NCBI RefSeq assembly: GCF_003334255.1 | Contig: NZ_QOWU01000010.1 | Strand: one strand, 5' to 3' | Origin: Escherichia coli | GTDB taxonomy: Bacteria > Pseudomonadota > Gammaproteobacteria > Enterobacterales > Enterobacteriaceae | DNA: 64,000 nt | In this document: positions 1-64,000 of the stretch, in pieces | Layout of the letters: the number at the start of each line of letters is the position of its first letter | Numbering within the stretch: position 1 is the first letter of the stretch | Made by a program: the position numbers and the translations under genes | The notes under the pieces: generated by a model | The model's database searches: none | Seen by the model: the letters and a program-made list of their open reading frames with translations, nothing else | What the model was told of the DNA's origin: nothing

Positions 1-333
1 GAAGGTTTACAGGCGGCAAAACGTATTACCGAATGCCTGTTCAGCGGTTCTTTGAGTGCGCTGAGTGAAGCGGACTTCGAACAGCTGGCGCAGGACGGCG
101 TACCGATGGTTGAGATGGAAAAGGGCGCAGACCTGATGCAGGCACTGGTCGATTCTGAACTGCAACCTTCCCGTGGTCAGGCACGTAAAACTATCGCCTC
201 CAATGCCATCACCATTAACGGTGAAAAACAGTCCGATCCTGAATACTTCTTTAAAGAAGAAGATCGTCTGTTTGGTCGTTTTACCTTACTGCGTCGCGGT
301 AAAAAGAATTACTGTCTGATTTGCTGGAAATAA
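1..333 (+). CDS. tyrS: tyrosyl-tRNA synthetase, C-terminal part (5' end lies outside window)
   Basis: Frame open from position 1; C-terminal sequence ...[41 protein letters not shown]; lies upstream of pdxY as in E. coli. Confidence 0.85.
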
Positions 334-391
334 TGCATTAAGTGGAAAGGGGGAGTGAGAAATCACTCCCCCTGGTTTTTATACAGGGAAC

Positions 392-1255
392 ATGATGAAA
401 AATATTCTCGCTATCCAGTCTCACGTTGTTTATGGTCATGCGGGTAACAGTGCGGCAGAGTTTCCGATGCGCCGCCTGGGCGCGAACGTCTGGCCGCTGA
501 ACACCGTTCAATTTTCTAATCACACCCAATACGGCAAATGGACTGGCTGCGTGATGCCGCCCAGCCATTTAACCGAAATTGTGCAAGGCATTGCCGCCAT
601 TGATAAATTACACACCTGTGATGCCGTATTAAGTGGCTATCTGGGATCGGCGGAGCAGGGTGAACATATCCTCGGTATCGTCCGTCAGGTGAAAGCCGCG
701 AATCCGCAGGCGAAATATTTTTGCGATCCGGTAATGGGTCATCCGGAAAAAGGCTGTATCGTTGCACCGGGTGTCGCAGAGTTTCATGTGCGGCACGGTT
801 TGCCTGCCAGCGATATCATTGCGCCAAATCTGGTTGAGCTGGAAATACTCTGTGAGCATGCGGTAAATAACGTCGAAGAAGCGGTTCTGGCAGCGCGCGA
901 ACTCATTGCGCAAGGGCCACAAATTGTGTTGGTTAAACACCTGGCGCGAGCTGGCTACAGCCGTGACCGTTTTGAAATGCTGCTGGTCACCGCCGATGAA
1001 GCCTGGCATATCAGCCGTCCGCTGGTGGATTTTGGTATGCGCCAGCCGGTAGGTGTTGGTGATGTGACGAGCGGTTTACTGCTGGTGAAACTGCTTCAGG
1101 GGGCAACGCTGCAGGAGGCGCTGGAACATGTGACCGCTGCAGTCTACGAAATCATGGTGACCACCAAAGCAATGCAGGAATATGAGCTGCAAGTGGTGGC
1201 TGCTCAGGATCGTATTGCCAAACCAGAACATTACTTCAGCGCAACAAAGCTCTGA
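392..1255 (+). CDS. pdxY: pyridoxal kinase 2
   Basis: 287-aa ORF, ribokinase-like PdxY sequence ([24 protein letters not shown]...); synteny tyrS-pdxY-gst. Confidence 0.93.
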
Positions 1256-1267
1256 AATATCTCATTT

Positions 1268-1291
1268 CGGCCCACAACGACCTGTGGGCCG
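1268..1291. terminator. stem-loop between convergent pdxY and gst (candidate bidirectional terminator)
   Basis: Inverted repeat CGGCCCACA-acgacc-TGTGGGCCG directly after pdxY stop and downstream of gst. Confidence 0.45.
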
Positions 1292-1298
1292 ATGGCTA

Positions 1299-1904
1299 TT
1301 ACTTTAAGCCTTCCGCTGACAGCGCGTCTTGTACTTCCGGACGTTCAGCCATACGTTGCATAAATGCTGCAATGTGCTCTAACCCTTCCAGATTCAGTTT
1401 CACCGCGTATGCCCAGCGCAGAACCGTAAACAGATAGGCATCAGCAATTGTAAATCTTTGCCCGCAGATCCAGTGCTCATCCTTCAGTGCCTCGTTCACA
1501 TATTGCAGCTTCTTCTCCAGCTGCGCGCGAACTGTCGGTTTGTACTCTTCCGGTGTATCAGGGCGAAACAGAGGTGTGAAACCTTTATGCAGCTCGGTGG
1601 CGATGTAATTCAGCCATTCGATGGTTTTATAGCGGGAAATACTGTTTACCGGTGCCAGCAACTGGCGGTCGGGGACGCTGTCGGCAAGATACTGCATAAT
1701 CGCTACGCCTTCCGTCAGCAAAGTACCGTCATCCAGCAGCAATGCAGGCACCTGCCCCTTAGGGTTAACGGCAAAGTAATCGTCACCGTTTTCGAGACGT
1801 TTTTTCATTAAATCCACACTGACGAGGGTAAAATCCTTTCCGCTCTCACGCAGGGTGATATGGGAAGCGAGAGAGCAGGCACCCGGTTTGTAGAACAATT
1901 TCAT
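1299..1904 (-). CDS. gstA: glutathione S-transferase
   Basis: 201-aa [25 protein letters not shown]..., GST fold; synteny. Confidence 0.93.
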
Positions 1905-1951
1905 CGGTAACTCCTTTTGTCTGTGGTTTAAAGTATGGTAGTGCGTTGCTG

Positions 1952-1988
1952 AACAAAAAAAAAGCCGCTAACGAAAAGTTAGCGGCTT
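1952..1988 (-). terminator. rho-independent terminator downstream of dtpA
   Basis: Hairpin AAGCCGCTAAC-gaaaa-GTTAGCGGCTT followed on the minus strand by a U-run (plus-strand A9). Confidence 0.6.
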
Positions 1989-2009
1989 GTAAAAGAGTTT
2001 CCCTGAATT

Positions 2010-3512
2010 TTACGCTACGGCTGCTTTCGCCGCTTTGTCTGCAGCGTCATCCTGCGTCATGCGGTGCAGTTTCGGCGCGGTCAGCAGCATCAGTACTGCA
2101 ATAACGGCAGTAGCGACACCAATCTGCAAGAATACGCGACCATAGACTTCCAGTGACATCAGCGGATCGGTAACGTTATCCGGCACAGCCATCATACCCG
2201 CAACATAACCACCAATCAGGTTTGCACCGGCAGTGGTCAGGAACCAGCTACCCATAATGAAGCCCATCAGACGCTGCGGAACGAGTTGAGCAACCATTGC
2301 CAGACCCAGACCAGAGATCATCAGTTCCCCGATGCTCTGCAGGCCATAGCTTGCGACCAGCCAGCTTACAGACACGATACCAGCGTCAGACGCGAATTTC
2401 GCACCCAGCGGCAGAATCAGGAACGCACCAGAACACATCACCATGCCGATTGCAAACTTGGTTGGCATCGGCAGGGTATCGCCCATCTTGTTATAGATAG
2501 CGGCCAGAATCGGACTACCGATGATGATCCAGAACGGGTTCAGTGCCTGATACTGCTCAGGTTCTACGGCCAGACCCAGAATGGAGTGCTCAACGTTACG
2601 AATCGCAAAGAAGTTCAGTGACGTTGGCATCTGGCTGTACAGCACGAAGAAGATAATGGCTTCGAGCATCAGGATGAAGGCAACGATCATTTTACGACGC
2701 GCAGCACCTTTCATCGCGAAGGCTTCTTTACCGAAGATAACCACGATACCGAAGGCAACAACGCCCAGCGCCATACGCGCAACTTCCTGATTGTGCAGCA
2801 GCCAGGTGGCGATAGCGATCAGTGCCACAACACCAATAATGGTCAGCAGCAGGTTACGGTAGTTGATAGGCTCGAAGTCTGGTTTTGAACCGTACTGTTT
2901 AACCCAGCGTTGGCAGAAGGCGAAGTTAACGATAGTGATCAGCAGGCCTACAACGCTCAACGCAAACGCAACACTCCAGCCGTATTTCGCGGCCAGCCAC
3001 GGCGTAGCAATCATAGAGAAGAAAGAGCCGATGTTGACGGACATGTAGTACATGGTGAATGCACCGTCCAGACGCGGGTCGTTTTTCTCATAGCATGTAG
3101 AAAGCAGAGAAGACGGGTTAGCTTTAAACAGGCCGTTACCGACCGCAATAGCCGCCATACCCATATAAACGATACCGGCGTCGTGACCAGACCAGGCAAC
3201 CAGAGCATAACCAATCGCCAGCACAATAGCGCCGAGCATAATTACGCGTTTAGTACCCAGTACCTTGTCACCTAACCAGCCGCCGATAGCGACCAGACCA
3301 TAAACCAGGGCACTAAAGGAAGAGAAAAGGGTGATTGAATCCGCTTCAGACATACCCAGTTGTTTAACCAGGTAAACAGCCATAATTCCTTGTAGGCCGT
3401 AATAACCAAAACGTTCCCATAACTCAATCGAGAAGATGAGATAGAACGCCTTCGGTTGTTTGAAAGCGTTCAAACTGACGCTTTCAGTTGGTTTTTGGTT
3501 TGCAGTGGACAC
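2010..3512 (-). CDS. dtpA: dipeptide/tripeptide:H+ symporter (POT family)
   Basis: 500-aa polytopic membrane ORF with POT-family features; synteny next to gst and nth. Confidence 0.92.
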
Positions 3513-4122
3513 TTTTACCTCTTTTTTTACATCCCATATTAACGGGGGTGCTTTCTCGCGTTATGTATAAAAAACATACGCGCAATTGTTATAGTGGGAG
3601 GGGAAACGGCAGGTAATGTTCACTATCTTGCACTTTCAGACAAGTCCTTTGTAATAATCTGTTACATATAACTGAGGCGGGGAATTCAACCATTCCGGGA
3701 AATGTTATCCAGCGTTAAATTTTTCAAAAAACGTAACGGCAGATTTTTTCACTGCACTGAGAGGGGGGTGATGGCTTAACGGCGATATGTTCTGCTATTT
3801 AGCGTTTTTACTAGTGAGATAGTCCAGTTTCTGAAAAATAGCCAGTGTAATGTTTTGTAGGTCAATATTTGTTGCGTGTGTAAATTTAAATGATTTTAAC
3901 CTGATTCTTGCAATGTTTTTACATTGCGACAGCATCGTGATCTTGATCACGAATGAATAGAAAATTTCGCTATTAAAAAAACAATTAACCTGCATTTTTG
4001 GTTATCCGCAAACGGATTACCTGATGATAACGCTAAGCAATGGCATCATTGACGTTAAAAAGATGTTTTAAAAGAGGATAAAGAAAGGTTATCAATGGGG
4101 TAATCGGTGTTACCCCTTTTCT

Positions 4123-4758
4123 TCAGATGTCAACTTTCTCTTTGTATTCACAAAGATCTTCAATAATACAAGAGCCACAGCGGGGCTTGCGGGCAATGCA
4201 GGTATAACGCCCGTGCAGGATCAACCAATGGTGGCAGTCGACTTTAAACTCTGCTGGAACCACTTTCAGTAGCTTTTCTTCTACCTGTTCGACGTTTTTC
4301 CCCGGCGCAAATTGAGTACGATTACAAACGCGGAAAATGTGCGTGTCGACAGCAATAGTCGGCCAGCCGAATGCAGTGTTTAATACGACGTTGGCTGTTT
4401 TACGACCTACGCCGGGCAGGGCTTCAAGCGCAGCACGATCTTCCGGAACCTCGCCATTATGCTGCTCCAGCAAGATACGGCAGGTTTTGATGATATTTTC
4501 TGCTTTGCTGTTATAAAGCCCAATCGTTTTGATATAGGTTTTCACCCCTTCAACGCCCAGTTCAAGCATCGCTGCAGGCGTATTCGCCACCGGGTAGAGT
4601 TTCGCCGTCGCCTTATTAACACTGACATCGGTCGCCTGAGCGGAAAGCAGTACGGCAATCAGCAATTCAAAAGGCGAACTGAAATTAAGCTCGGTGGTGG
4701 GATGAGGATTGTTCTCACGCAGGCGAGTGAGGATCTCCAGGCGTTTTGCTTTATTCAT
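4123..4758 (-). CDS. nth: endonuclease III (DNA glycosylase/AP lyase)
   Basis: 211-aa ORF with HhH motif and C-terminal 4Fe-4S motif C-X6-C-X2-C-X5-C (CIARKPRCGSCIIEDLCEY). Confidence 0.93.
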   Translation of the reverse strand: MNKAKRLEILTRLRENNPHPTTELNFSSPFELLIAVLLSAQATDVSVNKATAKLYPVANTPAAMLELGVEGVKTYIKTIGLYNSKAENIIKTCRILLEQHNGEVPEDRAALEALPGVGRKTANVVLNTAFGWPTIAVDTHIFRVCNRTQFAPGKNVEQVEEKLLKVVPAEFKVDCHHWLILHGRYTCIARKPRCGSCIIEDLCEYKEKVDI

Positions 4759-5453
4759 CAGACATTCCCTGTTTCACCGTTTGGCAATGCACGTTCTGCA
4801 GCTGCTTCAGCACGGCGCTTTTTCATTCTTTCATCAATCAGGTATTTTCCTGCCAGCATCAGTCCCAGGCCAATAAATGCACCTGGTGGCAGCATCGCCA
4901 GCAGGAAAGGGGAGTCGGTGTGGAAAATCTCCACGCGTAATACTTTTGCCCAGCTACCTAACAGCGCATCTGCACCGTCAAACAATGTGCCATTGCCGAT
5001 AATTTCGCGTAGTGAACCCAGCACGAACATGGCGCAGGTTGCGCCCATACCAATTGAAAAGCCGTCCAGTGCCGAAAGCGCCGGACCTTTTTTGGCGGCG
5101 AAGGCTTCAGCGCGGCCCACAACGATACAGTTAGTGACAATCAGCGGAATAAAAATCCCTAATGATTGATACAGGCCAAAGGCGTAGGCGTTGATCAGCA
5201 TCTGTACAGCGCTGACCACCGAGGCGATGATCATCACGTAAATGGGAATGCGGATCTCGGCTGGCGTCCAGTGACGCAGCGTCGAAATGGTCAGGTTGGT
5301 CAGCGTCAGTACCAGCGTAGTCGCAAGTCCTAAACCCAGAGCGTTAGTGGCAGTGGACGTGACCGCCAACAGAGGACAAAGGCCGAGCAACTGGACCAGC
5401 GCAGAGTTGTTTTTCCACAACCCCTGAACAATAACGTCTTTAATTTCGCTCAC
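4758..5453 (-). CDS. rsxE: Rnf/Rsx electron transport complex subunit E
   Basis: 231-aa membrane ORF, first gene upstream of nth in rsx operon order. Confidence 0.9.
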
Positions 5454-5456
5454 GCT

Positions 5457-6077
5457 TTATTCTCCACAGGCAGGAAGTTGAGAAAGTTGTGCCGGTAACG
5501 TCTGAGCGTACAATCCGGCGCGTTTTACCGCATTAACCACCGCGCGGGGAGTAATCGTCGCGCCGGTGAACTGGTCGAAATCACCACCATCTTTCTTCAC
5601 CGCCCAGTGCGCATCATCTGCACCACTGATTTTTTTACCCGCAAAATGGGTGATCCAGTCAGAAAGGCGCAGTTCGATTTTATCGCCAAGCCCTGGCGTT
5701 TCGTGGTGCTCTGTCACGCGCGTGCCAAGTACCGTGCCGTTAAAATCGGCTCCCACCAGCAGCTGAATCGCACCGGAATAGCCATCTGGCGCGGTTGCTT
5801 CCAGAACGGCGGCTACCGGTTTGTCATCCTGTTTGGCGATGTAAACCCGATGCTCACCTTTACCTAACTCTGGCGCAGTTACCAGATAGCAACTCTGTGC
5901 CAGCGCATTGTTATAGCGTTCGGCTGGCAGCACCTGATCAAATAACGCCTTTTGTTGCAGACTGGCCTGTTCAGCAATCGTCGTTTTGGTCATCTGGTTG
6001 ATGGCCGCAGTTAACCCTGTTGAACCCGCTGCAAATAGCGCCAACGTAATGCCGTGTTTTCGGATAGTTTTCAGCAT
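5457..6077 (-). CDS. rsxG: Rnf/Rsx complex subunit G
   Basis: 206-aa ORF with N-terminal signal/anchor, FMN-binding type; operon position. Confidence 0.9.
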
Positions 6078-6080
6078 GGT

Positions 6081-7139
6081 TTACCCTTTGCGATGGCCGT
6101 AGACGCGCGGACGCGTGTAGTAATCGATCAGAGGAACCGTGATGTTCGCCAGCAGGACGGCAAAAGCCACGCCGTCAGGATAGCCGCCGAAACTGCGGAT
6201 CAACCAGACTAATAAGCCCGCAAGCGCGCCGAAAATAAGACGACCACGATTGGTCGTAGAAGCGGTAACCGGGTCAGTCAAAATAAAGAATGCGCCGAGC
6301 ATGGTCGCTCCAGACAGCAGATGAATTTGCGGTGCTGCCAGTGTTTCTGGTGAGAACAACCAGCCCAACATTGCGCATAACGCCAGCGTTACTAAGAAGC
6401 TGAGGGGAATATGCCAGCGAATCGCTTTCTGCCATAGCAACCATACGCCGCCAGCCAGCCAGGCGAGATTTACCCATTGCCAACCAGCGCCCGCCAGAAT
6501 ACCGCTGTAGATCGGATATTGCATAATCTGTTCAACCGAATGACCGGCACGGACAGAGGTTTTAAATGTATCCAGCGGTGTCGCCTGACTAATGCCATCA
6601 ATACCTAAGCGTAGTGTGTTCATATCACCACCACTGGCGGTATGACCGCTAAAAATAACCTGGATGGCGTCGATAAAACCAGGGATGTTGACCGCAATTT
6701 CATGTGGCGGTAACCAGCTGGTCATCTGCACGGGGAAGGAGATCAGTAAGACCACATAACCAATCATTGCCGGATTAAACGGGTTTTGTCCCAGACCGCC
6801 ATACAACTGTTTAGCGATGATCACCGCAAACACCGTACCCAGCACGACCATCCACCATGGCGCGAGGGGGGGAATACTTACCGCCAGCAATAAGCCTGTC
6901 AGCAATGCTGAGTTATCTTTCAACGTTGCGGCTACCGACTGCTTGCGTAGTTTGAGTACGAGAGCTTCGGCTAACAGAGCACTAACCGATGCCAACAGGA
7001 TCTGAACGAGAGTACCCCAACCAAAAAACCACAGTTGCGCTGCGATTCCTGGCACGGCTGCGAGCAACACCAACAGCATAATGCGCGATGTCTGGCGCTG
7101 GTTATGGGTATAAGGGGAGCTAGCTATTCTGAATACCAT
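6081..7139 (-). CDS. rsxD: Rnf/Rsx complex subunit D
   Basis: 352-aa polytopic membrane ORF; operon position. Confidence 0.9.
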
Positions 7140-9932
<2,793 letters not shown>

Positions 9933-9933
<1 letters not shown>

Positions 9934-10514
9934 TACAACTTCACCAAACCACTAAAGCCCATAAAGGCCAGAGACATAAGACCTGCGGTAATTAACGCAA
10001 TGGCATTACCGCGAAAAGGTGCCGGGACATCAGCCACAGCAAGGCGTTCGCGGATGGCGGCGAAGAGCACCATCACCAGCGAGAAACCGACAGCGGCGGA
10101 AAAACCGTACAGCGCCGACTGCAAGAAATTGTGCCCGAGATTGATATTCAGCAACGCCACGCCGAGCACTGCACAGTTGGTGGTGATAAGCGGCAAAAAA
10201 ATCCCCAGCAGACGGTAAAGCACCGGGCTGGTTTTGCGCACCACCATCTCGGTGAACTGCACGACCACAGCAATCACCAGAATAAATGCCAGGGTGCGCA
10301 GGTAAATCAGATTAAGTGGGATCAAAATCCACGTATCGATAAGCCAGGCGCAAATAGACGCCAGCGTCATCACAAACGTTGTTGCCAGCCCCATGCCCAT
10401 CGCGGTTTCCAGTTTTTTGGAAACCCCCATAAACGGACAGAGACCGAGAAACTTGACCAGTACAAAGTTATTGACCAGTACAGTTCCGACAAACAGTAAC
10501 AGGTAGTCAGTCAT
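9933..10514 (-). CDS. rsxA: Rnf/Rsx complex subunit A
   Basis: 193-aa polytopic membrane ORF; first gene of rsx operon. Confidence 0.9.
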
Positions 10515-10590
10515 TTTTCGGCCTGAAATAAAAAAGCCGCCTATTATCCGTTAATCCAGAGCAGGCGACAACAGGTTAACTGTAAGGTTA

Positions 10591-11031
10591 TTACGGATTC
10601 ACAAACGTCGCTTTTACCCGCGACGAGCGTTTGAAATAGGGGACGATCAATGCGGTTGCCAACAAAGTAAACAGCAACTGGCGAACGGCTATGCCATCTT
10701 CCACGGGTGAAAAAGCGAATGCTTTTACTGCCAGCAATACGGAAATAAGCAGCCAGATAATATAGTGTTTAGGAACACAACGCCGACGTTTAAAGAAAGC
10801 GATGGTCAACCACAGTGTGTAATACCACAAGGCGATAGCGGTAATAAAAGAAACGCCCCATAAGATTTGTGTCGTCAGTGCTTGTCCGCCGAGCGTTTGA
10901 AATGTTTGCGGAGAAGATAACGCAGCGGTATACAGCAACAACGCCAGCGTCGTACTCAACAGAGCGACTAAAAGCCAGGCCAACGGGCCAAGCAACCAGC
11001 CTCCAATACGTTGTGGCGTTGTGGTGGTCAT
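10591..11031 (-). CDS. ydgK: inner membrane protein YdgK
   Basis: ORF 10591-11055 begins at TTG; likely ATG start MTTTTPQRIGGW at 11031 preceded by GGAGA; hydrophobic. Confidence 0.75.
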   Translation of the reverse strand: MTTTTPQRIGGWLLGPLAWLLVALLSTTLALLLYTAALSSPQTFQTLGGQALTTQILWGVSFITAIALWYYTLWLTIAFFKRRRCVPKHYIIWLLISVLLAVKAFAFSPVEDGIAVRQLLFTLLATALIVPYFKRSSRVKATFVNP

Positions 11032-11116
11032 AGGTTCTCCAGAATAGCGACGCAAACAGGCAAATCTAATTTTAGGGGCGTTATTATAAGGCTTTTATAA
11101 CCGATCGCTACTTTCT

Positions 11117-11332
11117 TTATTGGACATAGTGCCAGACGGACTTCGGTACCTGGCCGAGGTCAAACAAACGCCCGCCAGAAACCAGCTCTGCGCGACGGTG
11201 ATCGGCAGCACGATACATATTGATCAGTTCCTGATCGTCCGTCAGGGTGTAATTAAGATGGTCGTAGAGTTTTTCCAGACTTTCGAGTGAACTGATTTTG
11301 CGAAATTTTAATAAGTAGTCCTGAACAGTCAT
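11117..11332 (-). CDS. cnu: Hha-family nucleoid-associated protein Cnu (YdgT)
   Basis: 71-aa [53 protein letters not shown]... Confidence 0.9.
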
Positions 11333-11604
11333 AAAAGGTCCATAAAATAATTAATACCAAAGGGGTAGGTATTATTAGTGATGATAAAATTTCACCAAAA
11401 GTGAACGCTTGTGTTATTACAATAATAAGAATGCACTGATGGCAAATATTCAGGGATGAAAAACTGCTCTGAAAAGAGTAACGCGCTTTACTATCCCTGA
11501 CAATCACCAACAACATCGAACAAGATAATAAATTCCTGGTTTAATATCCGACAAGTGAAAACATGCACCCGGACGGGCAGCATGTCGCTCCACAAGTGCA
11601 GAGC

Positions 11605-11730
11605 TTACTTGTGTTGTACCGAAGCACTCTGTTCAGGTGGCTGATAGTTGTCAATGTGACTCGCCACGCCAAGAAGAATGACTGAAACGACAAGAACGAT
11701 CCAACCTGTTAATTCAATAAGACGATTCAT
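11605..11730 (-). CDS. blr: small membrane protein Blr (41 aa)
   Basis: Internal Met of ORF 11605-11805 gives MNRLIELTGWIVLVVSVILLGVASHIDNYQPPEQSASVQHK. Confidence 0.8.
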   Translation of the reverse strand: MNRLIELTGWIVLVVSVILLGVASHIDNYQPPEQSASVQHK

Positions 11731-11972
11731 TACAGCCCACATCTCTCTTGATTGATCCATTAACTTCAGGGGGTAAATGTTACTTAGCAATAATAGCTCC
11801 AGCAAGATTTTTACTGAGGTTTTTGCGATATTTAGCTTTTGTCGTTGGAAAATTCGCTATTTTTTTGACTTAAGTTAAACAACATCCCTTATTGCTGGCA
11901 GGTTATTAAACTGTTGAGCGTGGGTAAAGGATAGTGTCAAATAGCCATCATACTTCAATGAGAGGCAATGAC

Positions 11973-13013
11973 ATGAGCGACAACATCCGTGTTGGGTTGA
12001 TTGGGTATGGTTATGCGAGCAAAACCTTCCATGCGCCCCTGATTGCGGGCACGCCCGGGCTGGAACTGGCGGTAATCTCCAGCAGTGATGAAACAAAAGT
12101 AAAAGCCGACTGGCCAACGGTTACGGTTGTCTCTGAGCCGAAGCATCTGTTTAACGATCCCAACATAGACCTGATTGTCATTCCTACACCCAACGATACC
12201 CATTTCCCGTTAGCCAAAGCGGCGCTTGAGGCGGGTAAACATGTGGTCGTTGATAAACCCTTTACCGTGACACTGTCACAAGCGCGAGAGCTGGATGCGC
12301 TGGCAAAAAGCCTGGGGCGTGTGCTGTCTGTATTCCATAACCGTCGCTGGGATAGCGATTTCTTGACGCTAAAAGGTTTACTCGCGGAAGGCGTGCTGGG
12401 TGAAGTTGCTTACTTTGAGTCTCATTTTGACCGCTTCCGTCCGCAGGTGCGCGATCGTTGGCGTGAACAGGGCGGCCCAGGCAGCGGTATCTGGTACGAT
12501 TTAGCACCACATCTTCTTGATCAGGCCATTACGCTTTTTGGTTTACCGGTCAGCATGACGGTAGATTTGGCACAGTTACGGCCCGGAGCGCAGTCGACCG
12601 ATTATTTCCACGCCATCTTGTCCTATCCACAGCGGCGAGTCATTTTACACGGTACCATGCTGGCAGCCGCTGAGTCAGCACGGTATATCGTGCATGGATC
12701 CCTAGGCAGTTATGTGAAATATGGCCTCGATCCACAGGAAGAACGTCTGAAAAATGGCGAGCGTCTACCGCAGGAAGACTGGGGCTACGATATGCGTGAT
12801 GGCGTACTTACCCGCGTGGAAGGTGAGGAACGTGTCGAAGAAACGCTGTTGACGGTGCCTGGGAATTATCCGGCTTACTATGCGGCTATTCGTGATGCGT
12901 TAAATGGCGATGGTGAAAATCCGGTTCCGGCAAGCCAGGCAATCCAGGTAATGGAGTTGATTGAGCTGGGCATCGAATCCGCCAAACATCGCGCGACTTT
13001 GTGCCTTGCATGA
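11973..13013 (+). CDS. ydgJ: Gfo/Idh/MocA-family oxidoreductase
   Basis: ATG at 11973 (MSDNIRVGLIGYGYASKTFHAPLI, Rossmann N-terminus) preceded by GAGG; synteny. Confidence 0.85.
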   Translation: MSDNIRVGLIGYGYASKTFHAPLIAGTPGLELAVISSSDETKVKADWPTVTVVSEPKHLFNDPNIDLIVIPTPNDTHFPLAKAALEAGKHVVVDKPFTVTLSQARELDALAKSLGRVLSVFHNRRWDSDFLTLKGLLAEGVLGEVAYFESHFDRFRPQVRDRWREQGGPGSGIWYDLAPHLLDQAITLFGLPVSMTVDLAQLRPGAQSTDYFHAILSYPQRRVILHGTMLAAAESARYIVHGSLGSYVKYGLDPQEERLKNGERLPQEDWGYDMRDGVLTRVEGEERVEETLLTVPGNYPAYYAAIRDALNGDGENPVPASQAIQVMELIELGIESAKHRATLCLA

Positions 13014-13046
13014 AAAATGGATGGTGCATTTGCACCATCCATTTTG

Positions 13047-14048
13047 TTACTTCGCGGCGACTTTTTCTCGCAGTGCGCGTTTTTCCTCAGCGCTGAGGAA
13101 AGCCATTTCCAGACCATTAATCTGTGCCTGGCGGATTTGCTCGCGGGATAACCCAGCAGCTGGCGCGGCAACGGTATATTCGTGAATGATATCCACTCCC
13201 TGTACGCCGGGATCGTCAGTGTTAATGCTGGCACGAATGCCATGCTCAAGGAACGTTTTCAGCGGATGTGCAGCCAGCTCTGCTACGGTGCTGGTCTGAA
13301 TATTGGAGGTCAGACAGGATTCAATACCAATTTGTTGCTCGGCGAGAAAATCCATCAGCGCCCGATCTTCAATGGCTTTTACGCCATGTCCAATACGCTC
13401 CGCACCCAGTTCACGAATCGCCTGCCAGATGCTTTCCGGCCCGGCAGCTTCGCCTGCATGGACGGTAATATGCCAGCCCGCATCACGCGCGCGGTTGAAG
13501 TGAGAAAGGAACAGACTTCCCGGGAAACCAAGTTCATCACCGGCTAAATCAAGTGCGGTAATCTGGTCACGGTGGGCTAAAAAGGCCTCCAGCTCTTGCT
13601 GACAGGCGGCTTCGCCGAAGGTCCGGCTCATAATGCCGATAAGCTTCGCCTGCACACCAAAGGTGCGGCAACCTTCACGTACGCCATCGATCACCGCTTC
13701 GACAACACCCGCTACAGGCAGCTGATGTGCCATTGCCATGTAGCCTGGTGAAAAACGCAGCTCGACATAGTGCAGGCCGTGACGGGCTGCATCTTCAATG
13801 TTTTCAAATGCCACGCGGCGACAGGCATCAAGAGAGGCGAGAACTTTAACGCCCCAGTCAAGTTTGGTCAGAAAGCTCACCAGATCGGGTTCGTTGGCAA
13901 TGACCTGAACGTGGGGAATCAGTGTTTCCAGGGATTGTGCAGGAAGCGAGATATTATACTGGCGGCCAAGTTCAAGAATGGTCTGGGGACGAATGTTGCC
14001 ATCAAGGTGGCGATGGATATCAGTTAATGGCAGGGTGGTATCAATCAT
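13047..14048 (-). CDS. add: adenosine deaminase
   Basis: 333-aa [24 protein letters not shown]... with metal-binding HxHxD signature. Confidence 0.93.
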
Positions 14049-14151
14049 GGTCGCACTCTTTTTCTGGATATAAAAGTGCGCACCATTATAAAAACAAAGC
14101 AGGGTAAAAATCCACGATTGCGCAACGATTTTTTACGTTGCGCAATTGGGG

Positions 14152-15324
14152 TTAACGAACAGCGCGGATGGCGTTAATTAATCCAGCCACACCTTTTTCC
14201 AGTTTCGAACGTGGGCAGCCGGCATTGAGACGGACAAAACCACGACCTTCTTCACCGTAGGTATACCCCGGCATGATCGCGACTTTTTCTTGTTCGATAA
14301 GTGCTTTTTGCAACGCGTTGTCGTCAATATTCAACGGACGTAAATCAAGCCATGCCAGATAAGTGGATTGTGGGATCTGCCAGTTGAGTTCAGGAAACGC
14401 GGCGTTCATTTTATCTGCGATATACGTCAGGTTATCTTTCAGATAGATGCGTAAGGCATCCAGCCACGGCGCGCCTTGCTGATAGGCGGCGATATGGGCA
14501 GTTAACGCCAGTACCGAAGGGGAAGAAAGCCCATCACGGCCTTTCAGTGCCGATAAATAGGCATCGCGGCTACTGCTATTTTCTATAATCCCGTAAGCAC
14601 CGGTCAGGGCGGGAATATTGAAACTTTTCGAGCCCGACGTTAGCAACGCCCAGTCTCCGCGAGCCACATTACTCCAGGGAATATGCGGCTGCTCGCCCCA
14701 AACCATATCCATATGGATTTCATCGGAAATAACCCGCACACCATGACGCTCGCACAGGTCAGCCATGATCTCCAGCTCATCGCACGTCCACACTTTCCCG
14801 GTAGGATTCTGTGGGCTACACAGGAGCATAATTTTACATTCTGGTTTCGCCAACACGGCTTCCAACTTGCCCATATCGCAAAACCAACCATCAGCCTGCT
14901 TCTCTAAAGCAACGGGCATTACTGTGCGCTGGTTACCTTCAATGGCCTTGTAAAATGCGTCATAGGCGGGTGTGTGGATCACCACGCCTTCACCTGTTTC
15001 AGACCACTGACGAATCAGTTCTGAAACCATATAGATGACAGAAGGGCCATACACCACCGTCTGAGAATCGATGGCGGTGTAATGCTGGGTGGAAAACCAG
15101 TGGGCAATAGCCGCGAGAAACTCATCGTTTTTCCAGCGGCTGTAGCCAAATACGCCGTGCATCAGGCGCTGATTCAGCGCCTCGATAATGCAGGGGGCAG
15201 TGGCAAAATCCATGTCTGAAATCGTGAACGGTAACAGGTCAGCAGTGCCGAAACGGTCAGCGACATAATCCCACTGTGTACACCATGTGCCATGACGATC
15301 CACGACCTTTGAAAAATCGAACAT
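14152..15324 (-). CDS. malY: PLP-dependent cystathionine beta-lyase / MalT-interacting protein
   Basis: 390-aa aminotransferase-class ORF; downstream of malX in same orientation. Confidence 0.9.
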   Translation of the reverse strand: MFDFSKVVDRHGTWCTQWDYVADRFGTADLLPFTISDMDFATAPCIIEALNQRLMHGVFGYSRWKNDEFLAAIAHWFSTQHYTAIDSQTVVYGPSVIYMVSELIRQWSETGEGVVIHTPAYDAFYKAIEGNQRTVMPVALEKQADGWFCDMGKLEAVLAKPECKIMLLCSPQNPTGKVWTCDELEIMADLCERHGVRVISDEIHMDMVWGEQPHIPWSNVARGDWALLTSGSKSFNIPALTGAYGIIENSSSRDAYLSALKGRDGLSSPSVLALTAHIAAYQQGAPWLDALRIYLKDNLTYIADKMNAAFPELNWQIPQSTYLAWLDLRPLNIDDNALQKALIEQEKVAIMPGYTYGEEGRGFVRLNAGCPRSKLEKGVAGLINAIRAVR

Positions 15325-15333
15325 ATCTTATCC

Positions 15334-18129
<2,796 letters not shown>

Positions 18130-18240
18130 TCCTCTCTTTATCTGCTATACCTGGTAGTGTCCTTTCCTCAAGGTTAATGATAAAAAATGTGGCACACAGG
18201 CGGTGCCTTTTATTTTTACTGAAGTTCACAGGAGGTTTAT

Positions 18241-19008
18241 GTGTTTAATTCTGACAACCTGAGACTCGACGGAAAATGCGCCATCATCACAGGTGCGGGT
18301 GCAGGTATTGGTAAAGAAATCGCCATTACATTCGCGACAGCTGGCGCATCTGTGGTGGTCAGTGATATTAACGCCGACGCAGCTAACCATGTTGTAGACG
18401 AAATTCAACAACTGGGTGGTCAGGCATTTGCCTGCCGTTGTGATATTACTTCCGAACAGGAACTCTCTGCACTGGCAGACTTTGCTATCAGTAAGCTGGG
18501 TAAAGTTGATATTCTGGTTAACAACGCCGGTGGCGGTGGACCTAAACCGTTTGATATGCCAATGGCGGATTTTCGCCGTGCTTATGAACTGAATGTGTTT
18601 TCTTTTTTCCATCTGTCACAACTTGTTGCGCCAGAAATGGAAAAAAATGGCGGTGGCGTTATTCTGACCATCACTTCTATGGCGGCAGAAAATAAAAATA
18701 TAAACATGACTTCCTATGCATCATCTAAAGCTGCGGCCAGTCATCTGGTCAGAAATATGGCGTTTGACCTGGGTGAAAAAAATATTCGGGTAAATGGCAT
18801 TGCGCCGGGGGCAATATTAACCGATGCCCTGAAATCCGTTATTACACCAGAAATTGAACAAAAAATGTTACAGCACACGCCGATCAGACGTCTGGGCCAA
18901 CCGCAAGATATTGCTAACGCAGCGCTGTTCCTTTGCTCGCCTGCTGCGAGCTGGGTAAGCGGACAAATTCTCACCGTCTCCGGTGGTGGGGTACAGGAGC
19001 TCAATTAA
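18241..19008 (+). CDS. hdhA: 7-alpha-hydroxysteroid dehydrogenase (SDR family)
   Basis: 255-aa ORF, GTG start, TGAGAGIGKE Rossmann motif and SDR catalytic YxxxK. Confidence 0.9.
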   Translation: MFNSDNLRLDGKCAIITGAGAGIGKEIAITFATAGASVVVSDINADAANHVVDEIQQLGGQAFACRCDITSEQELSALADFAISKLGKVDILVNNAGGGGPKPFDMPMADFRRAYELNVFSFFHLSQLVAPEMEKNGGGVILTITSMAAENKNINMTSYASSKAAASHLVRNMAFDLGEKNIRVNGIAPGAILTDALKSVITPEIEQKMLQHTPIRRLGQPQDIANAALFLCSPAASWVSGQILTVSGGGVQELN

Positions 19009-19228
19009 TACACTAACGGACCGGTAAACAACCGTGCGTGTTGTTTACCGGGATAAACTCATCAACGTCTCTGCTAAATAACTGGCAGCCAAATCACGGC
19101 TATTGGTTAACCAATTTCAGAGTGAAAAGTATACGAATAGAGTGTGCCTTCGCACTATTCAACAGCAATGATAGGCGCTCACCTGACAACGCGGTAAACT
19201 AGTTATTCACGCTAACTATAATGGTTTA

Positions 19229-19819
19229 ATGATGGATAACATGCAGACTGAAGCACAACCGACACGGACCCGGATCCTCAATGCTGCCAGAGAGATTTTT
19301 TCAGAAAATGGATTTCACAGTGCCTCGATGAAAGCCATCTGTAAATCTTGCGCCATTAGTCCCGGGACGCTCTATCACCATTTCATCTCCAAAGAAGCCT
19401 TGATTCAGGCGATTATCTTACAGGACCAGGAGAGGGCGCTGGCCCGTTTCCGGGAACCGATTGAAGGGATTCATTTCGTTGACTATATGGTCGAGTCCAT
19501 TGTCTCTCTCACCCATGAAGCCTTTGGACAACGGGCGCTGGTGGTTGAAATTATGGCGGAAGGGATGCGTAACCCACAGGTCGCCGCCATGCTTAAAAAT
19601 AAGCATATGACGATCACGGAATTTGTTGCCCAGCGGATGCGTGATGCCCAGCAAAAAGGCGAGATAAGCCCAGACATCAACACGGCAATGACTTCACGTT
19701 TACTGCTGGATCTGACCTACGGTGTACTGGCCGATATCGAAGCGGAAGACCTGGCGCGTGAAGCGTCGTTTGCTCAGGGATTACGCGCGATGATTGGCGG
19801 TATCTTAACCGCATCCTGA
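19229..19819 (+). CDS. uidR: TetR-family repressor of the uid operon
   Basis: 196-aa ORF with TetR N-terminal HTH; immediately upstream of uidA. Confidence 0.9.
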   Translation: MMDNMQTEAQPTRTRILNAAREIFSENGFHSASMKAICKSCAISPGTLYHHFISKEALIQAIILQDQERALARFREPIEGIHFVDYMVESIVSLTHEAFGQRALVVEIMAEGMRNPQVAAMLKNKHMTITEFVAQRMRDAQQKGEISPDINTAMTSRLLLDLTYGVLADIEAEDLAREASFAQGLRAMIGGILTAS

Positions 19820-20158
19820 TTCTCTCTCTTTTTCGGCGGGCTGGTGATAACTGTGCCCGCGTTTCATATCGTAATTTCTCTGTGCAAAAATTATCCTTCC
19901 CGGCTTCGGAGAATTCCCCCCAAAATATTCACTGTAGCCATATGTCATGAGAGTTTATCGTTCCCAATACGCTCGAACGAACGTTCGGTTGCTTATTTTA
20001 TGGCTTCTGTCAACGCTGTTTTAAAGATTAATGCGATCTATATCACGCTGTGGGTATTGCAGTTTTTGGTTTTTTGATCGCGGTGTCAGTTCTTTTTATT
20101 TCCATTTCTCTTCCATGGGTTTCTCACAGATAACTGTGTGCAACACAGAATTGGTTAA

Positions 20159-23391
<3,233 letters not shown>

Positions 23392-23429
23392 TATTCAATA
23401 AAAATAATCAGAACATCAAAGGTGCAACT

Positions 23430-24695
23430 ATGAGAAAAATAGTGGCCATGGCCGTTATTTGCCTGACGGCTGCCTCTGGCCTTACCTCTGCTTATGCGGC
23501 GCAACTGGCTGACGATGAAGCGGGACTACGCATCAGACTGAAAAACGAATTGCGCAGGGCGGATAAGCCCAGTGCTGGCGCGGGAAGAGATATTTACGCA
23601 TGGGTACAGGGAGGATTGCTCGATTTCAATAGTGGTTATTATTCCAATATTATTGGCGTTGAAGGCGGGGCGTATTATGTTTATAAATTAGGTGCTCGTG
23701 CTGATATGAGTACCCGGTGGTATCTTGATGGTGATAAAAGTTTTGGCTTTGCCCTGGGGGCAGTAAAAATAAAACCCAGTGAAAATAGCCTGCTTAAATT
23801 AGGTCGCTTCGGGACGGATTATAGTTATGGTAGCTTACCTTATCGTATTCCGTTAATGGCTGGCAGTTCGCAACGTACATTACCGACAGTTTCTGAAGGA
23901 GCATTAGGTTATTGGGCTTTAACACCAAATATTGATCTGTGGGGAATGTGGCGTTCACGAGTATTTTTATGGACTGATTCAACAACCGGTATTCGTGATG
24001 AAGGGGTGTATAACAGCCAGACGGGAAAATACGATAAACATCGCGCACGTTCTTTTTTAGCCGCCAGTTGGCATGATGATACCAGTCGCTATTCTCTGGG
24101 GGCATCGGTACAGAAAGATGTTTCCAATCAGATACAAAGTATTCTCGAGAAAAGCATACCGCTCGACCCGAATTATACGTTGAAAGGGGAGTTGCTCGGC
24201 TTTTACGCGCAGCTCGAAGGTTTAAGTCGTAATACCAGCCAGCCCAATGAAACGGCGTTGGTTAGTGGACAATTGACCTGGAATGCGCCGTGGGGAAGTG
24301 TATTTGGCAGTGGTGGTTATTTGCGCCATGCAATGAATGGTGCCGTGGTGGATACCGACATTGGCTATCCCTTTTCATTAAGTCTTGATCGTAACCGTGA
24401 AGGAATGCAGTCCTGGCAATTGGGCGTCAACTATCGTTTAACGCCGCAATTTACGCTGACATTTGCACCGATTGTGACTCGCGGCTATGAATCCAGTAAA
24501 CGAGATGTGCGGATTGAAGGCACGGGTATCTTAGGTGGTATGAACTATCGGGTCAGCGAAGGGCCGTTACAAGGGATGAATTTCTTTCTTGCTGCCGATA
24601 AAGGGCGGGAAAAGCGCGATGGCAGTACGCTGGGCGATCGCCTGAATTACTGGGATGTGAAAATGAGTATTCAGTATGACTTTATGCTGAAGTAA
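23430..24695 (+). CDS. uidC: outer membrane porin for glucuronides
   Basis: 421-aa ORF with signal peptide and C-terminal aromatic residue typical of beta-barrels; operon position. Confidence 0.88.
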   Translation: MRKIVAMAVICLTAASGLTSAYAAQLADDEAGLRIRLKNELRRADKPSAGAGRDIYAWVQGGLLDFNSGYYSNIIGVEGGAYYVYKLGARADMSTRWYLDGDKSFGFALGAVKIKPSENSLLKLGRFGTDYSYGSLPYRIPLMAGSSQRTLPTVSEGALGYWALTPNIDLWGMWRSRVFLWTDSTTGIRDEGVYNSQTGKYDKHRARSFLAASWHDDTSRYSLGASVQKDVSNQIQSILEKSIPLDPNYTLKGELLGFYAQLEGLSRNTSQPNETALVSGQLTWNAPWGSVFGSGGYLRHAMNGAVVDTDIGYPFSLSLDRNREGMQSWQLGVNYRLTPQFTLTFAPIVTRGYESSKRDVRIEGTGILGGMNYRVSEGPLQGMNFFLAADKGREKRDGSTLGDRLNYWDVKMSIQYDFMLK

Positions 24696-24702
24696 AAAAT
24701 AA

Positions 24703-24730
24703 CGCCGGAGAGAAAAATCTCCGGCGTTTC
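24703..24730 (+). terminator. rho-independent terminator of uid operon
   Basis: CGCCGGAG-agaaaaat-CTCCGGCG hairpin followed by TTTC, 8 bp after uidC stop. Confidence 0.6.
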
Positions 24731-24758
24731 AGATTGTTGACAAAGTGCGCGTTTTTTA

Positions 24759-24857
24759 TGCCGGATGCGGCGTAAACGCCTTATCCAGCCTACAAAAACT
24801 CATAAATTCAAAGTGTTGCAGGAAAAGGTAGGCCTGATAAGCGTAGCGCATCAGGCA
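24759..24857. repeat. REP/BIME element (two inverted REP units)
   Basis: TGCCGGATGCGGCGTAAACGCCTTATCCAGCCTAC and inverted GTAGGCCTGATAAGCGTAGCGCATCAGGCA, canonical enterobacterial REP consensus. Confidence 0.85.
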
Positions 24858-24874
24858 ATCTCTGGTTTGTTTTC

Positions 24875-24907
24875 AGATGAAAACGCCGGAGTGAAAATTC
24901 TCCGGCG
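24875..24907 (-). terminator. terminator downstream of ydgA
   Basis: Hairpin CGCCGGAG-tgaaaatt-CTCCGGCG with U-rich tract on the minus strand. Confidence 0.5.
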
Positions 24908-24920
24908 TTTTGGCCGTGAA

Positions 24921-26429
24921 TTACTGCTGCGGAATTGCCGGTACAGCCGGAACGTTAAGAGCTGGCATCGCAAACATGCCAACAAAATCTTCTAACGACA
25001 TTTTCTGCCCATTTAACGTTATCTGACCGTTAGCATATTGCAGGCTGGTGGTGATGGTATTGTCCTGCAAGGTGGTCAGACGGAACATCTGCCCCATTGC
25101 TGATGCACCTTCAACTTGCTGTTTCGCCAGTTTTTTCGCTTGATCTTCCTGATAACCTTCCAGCTTCGCTACCTGAGTCATAAACTCAGTTGCCATATCC
25201 ACCGGAATGGTCAGTTTCGCATCCAGAGATTTAACCGAACGATCTACTTCCTGCGCCAGCGTTTGCGGCGCTTCTTTAGTCGTTGCCGGATCTTTCAGGA
25301 ACAGCGACAGATTCAGGGCACTTTCACCCTGACTGTTTTTCCAGCTTAGCGGCGCGATAGTAATCACCGGATCGCCTTTCAGCATCAGCGGCAGGGCGCT
25401 AAAGAAGGCTTCCGTCACTTTCTCCTGATAAAGTTCGGGGTTGTTGGCAATTTCTGGCTGTGCCAGCAGCGCCTGAGTTTGCGCGTTATATTGCTGGCTA
25501 AACTGATGCCAGGCTTCACCATCAATCTGGCCGACTTTTAAAGTCAGCTTGCCGCTGCCCAGATCCTGATTCTGTACCTTCAGGCTGTTTAGCGAGTAAT
25601 CCAGTTGGCTATTGATCGTTTTACCGTCATTGACCAGATCCGATTTACCGCTGATCTCCATGCCTTCCAGCAGTGCCAGTTCTTTGCCTTCCACTGAAAT
25701 GGTCATTTTTTCCAGTGACAGTTTTTGATTTCCTACACGCTCACCAAAACTTGCCAGCGTGCTGGAACCGTCGGTTTTCAGATTATTAAAGGTCAACTGC
25801 ACTTTCTGGTTGTATTCGTTAACTGCGTCTATCCGACCACTTTGCGCCTCCCCGGAAAGGGAGATGGCTTTGCCGTCTCTGTCAGCATTTAACTGGAACT
25901 CGCCGCCGCTAAAGGCGACTTTTTCATCCTTTTGCTCGTAATTCAGTGGCTTGAGCGAAATATCGGAACTGGAATCACCGCTGTAACCAATGCGCGAGTT
26001 AATCTCAAAAGGCGTTTCACCTTTTGCCATATCAAACAGTGGTTTGCTTACTTCGTTATTAACCAGCGTGGTTTGAATTGATGCCATCGACGGGATCAGG
26101 TTCAGTTTTTTAAGCTGGGCAAGCGGGAAGGGACCATGATCAACCGATTCGTTGAAGATGACGCTCTGACCGCTTTTAATCCACGGATTTTCTTTCCCGG
26201 CAATGGGTTTCACCAACAGTTGCAACTGGCTGCTGAATACGCCGCGATGATAGTTTTGATAACTCACTTCCAGGTTGGATTCAGGAGCTGTCAGTTTGAG
26301 TTGCGCGTTCGCCTGCGCGACCATGTCTTCGAGATGGGTTTCAATCTTCTTGCCTGTATACCATGCGCCGCCTGTCCAGACTACGCCTAGCGCAACAATG
26401 ACGCCTACCGCTACCAGCGATTTATTCAT
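24921..26429 (-). CDS. ydgA: DUF945-family periplasmic/membrane-anchored protein YdgA
   Basis: 502-aa ORF with N-terminal anchor (MNKSLVAVGVIVALGVVWTGGAWY); synteny between uidC and manA. Confidence 0.8.
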   Translation of the reverse strand: MNKSLVAVGVIVALGVVWTGGAWYTGKKIETHLEDMVAQANAQLKLTAPESNLEVSYQNYHRGVFSSQLQLLVKPIAGKENPWIKSGQSVIFNESVDHGPFPLAQLKKLNLIPSMASIQTTLVNNEVSKPLFDMAKGETPFEINSRIGYSGDSSSDISLKPLNYEQKDEKVAFSGGEFQLNADRDGKAISLSGEAQSGRIDAVNEYNQKVQLTFNNLKTDGSSTLASFGERVGNQKLSLEKMTISVEGKELALLEGMEISGKSDLVNDGKTINSQLDYSLNSLKVQNQDLGSGKLTLKVGQIDGEAWHQFSQQYNAQTQALLAQPEIANNPELYQEKVTEAFFSALPLMLKGDPVITIAPLSWKNSQGESALNLSLFLKDPATTKEAPQTLAQEVDRSVKSLDAKLTIPVDMATEFMTQVAKLEGYQEDQAKKLAKQQVEGASAMGQMFRLTTLQDNTITTSLQYANGQITLNGQKMSLEDFVGMFAMPALNVPAVPAIPQQ

Positions 26430-26529
26430 AATGATTATCCATAAAATGAAATCAGGCGGACTGGCCGCCTGAAGGTGTTATAAGCCTTTAATAAGCTTAG
26501 CAAGAGATGTTAATTTTTTCAGTAAGCTC

Positions 26530-27705
26530 TTACAGCTTGTTGTAAACACGCGCTAAACGGCCGTGGCCTTTGACAGTCACCGGTGATTCGTTGGCGGCAA
26601 TAAACGCTGATTCACCCGGTTTAAGCTGTAACTGCTGAGAACCTTTCCACAACGTTGCATCGCCTTCGACGCAGAACAAAATGGCGGCACTCTGCTGGCT
26701 AATGGTGGTTTCTTTATCACTAAGGTCATGCAGCGAGAAGGCAAAATCATCCACTGGAATCGGGAAGTCCAGTTCTGCACCTTGTTTCACCGGCTGGGTC
26801 AACAACTGGTTAGCCGGTTTGGCTTCGAATTTCACATTGGCAACCAGTTCCGGAATATCAATGTATTTAGGCGTCAGACCCGCACGCAGCACGTTATCGG
26901 AGTTTGCCATCACTTCCAGCGCCACGCCTTGCAGGTAAGCGTGCGGTGTTTCAGCGAACAGGAACATCGCTTCGCCAGGGTTCAATTTCACCACATTCAG
27001 CAATAGCGGGGAGAACAGACCGCTGTCTTCCGGGTAAAATTCAGAAATTAAACGAATCGTTTGCCACGGTTCACCCTGCTGGCTATCGAGGGCCGATTTT
27101 AAAATCGCCAGCGCGCGGGATTTTTCTTCACCCTGCATATTCAACAGGCTGGCGAACAGTTCGCTTAAACGTTCGGCATCAGGCTGTTGTAAAAAGTGAG
27201 CAATCGCCGGATGTGCACCTGCGACCGGCTGGAGTAGGGAGACAATCTCGGAAAATTCACGAAACGCGTTCATCGCAAGGAAAGGCGTCAGCGCAAAAAC
27301 CAGCTCCGGCTTGTGGTTAGGATCTTTATAGTTACGCTCGGCGGCATCCATCGGGATACCTGCGGCATTTTCTTTGGCAAAACCGATTTCAGAATTGTGT
27401 TTGTTTGGATGAACCTGAATGGAGAGTGGCTGTGCTGCGCATAATACTTTGAACAGGAAAGGCAGTTCGCCAAAGCGTTTGGCAACGGCCTCTCCGAGCA
27501 GAGTCGATTTATCACTCTCAATCACATCACGCAGTGAAACGATATCTCCGGCGGCATTCTGCACTCGTGAACTGCTTTTCGGATGTGCGCCCATCCACAG
27601 CTCGGCCATCGGCTGGCTGGACGGATTTTCCATACCATAAAGTTCAGTCAACGCCGTTTTGCTGCCCCAGGCATAGTTTTGCACTGAGTTAATGAGTTTT
27701 TGCAT
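26530..27705 (-). CDS. manA: mannose-6-phosphate isomerase
   Basis: Start at internal ATG 27705 (MQKLINSVQNYAWGSKTALTELYG...), 391 aa; the ORF-track 5' extension is unlikely. Confidence 0.92.
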   Translation of the reverse strand: MQKLINSVQNYAWGSKTALTELYGMENPSSQPMAELWMGAHPKSSSRVQNAAGDIVSLRDVIESDKSTLLGEAVAKRFGELPFLFKVLCAAQPLSIQVHPNKHNSEIGFAKENAAGIPMDAAERNYKDPNHKPELVFALTPFLAMNAFREFSEIVSLLQPVAGAHPAIAHFLQQPDAERLSELFASLLNMQGEEKSRALAILKSALDSQQGEPWQTIRLISEFYPEDSGLFSPLLLNVVKLNPGEAMFLFAETPHAYLQGVALEVMANSDNVLRAGLTPKYIDIPELVANVKFEAKPANQLLTQPVKQGAELDFPIPVDDFAFSLHDLSDKETTISQQSAAILFCVEGDATLWKGSQQLQLKPGESAFIAANESPVTVKGHGRLARVYNKL

Positions 27706-27903
27706 GATCAATCCCTGTTTTAATGTGGAAATTAATCCCACTATTAAAGCAAGAATCCTACGGGAAGTAACCTGGAGCCGCAAAAAGTCGTACTAGTCTC
27801 AGTTTTTGTTAAAAAAGTGTGTAGGATATTGTTACTCGCTTTTAACAGGGCAACGGAACACCCGCCCAGAGCATAACCAAACCAGGCAGTAAGTGAGAGA
27901 ACA

Positions 27904-29550
27904 ATGTCAAACAAACCCTTTCATTATCAGGCTCCTTTTCCACTCAAAAAAGATGATACTGAGTATTACCTGCTAACCAGCGAACACGTTAGCGTATCTG
28001 AATTTGAAGGGCAGGAGATTTTGAAAGTCGCACCCGAAGCGTTAACTCTGTTGGCGCGCCAGGCGTTTCATGATGCGTCGTTCATGCTGCGTCCGGCGCA
28101 CCAACAACAGGTGGCCGACATTCTGCGTGACCCGGAGGCCAGCGAAAATGATAAATATGTGGCGCTGCAATTCCTGCGTAACTCCGACATCGCGGCGAAA
28201 GGCGTTCTGCCAACCTGTCAGGATACCGGCACCGCGATTATTGTTGGTAAAAAAGGGCAGCGTGTATGGACCGGTGGTGGTGATGAAGCGGCGCTGGCGC
28301 GCGGTGTCTATAACACTTATATCGAAGATAATCTGCGCTACTCGCAAAACGCGCCGCTGGATATGTATAAAGAAGTGAATACCGGCACCAATCTGCCAGC
28401 GCAGATCGATCTTTATGCCGTTGATGGCGACGAATACAAATTCCTCTGTATCGCCAAAGGTGGTGGTTCGGCAAACAAGACGTATCTCTATCAGGAAACC
28501 AAAGCGTTACTGACGCCGGGGAAACTGAAAAATTACCTGGTTGAGAAGATGCGCACGCTGGGTACGGCGGCCTGTCCTCCGTATCATATTGCGTTCGTTA
28601 TTGGTGGAACTTCTGCAGAAACGAACCTTAAAACGGTGAAACTGGCTTCCGCGAAATACTATGATGAACTGCCAACGGAAGGGAATGAGCACGGTCAGGC
28701 GTTCCGCGATGTGGAACTGGAAAAAGAATTGCTGATCGAAGCGCAAAATCTTGGTCTGGGTGCGCAGTTTGGTGGTAAATACTTCGCTCACGACATCCGC
28801 GTGATTCGCCTGCCACGTCACGGCGCATCCTGCCCGGTCGGTATGGGCGTCTCCTGCTCTGCTGACCGTAATATCAAAGCGAAGATCAACCGTCAGGGGA
28901 TCTGGATCGAAAAACTGGAACATAATCCAGGCAAATATATCCCGGAAGAGCTGCGCAAAGCGGGAGAAGGCGAAGCGGTGCGCGTTGACCTTAACCGTCC
29001 GATGAAAGAGATCCTCGCACAGTTGTCGCAGTATCCCGTTTCTACACGCTTATCGCTTAACGGCACGATTATCGTCGGTCGTGATATTGCTCACGCCAAA
29101 CTGAAAGAGCGGATGGATAACGGTGAAGGGCTGCCGCAGTACATCAAAGATCATCCGATTTACTACGCGGGTCCGGCCAAAACGCCGGAAGGTTATGCCT
29201 CCGGTTCTCTTGGCCCAACGACCGCCGGACGGATGGATTCTTATGTCGATCAACTGCAAGCGCAGGGCGGAAGTATGATCATGCTGGCGAAAGGCAACCG
29301 CAGCCAGCAGGTGACGGATGCCTGTAAAAAACACGGCGGCTTCTACCTTGGCAGTATCGGTGGTCCGGCCGCTGTATTGGCGCAGGGAAGTATTAAGTGC
29401 CTGGAATGTGTTGAATATCCGGAACTGGGAATGGAAGCCATCTGGAAAATTGAAGTGGAAGATTTCCCGGCGTTTATCCTTGTGGATGATAAAGGAAATG
29501 ACTTCTTCCAGCAGATACAACTCACACAATGCACCCGCTGTGTGAAATAA
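27904..29550 (+). CDS. fumA: fumarate hydratase class I (aerobic)
   Basis: 548-aa ORF, class I Fe-S fumarase. Confidence 0.92.
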
Positions 29551-29554
29551 ACAG

Positions 29555-29580
29555 AGCCGCCCTTCGGGGCGGTTTTTTTA
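29555..29580 (+). terminator. rho-independent terminator after fumA
   Basis: GCCGCCC-ttcg-GGGCGGT hairpin followed by T7. Confidence 0.65.
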
Positions 29581-29692
29581 CATGGCACGAAAGACCAAAC
29601 ATTTGTTATCAAATGGTAAATAATAAGTGAGCTAAAAGTTGCTTAACGAAAGCAAAACAGAAAGAAAAAATTAATCAGGTGAGGAGCAGGTC

Positions 29693-32055
<2,363 letters not shown>

Positions 32056-32097
32056 TTATAGCACAGTCGTGGTGACTTGACCATCGTGCGCGTAGTG

Positions 32098-33399
32098 TCA
32101 GGCAGAGGTAAATTGCGGGATGTTATGCCATAACGGCCAGCTAAACGAGAAGCGGGCACCACCCAGTTCGCTGGTGTCACAATTAACCGTACCGCCCATT
32201 GCCAGTGCTATAGAGTGGACAATTGCCAGCCCCAGCCCGCAGCCGCCGGTTGAGCGATCCCGGCTGGGATCGAGGCGAACAAAAGGTTCAAAGATATGTT
32301 CGCGGTTTTCTGGGGCAATCCCTGGGCCATCATCCTCAACAATTAATGTCGCTCTATTCCCCGACAGTAGCAGGCTGGTTTCAACCGTTGAATGGCAGTA
32401 CCGCAGGGCGTTATTGAGCAAATTATCCAGCACGCGCTCCATTAAGCGCATATCCAACGCCGCATAATGGCCTTGCACGAGCGTTTTTATCCGTACCGTT
32501 TTATCGGGCGTTACTGCCTGAATATCTGCCAGATGCGTTGACAGCCACAACGGCAGGTCTGGTTCGCTAAGATGAAGCTCGTTTTGTGGGCGATCGAGTC
32601 GGGCATAAGTCAGCAGCTCTTCAATTAAAGCTTCAAGTTGACTGATATCACGATTCAACGCCTGGGATTCGGCGGCGCTCAGGTTATCGCTCATCTCCAG
32701 TCGATAACGCAGGCGCACTAACGGTGTTCGCAGTTCGTGAGCGATACCGTCAATAAGCTGTTTTTTGCTGGCAATTAAGGCGTTGATATTGTCCGCCATC
32801 TGGTTAAATGCGACGCCAAGTCGTTCAAAGCTCGAACCCTCATCAAAGTGGATACGTTCATTGAGATGCCCATCGCCAAATCGTTGCGCCGCTGCTTCCA
32901 GTTTTAACATATCCTGCCAGTGCGGACGCATCCAGATAAACACCGGAAAGGCGAGGGAAATAGCAATAAAAGCGATCAGGGCGATATCCAGCAATCGCAT
33001 CTGATGGAGATAATAAAGATAAGGAACAGGACCAACTGCCAGCACGTAGTGGCTGCGCGGGATACGCTGCAAAAACGTGTACTGATCGTCCAGGGCGACA
33101 ATTTCGCCGCCACGCAGTCGGTGCATGGAAATATCATCAAGATGGTATTTACTCAGTGGCTCGACACGCAGATCGAAAGAGAGATTTAAATCCATCTCTT
33201 TCAGAGTTTTACCCCAGTCGTGTGGGGGGATCTCACGCAATTCGCTGCGCATCAGATACAGCGAACTGTTCATCAAATCATCCAGCGACTGTTTGCCCGC
33301 GCGTTCGGCGGTAAATTTGTACACCAGCCCAACCAGCAGAGACATCACAAGGAAGCAGACAAACAATAACAGGTAAAACTGGATAAACAGTTTTTTCAT
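32098..33399 (-). CDS. rstB: two-component sensor histidine kinase
   Basis: 433-aa ORF with 2 TM segments, HAMP and H-box (HELRTPL) plus ATPase domain. Confidence 0.92.
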   Translation of the reverse strand: MKKLFIQFYLLLFVCFLVMSLLVGLVYKFTAERAGKQSLDDLMNSSLYLMRSELREIPPHDWGKTLKEMDLNLSFDLRVEPLSKYHLDDISMHRLRGGEIVALDDQYTFLQRIPRSHYVLAVGPVPYLYYLHQMRLLDIALIAFIAISLAFPVFIWMRPHWQDMLKLEAAAQRFGDGHLNERIHFDEGSSFERLGVAFNQMADNINALIASKKQLIDGIAHELRTPLVRLRYRLEMSDNLSAAESQALNRDISQLEALIEELLTYARLDRPQNELHLSEPDLPLWLSTHLADIQAVTPDKTVRIKTLVQGHYAALDMRLMERVLDNLLNNALRYCHSTVETSLLLSGNRATLIVEDDGPGIAPENREHIFEPFVRLDPSRDRSTGGCGLGLAIVHSIALAMGGTVNCDTSELGGARFSFSWPLWHNIPQFTSA

Positions 33400-33402
33400 C
33401 GC

Positions 33403-34122
33403 TTATTCCCATGCATGAGGCGCAAAAAGATAGCCTTTGTTACGCACAGTTTTAATGCGATAAGGTTCTGCGGCGTTATCGAGCAGTTTTTTTCTTAACC
33501 GCGAAATAGCCACGTCCACGCTACGATCCAGTCCGTCATAACTGACGCCGCGTAAATTTTTCAGCAATGCATCGCGGTCCATGATTTGCCCGGCATGGGT
33601 AGCTAATTCCCACAATAATTCGAAATCAGCTGTCGAGAGCGAGATTTCAGTGTTAGCCAGGGTGACTACGCGGTTGATGGGATCGATGGTCAACGTGCCG
33701 AAATGCAGGGCTTTGTAGGGAGTCAGAGACGTTTCCTGAAGACCTTTGGTCAGTGTGGCTTGCTCATTCTGACGCAAATGCAAACGTAAACGCGCTAGCA
33801 AAACAGCAGGGGGCGTCGTTTTGAGAATATAGTCGCAGGCACCCATTTCCAGTGCCAGGATGTGGTTCATATCGCTATCGAGAGAGGTTAGAAGAACAAT
33901 CGGTCCAGACCACTTTGCGCGTAAATCACGACAAATGGTCATGCCGTCCTTGCCTGGTAGCATGATGTCGAGTAACACCAAATCCGGATTTTCTCGCAAA
34001 ATGGTTTCTTCGGCCTGGTCGCCGCGCGGCTCTACGGTAACCTGCATATCATGTTTTGCCAGGTACGCGGCAATCAGTGAACCGACTTCCGCATCATCTT
34101 CCACAAATACGATAGTGTTCAT
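33403..34122 (-). CDS. rstA: OmpR-family response regulator
   Basis: Start at ATG 34122 (MNTIVFVEDDAEVG...), 239 aa; receiver plus winged-helix domain. Confidence 0.9.
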   Translation of the reverse strand: MNTIVFVEDDAEVGSLIAAYLAKHDMQVTVEPRGDQAEETILRENPDLVLLDIMLPGKDGMTICRDLRAKWSGPIVLLTSLDSDMNHILALEMGACDYILKTTPPAVLLARLRLHLRQNEQATLTKGLQETSLTPYKALHFGTLTIDPINRVVTLANTEISLSTADFELLWELATHAGQIMDRDALLKNLRGVSYDGLDRSVDVAISRLRKKLLDNAAEPYRIKTVRNKGYLFAPHAWE

Positions 34123-34250
34123 AACATTCACGGTAGATATAAAAACGTCACAATACACCGCGCTGTTTTTACTTACTATCAATCGTTTCTAAACAAGTTT
34201 TCATCAGGTATTCTACTGATGACTTGTTATGGAAGTGTTAAGGTAAAAAG

Positions 34251-34586
34251 ATGGGGCTGGTAATCAAAGCCGCGCTCGGTGCGCTGGTAGTGCTGTTGAT
34301 TGGTGTTTTAGCAAAAACGAAAAATTATTATATCGCCGGGCTGATTCCACTTTTCCCGACCTTTGCGCTTATCGCGCATTATATTGTTGCCAGCGAACGC
34401 GGCATTGAAGCCTTACGCGCAACCATCATTTTTAGTATGTGGTCGATTATTCCCTATTTTGTTTACCTGGTGTCGCTGTGGTATTTCACCGGAATGATGC
34501 GCTTGCCCGCCGCTTTTGTTGGTTCTGTTGCGTGTTGGGGGATAAGCGCATGGGTGTTGATTATATGCTGGATAAAGCTGCATTAA
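34251..34586 (+). CDS. ydgC: GlpM-family inner membrane protein
   Basis: 111-aa ORF with 4 predicted TM helices; synteny. Confidence 0.8.
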   Translation: MGLVIKAALGALVVLLIGVLAKTKNYYIAGLIPLFPTFALIAHYIVASERGIEALRATIIFSMWSIIPYFVYLVSLWYFTGMMRLPAAFVGSVACWGISAWVLIICWIKLH

Positions 34587-35305
34587 CGCAGATGACGACC
34601 GCCATCAAGTGGGAAACTGCGTCCGGTGACAAAGCAACTGGTAAGTAAGTAATCGACCAGGTCGATCACTTCTTTCTCGCCAGGCGCGGTTTTCATCAGT
34701 GATTTATTCAGCGCCTGTTGTCGATATTCGGCATCATCATGTTCATTAAACAGGATCAGCGATGGCGCAATAGAATTCACTTTCACTTCCGGTGCCAGCT
34801 TGCGGGCAAACGAGCGGGTCATATTATCCAGTGCCGCTTTGCTTGCAGCATACGCAATATGTTTGTCGCTACCGCGCTCCACCACATAATCGGTAAAGTG
34901 AATGATATCGCTGGCGGCGTGTCCGTGCCCACGCAGTAATCTTTCCAGCGCATGGTTGAGCAGGTATGGGGTATTAACGTGGATCTGCATCATGCAAGCC
35001 AGTACGTCGGCCAGTGGCGCACCCGGTTTTTCCGCCATCCACGCACTGGCGTTATGCAAAATAGCACGCAGACCATGGGTGCTTTTTAGTACTTCATCGG
35101 CAAACGCCATCACACCGTCGTTGGTCGAAAAATCAGCCTGAATACACTGCGCACCTGCATTAATCAGTCCATCAATGGCTGGATAGTGTGTCCGATAGCT
35201 GACAATCACCGGTTGCTTTTGATTAATGAAATGCCATGCGAGGGCGAGGCCGATGCGACGACCTCCGCCAGTAATTAATATTGGCAAGGGCTGGGTTTTA
35301 CCCAT
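34583..35305 (-). CDS. folM: dihydromonapterin reductase (SDR family)
   Basis: 240-aa ORF with Rossmann motif ITGGGRRIG; synteny. Confidence 0.88.
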   Translation of the reverse strand: MGKTQPLPILITGGGRRIGLALAWHFINQKQPVIVSYRTHYPAIDGLINAGAQCIQADFSTNDGVMAFADEVLKSTHGLRAILHNASAWMAEKPGAPLADVLACMMQIHVNTPYLLNHALERLLRGHGHAASDIIHFTDYVVERGSDKHIAYAASKAALDNMTRSFARKLAPEVKVNSIAPSLILFNEHDDAEYRQQALNKSLMKTAPGEKEVIDLVDYLLTSCFVTGRSFPLDGGRHLR

Positions 35306-35341
35306 CGTTATCTCCTTTGCTATCCAACGATGGGATGAACG

Positions 35342-36724
35342 TTATCCCACCAGCATCCAGGTCGCCGGAACTGAGGCAATTAACAGCATGCCAATCAGCA
35401 CCATTTCCTGACGGTTCAGTACATTATCATGGGTATGCGTTTTGCGCGCGTACAGGAAAACCAGCAGCCCCGGTGCATACAGAACAACGGATAACAGCAA
35501 GTGCATTGGACCAGAGGCGTACAATAACCATAAGCCATAAATGCAGGCACCGACACCTACCGCTTTATGCAGTGGACGGGTTGCGATTTTCAGCAAGAAC
35601 GCGCCGACCAGGAAATAGGGCACCAGAATCATTTCTGAGGCGATGGTCAGCAACGTGTTGTAATCGGAACCGGTCAGCCAGATGAGTACCAGACAAATTT
35701 GCACGCAGATGTTGGTCAACCACAGTGAGGCGGATGGCGCAGCTTGTGCGTTCTGGCGCGCAAAAATGCGCGGGAATGCTTTATGAGTGGCGGCCAGGAA
35801 CGGTACTTCTGCTGCCATGATGGTCCAGCTTAAGTACGCGCCGCAAACGGAAACGATCAAACCGGCAGCGATGATGATTTCGCCCCATGGTCCCATCATT
35901 TCCACCATCAGACCGGCCATTGACGGGTTACGAATTTCAGCCAGTTCAGGACGTGCCACCACACCCAGCGAAAGCAGCGTTACCAGCAAGTAAACGCCCA
36001 GAGCGGAGAGAACCGCCAGCAGTGTCGCTTTGCCAACATCACGTTTATTACGCGCACGCGCAGAAACAACCACGGCACCTTCCACACCAATGAAAACCCA
36101 CAGGGTGATCAGCATGGTGTTTTTCACCTGTTCCCAAACGGGTACGCCAAGTGCAAGTCCGGTGAAGTCGAGCTTGAAGGTATCCAGTTTGAACATCATC
36201 ATCGCCAGCACAACAAACAGACCCAGCGGCAACAATTTTGCCAGTGTCGCCACCAGGTTAATGCTGGCAGCGGTTTGCACCCCGCGCAGGATCAAAAAGT
36301 GAACAATCCACAATAAAGCCGATGCACCGACTATCGATTGCCAGGTATTACCATCGCCAAACAGGCGCAATTCCGGCGTGTCCGTAAAAAAGCTTAACGC
36401 GGAAAAAACGATCACCAGATAGGAGACGTTGGCGATGACTGCGCACAGCCAGTATCCCCATGCGGAACAAAAGCCGATTAGCTCGCCAAACCCTTCGCGG
36501 GCATAGGTAAAGATACCGCCGTCAAGTTCGGGACGAATGCGCGTGAGGATCAGCATGGCAAAGGCCAGCAATAAAATGCCAGCGCCAGTAATACCCCAGC
36601 CGATGAGCAGTGCTGCCGGGCTGGCAACTGCCGCCATATTTTGCGGCAGACTGAAAACACCCGCGCCCAGCATTGAGCTTAATACCAGCGCGGTGAGTGC
36701 GCTCAGTCCCAGTTTCTTTTCCAT
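35342..36724 (-). CDS. ydgI: APC-family putative arginine/ornithine antiporter
   Basis: 460-aa ORF with ~12 TM helices; synteny. Confidence 0.8.
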   Translation of the reverse strand: MEKKLGLSALTALVLSSMLGAGVFSLPQNMAAVASPAALLIGWGITGAGILLLAFAMLILTRIRPELDGGIFTYAREGFGELIGFCSAWGYWLCAVIANVSYLVIVFSALSFFTDTPELRLFGDGNTWQSIVGASALLWIVHFLILRGVQTAASINLVATLAKLLPLGLFVVLAMMMFKLDTFKLDFTGLALGVPVWEQVKNTMLITLWVFIGVEGAVVVSARARNKRDVGKATLLAVLSALGVYLLVTLLSLGVVARPELAEIRNPSMAGLMVEMMGPWGEIIIAAGLIVSVCGAYLSWTIMAAEVPFLAATHKAFPRIFARQNAQAAPSASLWLTNICVQICLVLIWLTGSDYNTLLTIASEMILVPYFLVGAFLLKIATRPLHKAVGVGACIYGLWLLYASGPMHLLLSVVLYAPGLLVFLYARKTHTHDNVLNRQEMVLIGMLLIASVPATWMLVG

Positions 36725-36909
36725 CGATATCCAGTGATTAAAACGTGATAAGAAGAATAAATATTAGGGCAAAACGCATAAAAATGGAGTTTGCCACTGA
36801 AGCGCGGGATTTTACGAAGAGATGTGTCTGCATGCAATGGTCGCGGGGAAATTTGTGACTAAAAATGCGAAAGGCGGCATCAAGCCGCCTTATAGGAGTA
36901 ACTGAATAG

Positions 36910-37854
36910 TTATTTATACAGATCTGCGCTGACGGTCAGGTTATTACCACGTTCCTGCCACTGGCGGGTGATGTGGTAATACTTAGCACCTTTCTTCGCG
37001 GCACGTTTCGCAACCTGATAGGAGACTTCGGTCATGTTGCCGTAGTTGCCAGAGAATTTGATGCTGTCGAACGGGACCATCATCGCTGCGGTCGCTTTGT
37101 TCAGTTCTTCGACTTTAGTGCCATCCGGGAGCGTGACGGTGTAACGCCCGCCTTTTGATGACTGGGTTTCAAAGAAGCGACCGACTTCAGAACTTGGTGA
37201 TGCGGTAGTCGCAACACCCGGGATCTCAACTTTCTTCGCGGCTTCGCCACCGGCAGCCAGAGCTGCACGTCCTGCTTCGGAATCTGCCGGGATCACATCC
37301 GGGCTCTGGACGATACGTTTCTTAGCATCTTTTTTATAGATGAATGCAGTAATACGCTGGTTGCCGCCCTGGTTGGCATCGATTTGACGAACGATGTAGA
37401 AAGAGTAGGCACCTTTCGCTTTTGCCGCTTTGGTGATGGCATCATTGACTTCTGGCTGGCTACGATAGAAGCCCTGGACGGTGACCGTGTCAAACGGTTC
37501 AATCAGAACAGCCTGATCTTTCGGCAGTTCGACAACACCGTTAATTACGCGATTACTTGTTTCTTCTGCTTTTTCAGCATCGGCTTTATAGAGGTCAGCG
37601 ACCACACGCCAGTTACCGCTGTTACCAAAATCAGAAGTGTCGACAACATAAAAAGAGGCGGCACCTTCTTTATCTGCGCGACGAGAAACGGCTTTCACCG
37701 CTTCGCCAATAGCATTAAAACGACCGGTAACCACTACACGGTCAAAAGGTTTAACCGCTGCCGCTTGCTCCGGTGTCAGTTCTGTTGCTGCGTTAACGGA
37801 GAATGCCGTAGCAGAAAGCAGTGCCGACGCCAGGAGGGTGTTCTTAAGCTTCAT
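36910..37854 (-). CDS. ydgH: DUF1471-repeat periplasmic protein YdgH
   Basis: 314-aa ORF with signal peptide and three internal repeats; synteny. Confidence 0.8.
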   Translation of the reverse strand: MKLKNTLLASALLSATAFSVNAATELTPEQAAAVKPFDRVVVTGRFNAIGEAVKAVSRRADKEGAASFYVVDTSDFGNSGNWRVVADLYKADAEKAEETSNRVINGVVELPKDQAVLIEPFDTVTVQGFYRSQPEVNDAITKAAKAKGAYSFYIVRQIDANQGGNQRITAFIYKKDAKKRIVQSPDVIPADSEAGRAALAAGGEAAKKVEIPGVATTASPSSEVGRFFETQSSKGGRYTVTLPDGTKVEELNKATAAMMVPFDSIKFSGNYGNMTEVSYQVAKRAAKKGAKYYHITRQWQERGNNLTVSADLYK

Positions 37855-38314
37855 AAAAATAATCCTTCGCCTTGCGCAAACCAGGTACTGGTATTGTTAT
37901 TAACGAGAAACGTGGCTGATTATTGCATTTAAACGGTGTAACTGTCTGCGTCATTTTTCATATCACATTCCTTAAGCCAATTTTAATCCTGCTCAAATGA
38001 CCGTCTATGCTTAAAAAACAGCCGTATCAGCATCATTACTACTGAAGCAACTGAATTGTATAAGTTAATTTAATGTTAAGTAGTGATTCGTGCCGGGGCG
38101 ATGTCTCGTTTTACCCGACCGTCGAAGACAATTATCAGTCTTTATCCGGCGTTCTAAGGTGTTTATCCCACTATCACGGCTGAATCGTTAATATTTTGCG
38201 AGTTCACGCCGAAATACTGATTTTTGGCGCTAGATCACAGGCATAATTTTCAGTACGTTATAGGGCGTTTGTTACTAATTTATTTTAACGGAGTAACATT
38301 TAGCTCGTACATGA

Positions 38315-39910
<1,596 letters not shown>

Positions 39911-39917
39911 GGGGTAA

Positions 39918-41309
<1,392 letters not shown>

Positions 41310-41313
41310 CCCT

Positions 41314-41335
41314 GACGGCCTCTGCTGAGGCCGTC
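41314..41335. terminator. stem-loop between convergent pntB and tqsA
   Basis: GACGGCCTC-tgctg-AGGCCGTC hairpin immediately after pntB stop. Confidence 0.45.
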
Positions 41336-42240
41336 ACTCTTTATTGAGATCGCTTAACAGAACGGCGATGCTTTGACCTCCCGCTGTTTGTTCAAGCGCA
41401 ATTTTGACAATAATTGTCAACGGCACGGAAAGCAGCATACCCACCGGTCCTAACAACCATCCCCAAAAAATCAACGACAAAAATACCACCAATGTGGAAA
41501 GCCCCAGCCCACGCCCCATGATACGCGGCTCCAGAATATTGCCGAAGACCAGATTAATCAGCAGATATCCCGCCAGCACCAGCAACGCTTCGTAGAAGCC
41601 ATTAAACACCAGTACCTGAGCGATAGGGGGGATTGCCGCGAGGACTGAACCAATATTCGGGATGTAATTAAGCGCAAAGGCCAGCAATCCCCAGACAAAA
41701 GCGAAGCGAACATCGAGTGCGGCGAGCATCGCCCAGGCGACCAGGCCGGTGATGATGCTGATGGCTGTTTTCAGCACCAGATAATGAGAAACACTGTCAA
41801 TCGCACGTTGAATCGCCGCCATCCCTTCAACCGGACGCGCCATCATTTGCTGAAATTTTCCGGGCAATTGTGGCACTTCGAGCAGCATAAACAGCACCGT
41901 CAGCAGCAATAAAAATATTGATGACATGGCATTAGATAACTGCGTCAATAAGTTGGTGAGCAACGTCATCGCCGCGTTCGGATCAATATAATGCGCCAGC
42001 TGGTCAACTGAGACGTCAATCCCTACGCGTTGCAACAACGGTTCAAGCGCTTGCAGCGGCGTCATAATAGAGTTGCGATATTGCGGTAACGTCCGCGTCA
42101 ACTCGTTGAGCGCGGAACCCAGATAAGCTAATAGCAACACCATCGCCATCACGATGATGGTCATCAAAATCGACACCGCCAGTACACGCGGCACACGCCA
42201 GCGGACCATGTGTTGCACCAGCGGGTTAAGAATAACAGCA
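41334..42240 (-). pseudogene. tqsA: tqsA (AI-2 exporter) 3' fragment, separated from its 5' end by the island
   Basis: Frame encodes ...[26 protein letters not shown]... to the normal C-terminus (SDLNKE); upstream of codon AVI the frame hits TGA/TAA stops in island DNA. Confidence 0.85.
42232..42240. repeat. left copy of 9-bp direct repeat (att core / target duplication)
   Basis: ATAACAGCA; identical copy at 57098-57106; both lie within tqsA codons 43-46. Confidence 0.7.
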
Positions 42241-42367
42241 TTTTATCATTTAGTGTTTTTTGCTGTTTCATAATGTTTCAGGCTGTGCATTATGTTTTTG
42301 ATTATCAACAGATTTGTGATTTTCCTTGTTCCAGCTTGTTTCACGTTGTAGCCCTTTGTGCAACGAT

Positions 42368-42391
42368 CGGTGTAGTCACTGGTGTAGTCAC
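42368..42391. promoter_or_regulatory. tandem GGTGTAGTCAC repeat near left end (candidate integrase arm-type site)
   Basis: CGGTGTAGTCACTGGTGTAGTCAC; near-identical copy at 57001-57024 near the right end. Confidence 0.4.
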
Positions 42392-42415
42392 TTTTTCGTA
42401 AAGAGGGGGTAAAAC

Positions 42416-43645
42416 GTGAGCAGAGCAATGAACAAACTGAGCGATACCTTGCTAAGGAAACTTCATGGTAAGCCAGCGGAGAAAAACACGTTTTATAGTG
42501 ATGGCGGAAACCTGAGCGTGAAATATTTAACATCAGGGAAATTGACCTGGTATTTCACATACAGGGCCGGAACGGGAAGGGAGACACGACCCGAACGCAT
42601 TAAGCTGGGAAGTTATCCTGATCTGAGCCTGAAAGCAGCCAGGGAAAAAGCCGCACAGTGTCGCACATGGCTGGCTGAGGGGAAAAATCCACGTCATGAG
42701 ATGAATTACACCGTACAGGAAGCGTTAAAGCCCGTAACGGTTGGCGATGCGCTCACCTACTGGCTTGAGTATTACGTAAAGGAAAACCGCGTGGATTATA
42801 TCGCCCTGAAAAGGCGACTTAATAATCACGTAATACAGCAGATTGGTGCTATGCCGCTGGATAAATGCGAGCTACGGCACTGGCTGGCCTGTTTTGACCA
42901 GGTGGCAAAGCGAACGCCTGTTACTGCCGGATTCGTGCTACAGGCGTGCAAACAGGCGCTTAAGTTCTGCCGTAGGCGGCGCTATGCAATCAGCAACGTT
43001 CTGGACGATCTGAACGTGGCGGACGTTGGGAAAAAACCGGATATAAGCGAACGTGTCTTAAGTAACAAAGAACTTGGCGAATTATTGCAGGCACTGGACA
43101 AAAAAATATTTTCCCCTTACTACGTCGCGTTAATCCGCCTCCTGATTGTCTTCGGAGCCAGGACGGTAGAACTGAGGCTATCGGAGATCGGGGAGTGGGA
43201 TTTTACGGAAATGCTATGGACCGTTCCGAAGGAGCACAGCAAAACGAAGGTCGCAATATTCCGGCCCATACCGGAAGCGATCCTGCCGTTCGTCACGCAG
43301 CTGGTGGAGCAGAACAGGCACACGGGCTTATTGCTGGGGGAAGTGAAACAGGAGGCCAGCGTATCGCAGTATGGAAGATTAGCGCACAGGAGGCTTAATC
43401 ATCCTCACTGGTCACTGCATGACATCCGGCGCACCTTTACAACCATGCTGAACGATTTAGGCGTTGATCCGCATGTCGTGGAGCAGCTTACAGGTCATCA
43501 GATGCCAGGAATGCAGCGAGTTTATAATCATTCCCGTTATCTGGATGCTAAACGCAATGCGCTGGATATGTGGATGGAGCGGTTAGGGATACTGGCGGGA
43601 ACACATGAAAACGTAACCACGCTACCAGTAGCCAGAAGAAAATAA
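42416..43645 (+). CDS. int: tyrosine integrase, P4-type
   Basis: 409-aa ORF, GTG start after AGAGGGGG; N-terminal arm-binding domain, C-terminal catalytic region with HDIRRT and downstream Tyr (RVYNHSRY). Confidence 0.9.
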   Translation: MSRAMNKLSDTLLRKLHGKPAEKNTFYSDGGNLSVKYLTSGKLTWYFTYRAGTGRETRPERIKLGSYPDLSLKAAREKAAQCRTWLAEGKNPRHEMNYTVQEALKPVTVGDALTYWLEYYVKENRVDYIALKRRLNNHVIQQIGAMPLDKCELRHWLACFDQVAKRTPVTAGFVLQACKQALKFCRRRRYAISNVLDDLNVADVGKKPDISERVLSNKELGELLQALDKKIFSPYYVALIRLLIVFGARTVELRLSEIGEWDFTEMLWTVPKEHSKTKVAIFRPIPEAILPFVTQLVEQNRHTGLLLGEVKQEASVSQYGRLAHRRLNHPHWSLHDIRRTFTTMLNDLGVDPHVVEQLTGHQMPGMQRVYNHSRYLDAKRNALDMWMERLGILAGTHENVTTLPVARRK

Positions 43646-43832
43646 TTTTTTTCGTGTTTTTTCAGTATGCGCATACTGGATATGCGAACAGATACAACAT
43701 GCAACAATGAGCAACAATGCGGAACAACTACGAACAAGAGACGAAAAAGTGTACGGATTTATAAGTAGCTGATTTTTAATGTGTTACTGGTTTTTTATAC
43801 ACTAGCGAATCACTCTTTAAATAGCGAGAAAA

Positions 43833-43859
43833 AAGGCATGAAACAATATTTTATGCCTT
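43833..43859. terminator. stem-loop in int-alpA intergenic region (terminator-like, orientation ambiguous)
   Basis: AAGGCAT-gaaacaatatttt-ATGCCTT; T-run on the minus-strand side (TTTTTTCTCGC), weaker T-rich tract on plus side. Confidence 0.35.
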
Positions 43860-44019
43860 TGTATTAACATGAATTTAAATGATTTTATCCTGATTATTCC
43901 TGTTTCTGTAAACCATACGACCTCAACATTTGCCAACTCTGAATCATCCTGACACAATCAGACACATCCCAACGCAATAGAACACGAAATAACTCTTTAA
44001 GAAACGAAAGGGGGCAATA

Positions 44020-44208
44020 GTGTTAAGCACTGATCGGTTTATACGTGAAAAAGAATGCGAAAAGCTAACAGGCCTTAGCCGCTCATGCCGCTACCGCCTG
44101 GAAAAGGCCGGACAATTCCCATCACGTCGTAAACTTGGCGGTCGTTCCGTTGGCTGGTCTTTATCCGAGGTTCTGGCCTGGAAGGATAGCTGCAAGGCAG
44201 TTCATTAA
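44020..44208 (+). CDS. alpA: AlpA-family phage transcriptional regulator / excision activator
   Basis: 62-aa ORF, GTG start after AAGGGGG; MLSTDRFIREKECEKLTGLSRSCRYRLEKAGQFPSRRKLGGRSVGWSLSEVLAWK matches AlpA/Vis-type HTH proteins. Confidence 0.85.
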   Translation: MLSTDRFIREKECEKLTGLSRSCRYRLEKAGQFPSRRKLGGRSVGWSLSEVLAWKDSCKAVH

Positions 44209-44351
44209 TCACGCTGGCGGCACACAGCCGCCACACATCAATCATCTGAACACAGAGCTATAACCATGAAGATTGAATATACGCCAGAACGTGGGCGGGG
44301 ATTCGTTCGCCCTGGTGAGACTGGAAAACCACAAAATTGGGGTTTTTCAGG

Positions 44352-44388
44352 CATAAAAAAAGCGGCCCCGAAATGGAGCCGCCTTTCT
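44352..44388 (-). terminator. rho-independent terminator for minus-strand island transcript
   Basis: On minus strand: AAAGGCGGCTCC-atttc-GGGGCCGCTTT followed by T7. Confidence 0.45.
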
Positions 44389-44477
44389 GAACAGATAACA
44401 CGCTGCGCCGTTTGTGTGTGTGATCCCAAACATAAGCACGGGGATGATAGCCGCTATCAGGCTGGTGGGCAATGCAA

Positions 44478-44651
44478 TCAGTCTGGTTCAGTTCGTTGCC
44501 ATACCTGCAATGAGCGCTTTTCCCTGTACTCTTTAAGGAATTGCTCAAGGGCAAAAGCACATGGCGCGAATCTTTCTGATTCATGCTCTATCTTTCTGCG
44601 CCGTCTTTTCCGTGCCGGTGATAATGTTTTGGTCAATTCTTTATCGGTCAT
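44478..44651 (-). CDS. hypothetical small basic protein (57 aa)
   Basis: MTDKELTKTLSPARKRRRRKIEHESERF...; ATG preceded by AGGA; downstream of orf101 on same strand, before the minus-strand terminator. Confidence 0.3.
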   Translation of the reverse strand: MTDKELTKTLSPARKRRRRKIEHESERFAPCAFALEQFLKEYREKRSLQVWQRTEPD

Positions 44652-44708
44652 TGTGTTGTCCTGCATAGCAATGCGCCGTAATACCTCACACCACGGCGCT
44701 GATAGTGA

Positions 44709-45014
44709 TTATTCTGATTCTTTGGCCTTGCGGCGCTGTAGTTCTTCACGAGCGATGGCGATAAGTTGCCCGAGTTCTTCCGTAGCTTTAATACCAATTT
44801 TTTCCACTTGCGCCAATGCATCGAGAGAAGAAATCAGAGGATTTTCACTGCTTCCTTCTGCCTGGCGGCGGGCGATCTCCCCGCGCATGGCGGTTACTAT
44901 GAATCCGGCGTTGCTTTCGCCGTCCAGTTTTACGGATTCCATGCCATCAAAAGCATCATGTGGGATACGAATTGAAATCTGTTTTGATTTGTCGTTGATA
45001 GTGTTTTTTGCCAT
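44709..45014 (-). CDS. hypothetical protein (101 aa), candidate island regulator
   Basis: MAKNTINDKSKQISIRIPHDAFDG...; ATG preceded by AGGAGA; reads away from paired operator-like inverted repeats. Confidence 0.55.
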   Translation of the reverse strand: MAKNTINDKSKQISIRIPHDAFDGMESVKLDGESNAGFIVTAMRGEIARRQAEGSSENPLISSLDALAQVEKIGIKATEELGQLIAIAREELQRRKAKESE

Positions 45015-45036
45015 GTGCATTCTCCTAAACAAAAGA

Positions 45037-45112
45037 TGTGATTCAGTATACACAAAAAAGAATCACAAAAAACACTTGACCTGTGATTCAGTTGAATTTA
45101 ATTTAAATCACA
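45037..45112. promoter_or_regulatory. divergent promoter region with two operator-like inverted repeats
   Basis: TGTGATTC-N15-GAATCACA (45037-45067) and TGTGATTC-N16-AATCACA (45082-45112); TTGACC -35-like hexamer at 45076-45081. Confidence 0.55.
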
Positions 45113-45201
45113 CCTCAGTAAGAGGATGTAAACGACAACGCCCCGAACTGTTTGCGGCAGTAGCGGGGCGTCTAACCAAACCGTTAACAGGAGTAACGAT
45201 T

Positions 45202-45399
45202 ATGGCTGGAACACAGCATACCCCACGTCTGGCGCACACACAAACTGCCTTTGTGTGGCGTTTTCTGGCACTAAGTGCCGGAGAATCTCAAATCATCCAC
45301 GTAACCGCCTGGACGGAACGCGAAGCGCGTAGCCGTTGCCCGTCCGGTTGTGTTGCTGTATTCGCCGCCCGTATTCGTCAGGGGGTGTGCCATGCCTGA
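45202..45399 (+). CDS. small protein (65 aa), possibly Icd/Ash-like
   Basis: MAGTQHTPRLAHTQTAFVWRFLALSAGESQ...; ATG after AGGAG (45189-45193); first gene rightward of the operator region; family assignment from memory only. Confidence 0.45.
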   Translation: MAGTQHTPRLAHTQTAFVWRFLALSAGESQIIHVTAWTEREARSRCPSGCVAVFAARIRQGVCHA

Positions 45400-45712
45400 C
45401 ATGACCAATTACCAGTACCTGATTAATCCGCATTTTAACTGTGAGCATGATATTGCTAAAAAGGTTTATTCCGCTGCGGATGGGGCTACTGACAATATAT
45501 CAATGGCTGTTTCGTCAATTGGTAGCCTGATGTGGTATGCGTCAGAAAATAAGGAATATGACGAAAAGGCCATGCGCATTGATATGGGTAATATTGGTTT
45601 GTTACTGGCAATGCTTGGACATTTTGATATTTCGTTACGGTGCACCATTGAAAATGCCACAGATGCATTAAATGCTATAAAGAAAGCGAATACTGATTCA
45701 AATCGGGGATAA
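45392..45712 (+). CDS. hypothetical protein (106 aa)
   Basis: MPDMTNYQYLINPHFNCEHDIAKKVYSAADG...; start overlaps previous stop; no family recognised. Confidence 0.5.
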   Translation: MPDMTNYQYLINPHFNCEHDIAKKVYSAADGATDNISMAVSSIGSLMWYASENKEYDEKAMRIDMGNIGLLLAMLGHFDISLRCTIENATDALNAIKKANTDSNRG

Positions 45713-45718
45713 ATAATC

Positions 45719-46018
45719 ATGAGAACGTATTTATCTGGCTTTACTGCCAGCGGTTATGCACACCCCAAAATTATCCCCGGCGCTATTTATCTGGATAAGA
45801 ACGGTAACAGAGTAACGGTAAAAGAACTGATGTTTGACCGTGTGTATTTTATTCGTGATGGCTATTCATTTCATAGTTCGCTGAACGTGGAGATCTTTAT
45901 TAGCAGATTCCGGCGGGAAATCCCGCTTTCCAGAAATAACCATGTGTCATGTATGGATGTTGATAAAAAACTACAGGAACTGAAAAACATGATTGCCGCG
46001 TGGAGAGAGCAGAAATGA
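45719..46018 (+). CDS. hypothetical protein (99 aa)
   Basis: MRTYLSGFTASGYAHPKIIPGAIYLDKNGNRVTVKELMFDRVYFIRDGYSF...; stop overlaps primase start (ATGA). Confidence 0.5.
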   Translation: MRTYLSGFTASGYAHPKIIPGAIYLDKNGNRVTVKELMFDRVYFIRDGYSFHSSLNVEIFISRFRREIPLSRNNHVSCMDVDKKLQELKNMIAAWREQK

Positions 46019-47832
46019 AAAAAGCGCCAAATTTAAAACACCAGCCGCGTGACAAAATGACGGAAGTCATCATTTTTGCGGGTAGTGATGCGTGGGCACA
46101 TGCGAAGCAGTGGCAGGAACAGGACGGGCGACTGGCTGGCGATAACGTGCCACCTGTCTGGCTTGGAGAGCAACAACTTGCCGAACTGGACAACCTGCAA
46201 ATCGTACCGGACGGACGCTATCGCGTGCGTCTCTACCAGGCGGGGTTATTGCGTCCGGGGCTTGTTAATACCATCGGGCAGAAACTGGCAGCGGCAGGTG
46301 TCAGGGATGCTGATTATTACCCTGAAGGAATGCACAGCCAGAAACGGGAGAACTGGCGCGAATATCTGGAACGTGAGCGGGGAGAGCTGGCGGAAAAGAA
46401 AAAGGTAGTTGAACTGCCTGTAAAGAAAAAAGAGCGGGTAAAAGACGATAACGCTTCATCACTGGCGCTTAACCAGATGGGAGCAAGTCAACGCGGCGAA
46501 GTTCTCCTGGCACATTATGGCGGTGAACTGGCGATTCATGCTGACTCTGACACTGTTCACTATTACAACGGCGTTGTATGGGAGCCAGTACAGGATAAAG
46601 AATTACAGCGAGCTATGGCGCAGATTTTCATTGATGCGGAGATCAGCTATTCGCAGAACGCCATTAAATCGGCGGTCGATACCATGAAGTTAAGTTTGCC
46701 TGTAATGGGGAATACAGCCCGTAACCTGATTGGATTCAGTAACGGTGTTTTTGATACCCGGACAGGCGATTTTCGGGAGCATAACAAAAACGACTGGTTG
46801 TTAATTGCCAGTGAATTACCTTTCAGCCCACCAGCAGAGGGGGAAACGCTGGCAACACATGCGCCGAATTTCTGGAAGTGGTTACGCCGTTCGGTGGCTG
46901 AGAATGACCGCAAGGCGGATCGCGTACTGGCTGCATTATTCATGGTGCTGGCGAACCGGTACGACTGGCAGTTATTCATTGAGGTAACAGGTCCAGGGGG
47001 AAGTGGTAAAAGCGTGATGGCGGAGATTTGCACCATGCTGGCGGGTAAGGCCAACACGGTATCGGCAAGCATGAAGGCGCTGGAAGATGCCAGGGAACGC
47101 GCGTTAGTGGTTGGCTTTTCGCTGATTATCATGCCGGATATGACCCGTTACGCTGGTGATGGCGCAGGAATTAAGGCCATTACAGGCGGTGACAAGGTGG
47201 CAATCGACCCGAAGCATAAAGCCCCCTACTCAACACGCATTCAGGCGGTAGTGTTGGCGGTGAACAATAACGCCATGTCATTCAGTGACCGCAGCGGGGG
47301 GATTTCACGTCGTCGGGTGATATTCAATTTTTCGGAGGTTGTACCGGAAAACGAACGCGACCCCATGCTGGCAGAAAAAATAGAAGGAGAGCTGGCGGTT
47401 GTGATTCGCCACCTGCTTACTCGTTTTTCTGACCAGGACGCAGCTAAACGCCTGCTGTATGAGCAGCAGAAATCAGAAGAAGCTCTGGTGATAAAACGCG
47501 AGGGCGATTCGCTGGTGGACTTCTGCGGCTATCTCATGTCGTCGGTAATGTGTGATGGTCTGTTAGTGGGTAATGCCGAAATTATTCCGTTCAGTCCGCG
47601 CAGGTATCTTTATCACGCCTATCTGGCATATATGAGGGCACACGGATTCGGTAAACCTGTAACACTGACGCGCTTCGGTAAAGATATGCCGGGGGCAATG
47701 GCGGAATATGGCAGGGAGTATATGAAACGGAAAACGAAGCACGGTTTGCGTTCAAACGTGACACTGACGGAGGAATCAGAAGACTGGATGCCATCATGTG
47801 TATCGGTCACTAATGACGATAGCAAAAATTAA
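46015..47832 (+). CDS. P4 alpha-like replication protein (primase/NTPase, P-loop)
   Basis: 605-aa ORF with Walker A GPGGSGKS and Walker B-like region; followed immediately by TGTTCACC iteron cluster. Confidence 0.8.
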   Translation: MKKAPNLKHQPRDKMTEVIIFAGSDAWAHAKQWQEQDGRLAGDNVPPVWLGEQQLAELDNLQIVPDGRYRVRLYQAGLLRPGLVNTIGQKLAAAGVRDADYYPEGMHSQKRENWREYLERERGELAEKKKVVELPVKKKERVKDDNASSLALNQMGASQRGEVLLAHYGGELAIHADSDTVHYYNGVVWEPVQDKELQRAMAQIFIDAEISYSQNAIKSAVDTMKLSLPVMGNTARNLIGFSNGVFDTRTGDFREHNKNDWLLIASELPFSPPAEGETLATHAPNFWKWLRRSVAENDRKADRVLAALFMVLANRYDWQLFIEVTGPGGSGKSVMAEICTMLAGKANTVSASMKALEDARERALVVGFSLIIMPDMTRYAGDGAGIKAITGGDKVAIDPKHKAPYSTRIQAVVLAVNNNAMSFSDRSGGISRRRVIFNFSEVVPENERDPMLAEKIEGELAVVIRHLLTRFSDQDAAKRLLYEQQKSEEALVIKREGDSLVDFCGYLMSSVMCDGLLVGNAEIIPFSPRRYLYHAYLAYMRAHGFGKPVTLTRFGKDMPGAMAEYGREYMKRKTKHGLRSNVTLTEESEDWMPSCVSVTNDDSKN

Positions 47833-47846
47833 ACTTATGGAATAAC

Positions 47847-48076
47847 TGTTCACCACTGTTCACCCTGTCATAAATATCTTTTGTATCAGTATGTTATAGG
47901 GTGAACAGTTATTTATGAACTGTTCACCAAACTATTCACTGTTCACCTTTTTGATTGTTTATTGAGCTTCAAGGGTGAACAGTGGTGAATAGTTGGTGAA
48001 TAGTTTTTGTGAAACTGTTCACCCCTTAACATTATGAATTAAAAGATAAAATATCAAAAGGTGAACAGGTGAAGGG
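47847..48076. repeat. iteron cluster (TGTTCACC / GGTGAACA), candidate origin of replication
   Basis: At least 8 exact 8-mers in both orientations (47847, 47857, 47899, 47921, 47940, 47974, 48016, 48060) plus degenerate GGTGAATA copies in an AT-rich 230-bp non-coding stretch. Confidence 0.8.
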
Positions 48077-48119
48077 TTAAAACGCAAAAATTTTAATTTA
48101 CTGCTGTGAGATAAAGCCT

Positions 48120-48365
48120 ATGACAGCGAAGCACACAAAAAAATCACAATCGCACGCCCTTGATTTGACGGAACACTGGTTAAGGGTGTCGATAAAAATC
48201 ATCGACCGCAACGCCGGGGAAGGATATGCGAAAGCACATCCCGAACTGATTAGCTCATTCATGACAACGGCAGCTGCAAACTTTGCCACGCTGACAGAAC
48301 GGGAGATTGCCGAAGCGGAACAGGTGACAACCATCAACGTTAAAACCGGAGAGCAGACAGCATGA
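48120..48365 (+). CDS. hypothetical protein (81 aa)
   Basis: MTAKHTKKSQSHALDLTEHWLRVSIKIIDRNAG...; stop overlaps start of the SSB-like gene. Confidence 0.45.
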   Translation: MTAKHTKKSQSHALDLTEHWLRVSIKIIDRNAGEGYAKAHPELISSFMTTAAANFATLTEREIAEAEQVTTINVKTGEQTA

Positions 48366-48772
48366 CAGCACAGATAGCAGCTTACGGGCGGCTGGTGGAC
48401 GACCCGCAGGTAAAACAGACCAGTAAGGGCACACCGATGACGCTGGCGCGTATGGCGGTATCGTTGCCATGTAGTCAGGCGCAGGATGGGCAGGCGACGT
48501 TATGGCTATCGGTCATCGCATTTGGTAAGCAGGCCGACTTCCTGGCTAAACATCAAAAAGGCGACGTTGCCAGCGTATCCGGCACGATGCAGGTCAGCCA
48601 GTGGACCGGACAGAACGGGGAAACGCGGCAGGGTTATCAGGTTATTGCAGACAGCGTAATCAGTGCCCGTGCGGCACGTCCTGGCGGGAACAGACGCAAA
48701 ACCACAGGCACACAGGGTAATCAGCCACCAGCGGGAGGCGATGACCCTTACGGTGACGGTATTCCGTTCTGA
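48362..48772 (+). CDS. single-stranded DNA-binding protein-like (OB fold with acidic C-terminal tip)
   Basis: 136-aa ORF with Gly/Gln-rich linker and C-terminal DDPYGDGIPF resembling the SSB DDDIPF tail. Confidence 0.7.
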   Translation: MTAQIAAYGRLVDDPQVKQTSKGTPMTLARMAVSLPCSQAQDGQATLWLSVIAFGKQADFLAKHQKGDVASVSGTMQVSQWTGQNGETRQGYQVIADSVISARAARPGGNRRKTTGTQGNQPPAGGDDPYGDGIPF

Positions 48773-48782
48773 GGGGGTGGCG

Positions 48783-49055
48783 ATGGTACATGACCGCATA
48801 GCGGAAGAACTCGAGGCGAAAGGCTTTTACCGGAGGGCGGCGGCGCGATGGGGTGAAGTCATGCTGCTGGTGGAGACAGACAAGGAACGGCATCAGGTTA
48901 CGATGCGACGGCTGGAATGTTCCAGGAAGGCACAGAAGCCACCGGAGCCGCCGGATAACTTCGGAGACCTGAGAAAGGCAGTAGATCGCACTTATGCTGA
49001 AATGGGTATAGATGGTGTAAGCGATGAAATATGGCGTAATTACCCAGACAGCTAA
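48783..49055 (+). CDS. PerC-family transcriptional regulator-like protein
   Basis: 90-aa ORF MVHDRIAEELEAKGFYRRAAARWGEVMLLVETDKERHQVTMRRLEC...; the AExLExKGxxRRAAxRWxEVM pattern is typical of PerC/Pch proteins; ATG after GAGGGGG. Confidence 0.55.
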   Translation: MVHDRIAEELEAKGFYRRAAARWGEVMLLVETDKERHQVTMRRLECSRKAQKPPEPPDNFGDLRKAVDRTYAEMGIDGVSDEIWRNYPDS

Positions 49056-49060
49056 TCAAC

Positions 49061-49084
49061 AGCCGGAGAAATCCGGCTTTTTTT
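49061..49084 (+). terminator. rho-independent terminator
   Basis: AGCCGGAG-aa-ATCCGGCT hairpin followed by T7. Confidence 0.65.
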
Positions 49085-49179
49085 GCACCAGTTGAAACGG
49101 TATGGCGCATTACCGGGTTTTCGTCACGGTCAGGCATAGTTACTATCTGAAACAAACAGACACAACAGAGGAAAAAACA

Positions 49180-49404
49180 ATGCCGATGAAATTTGATGAG
49201 ATATTAAAACAGCGTGATAAATACCATGCTGACAACATGGAGACGATGAGCATCAATGATTACCGCGCATTCCTGGAGACGGGCGCACTGATTGAAAAGG
49301 ATCAGCATGGTTTTGTGAGATGTGCTCTGTCCGGTGAAATGCTGGCGGTAAATCCTGAACAGATAGATGCATTGATAGAATTTCTGAAAGGGATCAGGGA
49401 CTGA
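49180..49404 (+). CDS. hypothetical protein (74 aa)
   Basis: MPMKFDEILKQRDKYHADNMETMSINDYRAFLETG...; ATG after AGGAAAAAA; followed by a terminator. Confidence 0.45.
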   Translation: MPMKFDEILKQRDKYHADNMETMSINDYRAFLETGALIEKDQHGFVRCALSGEMLAVNPEQIDALIEFLKGIRD

Positions 49405-49414
49405 GCACGCATAC

Positions 49415-49436
49415 AGCCGGAGCAATCCGGCTTTTT
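49415..49436 (+). terminator. rho-independent terminator (near-duplicate of 49061-49084)
   Basis: AGCCGGAG-caa-TCCGGCT hairpin followed by T5. Confidence 0.65.
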
Positions 49437-49696
49437 GTCATTTTTTGTAAATTATTTGTTCGTGGTTGTTCCACGTTGTTCACTGACAGGATCGGCATAT
49501 TTTACCCGAACTGAATCATGAGTATTCTCGCCCGTGGTGCCAGGACGCTGGGGCCACTTTCCCGCCTGTTAATGTGCTCGCCAATATTCATTACCAGGCG
49601 GGAAAACGATCGGTGCGATTGCTGATTTCCTTATGAAAAACGGTTGAGTTTTTGCCGCGTCCTGGAGTTCCTTACTTAACCCCAGGACTTTTTTTT

Positions 49697-50854
49697 ATGC
49701 CGAGAATAATCGAATTACGCCAGCAGAAAACCGCCATTAAAAATCAGATGCGCGACATGCTGGAGAACGCGGAAAAAGAAAACCGCAGCCTTAACGATGC
49801 AGAGGGCGCAAAATTTGACGAATTACGCGCTAAAGCTGAATCCCTCGATAAAGACATTTCCCGCCTTGAAGCCATTGCAGACGAAGAGCGCAGCAAGCCA
49901 GGTAAAAGCAGCCAGACCACTGACCCGGCAGAACTCCGCAACTACATCCTGACAGGTGAAACCCGCGCATTAAGTACAGGCGTTCCCGCTGATGGTGGTT
50001 ATACCGTTATCCCCGAACTGAACACCGAAATCATGCGAATGCTGACGGATGAATCCACCATGCGCCGCATCTGTACCGTGAAGAAAATCAGCAGCAACGA
50101 GTTTAAGCAGCTTGTTTCCGCTGGCGGTGCGACCGTTAACCACGGTGAAGAGGGTAAGACACGCGAACAGACCAGCACCCCGCAGATTAACGAGGTGAGC
50201 ATTAAGCTGTATCCGGTCTATGCGTACCCGCGCACCACACAGGAAATCGTGGATTTTTCCGATGTGGACATCCTTTCATGGCTGACGGGTGAGATTGGCG
50301 ACACCTTCACGGAAACCGAAGAAAGCGATCTGGTTGTGGGCGACGGTGACAAAAAAGCAAAAGGTTTTTTATCCGTACCCCGTGCAGAGAAGAACGACAA
50401 AGAGCGTGATTTTGGTACGTTGCAGGTAATTAAACCTTCCGAATCTCTGGCGTGGACATCTGCGGACCCGCTGATCGACCTGAAATTTGCATTACGTAAA
50501 AAATACCGCAAAAACGCGGTCTGGGTGGTTAACTCCACGACGGCGGCAAAACTTCAGAAGGTGAAGAACGCGAACGGTGATTACATCTGGCGCGACCGTT
50601 TACAGGCGGGTGATCCTGATACGTTGCTGGGCCTTCCGGTCGAATATCTGGAGTTTATGCCTGATAACGTTATTGCCCTGGGTGACTTCAAACGCGGTTA
50701 CTACATTGTTGATCACGAAACAGGTGTTCGCACCAGACCGGACAACCTCACAGAGCCGGGCTTCATCAAAATTTTCACGCAGAAATATTTAGGCGGTGGC
50801 GTGGTGGATTCGAACGCGATCAAGATTCTGGAACTGCCACAGGACGACGATTAA
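49697..50854 (+). CDS. major capsid protein, HK97 fold, with N-terminal coiled-coil (delta/scaffold-like) region
   Basis: 385 aa from ATG 49697 (MPRIIELRQQKTAIKNQMRDMLENAEKENRSLNDAEGAKFDELRAK...); capsid-family core follows. Confidence 0.85.
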   Translation: MPRIIELRQQKTAIKNQMRDMLENAEKENRSLNDAEGAKFDELRAKAESLDKDISRLEAIADEERSKPGKSSQTTDPAELRNYILTGETRALSTGVPADGGYTVIPELNTEIMRMLTDESTMRRICTVKKISSNEFKQLVSAGGATVNHGEEGKTREQTSTPQINEVSIKLYPVYAYPRTTQEIVDFSDVDILSWLTGEIGDTFTETEESDLVVGDGDKKAKGFLSVPRAEKNDKERDFGTLQVIKPSESLAWTSADPLIDLKFALRKKYRKNAVWVVNSTTAAKLQKVKNANGDYIWRDRLQAGDPDTLLGLPVEYLEFMPDNVIALGDFKRGYYIVDHETGVRTRPDNLTEPGFIKIFTQKYLGGGVVDSNAIKILELPQDDD

Positions 50855-50864
50855 CAGCATACAG

Positions 50865-50893
50865 AAGGGGCTTAAAAGCCCCTTTAGTGTTTT
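50865..50893 (+). terminator. stem-loop after capsid gene (attenuator/terminator)
   Basis: AAGGGGCTT-aaa-AGCCCCTT followed by TAGTGTTTT. Confidence 0.5.
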
Positions 50894-51466
50894 ATGGGTG
50901 AAAAAATTATGAAGAGTATGGAAATCCGGTCATCGGAAATCACCACCAGCGCCAGCAACACGCTTACAGGCTACGTTGTTCGCTGGGATAAGCTTTCAGA
51001 GCTGCTATGGGGGGAGTTTTACGAAAAATTCCAGCGGGGAGCGTTTACTGAATGGCTTGCGGCGGGTAATGACGTTCGCGGCCTGTATGAGCATGACCAC
51101 AGCATGTTGCTGGGGCGTACCCGTTCCGGCACGCTGAAACTGGAAGAGGACGAAACAGGGTTACGCTTTGAACTGACCCCACCGGATACCAGTACAGGGC
51201 GCGACGTTATCGAACTGGTTAAGCGTGGGGACATCTCGGGGATGAGCTTTGGCTTTCGCTCCCGTAAGGATGTATGGGATACCACAACAGATCCATGCGT
51301 GCGCACCGTGCTGGTGGCGGAACTGTACGAAATTACCGTTACATCGGTACCGGCTTACCCCGATTCCGGCGTGGAGCTGGCCCGCCGTTCCCTGTATGAG
51401 CAGCACCCCGAAAAAATGCCGCGTGCGGATAATCGCCGCTGGTGGGTGGATTTAGCGGGGGTGTGA
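50894..51466 (+). CDS. prohead maturation protease, HK97 family
   Basis: 190-aa ORF (true start may be ATG 50909); GAFTEWLAAGNDVRGLYEHDHSMLLGRTRSGTLKLEEDETGLRFELTPPDTSTGRD...GDISGMSFGF matches HK97-type prohead protease. Confidence 0.8.
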   Translation: MGEKIMKSMEIRSSEITTSASNTLTGYVVRWDKLSELLWGEFYEKFQRGAFTEWLAAGNDVRGLYEHDHSMLLGRTRSGTLKLEEDETGLRFELTPPDTSTGRDVIELVKRGDISGMSFGFRSRKDVWDTTTDPCVRTVLVAELYEITVTSVPAYPDSGVELARRSLYEQHPEKMPRADNRRWWVDLAGV

Positions 51467-51467
51467 T

Positions 51468-52679
51468 ATGTGGCTTTTCAGAAGAAAAAAAGAGCAGCGC
51501 AGCATGACGCTTGATGAATTTATGGCGCTGGCTGGCACATCGAACACGGGGGCGGGTGAGTACGTATCATCGGGGACAGCGGAATCACTGCCCGCCGTCA
51601 TGAACGCCGTGACGGTCATCTCTGAGGCGGTGGCTACCATGCCGTGTTACCTGTACCTGGTACGCAATGAGAAGGGGAAGGAGGCCCGCGAGTGGCTTGA
51701 TTCTCATCCGGTCGATCACATCCTCAACGAGCGCCCGAACGCGTGGCAGACTCCCTACCAGTTTAAGCGAATGATGATCCGCCACTGCCTGTTAAACGGT
51801 AATGCTTATGCGGTGATTCAGTGGGGGCGTGATGGTTTTCCGGTGGCTTTACATCCTTACCCGCCGCAGTCGGTGAACGTGGAGCAGACAGGCGAACACA
51901 ACTGGCGCTACTGCATCACTGACGCCTACACCGGAAACACCCGCAACTATTTACCGTGGGAGGTTCTCCACCTTCGTTACTCCACGGATGACGGTTTTAT
52001 GGGGCGCTCACCTGTAACCATCTGCCGCGAATCGCTGGGGCTTGGGCTGGCCCAACAACGCCACGGCGCGAGCGTGATGCGTGATGGCATGATGGCGGCA
52101 GGGGTTATCACGTCAGGCGAATGGCTGGACGGCGTGAAGGGCAAACAGGCATTAGCCGCACTGGAACGCTACAAAGGGGCCAGAAACGCCGGAAAAACGC
52201 CCATCCTTGAAGGGGGTATGAGCTATCAGCAGCTGGGCATGAGTAATCAGGATGCTGAATGGCTGGCCTCCCGTCGCTTCACCATTGAAGACATCGCCCG
52301 AATGTTCAACGTCTCGCCGATTTTTCTGCAGGAATACAGCAACAGCACCTACAGCAATTTCAGCGAGGCAAGCCGCGCATTTCTCACCATGACAATGCGC
52401 CCGTGGCTGGCGAACTTTGAGCAGCAGATAAAAAACGCCCTGCTGGTGGCCTCGCCTGTACCTGGTATCCGGTATCAGGTGGAGTTTGACAGCGCGGACC
52501 TGTTACGGGCCACACCTGGCGAACGCTTTGCCACCTATGAACGCGGCATCAAATCCGGCGTTATGTGCCCGAACGAAGCCCGCGAACGTGAAGGGCTGTC
52601 CCCGCGTGATGGTGGTGATGAGTTCAGCCAGGCATGGAAACAGGAAGTAAAAATCAGCGAGGGAGAAAAACCGGAATGA
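51468..52679 (+). CDS. portal protein, HK97 family
   Basis: 403-aa ORF; N-terminal region ...MPCYLYLVRNEKGKEAREWLDSHPVDHILNERPNAWQTPYQFKRMMIRHCLLNGNAYAV typical of HK97-like portals. Confidence 0.8.
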   Translation: MWLFRRKKEQRSMTLDEFMALAGTSNTGAGEYVSSGTAESLPAVMNAVTVISEAVATMPCYLYLVRNEKGKEAREWLDSHPVDHILNERPNAWQTPYQFKRMMIRHCLLNGNAYAVIQWGRDGFPVALHPYPPQSVNVEQTGEHNWRYCITDAYTGNTRNYLPWEVLHLRYSTDDGFMGRSPVTICRESLGLGLAQQRHGASVMRDGMMAAGVITSGEWLDGVKGKQALAALERYKGARNAGKTPILEGGMSYQQLGMSNQDAEWLASRRFTIEDIARMFNVSPIFLQEYSNSTYSNFSEASRAFLTMTMRPWLANFEQQIKNALLVASPVPGIRYQVEFDSADLLRATPGERFATYERGIKSGVMCPNEAREREGLSPRDGGDEFSQAWKQEVKISEGEKPE

Positions 52680-53014
52680 ACATAGGGCGACTGCGTGACA
52701 GGGTAACGATTCAGACCCTGAAACAGACCAGGGATATAACCGGCGAAATACTCGAAACGTGGGAGGACGGTCACACACTCTGGGCAAGCGTGAACATGAT
52801 CAGCAGCAAGGAGGCCATTTCATCGGGTGCAGAGCTGGCGATTGGTACCGTAAGGATCTGGATACGGTACCGGAAGGACATCAATGCCACCAGCCGGATA
52901 AAGGTCAGTACGGGGCCGCTGGCGGGGCGTGTACTGAATATCATCGGGCAGCCGCTGCCGGATGCCGCCAGGACACGCCTTGAAATTCTTTGTCGTGAGG
53001 GCGCGGAAAAATGA
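52676..53014 (+). CDS. head-tail adaptor / head closure protein
   Basis: 112 aa from ATG 52676 overlapping portal stop (MNIGRLRDRVTIQTLKQTRD...). Confidence 0.65.
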   Translation: MNIGRLRDRVTIQTLKQTRDITGEILETWEDGHTLWASVNMISSKEAISSGAELAIGTVRIWIRYRKDINATSRIKVSTGPLAGRVLNIIGQPLPDAARTRLEILCREGAEK

Positions 53015-53307
53015 CAGAAGAACTTATCACCCTGGAAGAAGTGAAACTCCATTGCCGCATCGATGGCGACGAGGAAGACCAGTTAATCAGCGGATACATC
53101 GCCGCATCGCTTGAGGCGTGCCAGATACACATAGGCAGGCGCTTTGATGACGGGCTGGAGTTCACGCCAGCCATAAAGATTGGCTGCATGATGTTTATCG
53201 CTCACCTGTATGAAAATCGCCAGATTGTCGCGGATAACGCAAAAACACGCGTACCCATGACGATTGGTGCACTCTGGACGGCTTACCGTGATGTGGGGGT
53301 GTACTGA
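53011..53307 (+). CDS. gp6-like head-tail connector protein
   Basis: 98-aa ORF MTEELITLEEVKLHCRIDGDEEDQLISGYIAASLEACQIHIGRRF... Confidence 0.65.
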   Translation: MTEELITLEEVKLHCRIDGDEEDQLISGYIAASLEACQIHIGRRFDDGLEFTPAIKIGCMMFIAHLYENRQIVADNAKTRVPMTIGALWTAYRDVGVY

Positions 53308-53747
53308 TGCCGTGGCAACCATTAAGACGATGCACAGAACCAGGCTGTAACAGGCGCGTGAAGTCCGGCAAGTGTGAGGAGCACAGGCGGGCGGCATGGC
53401 GTGCAGAGGATGCCAGACGAGGACACCGCCGCGCGCGTGGGTACTCCAGACAGTGGGACAAATACCGCGCCATGTATCTGAGTAAAAACCCGTTATGCGT
53501 GCGATGCCTTGAGAAGGGGATATATACGCCCGCCGTGGTGGTGGATCACATTATCCCGATTAATGGCGGTGATGATGTTCTCTTCTGGCCCGAATGGAAC
53601 CATCAGCCATTGTGCCAGGCGTGCCATAACCAGAAAACGAAATGGCTTGATCCGGCAACAAAAAGCAAGCGTGCCGCAGGTGGATTTCGTGAAGAGGAAG
53701 AACGGGCCGCTAACCGCAATAACTGGATGTATGACGCTGATGAATGA
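53307..53747 (+). CDS. HNH endonuclease (packaging-associated)
   Basis: 146-aa ORF with Cys pairs (CTEPGCNRRVKSGKCEEH, CVRC) and HNH core VVDHIIPINGG...NHQPLCQACHNQKT. Confidence 0.85.
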   Translation: MPWQPLRRCTEPGCNRRVKSGKCEEHRRAAWRAEDARRGHRRARGYSRQWDKYRAMYLSKNPLCVRCLEKGIYTPAVVVDHIIPINGGDDVLFWPEWNHQPLCQACHNQKTKWLDPATKSKRAAGGFREEEERAANRNNWMYDADE

Positions 53748-53913
53748 GCGGGAACAAAACCGCCTTATCCGTGGACTTATAAGGCAGCGTGACGCATGGA
53801 AGACACAGGAAACAGGGCATAAAGATAAAGCGTCAGGACGCGCAGAACGCATCACAGCGAAGCGATTAACCGACCGTGACCGCGAGGTTATGGAATGTTT
53901 CCGCAATCGCTGA
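53740..53913 (+). CDS. possible small charged protein (57 aa), translationally coupled to HNH gene
   Basis: ATG overlaps HNH stop; MNEREQNRLIRGLIRQRDAWKTQETGHKDKASGRAERITAKRLTDRDREVMECFRNR; no RBS evidence. Confidence 0.25.
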   Translation: MNEREQNRLIRGLIRQRDAWKTQETGHKDKASGRAERITAKRLTDRDREVMECFRNR

Positions 53914-54035
53914 TGAGGCTGTATGACGGGGTGGGGGGCGTTTTCAGGACAAACCCGACCCCGCCGGGCACCGACCGCCTCCTCAAATTTTTATGCACGG
54001 GAATTTTTTGAAAAATAATCTGACGAAAAATAAGC
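53914..54035. other. candidate cos/packaging-initiation region between HNH and terS
   Basis: Non-coding stretch with G/C-rich blocks (ACGGGGTGGGGGGCG, CCCGACCCCGCCGGGCACCGACCGCC) directly upstream of terS; HNH-cos-TerS arrangement is typical of HK97-like cos packaging. Confidence 0.3.
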
Positions 54036-54392
54036 ATGGCAAGACCACCGAAAGCCCCCGCCTACCTGGATGACATCGCCGTGAAGCAGTGGCGGGAAAA
54101 ATCGCGGCAGCTTGCGGAACGGGGAGACCTGACCCCCGCCGACTGGAGCAATCTGGAACTGTATTGTGTCAACTACTCCATTTACCGGAAAGCCGTCGCA
54201 GACCTTGCGGCGCGCGGGTTCAGCATTGTTAACAGTCAGGGCGGCGAGAGCAGAAACCCCGCATTAAGCGCGAAATCAGACGCTGAAAGGGTGATGATAA
54301 AAATGGCCTCCTTGCTCGGTTTTGACCCGATAAGCCGCCGTAAAAACCCACCGGAAACAGAAGAAGAGGACGAGCTTGACCGCCTGGAATAA
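54036..54392 (+). CDS. terminase small subunit (P27-like)
   Basis: 118-aa ORF MARPPKAPAYLDDIAVKQWREKSRQLAERGDLTPADWSNLELYCVNYSIYRKA...; overlaps terL start. Confidence 0.7.
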   Translation: MARPPKAPAYLDDIAVKQWREKSRQLAERGDLTPADWSNLELYCVNYSIYRKAVADLAARGFSIVNSQGGESRNPALSAKSDAERVMIKMASLLGFDPISRRKNPPETEEEDELDRLE

Positions 54393-56037
54393 GTACGCAG
54401 AAGACGTAAAAACGGGCAAAATTCAGGCCTGTAAACGGTTAAAACAGGCCGTTAAACGGTACTTTTCGGACCTTAAAAGCCCCCTTTACACGTTCGATCG
54501 TGAGGTTGTGGATCGGTTTATTGCCTTTTCCAGGGTGTGCCCGCACGTAAAAGGGCCGATGCGTGGCAGACCCATTGAGCTGGAGCCGTGGCAGCAGTTC
54601 GCCTTTGCGTGCATCCTCGGCTTTAAGGTTAAGGCCACCGGACGGCGCAAATATACGAGCGCCTTTATCGAAGTGCCGCGCAAAAATGCTAAATCAACGA
54701 CCGCCGCGATTCTGGCTAACTGGTTTCTGATTATGGAGAACGGTCAGCAGGATATTTACACCGCAGCGGTGAGCCGTGACCAGGCGAGGATCGTATTTGA
54801 TGATGCGCGTCAGATGTGCATTTTATCCCGACCGTTACGCAGGCGGGTGAATATTCAGGCGCATAAGGTGATACACCCGAAAACCAACAGCCTGTTAAAG
54901 CCGCTGGCAGCAAAAGCGGCAACTATCGAGGGCACAAACCCCAGTCTTTCTATCGTGGACGAATACCACCTACACCCCGACAACGGCGTATATTCTGCGC
55001 TTGAACTGGGGATGGGGGCACGTCCCGAAGGGCTGTTATTTGCCATTACCACATCGGGAAGTAACGTCGTTTCAGCCTGTAAGCAGCATTATGATTATTG
55101 CTGCCAGATCCTGGACGGCGAAGAGGTTAACGAATCGCTTTTTGTGCTGATTTACGAACTGGACGACGAAAACGAGGTTGATGATCCGGAGATGTGGATA
55201 AAGGCGAACCCTAATATCGATGTTTCCGTGGATCGTGAAAAACTGGCCTCAACCATTCAGAAAGCGCGGGGTATTCCGTCGCAATGGGTGGAGATGATGA
55301 CAAAGCGATTTAATATCTGGTGTCAGGGGACTACCCCGTGGATGGGTAATGGTGCATGGGCTGAGTGTGCCGGAACGTTCACGGAGGAAGATTTACACGG
55401 TCAGGAGTGTTACGCGGGGCTGGACTTATCATCAACCAGCGATATTTCCAGCGTGTGCTATGCCTTTCCGGTCGGTAAAACCATTATGATGATTTCCCGT
55501 CATTATCTGCCGGAGTTCCAGCTACAGAACCCCGCCAATAAAAACCGCGCTGTCTATCGTCAGTGGGCTAAAGCAGGCTGGATACGCACAACGCCTGGCG
55601 ACTGCATTGATTACGACCGGATCAGAGATGACATCATGCAGGACGCGGAGAAATTTAATATCAGGCTGGTGGGCTTTGATACGTGGAACGCCACGCATCT
55701 CAGAACGCAATTACAGGGGGCAGGTTTTGAGGTGGAGCCGTTCCCGCAAACCTACCTCAGATTCAGTCCGGCGGCGAAATCGTTCGAAGTTTTTGTTAAC
55801 CGCAGGGTGATTGTGCATCGTGGCGATCCGGTGTTGTCCTGGTCGATGAGTAACGTCGTGATGCAGAGTGACGCGAACGCCAATATCAAGCCGAACAAGA
55901 AAAAATCACCGAACAAGATAGACCCGAGCGTGGCGGCGCTGATGGCGTTTGGTACATTCCAGGCAGAGCATGAGGATTTTGCTTTTGATATAAGCGACAG
56001 CCACCGCCAGAAACTGGAAGAATTTAGCGGGGTGTAA
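54376..56037 (+). CDS. terminase large subunit
   Basis: 553-aa ORF with ATPase P-loop region (VPRKNAKSTTAA) and C-terminal nuclease-type domain. Confidence 0.85.
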   Translation: MTAWNKYAEDVKTGKIQACKRLKQAVKRYFSDLKSPLYTFDREVVDRFIAFSRVCPHVKGPMRGRPIELEPWQQFAFACILGFKVKATGRRKYTSAFIEVPRKNAKSTTAAILANWFLIMENGQQDIYTAAVSRDQARIVFDDARQMCILSRPLRRRVNIQAHKVIHPKTNSLLKPLAAKAATIEGTNPSLSIVDEYHLHPDNGVYSALELGMGARPEGLLFAITTSGSNVVSACKQHYDYCCQILDGEEVNESLFVLIYELDDENEVDDPEMWIKANPNIDVSVDREKLASTIQKARGIPSQWVEMMTKRFNIWCQGTTPWMGNGAWAECAGTFTEEDLHGQECYAGLDLSSTSDISSVCYAFPVGKTIMMISRHYLPEFQLQNPANKNRAVYRQWAKAGWIRTTPGDCIDYDRIRDDIMQDAEKFNIRLVGFDTWNATHLRTQLQGAGFEVEPFPQTYLRFSPAAKSFEVFVNRRVIVHRGDPVLSWSMSNVVMQSDANANIKPNKKKSPNKIDPSVAALMAFGTFQAEHEDFAFDISDSHRQKLEEFSGV

Positions 56038-56050
56038 TGAGGTCAGCAGC

Positions 56051-56332
56051 ATGACAGAAGCCGAAATAACGGGATTAATCCGCCGCGTTGCCGGAATCAG
56101 CCAGCAGGCTGACGAACAGGCCACGCAGCCGGACAGCGTGACAGCCGAAAACTATGCGCGTGTTGTTGCTGAGGTGATGCGCCGTGATGGTATAGAACTT
56201 AATGGCGTGGATATGCGCAACATACGAACCAGAGTTCTTGAGTTGCTGGCCTACCGTCGCCGCGTGGAGATGTATCGGGAGAAGGAGAAAATAACGTACC
56301 ACTGGAAGAAGCCGGAGCGGTTGCGGCGGTAA
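56051..56332 (+). CDS. hypothetical protein (93 aa)
   Basis: MTEAEITGLIRRVAGISQQADEQATQPDSVTAENYARVVAEVMRRDGIEL...; ATG after GAGGT, 14 bp downstream of terL stop. Confidence 0.5.
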   Translation: MTEAEITGLIRRVAGISQQADEQATQPDSVTAENYARVVAEVMRRDGIELNGVDMRNIRTRVLELLAYRRRVEMYREKEKITYHWKKPERLRR

Positions 56333-56419
56333 CTGGTTGATATTCCCGACGGACCAAAAATGGGTGGCTACATCCCTCGCTTCTGAGGACTGTTAACAAG
56401 CTGCCTGAAAGACAGTCAC

Positions 56420-56890
56420 AAACTACGAAATTTTCGCAGTTTAATTAATGATCAGCTTAATCGCTAACCCGCTGATATTTTCGGAAACCTCAATTTGAGG
56501 AAGTCGGCGCGGTAACTCGCTGAACTTTAAGCAAAGTGCAAAATTGCGCTTGCTGAATAATCATTATGATTACGCAGATGATTAAGGAATGACCGAAGGC
56601 GGAAATTCGCCTGTGGTTAATGGGGGAGTTGCAGATCTGCAACTCGACCATGAAACTACGGAAACTACCCGTAGTTTGGGTAGTAAGAGTAACACCCAGA
56701 TTTTGGGTCTTACTCGTGATACCCAAATTTGGGGTATCAGTGGCAACCATAACGACTTTCGTTACGGTTGATGCTTTTACCCCATTGGGGGAAAGGTATT
56801 ACGATAATCATAACACCTACCGAACAGGTAAAGCCCACCAGCCTGATTAACGTTTAACCGGAAAAAAATTCCGGTAGGTGGGGATCCCCA
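56420..56890. other. palindrome-dense non-coding region at island right end
   Basis: Ten dyad-symmetric elements including perfect 20-bp palindrome GAGTTGCAGATCTGCAACTC (56626-56645) and three TACCC..GGGTA-type dyads about 25 bp apart; overlapping small ORFs lack RBS. Confidence 0.6.
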
Positions 56891-57000
56891 TATCGACATT
56901 AACGCCCCTCATGAATTGGTGCGCTTCCCCCTGGAAAGATGATCCGCCTGTATATTTCTTGTGTCTATTTGTTCCACGTTGTTTCATACAGTGCACCGAA

Positions 57001-57024
57001 CGGTGTAGTCACTGGTGTAGTCAT
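57001..57024. promoter_or_regulatory. tandem GGTGTAGTCA repeat near right end (candidate integrase arm-type site)
   Basis: CGGTGTAGTCACTGGTGTAGTCAT, counterpart of 42368-42391. Confidence 0.4.
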
Positions 57025-57097
57025 TTTGCGATTTTTGGCACTTTTTGCGGTGAAAATTATTTAATTAAATCAACGTGTTATGTGAAATAAGTTATAT

Positions 57098-57106
57098 ATA
57101 ACAGCA
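57098..57106. repeat. right copy of 9-bp direct repeat (att core)
   Basis: ATAACAGCA, identical to 42232-42240. Confidence 0.7.
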
Positions 57107-57234
57107 ATAAATAATGCGAGAATAAACGGCACGATGATCTCGGCGGCAAAACGGATACCGCAGAGAATAATGACCAGCATTCCCAACATAATGACGATTT
57201 TTAGGCCATTGAGCGTGATGATCGGCTTTGCCAT
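57098..57234 (-). pseudogene. tqsA: tqsA 5' fragment (codons 1-46) separated from the rest of the gene
   Basis: Minus-strand ATG at 57234 encodes [46 protein letters not shown] then runs into island DNA (YNLFHITR, stop). Confidence 0.85.
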
Positions 57235-57645
57235 GCTTGTCCCCGTTTTTTCTTCCTTTGCTAATAATAATGTCTTTTTCGCTCCGTCATCATAACGAAA
57301 ATCAAACCGCTCAGGTAAAGAAGTGAAAATATTTTGAGTTAATTCTTAAGCTATGATACAAATCAGGCGTGTTCAACTACCGAGGACAATTATCATCCGC
57401 GATGACGAGAAGCAACACTGCGGATAATTGTAATATTATGGACAATTTGTTCAGGACGTTATTTTCTACATTTACCCATCTTCGTACCTCATCCACTATC
57501 TTGCTCGTAGGTGAGCAGCACTGGCGCAACGCGCTTTAGTCCTTTCTTCTGCCAAAGCTTGCGCTATGCGCGGGGCTTGACCACTTTACTTTGGTTTCGC
57601 TGAATTAAGCGAAAATTAAAATAATTCTCTTGCAGGAGAAGGACA

Positions 57646-58011
57646 ATGTATATTTATTGGATTTTATTAGGTCTGGCTATTGCTACAGAAATTACCGGTA
57701 CGCTGTCAATGAAATGGGCGAGCGTCAGTGAGGGAAATGGCGGCTTTATTTTAATGCTGGTGATGATTTCTCTGTCGTATATATTTCTCTCTTTCGCCGT
57801 TAAAAAAATCGCCTTAGGCGTAGCTTATGCGCTGTGGGAAGGTATCGGTATTTTATTTATTACCTTGTTTAGCGTTTTGTTATTCGACGAAAGTTTATCG
57901 CTGATGAAAATTGCCGGGTTAACCACCCTGGTCGCCGGGATTGTGTTGATAAAATCAGGTACCCGTAAAGCGCGTAAACCTGAACTGGAGGTGAACCATG
58001 GCGCAGTTTGA
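57646..58011 (+). CDS. mdtJ: SMR-family spermidine export protein subunit
   Basis: 121-aa 4-[35 protein letters not shown]... Confidence 0.9.
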
Positions 58012-58327
58012 ATGGGTTCACGCCGCCTGGCTGGCATTGGCAATCGTGCTGGAAATCGTTGCTAACGTCTTTTTGAAATTTTCTGACGGCTTTCGTCGCA
58101 AAATATTTGGCTTGCTCTCCCTGGCGGCGGTGCTGGCTGCCTTTAGTGCGCTTTCTCAAGCCGTTAAAGGGATCGACTTGTCTGTCGCTTATGCATTGTG
58201 GGGCGGGTTTGGTATTGCCGCCACGTTAGCCGCAGGTTGGATCTTGTTTGGTCAACGGTTAAATCGTAAAGGCTGGATTGGCCTGGTCTTGCTGTTGGCT
58301 GGAATGATCATGGTGAAACTTGCCTGA
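57998..58327 (+). CDS. mdtI: SMR-family spermidine export protein subunit
   Basis: 109-aa 4-TM ORF overlapping mdtJ 3' end. Confidence 0.9.
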
Positions 58328-58365
58328 TGAAGACGCTGCCCGCGCTGTCGGGCAGCGTTTGAACA

Positions 58366-59187
58366 TTATTTTTGCGACAGTTGATCCAGCTTGTCGCGAA
58401 AACCGGTAACAGAAATGGCCCGGTTATCGGCGCGCCAGCGATCTTTCGCGGCAGGAGCCGAACTTTGCACCCCAATTAATTGCCAGCCGTCATCGGTATG
58501 CAACATCAGAGGCGAACCGCTGTCACCCGGCAAGGTATCGCACTGATGTGACATCACCGACGTTTGCGCCCAGCCAGTCACTTCACAGTTTTGATGACTG
58601 TACAACGTATCGAGATGATCTTCAGGGTAGCCTGCCTGAGTCACTTTACGACCTGCCGCTTTTAATGCGGCGGTAAGCGCGGCTTTATCTCCCTCAAATA
58701 ACGGCAACGGCGTAATGCCAGAAGGGGGATTACGTAGCACAATCAATCCGAAGTCCCACGGCGCGGCTGCGGGAGGTACAATCCAACCATCCCCATCTGC
58801 TTTTAACCGCTTTCCCAGTGTCGGATCAACGCGGCCTTCTATGTCGTGGATCTCATAGCGCCAAAGACCTTTATTTGACACAAAACGCAGCGCCACTGCT
58901 TTATCGGCTTTACCCTTTGGAGGTGTCAATAAACAGTGTCCTGCCGTTAATGCCAGATTGGGTGCAATCAGCGTCGCCGTACATAAATTGCCGCTGGCCG
59001 TTTCCAGTTGCCCAACCGCATCCCACGGTGATTGGGTCGTGTCATTCACTGGCACACGATCATCATGACCAAAAAACAGGGTGCTGACCTCATCGTTTGC
59101 CGATCTGGCAACGTCTGGTTTATCTGCAAACACAAAAGCAGACGTCAAACTAATTGCACCCAACACTACAGCAATGGTTGTACGCAT
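58366..59187 (-). CDS. ydgD: putative secreted trypsin-like serine peptidase
   Basis: 273-aa ORF with signal peptide and His (TAGHC) / Ser (GDSGSP) active-site motifs. Confidence 0.85.
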
Positions 59188-59286
59188 ATCACACTCTGGT
59201 GGGTAATTATGATTATTAAAAGCAAACCCTCATAAATACTATAGACGGGACGGGATGAAAGTGGGAGTAAAATCAGATAACTACAA

Positions 59287-59370
59287 TCAGGAAAGATAAA
59301 AACGGGCGGCAATCAGTGCGCATAAAATAAGGATGATCAGAATGAACTCAAAGCGATAACGGCCCACCAT
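59287..59370 (-). CDS. ydgU: small membrane protein YdgU (27 aa)
   Basis: ATG preceded by GGAGGG; MVGRYRFEFILIILILCALIAARFYLS. Confidence 0.6.
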   Translation of the reverse strand: MVGRYRFEFILIILILCALIAARFYLS

Positions 59371-59462
59371 ACTACCCTCCGCTAAAGGCGGTGCTAAACG
59401 TTACCCGCTTAGCACCGTAATTTTCAGGCGCGAGGGGGCGCGCCAGCATTACTGTTGAAAAC

Positions 59463-59771
59463 TTACGCTGCGGGTTGTGCAGCAGGTTTTGCCGGTTGCT
59501 GATGGCTGTGTTTCTTGGCGTGTTTCTTCGCTGCCTGCGCTTTTTGTTCAGGGGCTTTCTGTTCAGCTTTCGTATTTTTATGATGCTTTTTAGCCGCCTG
59601 CGCTTTCTGGGCAGGTGCTGCTTTATGCTGTTTTTTATGATGTGTAGTTTTCGCCGGCGCTGCTTTGGTGGTCGTCGCAGTCGGAGCAGGTGTGGTCGTA
59701 GTCTCTGCAGCAAAGGCGGCAGAAGACAGACCCATAGCAGCGGCAACAACCAGAGCTAATACTTTTTTCAT
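59463..59771 (-). CDS. asr: acid shock protein
   Basis: Start at internal Met ([21 protein letters not shown], signal peptide), 102 aa, repetitive Lys/Ala/Gln/His-rich periplasmic protein. Confidence 0.88.
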
Positions 59772-60194
59772 TGTCATACCCTCAATTTGTTTTTTCATTT
59801 AACCCCACTGCGGGGCCGTTGAAATAACTATATCCCTGGGAATGGCAGACTTCCGTGAGTGGTTGGTTTCAGCGTGTAACGATATGTACAAACGCTGAAT
59901 AAATTACAGCGTTGATAATAACGTATTGTGACTTAAGGAAAATTTAGCTACCAATAATAGTAGTCTTGATCGGGTTAACTATTTTACTACTTACAAAGCA
60001 GTAGAATAACTGCGCATCAGTAATAAATGACACACAGCAAAATGAATCCGTTTATTTGGGTACTTATAATCCTGATGACGCTAGACGCGCTGCGGGAATT
60101 GGCTGGCGCTTCGTCTATTTTAGGATGGCTATTAACGTTGGTTTGAGCTGGCAATAAGTCCGGACGGGTATTTACCGCAGTCCGGACTTATTTT

Positions 60195-61448
60195 TCAGGC
60201 GTGCAGACGACGATGCAAACGCGTCCCGACCAGCAGAGCAATGACCAGCATCAGAGCAATAAATGCGCCGACGCCGTTCCAGCCATAGTTATGCCAGAAA
60301 ACACCACCCAGCGTCCCGGCAATACTCGACCCCAGATAGTAACTGAACAGATACAGCGAGGAGGCCTGGCCTTTAGCGCGTTTTGCGCGGGGGCCGATCC
60401 AGCTGCTGGCTACTGAGTGGGCTGCGAAGAATCCTGCTGAGAAGAGTAACATTCCGGCAAAGATCAGCCACAGCGAGCTGAATAAGGTCATCAGTAAACC
60501 AAACAGCATAACCCCCGTCGAAAACAACATCACTGGACCACGCCCATAGCGGGTGGTCATGGTTCCGGCTTTGGGTGAGCTCCATGTACCGGTCAAATAA
60601 GCCAGCGATAATAAGCCAACCACGGCCTGACTGACATGCCAGGGGGAGAGCATCAACCGATAGCCGATGTAATTAAACAGCGTGACGAACGACCCCATCA
60701 GAAAAAAGCCTTCTGCGAACAATAACGGTAATCCCCGGTCACGCCAGTGCAGACGAAAGTTGATAAACAACGTCTTAGGGCGCAGCGAAGTCGGGCGAAA
60801 ATGGCGTGATTCAGGGAGGATTTTCCAGAACATCAACGCCGAGGCCAGCGCGAAACAACCGATTGCCGCCAGAGCAATTCGCCAGTTGAAAAAGTCCGTG
60901 AAGACACCGCTAATTAAGCGTCCGCTCATGCCGCCAATTGAGTTGCCGCTGATATACAACCCCATTGAAAAGGCCACGAAACTGGGATGGATTTCCTCGC
61001 TAAGATAAGTCATGCCAACAGCTGCCACGCCACTTAACGAAAGCCCAATCAAGGCGCGCATAATCAAAATGCCGTGCCAGCTGGTCATCATTGTCGAAAG
61101 TAACGTACAAATGGAGGCCAACAGTAGCGCCGTGACCATCACTGGTTTGCGACCAATGGCATCGGATAGCGGGCCAGTAAACAGCAAACCAATAGCCAAC
61201 ATCGCCGTGGAAATGGACAGTGAAATACTACTGTTCGCGGGGGTTAAGCCAAACTCCTGCGAAAGCACCGGAAGGATAGGCTGCACACAATAGAGAAGTG
61301 CAAATGTTGCCAGTCCGGCAGAGAACAGCGCCAGGGTGACGCGCATAAATTGCGGCGTACCGCGTTTAATAAATTGATTTGGCTGAGAAATGCTTTGCTT
61401 GTCAGTGTCGCTTGCCGGAGCGCCATCAACAGTTGTAGTACGGCTCAC
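60195..61448 (-). CDS. ynfM: MFS transporter
   Basis: 417-aa 12-TM ORF; divergent from LysR-type gene ynfL. Confidence 0.85.
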   Translation of the reverse strand: MSRTTTVDGAPASDTDKQSISQPNQFIKRGTPQFMRVTLALFSAGLATFALLYCVQPILPVLSQEFGLTPANSSISLSISTAMLAIGLLFTGPLSDAIGRKPVMVTALLLASICTLLSTMMTSWHGILIMRALIGLSLSGVAAVGMTYLSEEIHPSFVAFSMGLYISGNSIGGMSGRLISGVFTDFFNWRIALAAIGCFALASALMFWKILPESRHFRPTSLRPKTLFINFRLHWRDRGLPLLFAEGFFLMGSFVTLFNYIGYRLMLSPWHVSQAVVGLLSLAYLTGTWSSPKAGTMTTRYGRGPVMLFSTGVMLFGLLMTLFSSLWLIFAGMLLFSAGFFAAHSVASSWIGPRAKRAKGQASSLYLFSYYLGSSIAGTLGGVFWHNYGWNGVGAFIALMLVIALLVGTRLHRRLHA

Positions 61449-61554
61449 TTGAAATCCTTGCTAAATATGCCTGTAGATCAGGCTTATACATAGGGTAGGA
61501 AAATCGAATTGTTCTGTCTAATATATTAATAATCTCAAATAAGATGTTTTAAAT

Positions 61555-62448
61555 ATGAATATTGAACTTCGTCATCTGCGTTACTTTGTTGCTGTTGCGG
61601 AAGAGCTGCATTTCGGGCGCGCCGCTGCCCGCCTGAATATTTCGCAACCGCCGCTAAGTCAGCAGATTCAGGCGCTGGAGCAACAAATTGGTGCCCGACT
61701 GCTGGCACGAACCAATCGCAGTGTATTGCTGACGGCAGCAGGAAAACAGTTTCTTGCAGATAGTCGGCAAATCCTGTCTATGGTGGATGACGCTGCCGCT
61801 CGCGCTGAAAGGCTGCATCAGGGTGAAGCGGGGGAGTTGCGCATTGGTTTTACTTCGTCGGCTCCTTTTATTCGGGCGGTGTCCGATACGTTATCGCTGT
61901 TTCGCCGTGATTATCCTGATGTCCATTTACAAACCCGCGAAATGAACACTCGCGAGCAAATCGCTCCGCTCATTGAAGGAACGCTGGATATGGGATTGCT
62001 GCGTAACACAGCGTTACCGGAGTCGCTTGAACACGCAGTCATCGTCCATGAACCGCTTATGGCGATGATCCCGCACGATCATCCCCTGGCAAATAACCCG
62101 AATGTAACGCTGGCTGAACTGGCGAAAGAACCCTTTGTCTTTTTTGATCCGCACGTCGGGACAGGGCTGTATGACGATATTCTCGGGCTGATGCGACGTT
62201 ACCATTTGACGCCCGTCATCACTCAGGAGGTGGGCGAGGCAATGACCATCATCGGTCTGGTTTCCGCCGGTCTGGGTGTTTCAATTTTGCCTGCGTCATT
62301 TAAACGTGTTCAGCTCAACGAAATGCGCTGGGTGCCGATTGCTGAAGAGGATGCGGTTTCTGAAATGTGGTTGGTCTGGCCGAAACATCATGAACAAAGT
62401 CCGGCTGCGCGTAACTTTCGTATTCATCTGCTGAATGCTCTCAGGTGA
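61555..62448 (+). CDS. ynfL: LysR-family transcriptional regulator
   Basis: 297-aa ORF with N-terminal HTH (LRHLRYFVAVAEELHFGRAAARLNISQPPLSQQIQALE). Confidence 0.88.
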   Translation: MNIELRHLRYFVAVAEELHFGRAAARLNISQPPLSQQIQALEQQIGARLLARTNRSVLLTAAGKQFLADSRQILSMVDDAAARAERLHQGEAGELRIGFTSSAPFIRAVSDTLSLFRRDYPDVHLQTREMNTREQIAPLIEGTLDMGLLRNTALPESLEHAVIVHEPLMAMIPHDHPLANNPNVTLAELAKEPFVFFDPHVGTGLYDDILGLMRRYHLTPVITQEVGEAMTIIGLVSAGLGVSILPASFKRVQLNEMRWVPIAEEDAVSEMWLVWPKHHEQSPAARNFRIHLLNALR

Positions 62449-62548
62449 GGGAAATTTCAGCGAAAAAGCCCGAAAAATGTGCTGTTAATCACATGCCTAA
62501 GTAAAAATTTGACGACACGTATTGAAGTGCTTCACCATAGCCTACAGA

Positions 62549-62569
62549 TTATTTCGGAGCGCGAAAATA
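62549..62569. promoter_or_regulatory. Mlc/NagC-type operator palindrome in mlc promoter (autoregulation)
   Basis: TTATTTCGGAGCGCGAAAATA dyad 14 bp upstream of the mlc GTG start. Confidence 0.5.
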
Positions 62570-62582
62570 TAGGGAGTATGCG

Positions 62583-63803
62583 GTGGTTGCTGAAAACCAG
62601 CCTGGGCACATTGATCAAATAAAGCAGACCAACGCGGGCGCGGTTTATCGCCTGATTGATCAGCTTGGTCCAGTCTCGCGTATCGATCTTTCCCGTCTGG
62701 CGCAACTGGCTCCTGCCAGTATCACTAAAATTGTCCGTGAGATGCTCGAAGCACACCTGGTGCAAGAGCTGGAAATCAAAGAAGCGGGGAACCGTGGCCG
62801 TCCGGCGGTGGGGCTGGTGGTTGAAACTGAAGCCTGGCACTATCTTTCTCTGCGCATTAGTCGCGGGGAGATTTTCCTTGCTCTGCGCGATCTGAGCAGC
62901 AAACTGGTGGTGGAAGAGTCGCAGGAACTGGCGTTAAAAGATGACTTGCCATTGCTGGATCGTATTATTTTCCATATCGATCAGTTTTTTATCCGCCACC
63001 AGAAAAAACTTGAGCGTCTAACTTCGATTGCCATAACCTTGCCGGGAATTATTGATACGGAAAATGGTATTGTACATCGCATGCCGTTCTACGAGGATGT
63101 AAAAGAGATGCCGCTCGGCGAGGCGCTGGAGCAGCATACCGGCGTTCCGGTTTATATTCAGCATGATATCAGCGCATGGACGATGGCAGAGGCCTTGTTT
63201 GGTGCCTCACGCGGGGCGCGCGATGTGATTCAGGTGGTTATCGATCACAACGTGGGGGCGGGCGTCATTACCGATGGTCATCTGCTACACGCAGGCAGCA
63301 GTAGTCTCGTGGAAATAGGCCACACACAGGTCGACCCGTATGGGAAACGCTGTTATTGCGGGAATCACGGCTGCCTCGAAACCATCGCCAGCGTGGACAG
63401 TATTCTTGAGCTGGCACAGCTGCGTCTTAATCAATCCATGAGCTCGATGTTACATGGACAACCGTTAACCGTGGACTCATTGTGTCAGGCGGCATTGCGC
63501 GGCGATCTACTGGCAAAAGACATCATTACCGGGGTGGGCGCGCATGTCGGGCGCATTCTTGCCATCATGGTGAATTTATTTAACCCACAAAAAATACTGA
63601 TTGGCTCACCGTTAAGTAAAGCGGCAGATATCCTCTTCCCGGTCATCTCAGACAGCATCCGTCAGCAGGCCCTTCCTGCGTATAGTCAGCACATCAGCGT
63701 TGAGAGTACTCAGTTTTCTAACCAGGGCACGATGGCAGGCGCTGCACTGGTAAAAGACGCGATGTATAACGGTTCTTTGTTGATTCGTCTGTTGCAGGGT
63801 TAA
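62583..63803 (+). CDS. mlc: ROK-family global repressor Mlc (DgsA)
   Basis: 406-aa ORF, GTG start; N-terminal HTH, ROK sugar-kinase-like core with Zn motif (HTQVDPYGKRCYCGNHGCLE). Confidence 0.93.
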   Translation: MVAENQPGHIDQIKQTNAGAVYRLIDQLGPVSRIDLSRLAQLAPASITKIVREMLEAHLVQELEIKEAGNRGRPAVGLVVETEAWHYLSLRISRGEIFLALRDLSSKLVVEESQELALKDDLPLLDRIIFHIDQFFIRHQKKLERLTSIAITLPGIIDTENGIVHRMPFYEDVKEMPLGEALEQHTGVPVYIQHDISAWTMAEALFGASRGARDVIQVVIDHNVGAGVITDGHLLHAGSSSLVEIGHTQVDPYGKRCYCGNHGCLETIASVDSILELAQLRLNQSMSSMLHGQPLTVDSLCQAALRGDLLAKDIITGVGAHVGRILAIMVNLFNPQKILIGSPLSKAADILFPVISDSIRQQALPAYSQHISVESTQFSNQGTMAGAALVKDAMYNGSLLIRLLQG

Positions 63804-63927
63804 CATTTTTTAACTGTTCTACCAAAATTTGCGCTATCTCAATTTGGGCCAGGAAAGCATAACTTAGACTTTCAAGGTTAATTATTTTCCTGGTTTATAT
63901 TTGTGAAGCATAACGGTGGAGTTAGTG

Positions 63928-64000
63928 ATGCTGAAGCGTTTCTTTATTACCGGTACAGACACTTCTGTAGGGAAAACGGTGGTTTCCCGCGCATTGCTAC
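63928..64000 (+). CDS. ynfK: dethiobiotin synthetase paralog, N-terminal part (3' end outside window)
   Basis: ATG at 63928; MLKRFFITGTDTSVGKTVVSRALL with P-loop GTDTSVGKT. Confidence 0.8.
   Translation, partial: MLKRFFITGTDTSVGKTVVSRALL

Follow-up and report, generated by a model that had tools for sequence, protein, structure and literature searches.

A modular, palindrome-dense right arm in capsid-forming phage satellites of Escherichia coli and its possible role at the 3′ end of the island operon

The stretch of Escherichia coli DNA analyzed here (the window, 64,000 nucleotides) harbors a capsid-forming phage satellite (cf-PICI) of the EcCIEDL933 type, inserted in tqsA. Positions 56340–56900 constitute its non-coding right arm, between the last island gene, a 93-aa ORF (56051–56332, + strand), and attR. 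The junction of attR with a tqsA fragment lies at ~57090, in agreement with the first-pass annotation, which had assigned the region to the right end of an island. The real att arm starts outside the palindromic region with the integrase arm-type direct repeats CGGTGTAGTCACTGGTGTAGTCA (57001–57023, + strand), of which an identical 23-mer is present at 42368–42390, just upstream of int, and a perfect IHF consensus, AATCAACGTGTTA (57068–57080, + strand), adjoins the attR junction. The island replication origin occupies 47832–48120 and contains five TGTTCACC and three GGTGAACA iterons plus variants, arranged around an AT-rich center; its placement 3′ of pri-rep agrees with the published description (PMC6092414). 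The cos site of the island is probably located at 53914–54035, between the small ORF after HNH and terS, as judged from the Klebsiella cf-PICI record LR881103, a sequence recovered from induced particles that opens 22 bp ahead of terS and closes beyond the HNH-linked ORF. Host transcription at the right end is convergent, the tqsA fragment, the tRNA-Ile gene, and an abi gene all lying on the − strand. Genes of accessory or defense type adjoin the right arm, for example abi in the island at locus L004.

The 93-aa protein belongs to PHROG 1561, a family with no known function; it is arginine-rich and has a basic C-terminus. It matches no Pfam family and no PDB sequence, its AlphaFold model is all-helical with a pLDDT of 68, and all Foldseek matches of this model to PDB folds have E > 0.8; a recognizable DNA-binding fold was not found by these routes. 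Its relatives fall into only 36 clusters at 50% identity, mostly fragments that are 64–99% identical to the query. A 2175-aa apparent relative (P0139) looks like a eukaryotic mucin-like repeat protein, and hence the match appears spurious. A mutant in the “hypothetical gene 1792” of EcCIEDL933 transfers poorly; this gene may or may not correspond to the 93-aa ORF.

Every dyad that the first-pass annotation had listed is present where it had been placed, and the density, which had been called unexpected for random DNA, is far above the shuffle expectation. The interval 56340–56900 harbors 12 perfect inverted repeats (arms ≥6 bp, loops ≤12) versus 1.66 ± 1.30 in dinucleotide shuffles, none of 500 reaching 12, and with arms of at least 7 bp the count is 8 versus 0.38. 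No other part of the 64-kb window is as dense in palindromes: perfect inverted repeats of ≥7 bp reach 7 per 300 bp here, a value attained by 0 of 500 shuffles, whereas the mean over the window is 0.37; the six top-ranking 300-bp intervals all fall inside 56401–56950. Folded as RNA, 56585–56790 is much more stable than shuffles on both strands (z = −9.2 for + and −11.0 for −). The region is possibly a structured RNA.

The left half of the region consists of three tandem 45–50-bp repeats, designated M-units, which the first-pass annotation had overlooked. Each is composed of an IHF-consensus head and a hairpin, and all heads have the same orientation. M-unit 1 (a-type, 56326–56375, + strand) begins with the head CGGCGGTAACTGGTTGATA, which overlaps the stop codon of the 93-aa gene and is followed by the weak hairpin ACC-AAAAAT-GGGT; this head is a perfect IHF consensus (56330–56342, − strand) and is conserved across all island types. 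M-unit 2 (b-type, 56459–56507, + strand), found in more than 20 loci, has the head TAACCCGCTGATA (56465–56477) and a two-tier hairpin, TTTTCGG..TCGG around CCTCAATTTGAGG (56488–56500). M-unit 3 (a-type, 56506–56577, + strand) has the head TAACTCGCTGAAC (56513–56525) and the hairpin AGCAAAGTGCAAAATTGCGCTTGCT (56530–56554), followed by the dyad CTGAATAATCAT/ATGATTACGCAG (56553–56577). The AAACTAC motif at 56420 is part of a 23-bp palindrome, AAACTACGAAATTTTCGCAGTTT (56420–56442), which has one mismatch in the window and is perfect in the O157 island L091.

Among 68 distinct M-units, at least 10 different inner stems follow the conserved head, including the compensated variants GCGC/GCGC, GCTC/GAGC, GTGC/GCAC, ACGC/GCGT, and GCCC/GGGT. 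The heads also echo the last codons of the gene (GCGGCGGTAAC versus GCGCGGTAAC). The IHF consensus WATCAANNNNTTR with an adjacent A/T tract occurs at 5 sites window-wide versus 3.1 expected, such that a single site is not significant; the argument for candidate IHF sites therefore lies in their recurrence in many M-unit heads, with up to four perfect copies in L084.

To the right of the M-units lies a discrete 123-bp core (56621–56743) of four hairpins, H1–H4. H1 (56620–56651) is the perfect 20-bp palindrome GAGTTGCAGATCTGCAACTC (56626–56645) extended by an outer stem, ATGG/CCAT, in which 21 sequences have G-C and 3 have A-T at one pair (alignment columns 8–35); the central positions of H1 are kept symmetric (CAGATCTG, CAGATTTG, CAAATTTG). 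H2 (56653–56677) is AAACTACGG-N7-CCGTAGTTT in the window, where it carries a 9-bp tandem duplication, GAAACTACG, and has the basic form AAACTAC-NN-GTAGTTT elsewhere; 99.5% of its alignment cells are paired around a variable spacer (CC, AG, CT, CA). H3 (56678–56724) is a long imperfect dyad, GGGTA..GAGTAA..ACCCA / TGGGT..TTACTC..TACCC, and is the least supported helix, with 84% of cells paired, 0 compensatory pairs, and loss of the inner dyad in L004. H4 (56717–56739), TGATACCC-N7-GGGTATCA, has a highly variable loop and two compensated pairs: columns 103–125 are C-G in 23 sequences, T-A in 4, and T-G in 2, and columns 107–121 are A-T in 25, C-G in 1, and A-G in 4. Three ACCC-N7-GGGT dyads start at 56667, 56694, and 56721, spaced by exactly 27 bp; this phased triple is not kept in homologues, as L002 has an imperfect site 2 and L004 has lost both site 1 and site 2.

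Overall, 94.3% of core cells are paired, compared with 29–39% when the partners are slid, and three pairs changed on both sides account for 8 cells versus 2.5 ± 1.3 in shuffles (0 of 500). The first-pass annotation had named lack of conservation of the dyads across homologous islands among its grounds for refutation; those of the core are conserved, with compensatory changes, and the pairing of the hairpin modules is kept by compensatory mutations. Nucleotide identity of the core is 81–99% versus 76–89% for the adjacent coding gene, and the core is higher in 10 of 10 pairwise comparisons, including the most divergent one, between the window and L004 (81% versus 77%). Within the core, conservation is similar in stem and non-stem columns (entropy 0.14 and 0.20, respectively; P = 0.44). 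By a manual tally of the pair table, ~10 wobble-compatible changes keep G-U on the + strand and ~6 on the − strand, and the + strand gives the better fold in just 16 of the 32 arms (P = 0.64), such that a strand preference is absent.

Further hairpin modules flank the core. A GC-rich hairpin, ACCGAAGGCGG-AAAT-TCGCCTGTGGT (56592–56617, + strand), lies upstream of it in the window. In the common L002-type arrangement, a homologous GC module is placed after the core, where it is scored as an intrinsic terminator, with 11 pairs (9151–9176 in L002) followed by the tail TACTTATTGT; thus, the core would sit there within a transcribed 3′ UTR. A module at 56730–56784, AACCATAACG-N5-CGTTACGGTT (56745–56769) with the outer arms TGGGGTA../..TACCCCA, is separate from the core and also occurs in core-less islands. 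The last elements (56857–56890) are an ACCGG-A7TT-CCGGT dyad (56857–56875) and the TGGGGATCCCCA box (56879–56890), a conserved dyad resembling CCGATA-N12-TATCGG that is present in islands with other att sites.

A Chi site that had escaped the first-pass annotation is found on the − strand at 56835–56842 (CCACCAGC on the + strand), within the conserved module GCCCACCAGCCTGATTAAC. Of 35 distinct right arms, 29 have at least one Chi oriented in this way no more than 800 bp from the gene, and Chi sites in both orientations are concentrated in this part of the island. As a separate observation, Chi is 4–8 times commoner in these satellites than in the surrounding chromosome (0.7–1.3 per kb versus ~0.1 per kb in flanking DNA). 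This excess suggests a possible protection of linear concatemers from RecBCD in a Gam-less element, and it could outweigh the hairpins in importance.

Of 5426 complete E. coli genomes, 721 (13%) carry the core. It is preceded in 84 of 85 loci by a homologue of the 93-aa gene (60–100% identity), located 74–552 bp upstream. Core-bearing islands represent four satellite types that differ in integrase and in packaging system, with integration at tqsA, tRNA-Ile, thiM, or a prophage-capsid site, and the distance from the core to att is variable. The core is missing from 27 of the 43 islands (63%) with a close homologue of the 93-aa gene; elsewhere it is truncated (L008, L043b) or duplicated 434–443 bp apart, and in L043-type islands a second iteron cluster lies between the two cores. 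The first-pass annotation had not noticed that the core is modular and optional. Module order varies among islands, and change occurs by replacement of whole segments instead of insertion, as where 238 bp of the window correspond to 52 bp in L091. The right arm is thus a mosaic of short hairpin modules exchanged between satellites. Core-less right arms remain rich in palindromes (2.8 per 500 bp; 0.39 for shuffled sequence, 0.26 for coding DNA), and palindrome enrichment is a general feature of all such right arms. The arm occurs in both prototype island types, EcCIEDL933-like and EcCICFT073-like, and arms of this kind are carried by ~1400 E. coli genomes. A DNA-pattern scan of 100,044 species-representative genomes gave no match to the core motif, and a protein-pattern scan of species-representative genomes was likewise empty; therefore, the covariation set contains no cross-genus members. 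A metagenome scan contributed few additional variants.

The first-pass annotation had seen no ORF in the region and recognized no known element, and both statements stand. In homologues, the reading frames across the core are interrupted, by stop codons in L004 and by a 1-nt indel in L005 and L088, which disposes of the 52-aa “hypothetical protein” that PGAP calls over the core in some genomes. Variable core columns number 10, 17, and 16 by codon position, with no 3-base periodicity, and the frame of a small hydrophobic peptide (MKLRKLPVVWVV...) is not conserved. No curated family matches the region: a search of 55900–57400 against Rfam 15, covering both strands, yields nothing at E ≤ 1, ARAGORN finds 0 tRNA or tmRNA genes, and a phage database searched in distant mode leaves the region unmatched. 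A plasmid database returned only 6 “plasmid” records, all from E. coli and typed as non-mobilizable, with no oriT or par homology; by their size, several look like a chromosome or an excised island. Intrinsic terminator and sigma-70 promoter scans remain at shuffle level, the former with two weak sites in the window and hairpins lacking a proper U-tract. A sigma-54 reading of GGCTGGTGGGTGAGTTGCA was rejected, as its GG/GC spacing fits L002 and is lost in the window and in L005; the sRNAs Esr41 and Pas are encoded elsewhere. The sequences of the region are not printed in any paper found, and the papers examined on cf-PICIs and Rpp-type PICIs describe the ori, the cos sites, and an int-attP test construct, leaving the 0.4–0.8-kb non-coding arm unmentioned.

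Several known systems share part of this architecture. REP elements are credited with stabilization of mRNA 3′ ends and with architectural roles. Like REP/BIME elements of E. coli, in particular the IHF-binding BIME-1 (RIP/RIB) type, the region is an extragenic array of imperfect palindromes with IHF consensus sequences, located just after a stop codon, variable in copy number, and able to fold on either strand. However, it bears no similarity to the REP consensus, its units are in direct rather than alternating orientation with stems that differ from unit to unit, and it is confined to PICI satellites rather than dispersed over the chromosome. Clusters of intrinsic or bidirectional terminators at the ends of phage and island operons provide a second comparison. 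In the Klebsiella cf-PICI vB_KppS-Ant, ordinary T-tailed terminators come immediately after the homologous last gene, with the Int arm repeats behind them, so that a terminator is expected at the position of the region, and the L002-type GC hairpin scores as one. In contrast, the window hairpins lack U-tracts, are far more numerous than termination needs, and include several loop-less perfect palindromes.

The F plasmid centromere sopC repeats a 43-bp unit 12 times in tandem; every unit contains a 7-bp inverted repeat, and these inverted repeats are identical and bound by one protein. The M-units are of similar length and also contain an inverted repeat each, but here the inverted repeats differ between units, only the head is conserved, and the annotated islands have no partition genes. 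The centromere-like function raised by the first-pass annotation is therefore reduced to a formal resemblance. Integron attC sites are also imperfect palindromes 3′ of genes in which structure is kept while sequence varies, and the b-type heads contain GCCTAAC, which fits the attC inverse core RYYYAAC; unlike attC, the units have no GTTRRRY partner at their other end, no cassettes separate them, and there is no integron integrase. Lambda sib and nut and HK022 put resemble the region in combining a conserved linear head with a hairpin and in placing hairpins across att from int, where an effect could depend on the integrated or circular state. The geometry is reversed, however, the hairpins of the region lying upstream of int in the circle; moreover, the loops do not resemble boxB, the head (YGYTGATA) differs from boxA CGCTCTTA, and a strand bias is absent.

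On the basis of these features, the region may be a structured 3′-end insulator for the rightward operon of the island, the most likely of the readings considered but one held with low confidence; both this role and selection on the hairpins at the transcript level are what we infer. The hairpin modules would give the island a highly structured 3′ end that buffers or terminates transcription leaving the operon and stabilizes the 3′ end of its transcript. Transcription arriving from the convergent host promoter would be affected as well, because the hairpins fold on either strand. The conserved heads and local Chi sites may provide homology and recombination activity, which would explain the gain, loss, duplication, and re-ordering of modules, including the 123-bp core. 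This proposal is consistent with the fixed position and polarity of the array relative to the 93-aa gene, with the retention of structure rather than sequence in M-unit stems and core pairing, and with a core that is more conserved than the neighboring gene and followed in L002 by a terminator-like hairpin. The terminator position in Klebsiella, the convergent host transcription, and the palindrome-rich core-less arms point the same way, and the unrelated half-sites of the core fit hairpins better than a single operator protein. On the other side, the window hairpins have no proper U-tract, strand asymmetry is lacking, module order differs between islands, and non-stem columns of the core are conserved like stem columns. 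In addition, palindromes that are perfect through the center, and an H1 center kept symmetric by paired change, point to duplex DNA, as an RNA loop needs neither.

These last observations count in favor of a nucleoprotein array acting at the DNA level, an unlikely alternative in which the unit heads would be occupied by IHF and the palindromes by one or several dimeric proteins, with the 93-aa protein as the obvious candidate. Bent in this way, the complex would influence in cis some step of the satellite cycle, for example excision control, late replication, or condensation of DNA for the small capsid. The perfect IHF consensus over the stop codon and its recurrence in M-unit heads, the missing strand bias, conservation of the core beyond its stems, and the tight linkage to one small gene whose product has a basic C-terminus are in its favor, as is the L043 iteron cluster between two cores, for which the P4 ori/crr arrangement is the comparison. 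Such an array would require several different proteins, since the four core dyads share no half-site, and no dyad recurs elsewhere in the island, at a promoter or otherwise, apart from one TACCC-N7-GGGTA inside terL; the multi-operator array suggested in the first-pass annotation is not supported, for the same reasons. Moreover, absence of the core from most islands with a close homologue of the 93-aa protein, which itself has no recognizable DNA-binding fold, indicates that the core is not an essential partner of that protein, and the distance to att is variable. Published minimal constructs also function alone, although those clones may or may not contain the core: pri-ori replicates and cloned cos1 is transduced (PMC6092414, PMC6739421).

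It is also unlikely, although conceivable, that the units are scars at a cassette-exchange hotspot, that is, fossil 3′ ends of the last gene with their hairpins, left behind when accessory ends were swapped. The core would then be a functionless hitch-hiking module whose high identity reflects recent exchange and not purifying selection. Heads that echo the last codons of the gene, replacement of whole segments as in L091, an optional and sometimes truncated or duplicated core, accessory or defense-type neighbors such as abi, and Chi sites concentrated in both orientations are what such a history would leave. The compensatory substitutions in the H1 outer stem, H4, and the M-unit stems, however, show selection for pairing, the core exceeds the gene in conservation even between the most divergent islands, and palindrome enrichment extends to all these arms.

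A more speculative proposal, which we consider quite improbable, is that E. coli PICIs possess a dedicated cis-acting system, made up of the M-units and the core, which is active only in the excised circle or concatemer. In one version, a directional array of conserved heads and hairpins, possibly read by the 93-aa protein encoded just upstream, may let RNA polymerase continue from the end of the late operon over attP and back into int-alpA by nut/put-like processive antitermination, yielding self-sustaining transcription round the circle. In another version, the array may be a programmed Chi-plus-palindrome hotspot that drives the exchange of accessory cassettes between satellites.

Packaging, replication, and attachment sites of the island appear to lie elsewhere. 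An exact lambda cosN lies on the same strand 0.8–1.5 kb upstream of the core, beside rpp, in 25 core-bearing loci; Rpp-type islands with this core have it 1.0–1.5 kb upstream. In the region itself, the best match to lambda cosN GGGCGGCGACCT has 3 mismatches, which is chance level (the cos1 sequence used is from the supplement of PMC6739421). For an HK97-type cos, the expected HNH–terS interval of the cf-PICI is 2.4 kb upstream of the region, and in every satellite type cos is upstream of the core. The TGTTCACC/GGTGAACA iterons of a PICI/P4-type origin are confined to 47832–48120, with 0 in 56340–56900, and the Int arm repeats and the att-proximal IHF site fall outside, at 57001–57080. The core has no fixed distance from att across its four integration sites. 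The packaging and accessory att sites offered by the first-pass annotation are thus not borne out: a cos/pac, replication-origin, or integrase-arm site, which the proximity to terS/terL and att and the IHF sites typical of cosB, ori, and attP might have suggested, is largely refuted, given also that the same core accompanies four unrelated packaging modules and that the element is optional.

cf-PICIs and Rpp-type PICIs have been intensively studied, yet this arm goes unmentioned in the papers examined. If true, the dedicated system would, in either version, define a new class of regulatory DNA or RNA specific to satellites. The 123-bp core provides a defined target for addressing how the operon of these islands ends, how it is insulated from host transcription, and how accessory cargo is exchanged.

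The interval 56340-56900 was described by the first-pass annotation as a non-coding stretch with more dyads than chance would allow, and all of the dyads that it listed were recovered in place. Twelve perfect inverted repeats (arms ≥6 bp, loops ≤12) are present, compared with 1.66 ± 1.30 in dinucleotide shuffles (12 reached in 0/500), so the density is indeed non-random; with arms of at least 7 bp, the values are 8 and 0.38. In a sliding 300-bp scan of the 64 kb, the top six windows all fall in the region and hold 5-7 repeats each (mean, 0.37). The RNA fold of 56585-56790 has z = -9.2 (+ strand) and -11.0 (- strand).

The tqsA insertion is a ~15-kb satellite, according to the PCN033-type locus annotation and the ORF map. 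Its gene order is int, alpA-like HTH, icd-like, DUF4222, P4-type primase, SSB, PerC, major capsid, prohead protease, portal, connectors, HNH, P27-family TerS, TerL (54376-56037), and a 93-aa ORF (56051-56332). The gene content is that of a capsid-forming PICI (cf-PICI), as in EcCIEDL933 (bioRxiv 10.1101/2022.09.08.507074). Between the 93-aa ORF and attR lies ~760 bp of non-coding DNA harboring the region, which places it at the right end of the island, as proposed. Positions 56300-56950 are 100% identical to E. coli PCN033 and many O157, O26, O103, and O55 genomes.

Query positions 322-444 (56621-56743) act as a discrete module in a megablast search of 5426 complete E. coli genomes. This 123-bp core is found in 721 of them at 75%-100% identity and comprises hairpin H1 (the 20-bp palindrome plus the outer stem ATGG/CCAT), hairpin H2 (AAACTAC-NN-GTAGTTT, with a 9-bp tandem duplication in the window copy), the long imperfect dyad H3, and hairpin H4 (GATACCC-N7-GGGTATC). 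The TACCC-N7-GGGTA motif that forms core sites 1 and 3 has a further exact copy, TACCCCGTGGATGGGTA, 1.3 kb upstream inside terL (55332-55348); ~0.06 are expected by chance in 64 kb.

The core terminates four kinds of satellite, always in the same orientation: cf-PICIs at tqsA and thiM (loci L001, L005); islands at tRNA-Ile and thiM that combine a ClpP-capsid fusion with a DUF1441 TerS-like protein (L002, L003); helper-embedded satellites within a lambdoid capsid gene (L004); and Rpp/lambda-cos islands of the EcCICFT073 type. In 84/85 loci, a 93-aa gene homologue lies 74-552 bp upstream of the core. Conversely, among the 43 IMG/VR loci with a close 93-aa homologue and at least 600 bp downstream, 27 do not have the core; therefore, it is an accessory module and not an essential cis site. 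The core-less right arms (the non-coding DNA from the last gene to attR) carry 2.8 palindromes per 500 bp, versus 0.39 and 0.26 in shuffles and coding DNA, respectively, and the arms with a core carry 7.0.

The core is truncated in L008 and L043b. In L007, L009, L040, and L043, it is duplicated, the copies lying 434-443 bp apart and flanking a second, ori-like iteron cluster in the right arm. This lineage uses a different iteron, GCGGGTTA/TAACCCGC (L043 2051-2166, 9710-9854), and its second cluster between two cores recalls the ori/crr pair of P4.

Pairing in the core appears to be under selection. Across 30 distinct sequences, 94.3% of core cells are paired, versus 29-39% when the partners are slid. 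The check for covariation across related islands found three pairs in which both partners had changed (alignment A3, columns 8-35, 103-125, and 107-121), amounting to 8 double-changed cells against 2.5 ± 1.3 in shuffles (8 reached in 0/500). H3 is poorly supported, with 84% of cells paired and zero compensated pairs. In 10/10 comparisons, conservation is higher in the core than in the coding gene next to it. The dyads of the core are conserved in homologous islands.

The left half, 56326-56577, consists of tandem 45-50-bp M-units, which were defined by comparing the window with 43 further right arms. The window units start at 56326, 56459, and 56506, the first head overlapping the 93-aa stop codon. 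The conserved heads are of two kinds, a-type GCGGTAACNNNYTGAKA and b-type GCCTAACCCGYTGATW, each leading into a two-tier hairpin with an inner stem that varies between units. At least 10 inner stems occur, including CCTCA, GCGCA, GCTCA, GTGCA, TTCGCC, CAGCC, CCCCC, and CCACAG; this variety amounts to compensatory variation among paralogous units. Islands carry 1-7 units, and the two types tend to alternate (window, L211, L084, L187, and others). Other modules also recur: the AAACTACGAAATTTTCG(C/T)AGTTT palindrome, a Chi-containing box, the GGGGATCC box, a GC hairpin, and the AACCATAACG hairpin. They vary in order among islands, with entire segments replaced.

Hairpins are favored over operators by three features: the dyads have no common half-site, stem sequences differ while pairing is retained, and the H4 loop and H2 spacer are free to vary. 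The first of these also counts against the suggested multi-operator array. The region may be a structured RNA, as proposed, since pairing is kept by compensated changes, but four features speak against a strand-specific one. Wobble-compatible single changes tallied from the core pair table total ~10 for the + strand and 6 for the - strand, the + strand gives the better fold in just 16/32 arms, several dyads are perfectly palindromic right through the center, and non-stem core columns are as well conserved as stem columns. A role at transcript ends is favored by the fixed position and polarity of the region, a terminator-like GC hairpin just 3′ of the L002-type core, ordinary terminators at the homologous place in a Klebsiella cf-PICI, and host transcription converging on the island right end. 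The leading reading, held tentatively, is that the region may form a structured 3′-end or bidirectional insulator array.

A protein-DNA array phased by IHF is a weaker possibility; both M-unit head types match the IHF consensus YAANNNNTTGATW. Recombination scars or a cassette hotspot are a slightly less probable origin. A dedicated antitermination or recombination system is improbable.

That the region is itself a cos, ori, or att site is very improbable at best. The origin of E. coli PICIs lies directly 3′ of pri-rep (PMC6092414). That interval here, 47832-48120, holds five TGTTCACC and three GGTGAACA iterons (at least 8 exact copies in all) plus variants (TATTCACC), in two inverted sets flanking an AT-rich center. 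The TGTTCACC octamer is also the P4 type I iteron, which is consistent with the P4-alpha-like primase. The origin reading was rejected, with zero iterons within 56340-56900.

The suggested packaging site is likewise disfavored: no cosN-like sequence was found in the region, and an exact lambda cosN lies 0.8-1.5 kb upstream on the same strand in 25 core-bearing loci. The published cos1 cosB is present in two of the 25, as is the start of EcCICFT073 rppA; plasmid-cloned cos1 is sufficient for transduction (PMC6739421). By analogy with HK97, the cf-PICI cos is likely to lie at 53914-54035, between the HNH-linked small ORF and terS, an interval for which the literature searched apparently holds no mapped cf-PICI cos. 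This interval is GC-rich (GGGGTGGGGGGCG ... CCCGACCCCGCCGGGCACCGACCGCC, then an A/T-rich run). The deposited record of a Klebsiella cf-PICI from induced particles begins 22 bp before terS.

The 23-mer CGGTGTAGTCACTGGTGTAGTCA has one copy at 57001 and another immediately ahead of int at 42368, and a perfect IHF consensus (57068-57080) adjoins the att junction; therefore, the att arm starts beyond the region, and the proposal that the region holds accessory att sites is not supported. A second repeat common to both arms, TTGTTCCAGCTTGTTTCACGTTG (left, within 42300-42416) and TTTGTTCCACGTTGTTTCATACAG (right, within 56960-57000), adjoins GGTGTAGTCA arm-type repeats and may bind a further recombination protein, perhaps AlpA. 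Searches of the region for Rfam, tRNA, and tmRNA matches returned zero. PGAP annotates an ORF over the core in some genomes, yet the frames are interrupted in homologues and codon periodicity is absent, in agreement with the initial view that no ORF is present.

The island is also strongly enriched in Chi (GCTGGTGG): it has 14 sites in 14.85 kb (42246-57100), whereas the rest of the window (49 kb) has 6 (Poisson P ~1e-8). Sites at 43300, 44461, 47511, 48391, 48866, 51310, 51438, 52442, and 55665 are on the + strand and those at 46828, 48725, 50943, 52887, and 56835 on the - strand. The excess is 4-8-fold both in five annotated E. coli islands and across 549 kb of IMG/VR satellite DNA, which has 0.87 per kb (loci L001-L005 and L006-L083); other E. 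coli PICIs have 0.69-1.26 per kb versus 0-0.12 in their flanks. Orientation flips in the non-coding right arms, where - sites reach 1.40 per kb versus 0.03 in packaging genes. The excess possibly shields linear concatemers from RecBCD in a satellite with no recognizable Gam. The literature searched holds no connection between Chi and PICIs.

Diversity is low. The core and the 93-aa family occur almost exclusively in Escherichia, with zero matches in 100,044 species-representative genomes; the family forms only 36 protein clusters (50% identity), and metagenomes contributed few new variants. In the Klebsiella cf-PICI vB_KppS-Ant (L090 4598-4786), the last small ORF encodes 62 aa ending ...YQWRKPERPR, a shortened homologue of the 93-aa protein (...YHWKKPERLRR), and is followed by ordinary terminators in place of the palindrome array. 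The family therefore reaches Klebsiella cf-PICIs. Many IMG/VR provirus contigs (L161, L163-L165, L167, and ~30 others) end exactly 3 bp past the 93-aa gene, which we take to mean that provirus boundary calls are cut back to the last gene. Such catalogues would then systematically lack the non-coding right arm, attR included. No specific mechanism can be established in silico, and the readings are ranked here by their probability; the region itself is a genuine feature of E. coli PICIs, structure-selected and not described before.

Follow-up and report, generated by a model that had tools for sequence, protein, structure and literature searches.

AlpA is needed for the excision and transfer of PICIs and activates PICI genes; specifically, in EcCICFT073 the alpA promoter region is activated by AlpA and the activity of Pint is unchanged by it (PMC6092414). 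Induction by a helper phage via alpA and packaging into small island-made capsids have been published only for EcCIEDL933 and EcCICFT073, which are close relatives of the island described here. In addition, overexpression of alpA drives the reproduction of EcCIEDL933, and tail-less capsids of capsid-forming PICIs (cf-PICIs) with packaged DNA are produced without any helper (bioRxiv 10.1101/2025.02.11.637232). At the attachment site, HE-PICIs carry a doubled motif, tgTGTATTGCantgTGTATTGCa, as co-oriented tandem 12-bp copies at about -81 and +132 of the attP centre; this motif was not found in other PICIs, and its binder was left open (PMC10111431). The GenBank record of P4 annotates a tandem 12-bp "attP arm sequence repeat" in two pairs, one lying 5′ of int and the other on the far side of the core, which is the layout of the present island as well. 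RDFs bind head to tail on direct repeats one helical turn apart, and some of them also regulate distant promoters via similar sites (PMC7498355). One such protein, TorI of KplE1 (CPS-53), binds GTTCG, GATCG and GTCCG, with three sites phased at 10 bp in attL next to PintS (PMC2951348).

The window examined here, a 64,000-nucleotide stretch of Escherichia coli DNA (GCF_003334255.1 NZ_QOWU01000010.1), carries a cf-PICI of 14.87 kb inserted in tqsA, as found by profile searches and empty-site alignment. Comparison with 5,426 complete E. coli genomes reveals that the flanks are the two halves of tqsA, a gene mostly uninterrupted across those genomes as judged on an evenly spaced sample of the ranking, and the junctions were placed by alignment of the two flanks with E. 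coli 5A (L001), where tqsA is uninterrupted. The 9-bp core ATAACAGCA lies as a direct repeat at both junctions and gives the element an attachment site of its own, as expected of a cf-PICI. Elements of this kind were taken to be 10-15 kb long and to contain int, alpA, a primase/replication gene and an HK97-type packaging set, without tail or lysis genes; the gene content and length of the island both correspond to this description. The junctions, the genes of the left half and the candidate IHF sites are located as follows.

42232-42240, no strand: attL crossover core ATAACAGCA at the left tqsA junction, placed by empty-site alignment
42303-42315, plus strand: near-consensus IHF site TATCAACAGATTT between the core and the attL array, a weak call from consensus resemblance
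42416-43645, plus strand: tyrosine integrase gene (int), 409 aa, with Arm-DNA-bind_3 (residues 8-95) and catalytic domains, from profiles
44020-44208, plus strand: alpA, 62 aa, winged-helix regulator/excisionase of the Phage_AlpA family, from Pfam, PHROG and PDB matches
46000-47832: P4 alpha-like primase, from ORF and profile searches
57068-57080, plus strand: AATCAACGTGTTA, which fits the IHF consensus exactly, located between the attR pair of 12-mers and the core
57098-57106, no strand: attR crossover core ATAACAGCA, placed by empty-site alignment

The Arm-DNA-bind_3 match of the integrase (Pfam, E 1e-17) and the match of its N-domain to PDB 3jtz, a CP4-like integrase N-domain, give this protein a separate N-terminal arm-binding domain, as at att sites of the P4/CP4-57 type. 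The alpA product matches Pfam Phage_AlpA (E 6e-18), a PHROG labelled "excisionase and transcriptional regulator" and PDB 8c3t, an AlpA family protein for which a literature search found no describing publication. In ORF and profile searches the primase is followed by an SSB and a PerC-like gene, and PHROGs and NCBIfam identify a packaging module with an HK97-type capsid, protease, portal, head-closure and connector proteins, HNH, TerS and TerL. Neither a tail gene nor a lysis gene is found among the ORFs between the att cores, where some small ORFs lie outside the profile searches, and Rfam has no match for the island (at the gathering threshold), for the leader of the capsid gene or for the non-coding DNA of the right end. 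The left IHF candidate agrees with the consensus at 12 of 13 positions, and the window holds five consensus matches against 3.1 expected, which is not significant alone; at the attR position the consensus is kept in the relatives L002, L003 and L006. A separate 15-mer, GCCCACCAGCCTGAT, occurs three times in the island, once in the non-coding right end and twice in reverse, inside the gene after alpA and inside terL.

Tandem 12-mers in the attachment-site arms

The first-pass annotation had described tandem repeats about 130 and 80 bp inside the two ends of the element and had read them as probable integrase arm-type sites. The repeats are indeed present as two tandem pairs with a 12-bp period, formed by four exact copies of GGTGTAGTCA in the 64-kb window (42369, 42381, 57002 and 57014), and the distances agree with those measured from the core at 42232-42240 and 57098-57106, which come to 128 bp inward of the left junction and 72 bp inward of the right. 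When one mismatch is allowed, GGTGTAGTCA has seven matches against 2.1 expected, a count reached in 0 of 100 shuffles. In general form the arm 12-mers read GGTGTAGTCA(CT), with one tandem pair in each arm.

42369-42392, plus strand: attL pair, GGTGTAGTCACT twice, proposed integrase arm-type sites from repeats, covariation and the P4 position; ends 23 bp 5′ of the int start
57002-57025, plus strand: attR pair, GGTGTAGTCACT GGTGTAGTCATT, proposed integrase arm-type sites from repeats and conservation

These pairs form part of a 76-nt direct repeat common to both ends (42319-42394 and 56952-57027, 76% identity), so that repeated arm sequences distinct from the core flank it on both sides, the arrangement of a heterobivalent att site.

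Comparison among related islands, which the earlier annotation had suggested as a check, separates the constant from the variable parts of the arms. Both arm modules are kept in close relatives at four sites (tqsA, roxA/phoQ, abgR/smrA and cspD/clpS), and the 12-mer varies with the integrase. Specifically, both tqsA islands use GGTGTAGTCACT, and in the close relatives at the other sites each of the four attL copies and the majority of the attR copies read GGTGTAGTTAAT, with GGTGTAGTCAAT in some attR copies. The window and L006 combine 12-mers in GTCACT with integrase residues K/Q36-Y37-L38...K42, and L002-L005 combine 12-mers in GTTAAT with R-H-S...L at residues 36-38 and 42. The window, L003, L005 and L006 encode AlpA proteins that are 100% identical (those of L002 and L004 are 98% and 92% identical to the window's, respectively), and because identical AlpA proteins thus occur with different 12-mers, the change in the 12-mer follows the integrase and not AlpA.

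The same relationship holds at greater distances. The cf-PICIs whose integrases are 41-47% identical have tandem pairs of their own at the same places: that of L009 and L010 is GGTGTATCACT(T/C), and that of L011, which is embedded in a helper, is TGTGTATTGCA, the HE-PICI motif tgTGTATTGCantgTGTATTGCa also being recovered there. In a wider survey with one genome per species, which yielded 29 relatives, a tandem 12-bp pair lies 20-45 bp 5′ of int in every one of the 21 with a full-length integrase, which are from other genera, and the pair recurs at the right end where this is within reach (L014 and L034). Counting P4, six classes of 12-mer correspond to six distinct sequences of the integrase N-terminal hairpin, and the 94-aa class of AlpA is spread over three classes of 12-mer. 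The arm sequence is therefore specific to the cognate integrase in the sense of a clade-wise correlation across six classes, each of which is one lineage; this is correlation, not binding.

It is worth considering the opposite pairing, in which AlpA occupies the tandem 12-mers and the arm domain of the integrase occupies the TTGTTC units described below, as the HE-PICI paper was undecided between integrase arm domains and AlpA for the doubled motif (PMC10111431). However, the 12-mers differ among islands with identical AlpA and track the sequence of the integrase N-domain, TTGTTC is constant whatever the integrase class, GTTCG units are the targets of TorI-type RDFs (PMC2951348), the P4 record names its 12-mers arm repeats, and the TTGTTC arrays also lie at a promoter far from att. 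Such a reversal is very hard to reconcile with these observations, and we give it little weight. The layout of P4 and the HE-PICIs, the covariation with the integrase N-domain and the differences under identical AlpA lead us instead to take the 12-mers, four per island, as integrase arm-type sites with high confidence, and the first reading of the repeats is well supported on the same three grounds. For the question left by the HE-PICI paper, this is strong sequence evidence in favour of the integrase N-domain over AlpA, and the doubled motif, to judge from these comparisons, extends from one clade to the whole integrase family. The four 12-mers would dock Arm-DNA-bind_3 domains of the integrase, one for each subunit of the tetramer, and the attL pair, just 5′ of int, may also serve in int autoregulation. 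Furthermore, the pairs of 12-mer and N-domain amount to natural specificity swaps that could be of use in engineering PICI-based delivery vehicles.

Phased TTGTTC arrays and their likeliest binder

A second motif, the 15-mer TTGTTCCACGTTGTT, had been noticed in exact copies at 49466-49480 and 56969-56983 with a variant at 42326-42350. Both exact copies are found, and the variant resolves into two-mismatch copies at 42326 and 42336; a further copy with two mismatches, unlisted at first, lies at 43713-43727 on the minus strand, and there are six matches in all against 0.16 expected. The 15-mer is not itself the unit: it covers 1.5 units of an array in which TTGT(T)(C) recurs every 10 bp. When a phased run is defined as at least three TTGT at 9-11 bp spacing, with the expectation taken from shuffles, the window contains five runs against 0.075 expected, of which four lie inside the island. 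The fifth, at 11494-11523, falls in host intergenic DNA and is probably a chance match. The four arrays of the island are these.

42326-42365, plus strand: attL (P′ arm) array of four 10-bp units, TTGTTCCAGC TTGTTTCACG TTGTAGCCCT TTGTGCAACG, proposed AlpA (RDF) operators, from the phased-run scan and relatives
43688-43737, minus strand: five-unit TTGTT array just 3′ of int, between int and alpA, missed by the first-pass annotation, from the phased-run scan
49445-49485 (49435-49485 in the phased-run scan), plus strand: capsid-upstream array TTGTAAATTA-T-TTGTTCGTGG TTGTTCCACG TTGTTCACTG, covering roughly -90 to -50 relative to the proposed promoter, from the scan and conservation
56959-56988, plus strand: attR (P arm) array TTGTGTCTAT TTGTTCCACG TTGTTTCATA, from the phased-run scan and relatives

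The attL array is retained in all relatives and the attR array in relatives, where substitutions fall between the TTGTT cores. Likewise, when 25 attL arms from many genera are anchored on their 12-mers, GTT stands at -41, -31 and -21 in 21, 15 and 13 of the 25, and the autocorrelation at lag 10 is 0.53. Each arm of the island contains three or four direct repeats at exactly 10 bp, the spacing reported for RDF operators (PMC7498355), and the island encodes a cognate small winged-helix RDF in alpA. The array 3′ of int fits AlpA less well, being inverted and some 130-200 bp away from the alpA promoters predicted; only window-type islands and L029 have a counterpart upstream of alpA, and a conserved array is absent from this position in most other islands, most of which have an accessory gene there.

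Of the proteins that might read these arrays we consider AlpA the likeliest, an assignment that the register and the genetics of PICIs make somewhat more probable than its negation. Confidence in the complete scheme, with 12-mers for the integrase and arrays for AlpA, likewise lies a little on the favourable side of even. On each array AlpA monomers would line up head to tail, one to every helical turn, and those at the arms would bend the DNA and aid the integrase in building the excisive complex. The fourth array lies between int and alpA, and in EcCICFT073 it is AlpA that activates the alpA promoter region. A single regulator, induced by the helper phage, would in this way couple excision, its own amplification and the production of capsids. 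Our literature searches found no AlpA operator, footprint or binding data for any PICI AlpA, although AlpA is the master switch of Gram-negative PICIs, and the present analysis provides a base-level map of where the integrase and AlpA sites are expected.

Some observations are less readily accommodated. The lack of any effect of AlpA on Pint in EcCICFT073, although an array lies just upstream of int, counts against AlpA as the binder. The TTGTTC core is the same for AlpA proteins of 62, 69 and 94 aa; the window's AlpA and the 94-aa AlpA have the recognition-helix motif SRSxR(Y/F/W) in common, and that of the AlpA types of L007 and L013-L024 is CRTTRY, so that the comparison of operator with RDF offers no informative variation. 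The capsid-upstream array is nearly invariant in islands with the 62-aa and the 94-aa classes, and the islands with long AlpA have only one good TTGTTC unit in their arms, yet a full capsid array; a de novo search found no other phased repeats in the arms of the long-AlpA islands. Because the capsid array is near-invariant across AlpA classes and the long-AlpA arms have a single unit, the binder could be more conserved than AlpA. The de novo repeat search also picked up a GAATAT repeat 3′ of int in L007. In addition, no array precedes the packaging genes in classical PICIs that have the same AlpA.

A more conserved binder might be a host protein, and the arrays might then be sites for a factor such as ArcA or TorR of the OmpR/PhoB family, or else merely phased bendable DNA. 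Response regulators of this family, ArcA and TorR for example, recognise direct repeats of TGTT type that are phased; the first two units of the capsid array, TGTAA-N6-TGTTC at 11-bp spacing, may resemble an ArcA-type direct repeat, and TTGTTC is constant across integrase classes, AlpA classes and genera. However, the direct repeats of ArcA and PhoP are spaced 11 bp, and the spacing in the arms is strictly 10 bp; moreover, the arrays lie exactly where the TorI sites lie in KplE1 attL, genetics shows that AlpA is required for excision and expression, and the 49 kb of host DNA in the window contains only one phased run. Although the formation of capsids without a helper (bioRxiv 10.1101/2025.02.11.637232) would also suit a host factor, we regard this explanation as unlikely, if worth keeping in mind.

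The arrays could also be seen as weak iterons for the P4 alpha-like primase/replication protein of the island. The origin iterons CTGTTCACC at 47831-48048 have a TGTTC core in common with the arrays, and an apparent iteron of L027, TGTTCCACC, is close to the array unit TTGTTCCACG. Nevertheless, the conserved part of the unit is TTGTTC and not the CACC tail, and islands with a RepA-type helicase (L002-L005) carry the same arm arrays as primase-type islands; because the arrays are identical in both types, we rule this reading out, leaving it only a very small residual probability.

The AlpA antiterminator of P. aeruginosa was considered as a model for the island's AlpA and set aside as unrelated. 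It is a Q-like protein of more than 140 aa that forms a ring at the RNA exit channel, with eight helices; it touches DNA through residues 128-142 and binds one GGGACG element, located between -35 and -10, in contrast to the 62-aa Phage_AlpA protein of the island. The two have only the name in common.

The region upstream of the capsid gene

An alignment of the region upstream of the capsid gene in 13 cf-PICIs of about 10 genera reveals a fixed order of conserved blocks: a near-invariant TTTGTAAATTATTTGTTC with two phased units, then TTTAC(A/T)-16 bp-TAT(C/G)TT, then a hairpin. A strict scan with the sigma-70 consensus found no promoter above threshold upstream of the capsid gene, and the promoter proposed here is assigned from cross-genus conservation. 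A terminator lies at 49061-49078. An intrinsic terminator occupies 49415-49432 and the capsid array starts directly after it; because the terminator precedes the array, the capsid operon is cut off from upstream transcription and would need an activated promoter of its own. The features downstream of the array are the following.

49501-49528, plus strand: proposed weak sigma-70 capsid promoter, with -35 TTTACC (49501-49506), a 16-bp spacer and -10 TATTCT (49523-49528), from conserved blocks
49534-49605, plus strand: two covarying hairpins of the capsid leader (49534-49557 and 49558-49605), from covariation
49659-49696, plus strand: third stem GTCCTGG/CCAGGAC (49659-49688) and T8, abutting the capsid ATG at 49697, read from the sequence

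The predicted transcript would start near 49535, which puts the array at roughly -90 to -50, where an upstream activator of a weak promoter is usually found. We infer that the direction of regulation is positive: bound by AlpA, the array would act as an upstream activating region and turn the capsid-packaging operon on. The first-pass annotation had suggested that the 15-mer couples the capsid operon to the att region or to an activator encoded by the helper. The first part is supported only once revised, to a 10-bp-phased TTGTTC array common to both places with AlpA as its probable binder; the helper-encoded activator is the part that we find unlikely, since capsids form without a helper.

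That activator nevertheless deserves consideration, as a late activator of the helper phage could have the capsid array as its target, the resemblance to the motif at the att arms being incidental. PICI induction does depend on a helper phage, and the array precedes an operon of late type for which no strong sigma-70 promoter was found. Yet published work shows that capsids are made without a helper and that alpA overexpression promotes EcCIEDL933 (bioRxiv 10.1101/2025.02.11.637232), for which reason a helper-encoded activator is unlikely; furthermore, islands of many genera have the array, and to judge from host range their helpers presumably differ. At the att arms, where the motif is found too, a late activator would have no evident part to play. 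We consider it improbable that the array serves the helper in this way. It is about as improbable that the capsid-gene motif has no function, owing its resemblance to inheritance or chance, and that only the copies at the att arms matter. This would be in keeping with its occurrence, as only cf-PICIs with an HK97-type module have it and islands with the same AlpA and other packaging modules are without it. However, the array is kept in the cf-PICIs of about 10 genera whatever their integrase or AlpA type, and few blocks upstream of the capsid gene are as well conserved; the position of the array is fixed relative to the -35 and -10 blocks while the surrounding sequence varies, and phased runs have a very low chance expectation. 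The reading that we prefer, activation by AlpA, suggests that capsid synthesis is tied to the island's own regulator and not to the helper, and it fits the helper-free production of tail-less capsids.

The leader of the capsid transcript is itself structured. In the two covarying hairpins, 93% of cells are paired and 12 of 20 pairs have compensatory changes, a level of covariation reached in 0 of 500 shuffles, and slid controls pair in 33-53% of cells. The AGGA Shine-Dalgarno sequence of the capsid gene lies within the 3′ half of the third stem, and a hairpin is seen by eye at the corresponding place in other genera. A leader of this kind, with two covarying hairpins and a third that hides the Shine-Dalgarno sequence (followed by U8 in this island), would gate capsid synthesis by attenuation or translational control. 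It is possible, although we hold it as a tentative proposal that may well be wrong, that a TTGTTC code with a 10-bp period hard-wires excision, self-activation of alpA and capsid transcription in cf-PICIs across the Enterobacterales, together with a hitherto undescribed structured leader that gates capsid synthesis. If this is true, an AlpA operator code and a gated leader would explain how cf-PICIs produce capsids without a helper. The promoter and the leader are candidate control points for particle yield.

Comparison with described systems

It is informative to examine these features in light of the systems that they most resemble. As in P4, the arm repeats are co-oriented and the integrase has an arm-type DNA-binding domain, and P4-type TGTTCACC origin iterons are present in the island too. 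The 12-mers are different (TTGGGGGCATAA in P4, GGTGTAGTCACT here), and P4 has shorter gaps between pair and core (53 and 112 bp, as compared with 72 and 128 bp in the island); in addition, P4 integrates in a tRNA gene and is without a capsid operon, whereas the island splits tqsA and has one. We found no clear phased TTGTTC array in P4. Cali et al. 2004 are said to have found that Vis, the AlpA-family protein of P4, is needed for excision and regulates late promoters, with boxes between int and core. The positions known from the HE-PICIs are matched closely, the edges of the island's pairs being at -77 and +133 as compared with -81 and +132. In contrast to the HE-PICI paper, we find that every integrase clade has a 12-mer of its own at the same places, following the N-domain of the integrase.

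For the phased units, the closest parallels are found in KplE1 and CP4-57. In KplE1 attL, where TorI sites and IntS arm-type sites overlap PintS, the RDF units follow the core and precede the arm-type sites proximal to int, beside the int promoter, and the order here is the same; TorI and the island's AlpA are distant homologues (26% identity over 42 aa, pairwise E 2e-4). However, the arm sites of KplE1 IntS are of another type (a TAAA motif), and TorI represses intS, whereas AlpA has no effect on Pint in EcCICFT073. To our knowledge, no structural operon is controlled by TorI. CP4-57, the source of the name AlpA, has the same layout, its attL containing phased GTCC(C/G) units and then, 5′ of intA, a tandem TAGGCCCA pair. 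Apl of 186 and Cox of P2 provide the precedent for one small protein that acts on helical-turn repeats both at att and at a distant promoter region (PMC7498355), although they belong to protein families different from AlpA and repress the promoters of lysogenic/lytic switches, whereas AlpA is proposed to activate a late capsid operon and alpA.

The nearest relatives are EcCICFT073 and the EcCIEDL933-type islands, which sit between roxA and phoQ with the core GGACATATTT and 12-mers ending in TTAAT, as opposed to tqsA, the core ATAACAGCA and 12-mers ending in TCACT in the present island. The AlpA of EcCICFT073 is identical to that of the island at 59 of 62 residues, within the same int-alpA module, arms and arrays; its array in the int-alpA intergenic region has six units where the island has five, and it is without the capsid array. 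In L046, an EcCIEDL933-type island of O157:H7, the region upstream of the capsid gene is 100% identical to that of the window. The island is in this sense ordinary in kind, the logic of P4, KplE1 and 186 being found here in a cf-PICI.

Integration sites and attachment arms

The related integrases (74–96% identical; comparison loci L002–L008 and L044) work with arms that are almost the same, yet they are associated with four chromosomal sites whose cores are unrelated:

Chromosomal sites and cores
tqsA (window 42232-42240 / 57098-57106), core ATAACAGCA
roxA/phoQ, core GGACATATTT
abgR/smrA, core AATATCGTGA
cspD/clpS, fourth site

Core specificity has changed, and the arm architecture has been retained. 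In the window, the insertion splits tqsA into a 5′ piece of 54 codons and a 3′ ORF of 294 codons. A further relative, a cf-PICI, lies inside the large-terminase gene of a prophage, that is, it is a helper-embedded PICI, and both of its arms contain the doubled motif TGTGTATTGCA published for that group:

L011 1-1811 and 16778-17521, prophage-embedded PICI

Repeats around int and alpA

A perfect 16-bp palindrome, CAGTATGCGCATACTG (43663-43678), sits after the int stop codon, ahead of the TTGTT array of the minus strand; it is not present in EcCICFT073, a characterised PICI at roxA/phoQ. In other islands the int–alpA region holds repeats of other kinds: three or four GAATAT units spaced 12–13 bp apart, directly 3′ of int, in L007 (4150-4190), and a six-unit TGTTC/CGTTC array on the plus strand, ~220 bp upstream of alpA, in L029 (11956-12014), an Erwinia locus with a long AlpA. 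The sole phased TTGT run that the window has outside the island (TTGTTCGATG TTGTTGGTGA TTGTCAGG, 11494-11523, minus strand) falls in a host intergenic region and is probably a chance match.

Leader and terminators of the capsid operon

The leader of the capsid operon (49534-49696) is structured and conserved, and it matched no Rfam family. Across 13 cf-PICIs from ~10 genera, its first two hairpins have 93% of cells paired and compensatory changes in 12 pairs, a level of covariation reached by none of 500 shuffles. Two near-identical terminators (96% identity), 354 bp apart, stand on either side of the small gene that precedes the capsid promoter.

Structured elements near the capsid gene
49059-49082 and 49413-49436, 24-nt terminator hairpins, ACAGCCGGAG(A/C)AATCCGGCTTTTT
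49534-49557, leader hairpin 1 (covariation)
49558-49605, leader hairpin 2 (covariation)
49659-49688, third leader stem with T8, adjoining the capsid ATG, with an AGGA Shine-Dalgarno inside the stem

Probable origin iterons and a repeated 15-mer

Directly after the primase gene, direct and inverted CTGTTCACC repeats are densely packed at 47831-48048; because this is the same iteron as the type I repeats of P4 ori and crr (TGTTCACC), the region is likely the island's origin. An exact 15-mer, GCCCACCAGCCTGAT, is found in three copies where 0.12 are expected:

44456-44470 (minus), within the gene after alpA
55660-55677 (minus), within terL
56830-56847 (plus), within the right end, which is non-coding, rich in hairpins and 600 bp long

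The match extends to 18 nt between the latter two. A right-end RNA would complement the mRNAs of the two genes with reversed copies, a putative pairing reminiscent of that between the P4 CI RNA and seqA/seqC in immunity.
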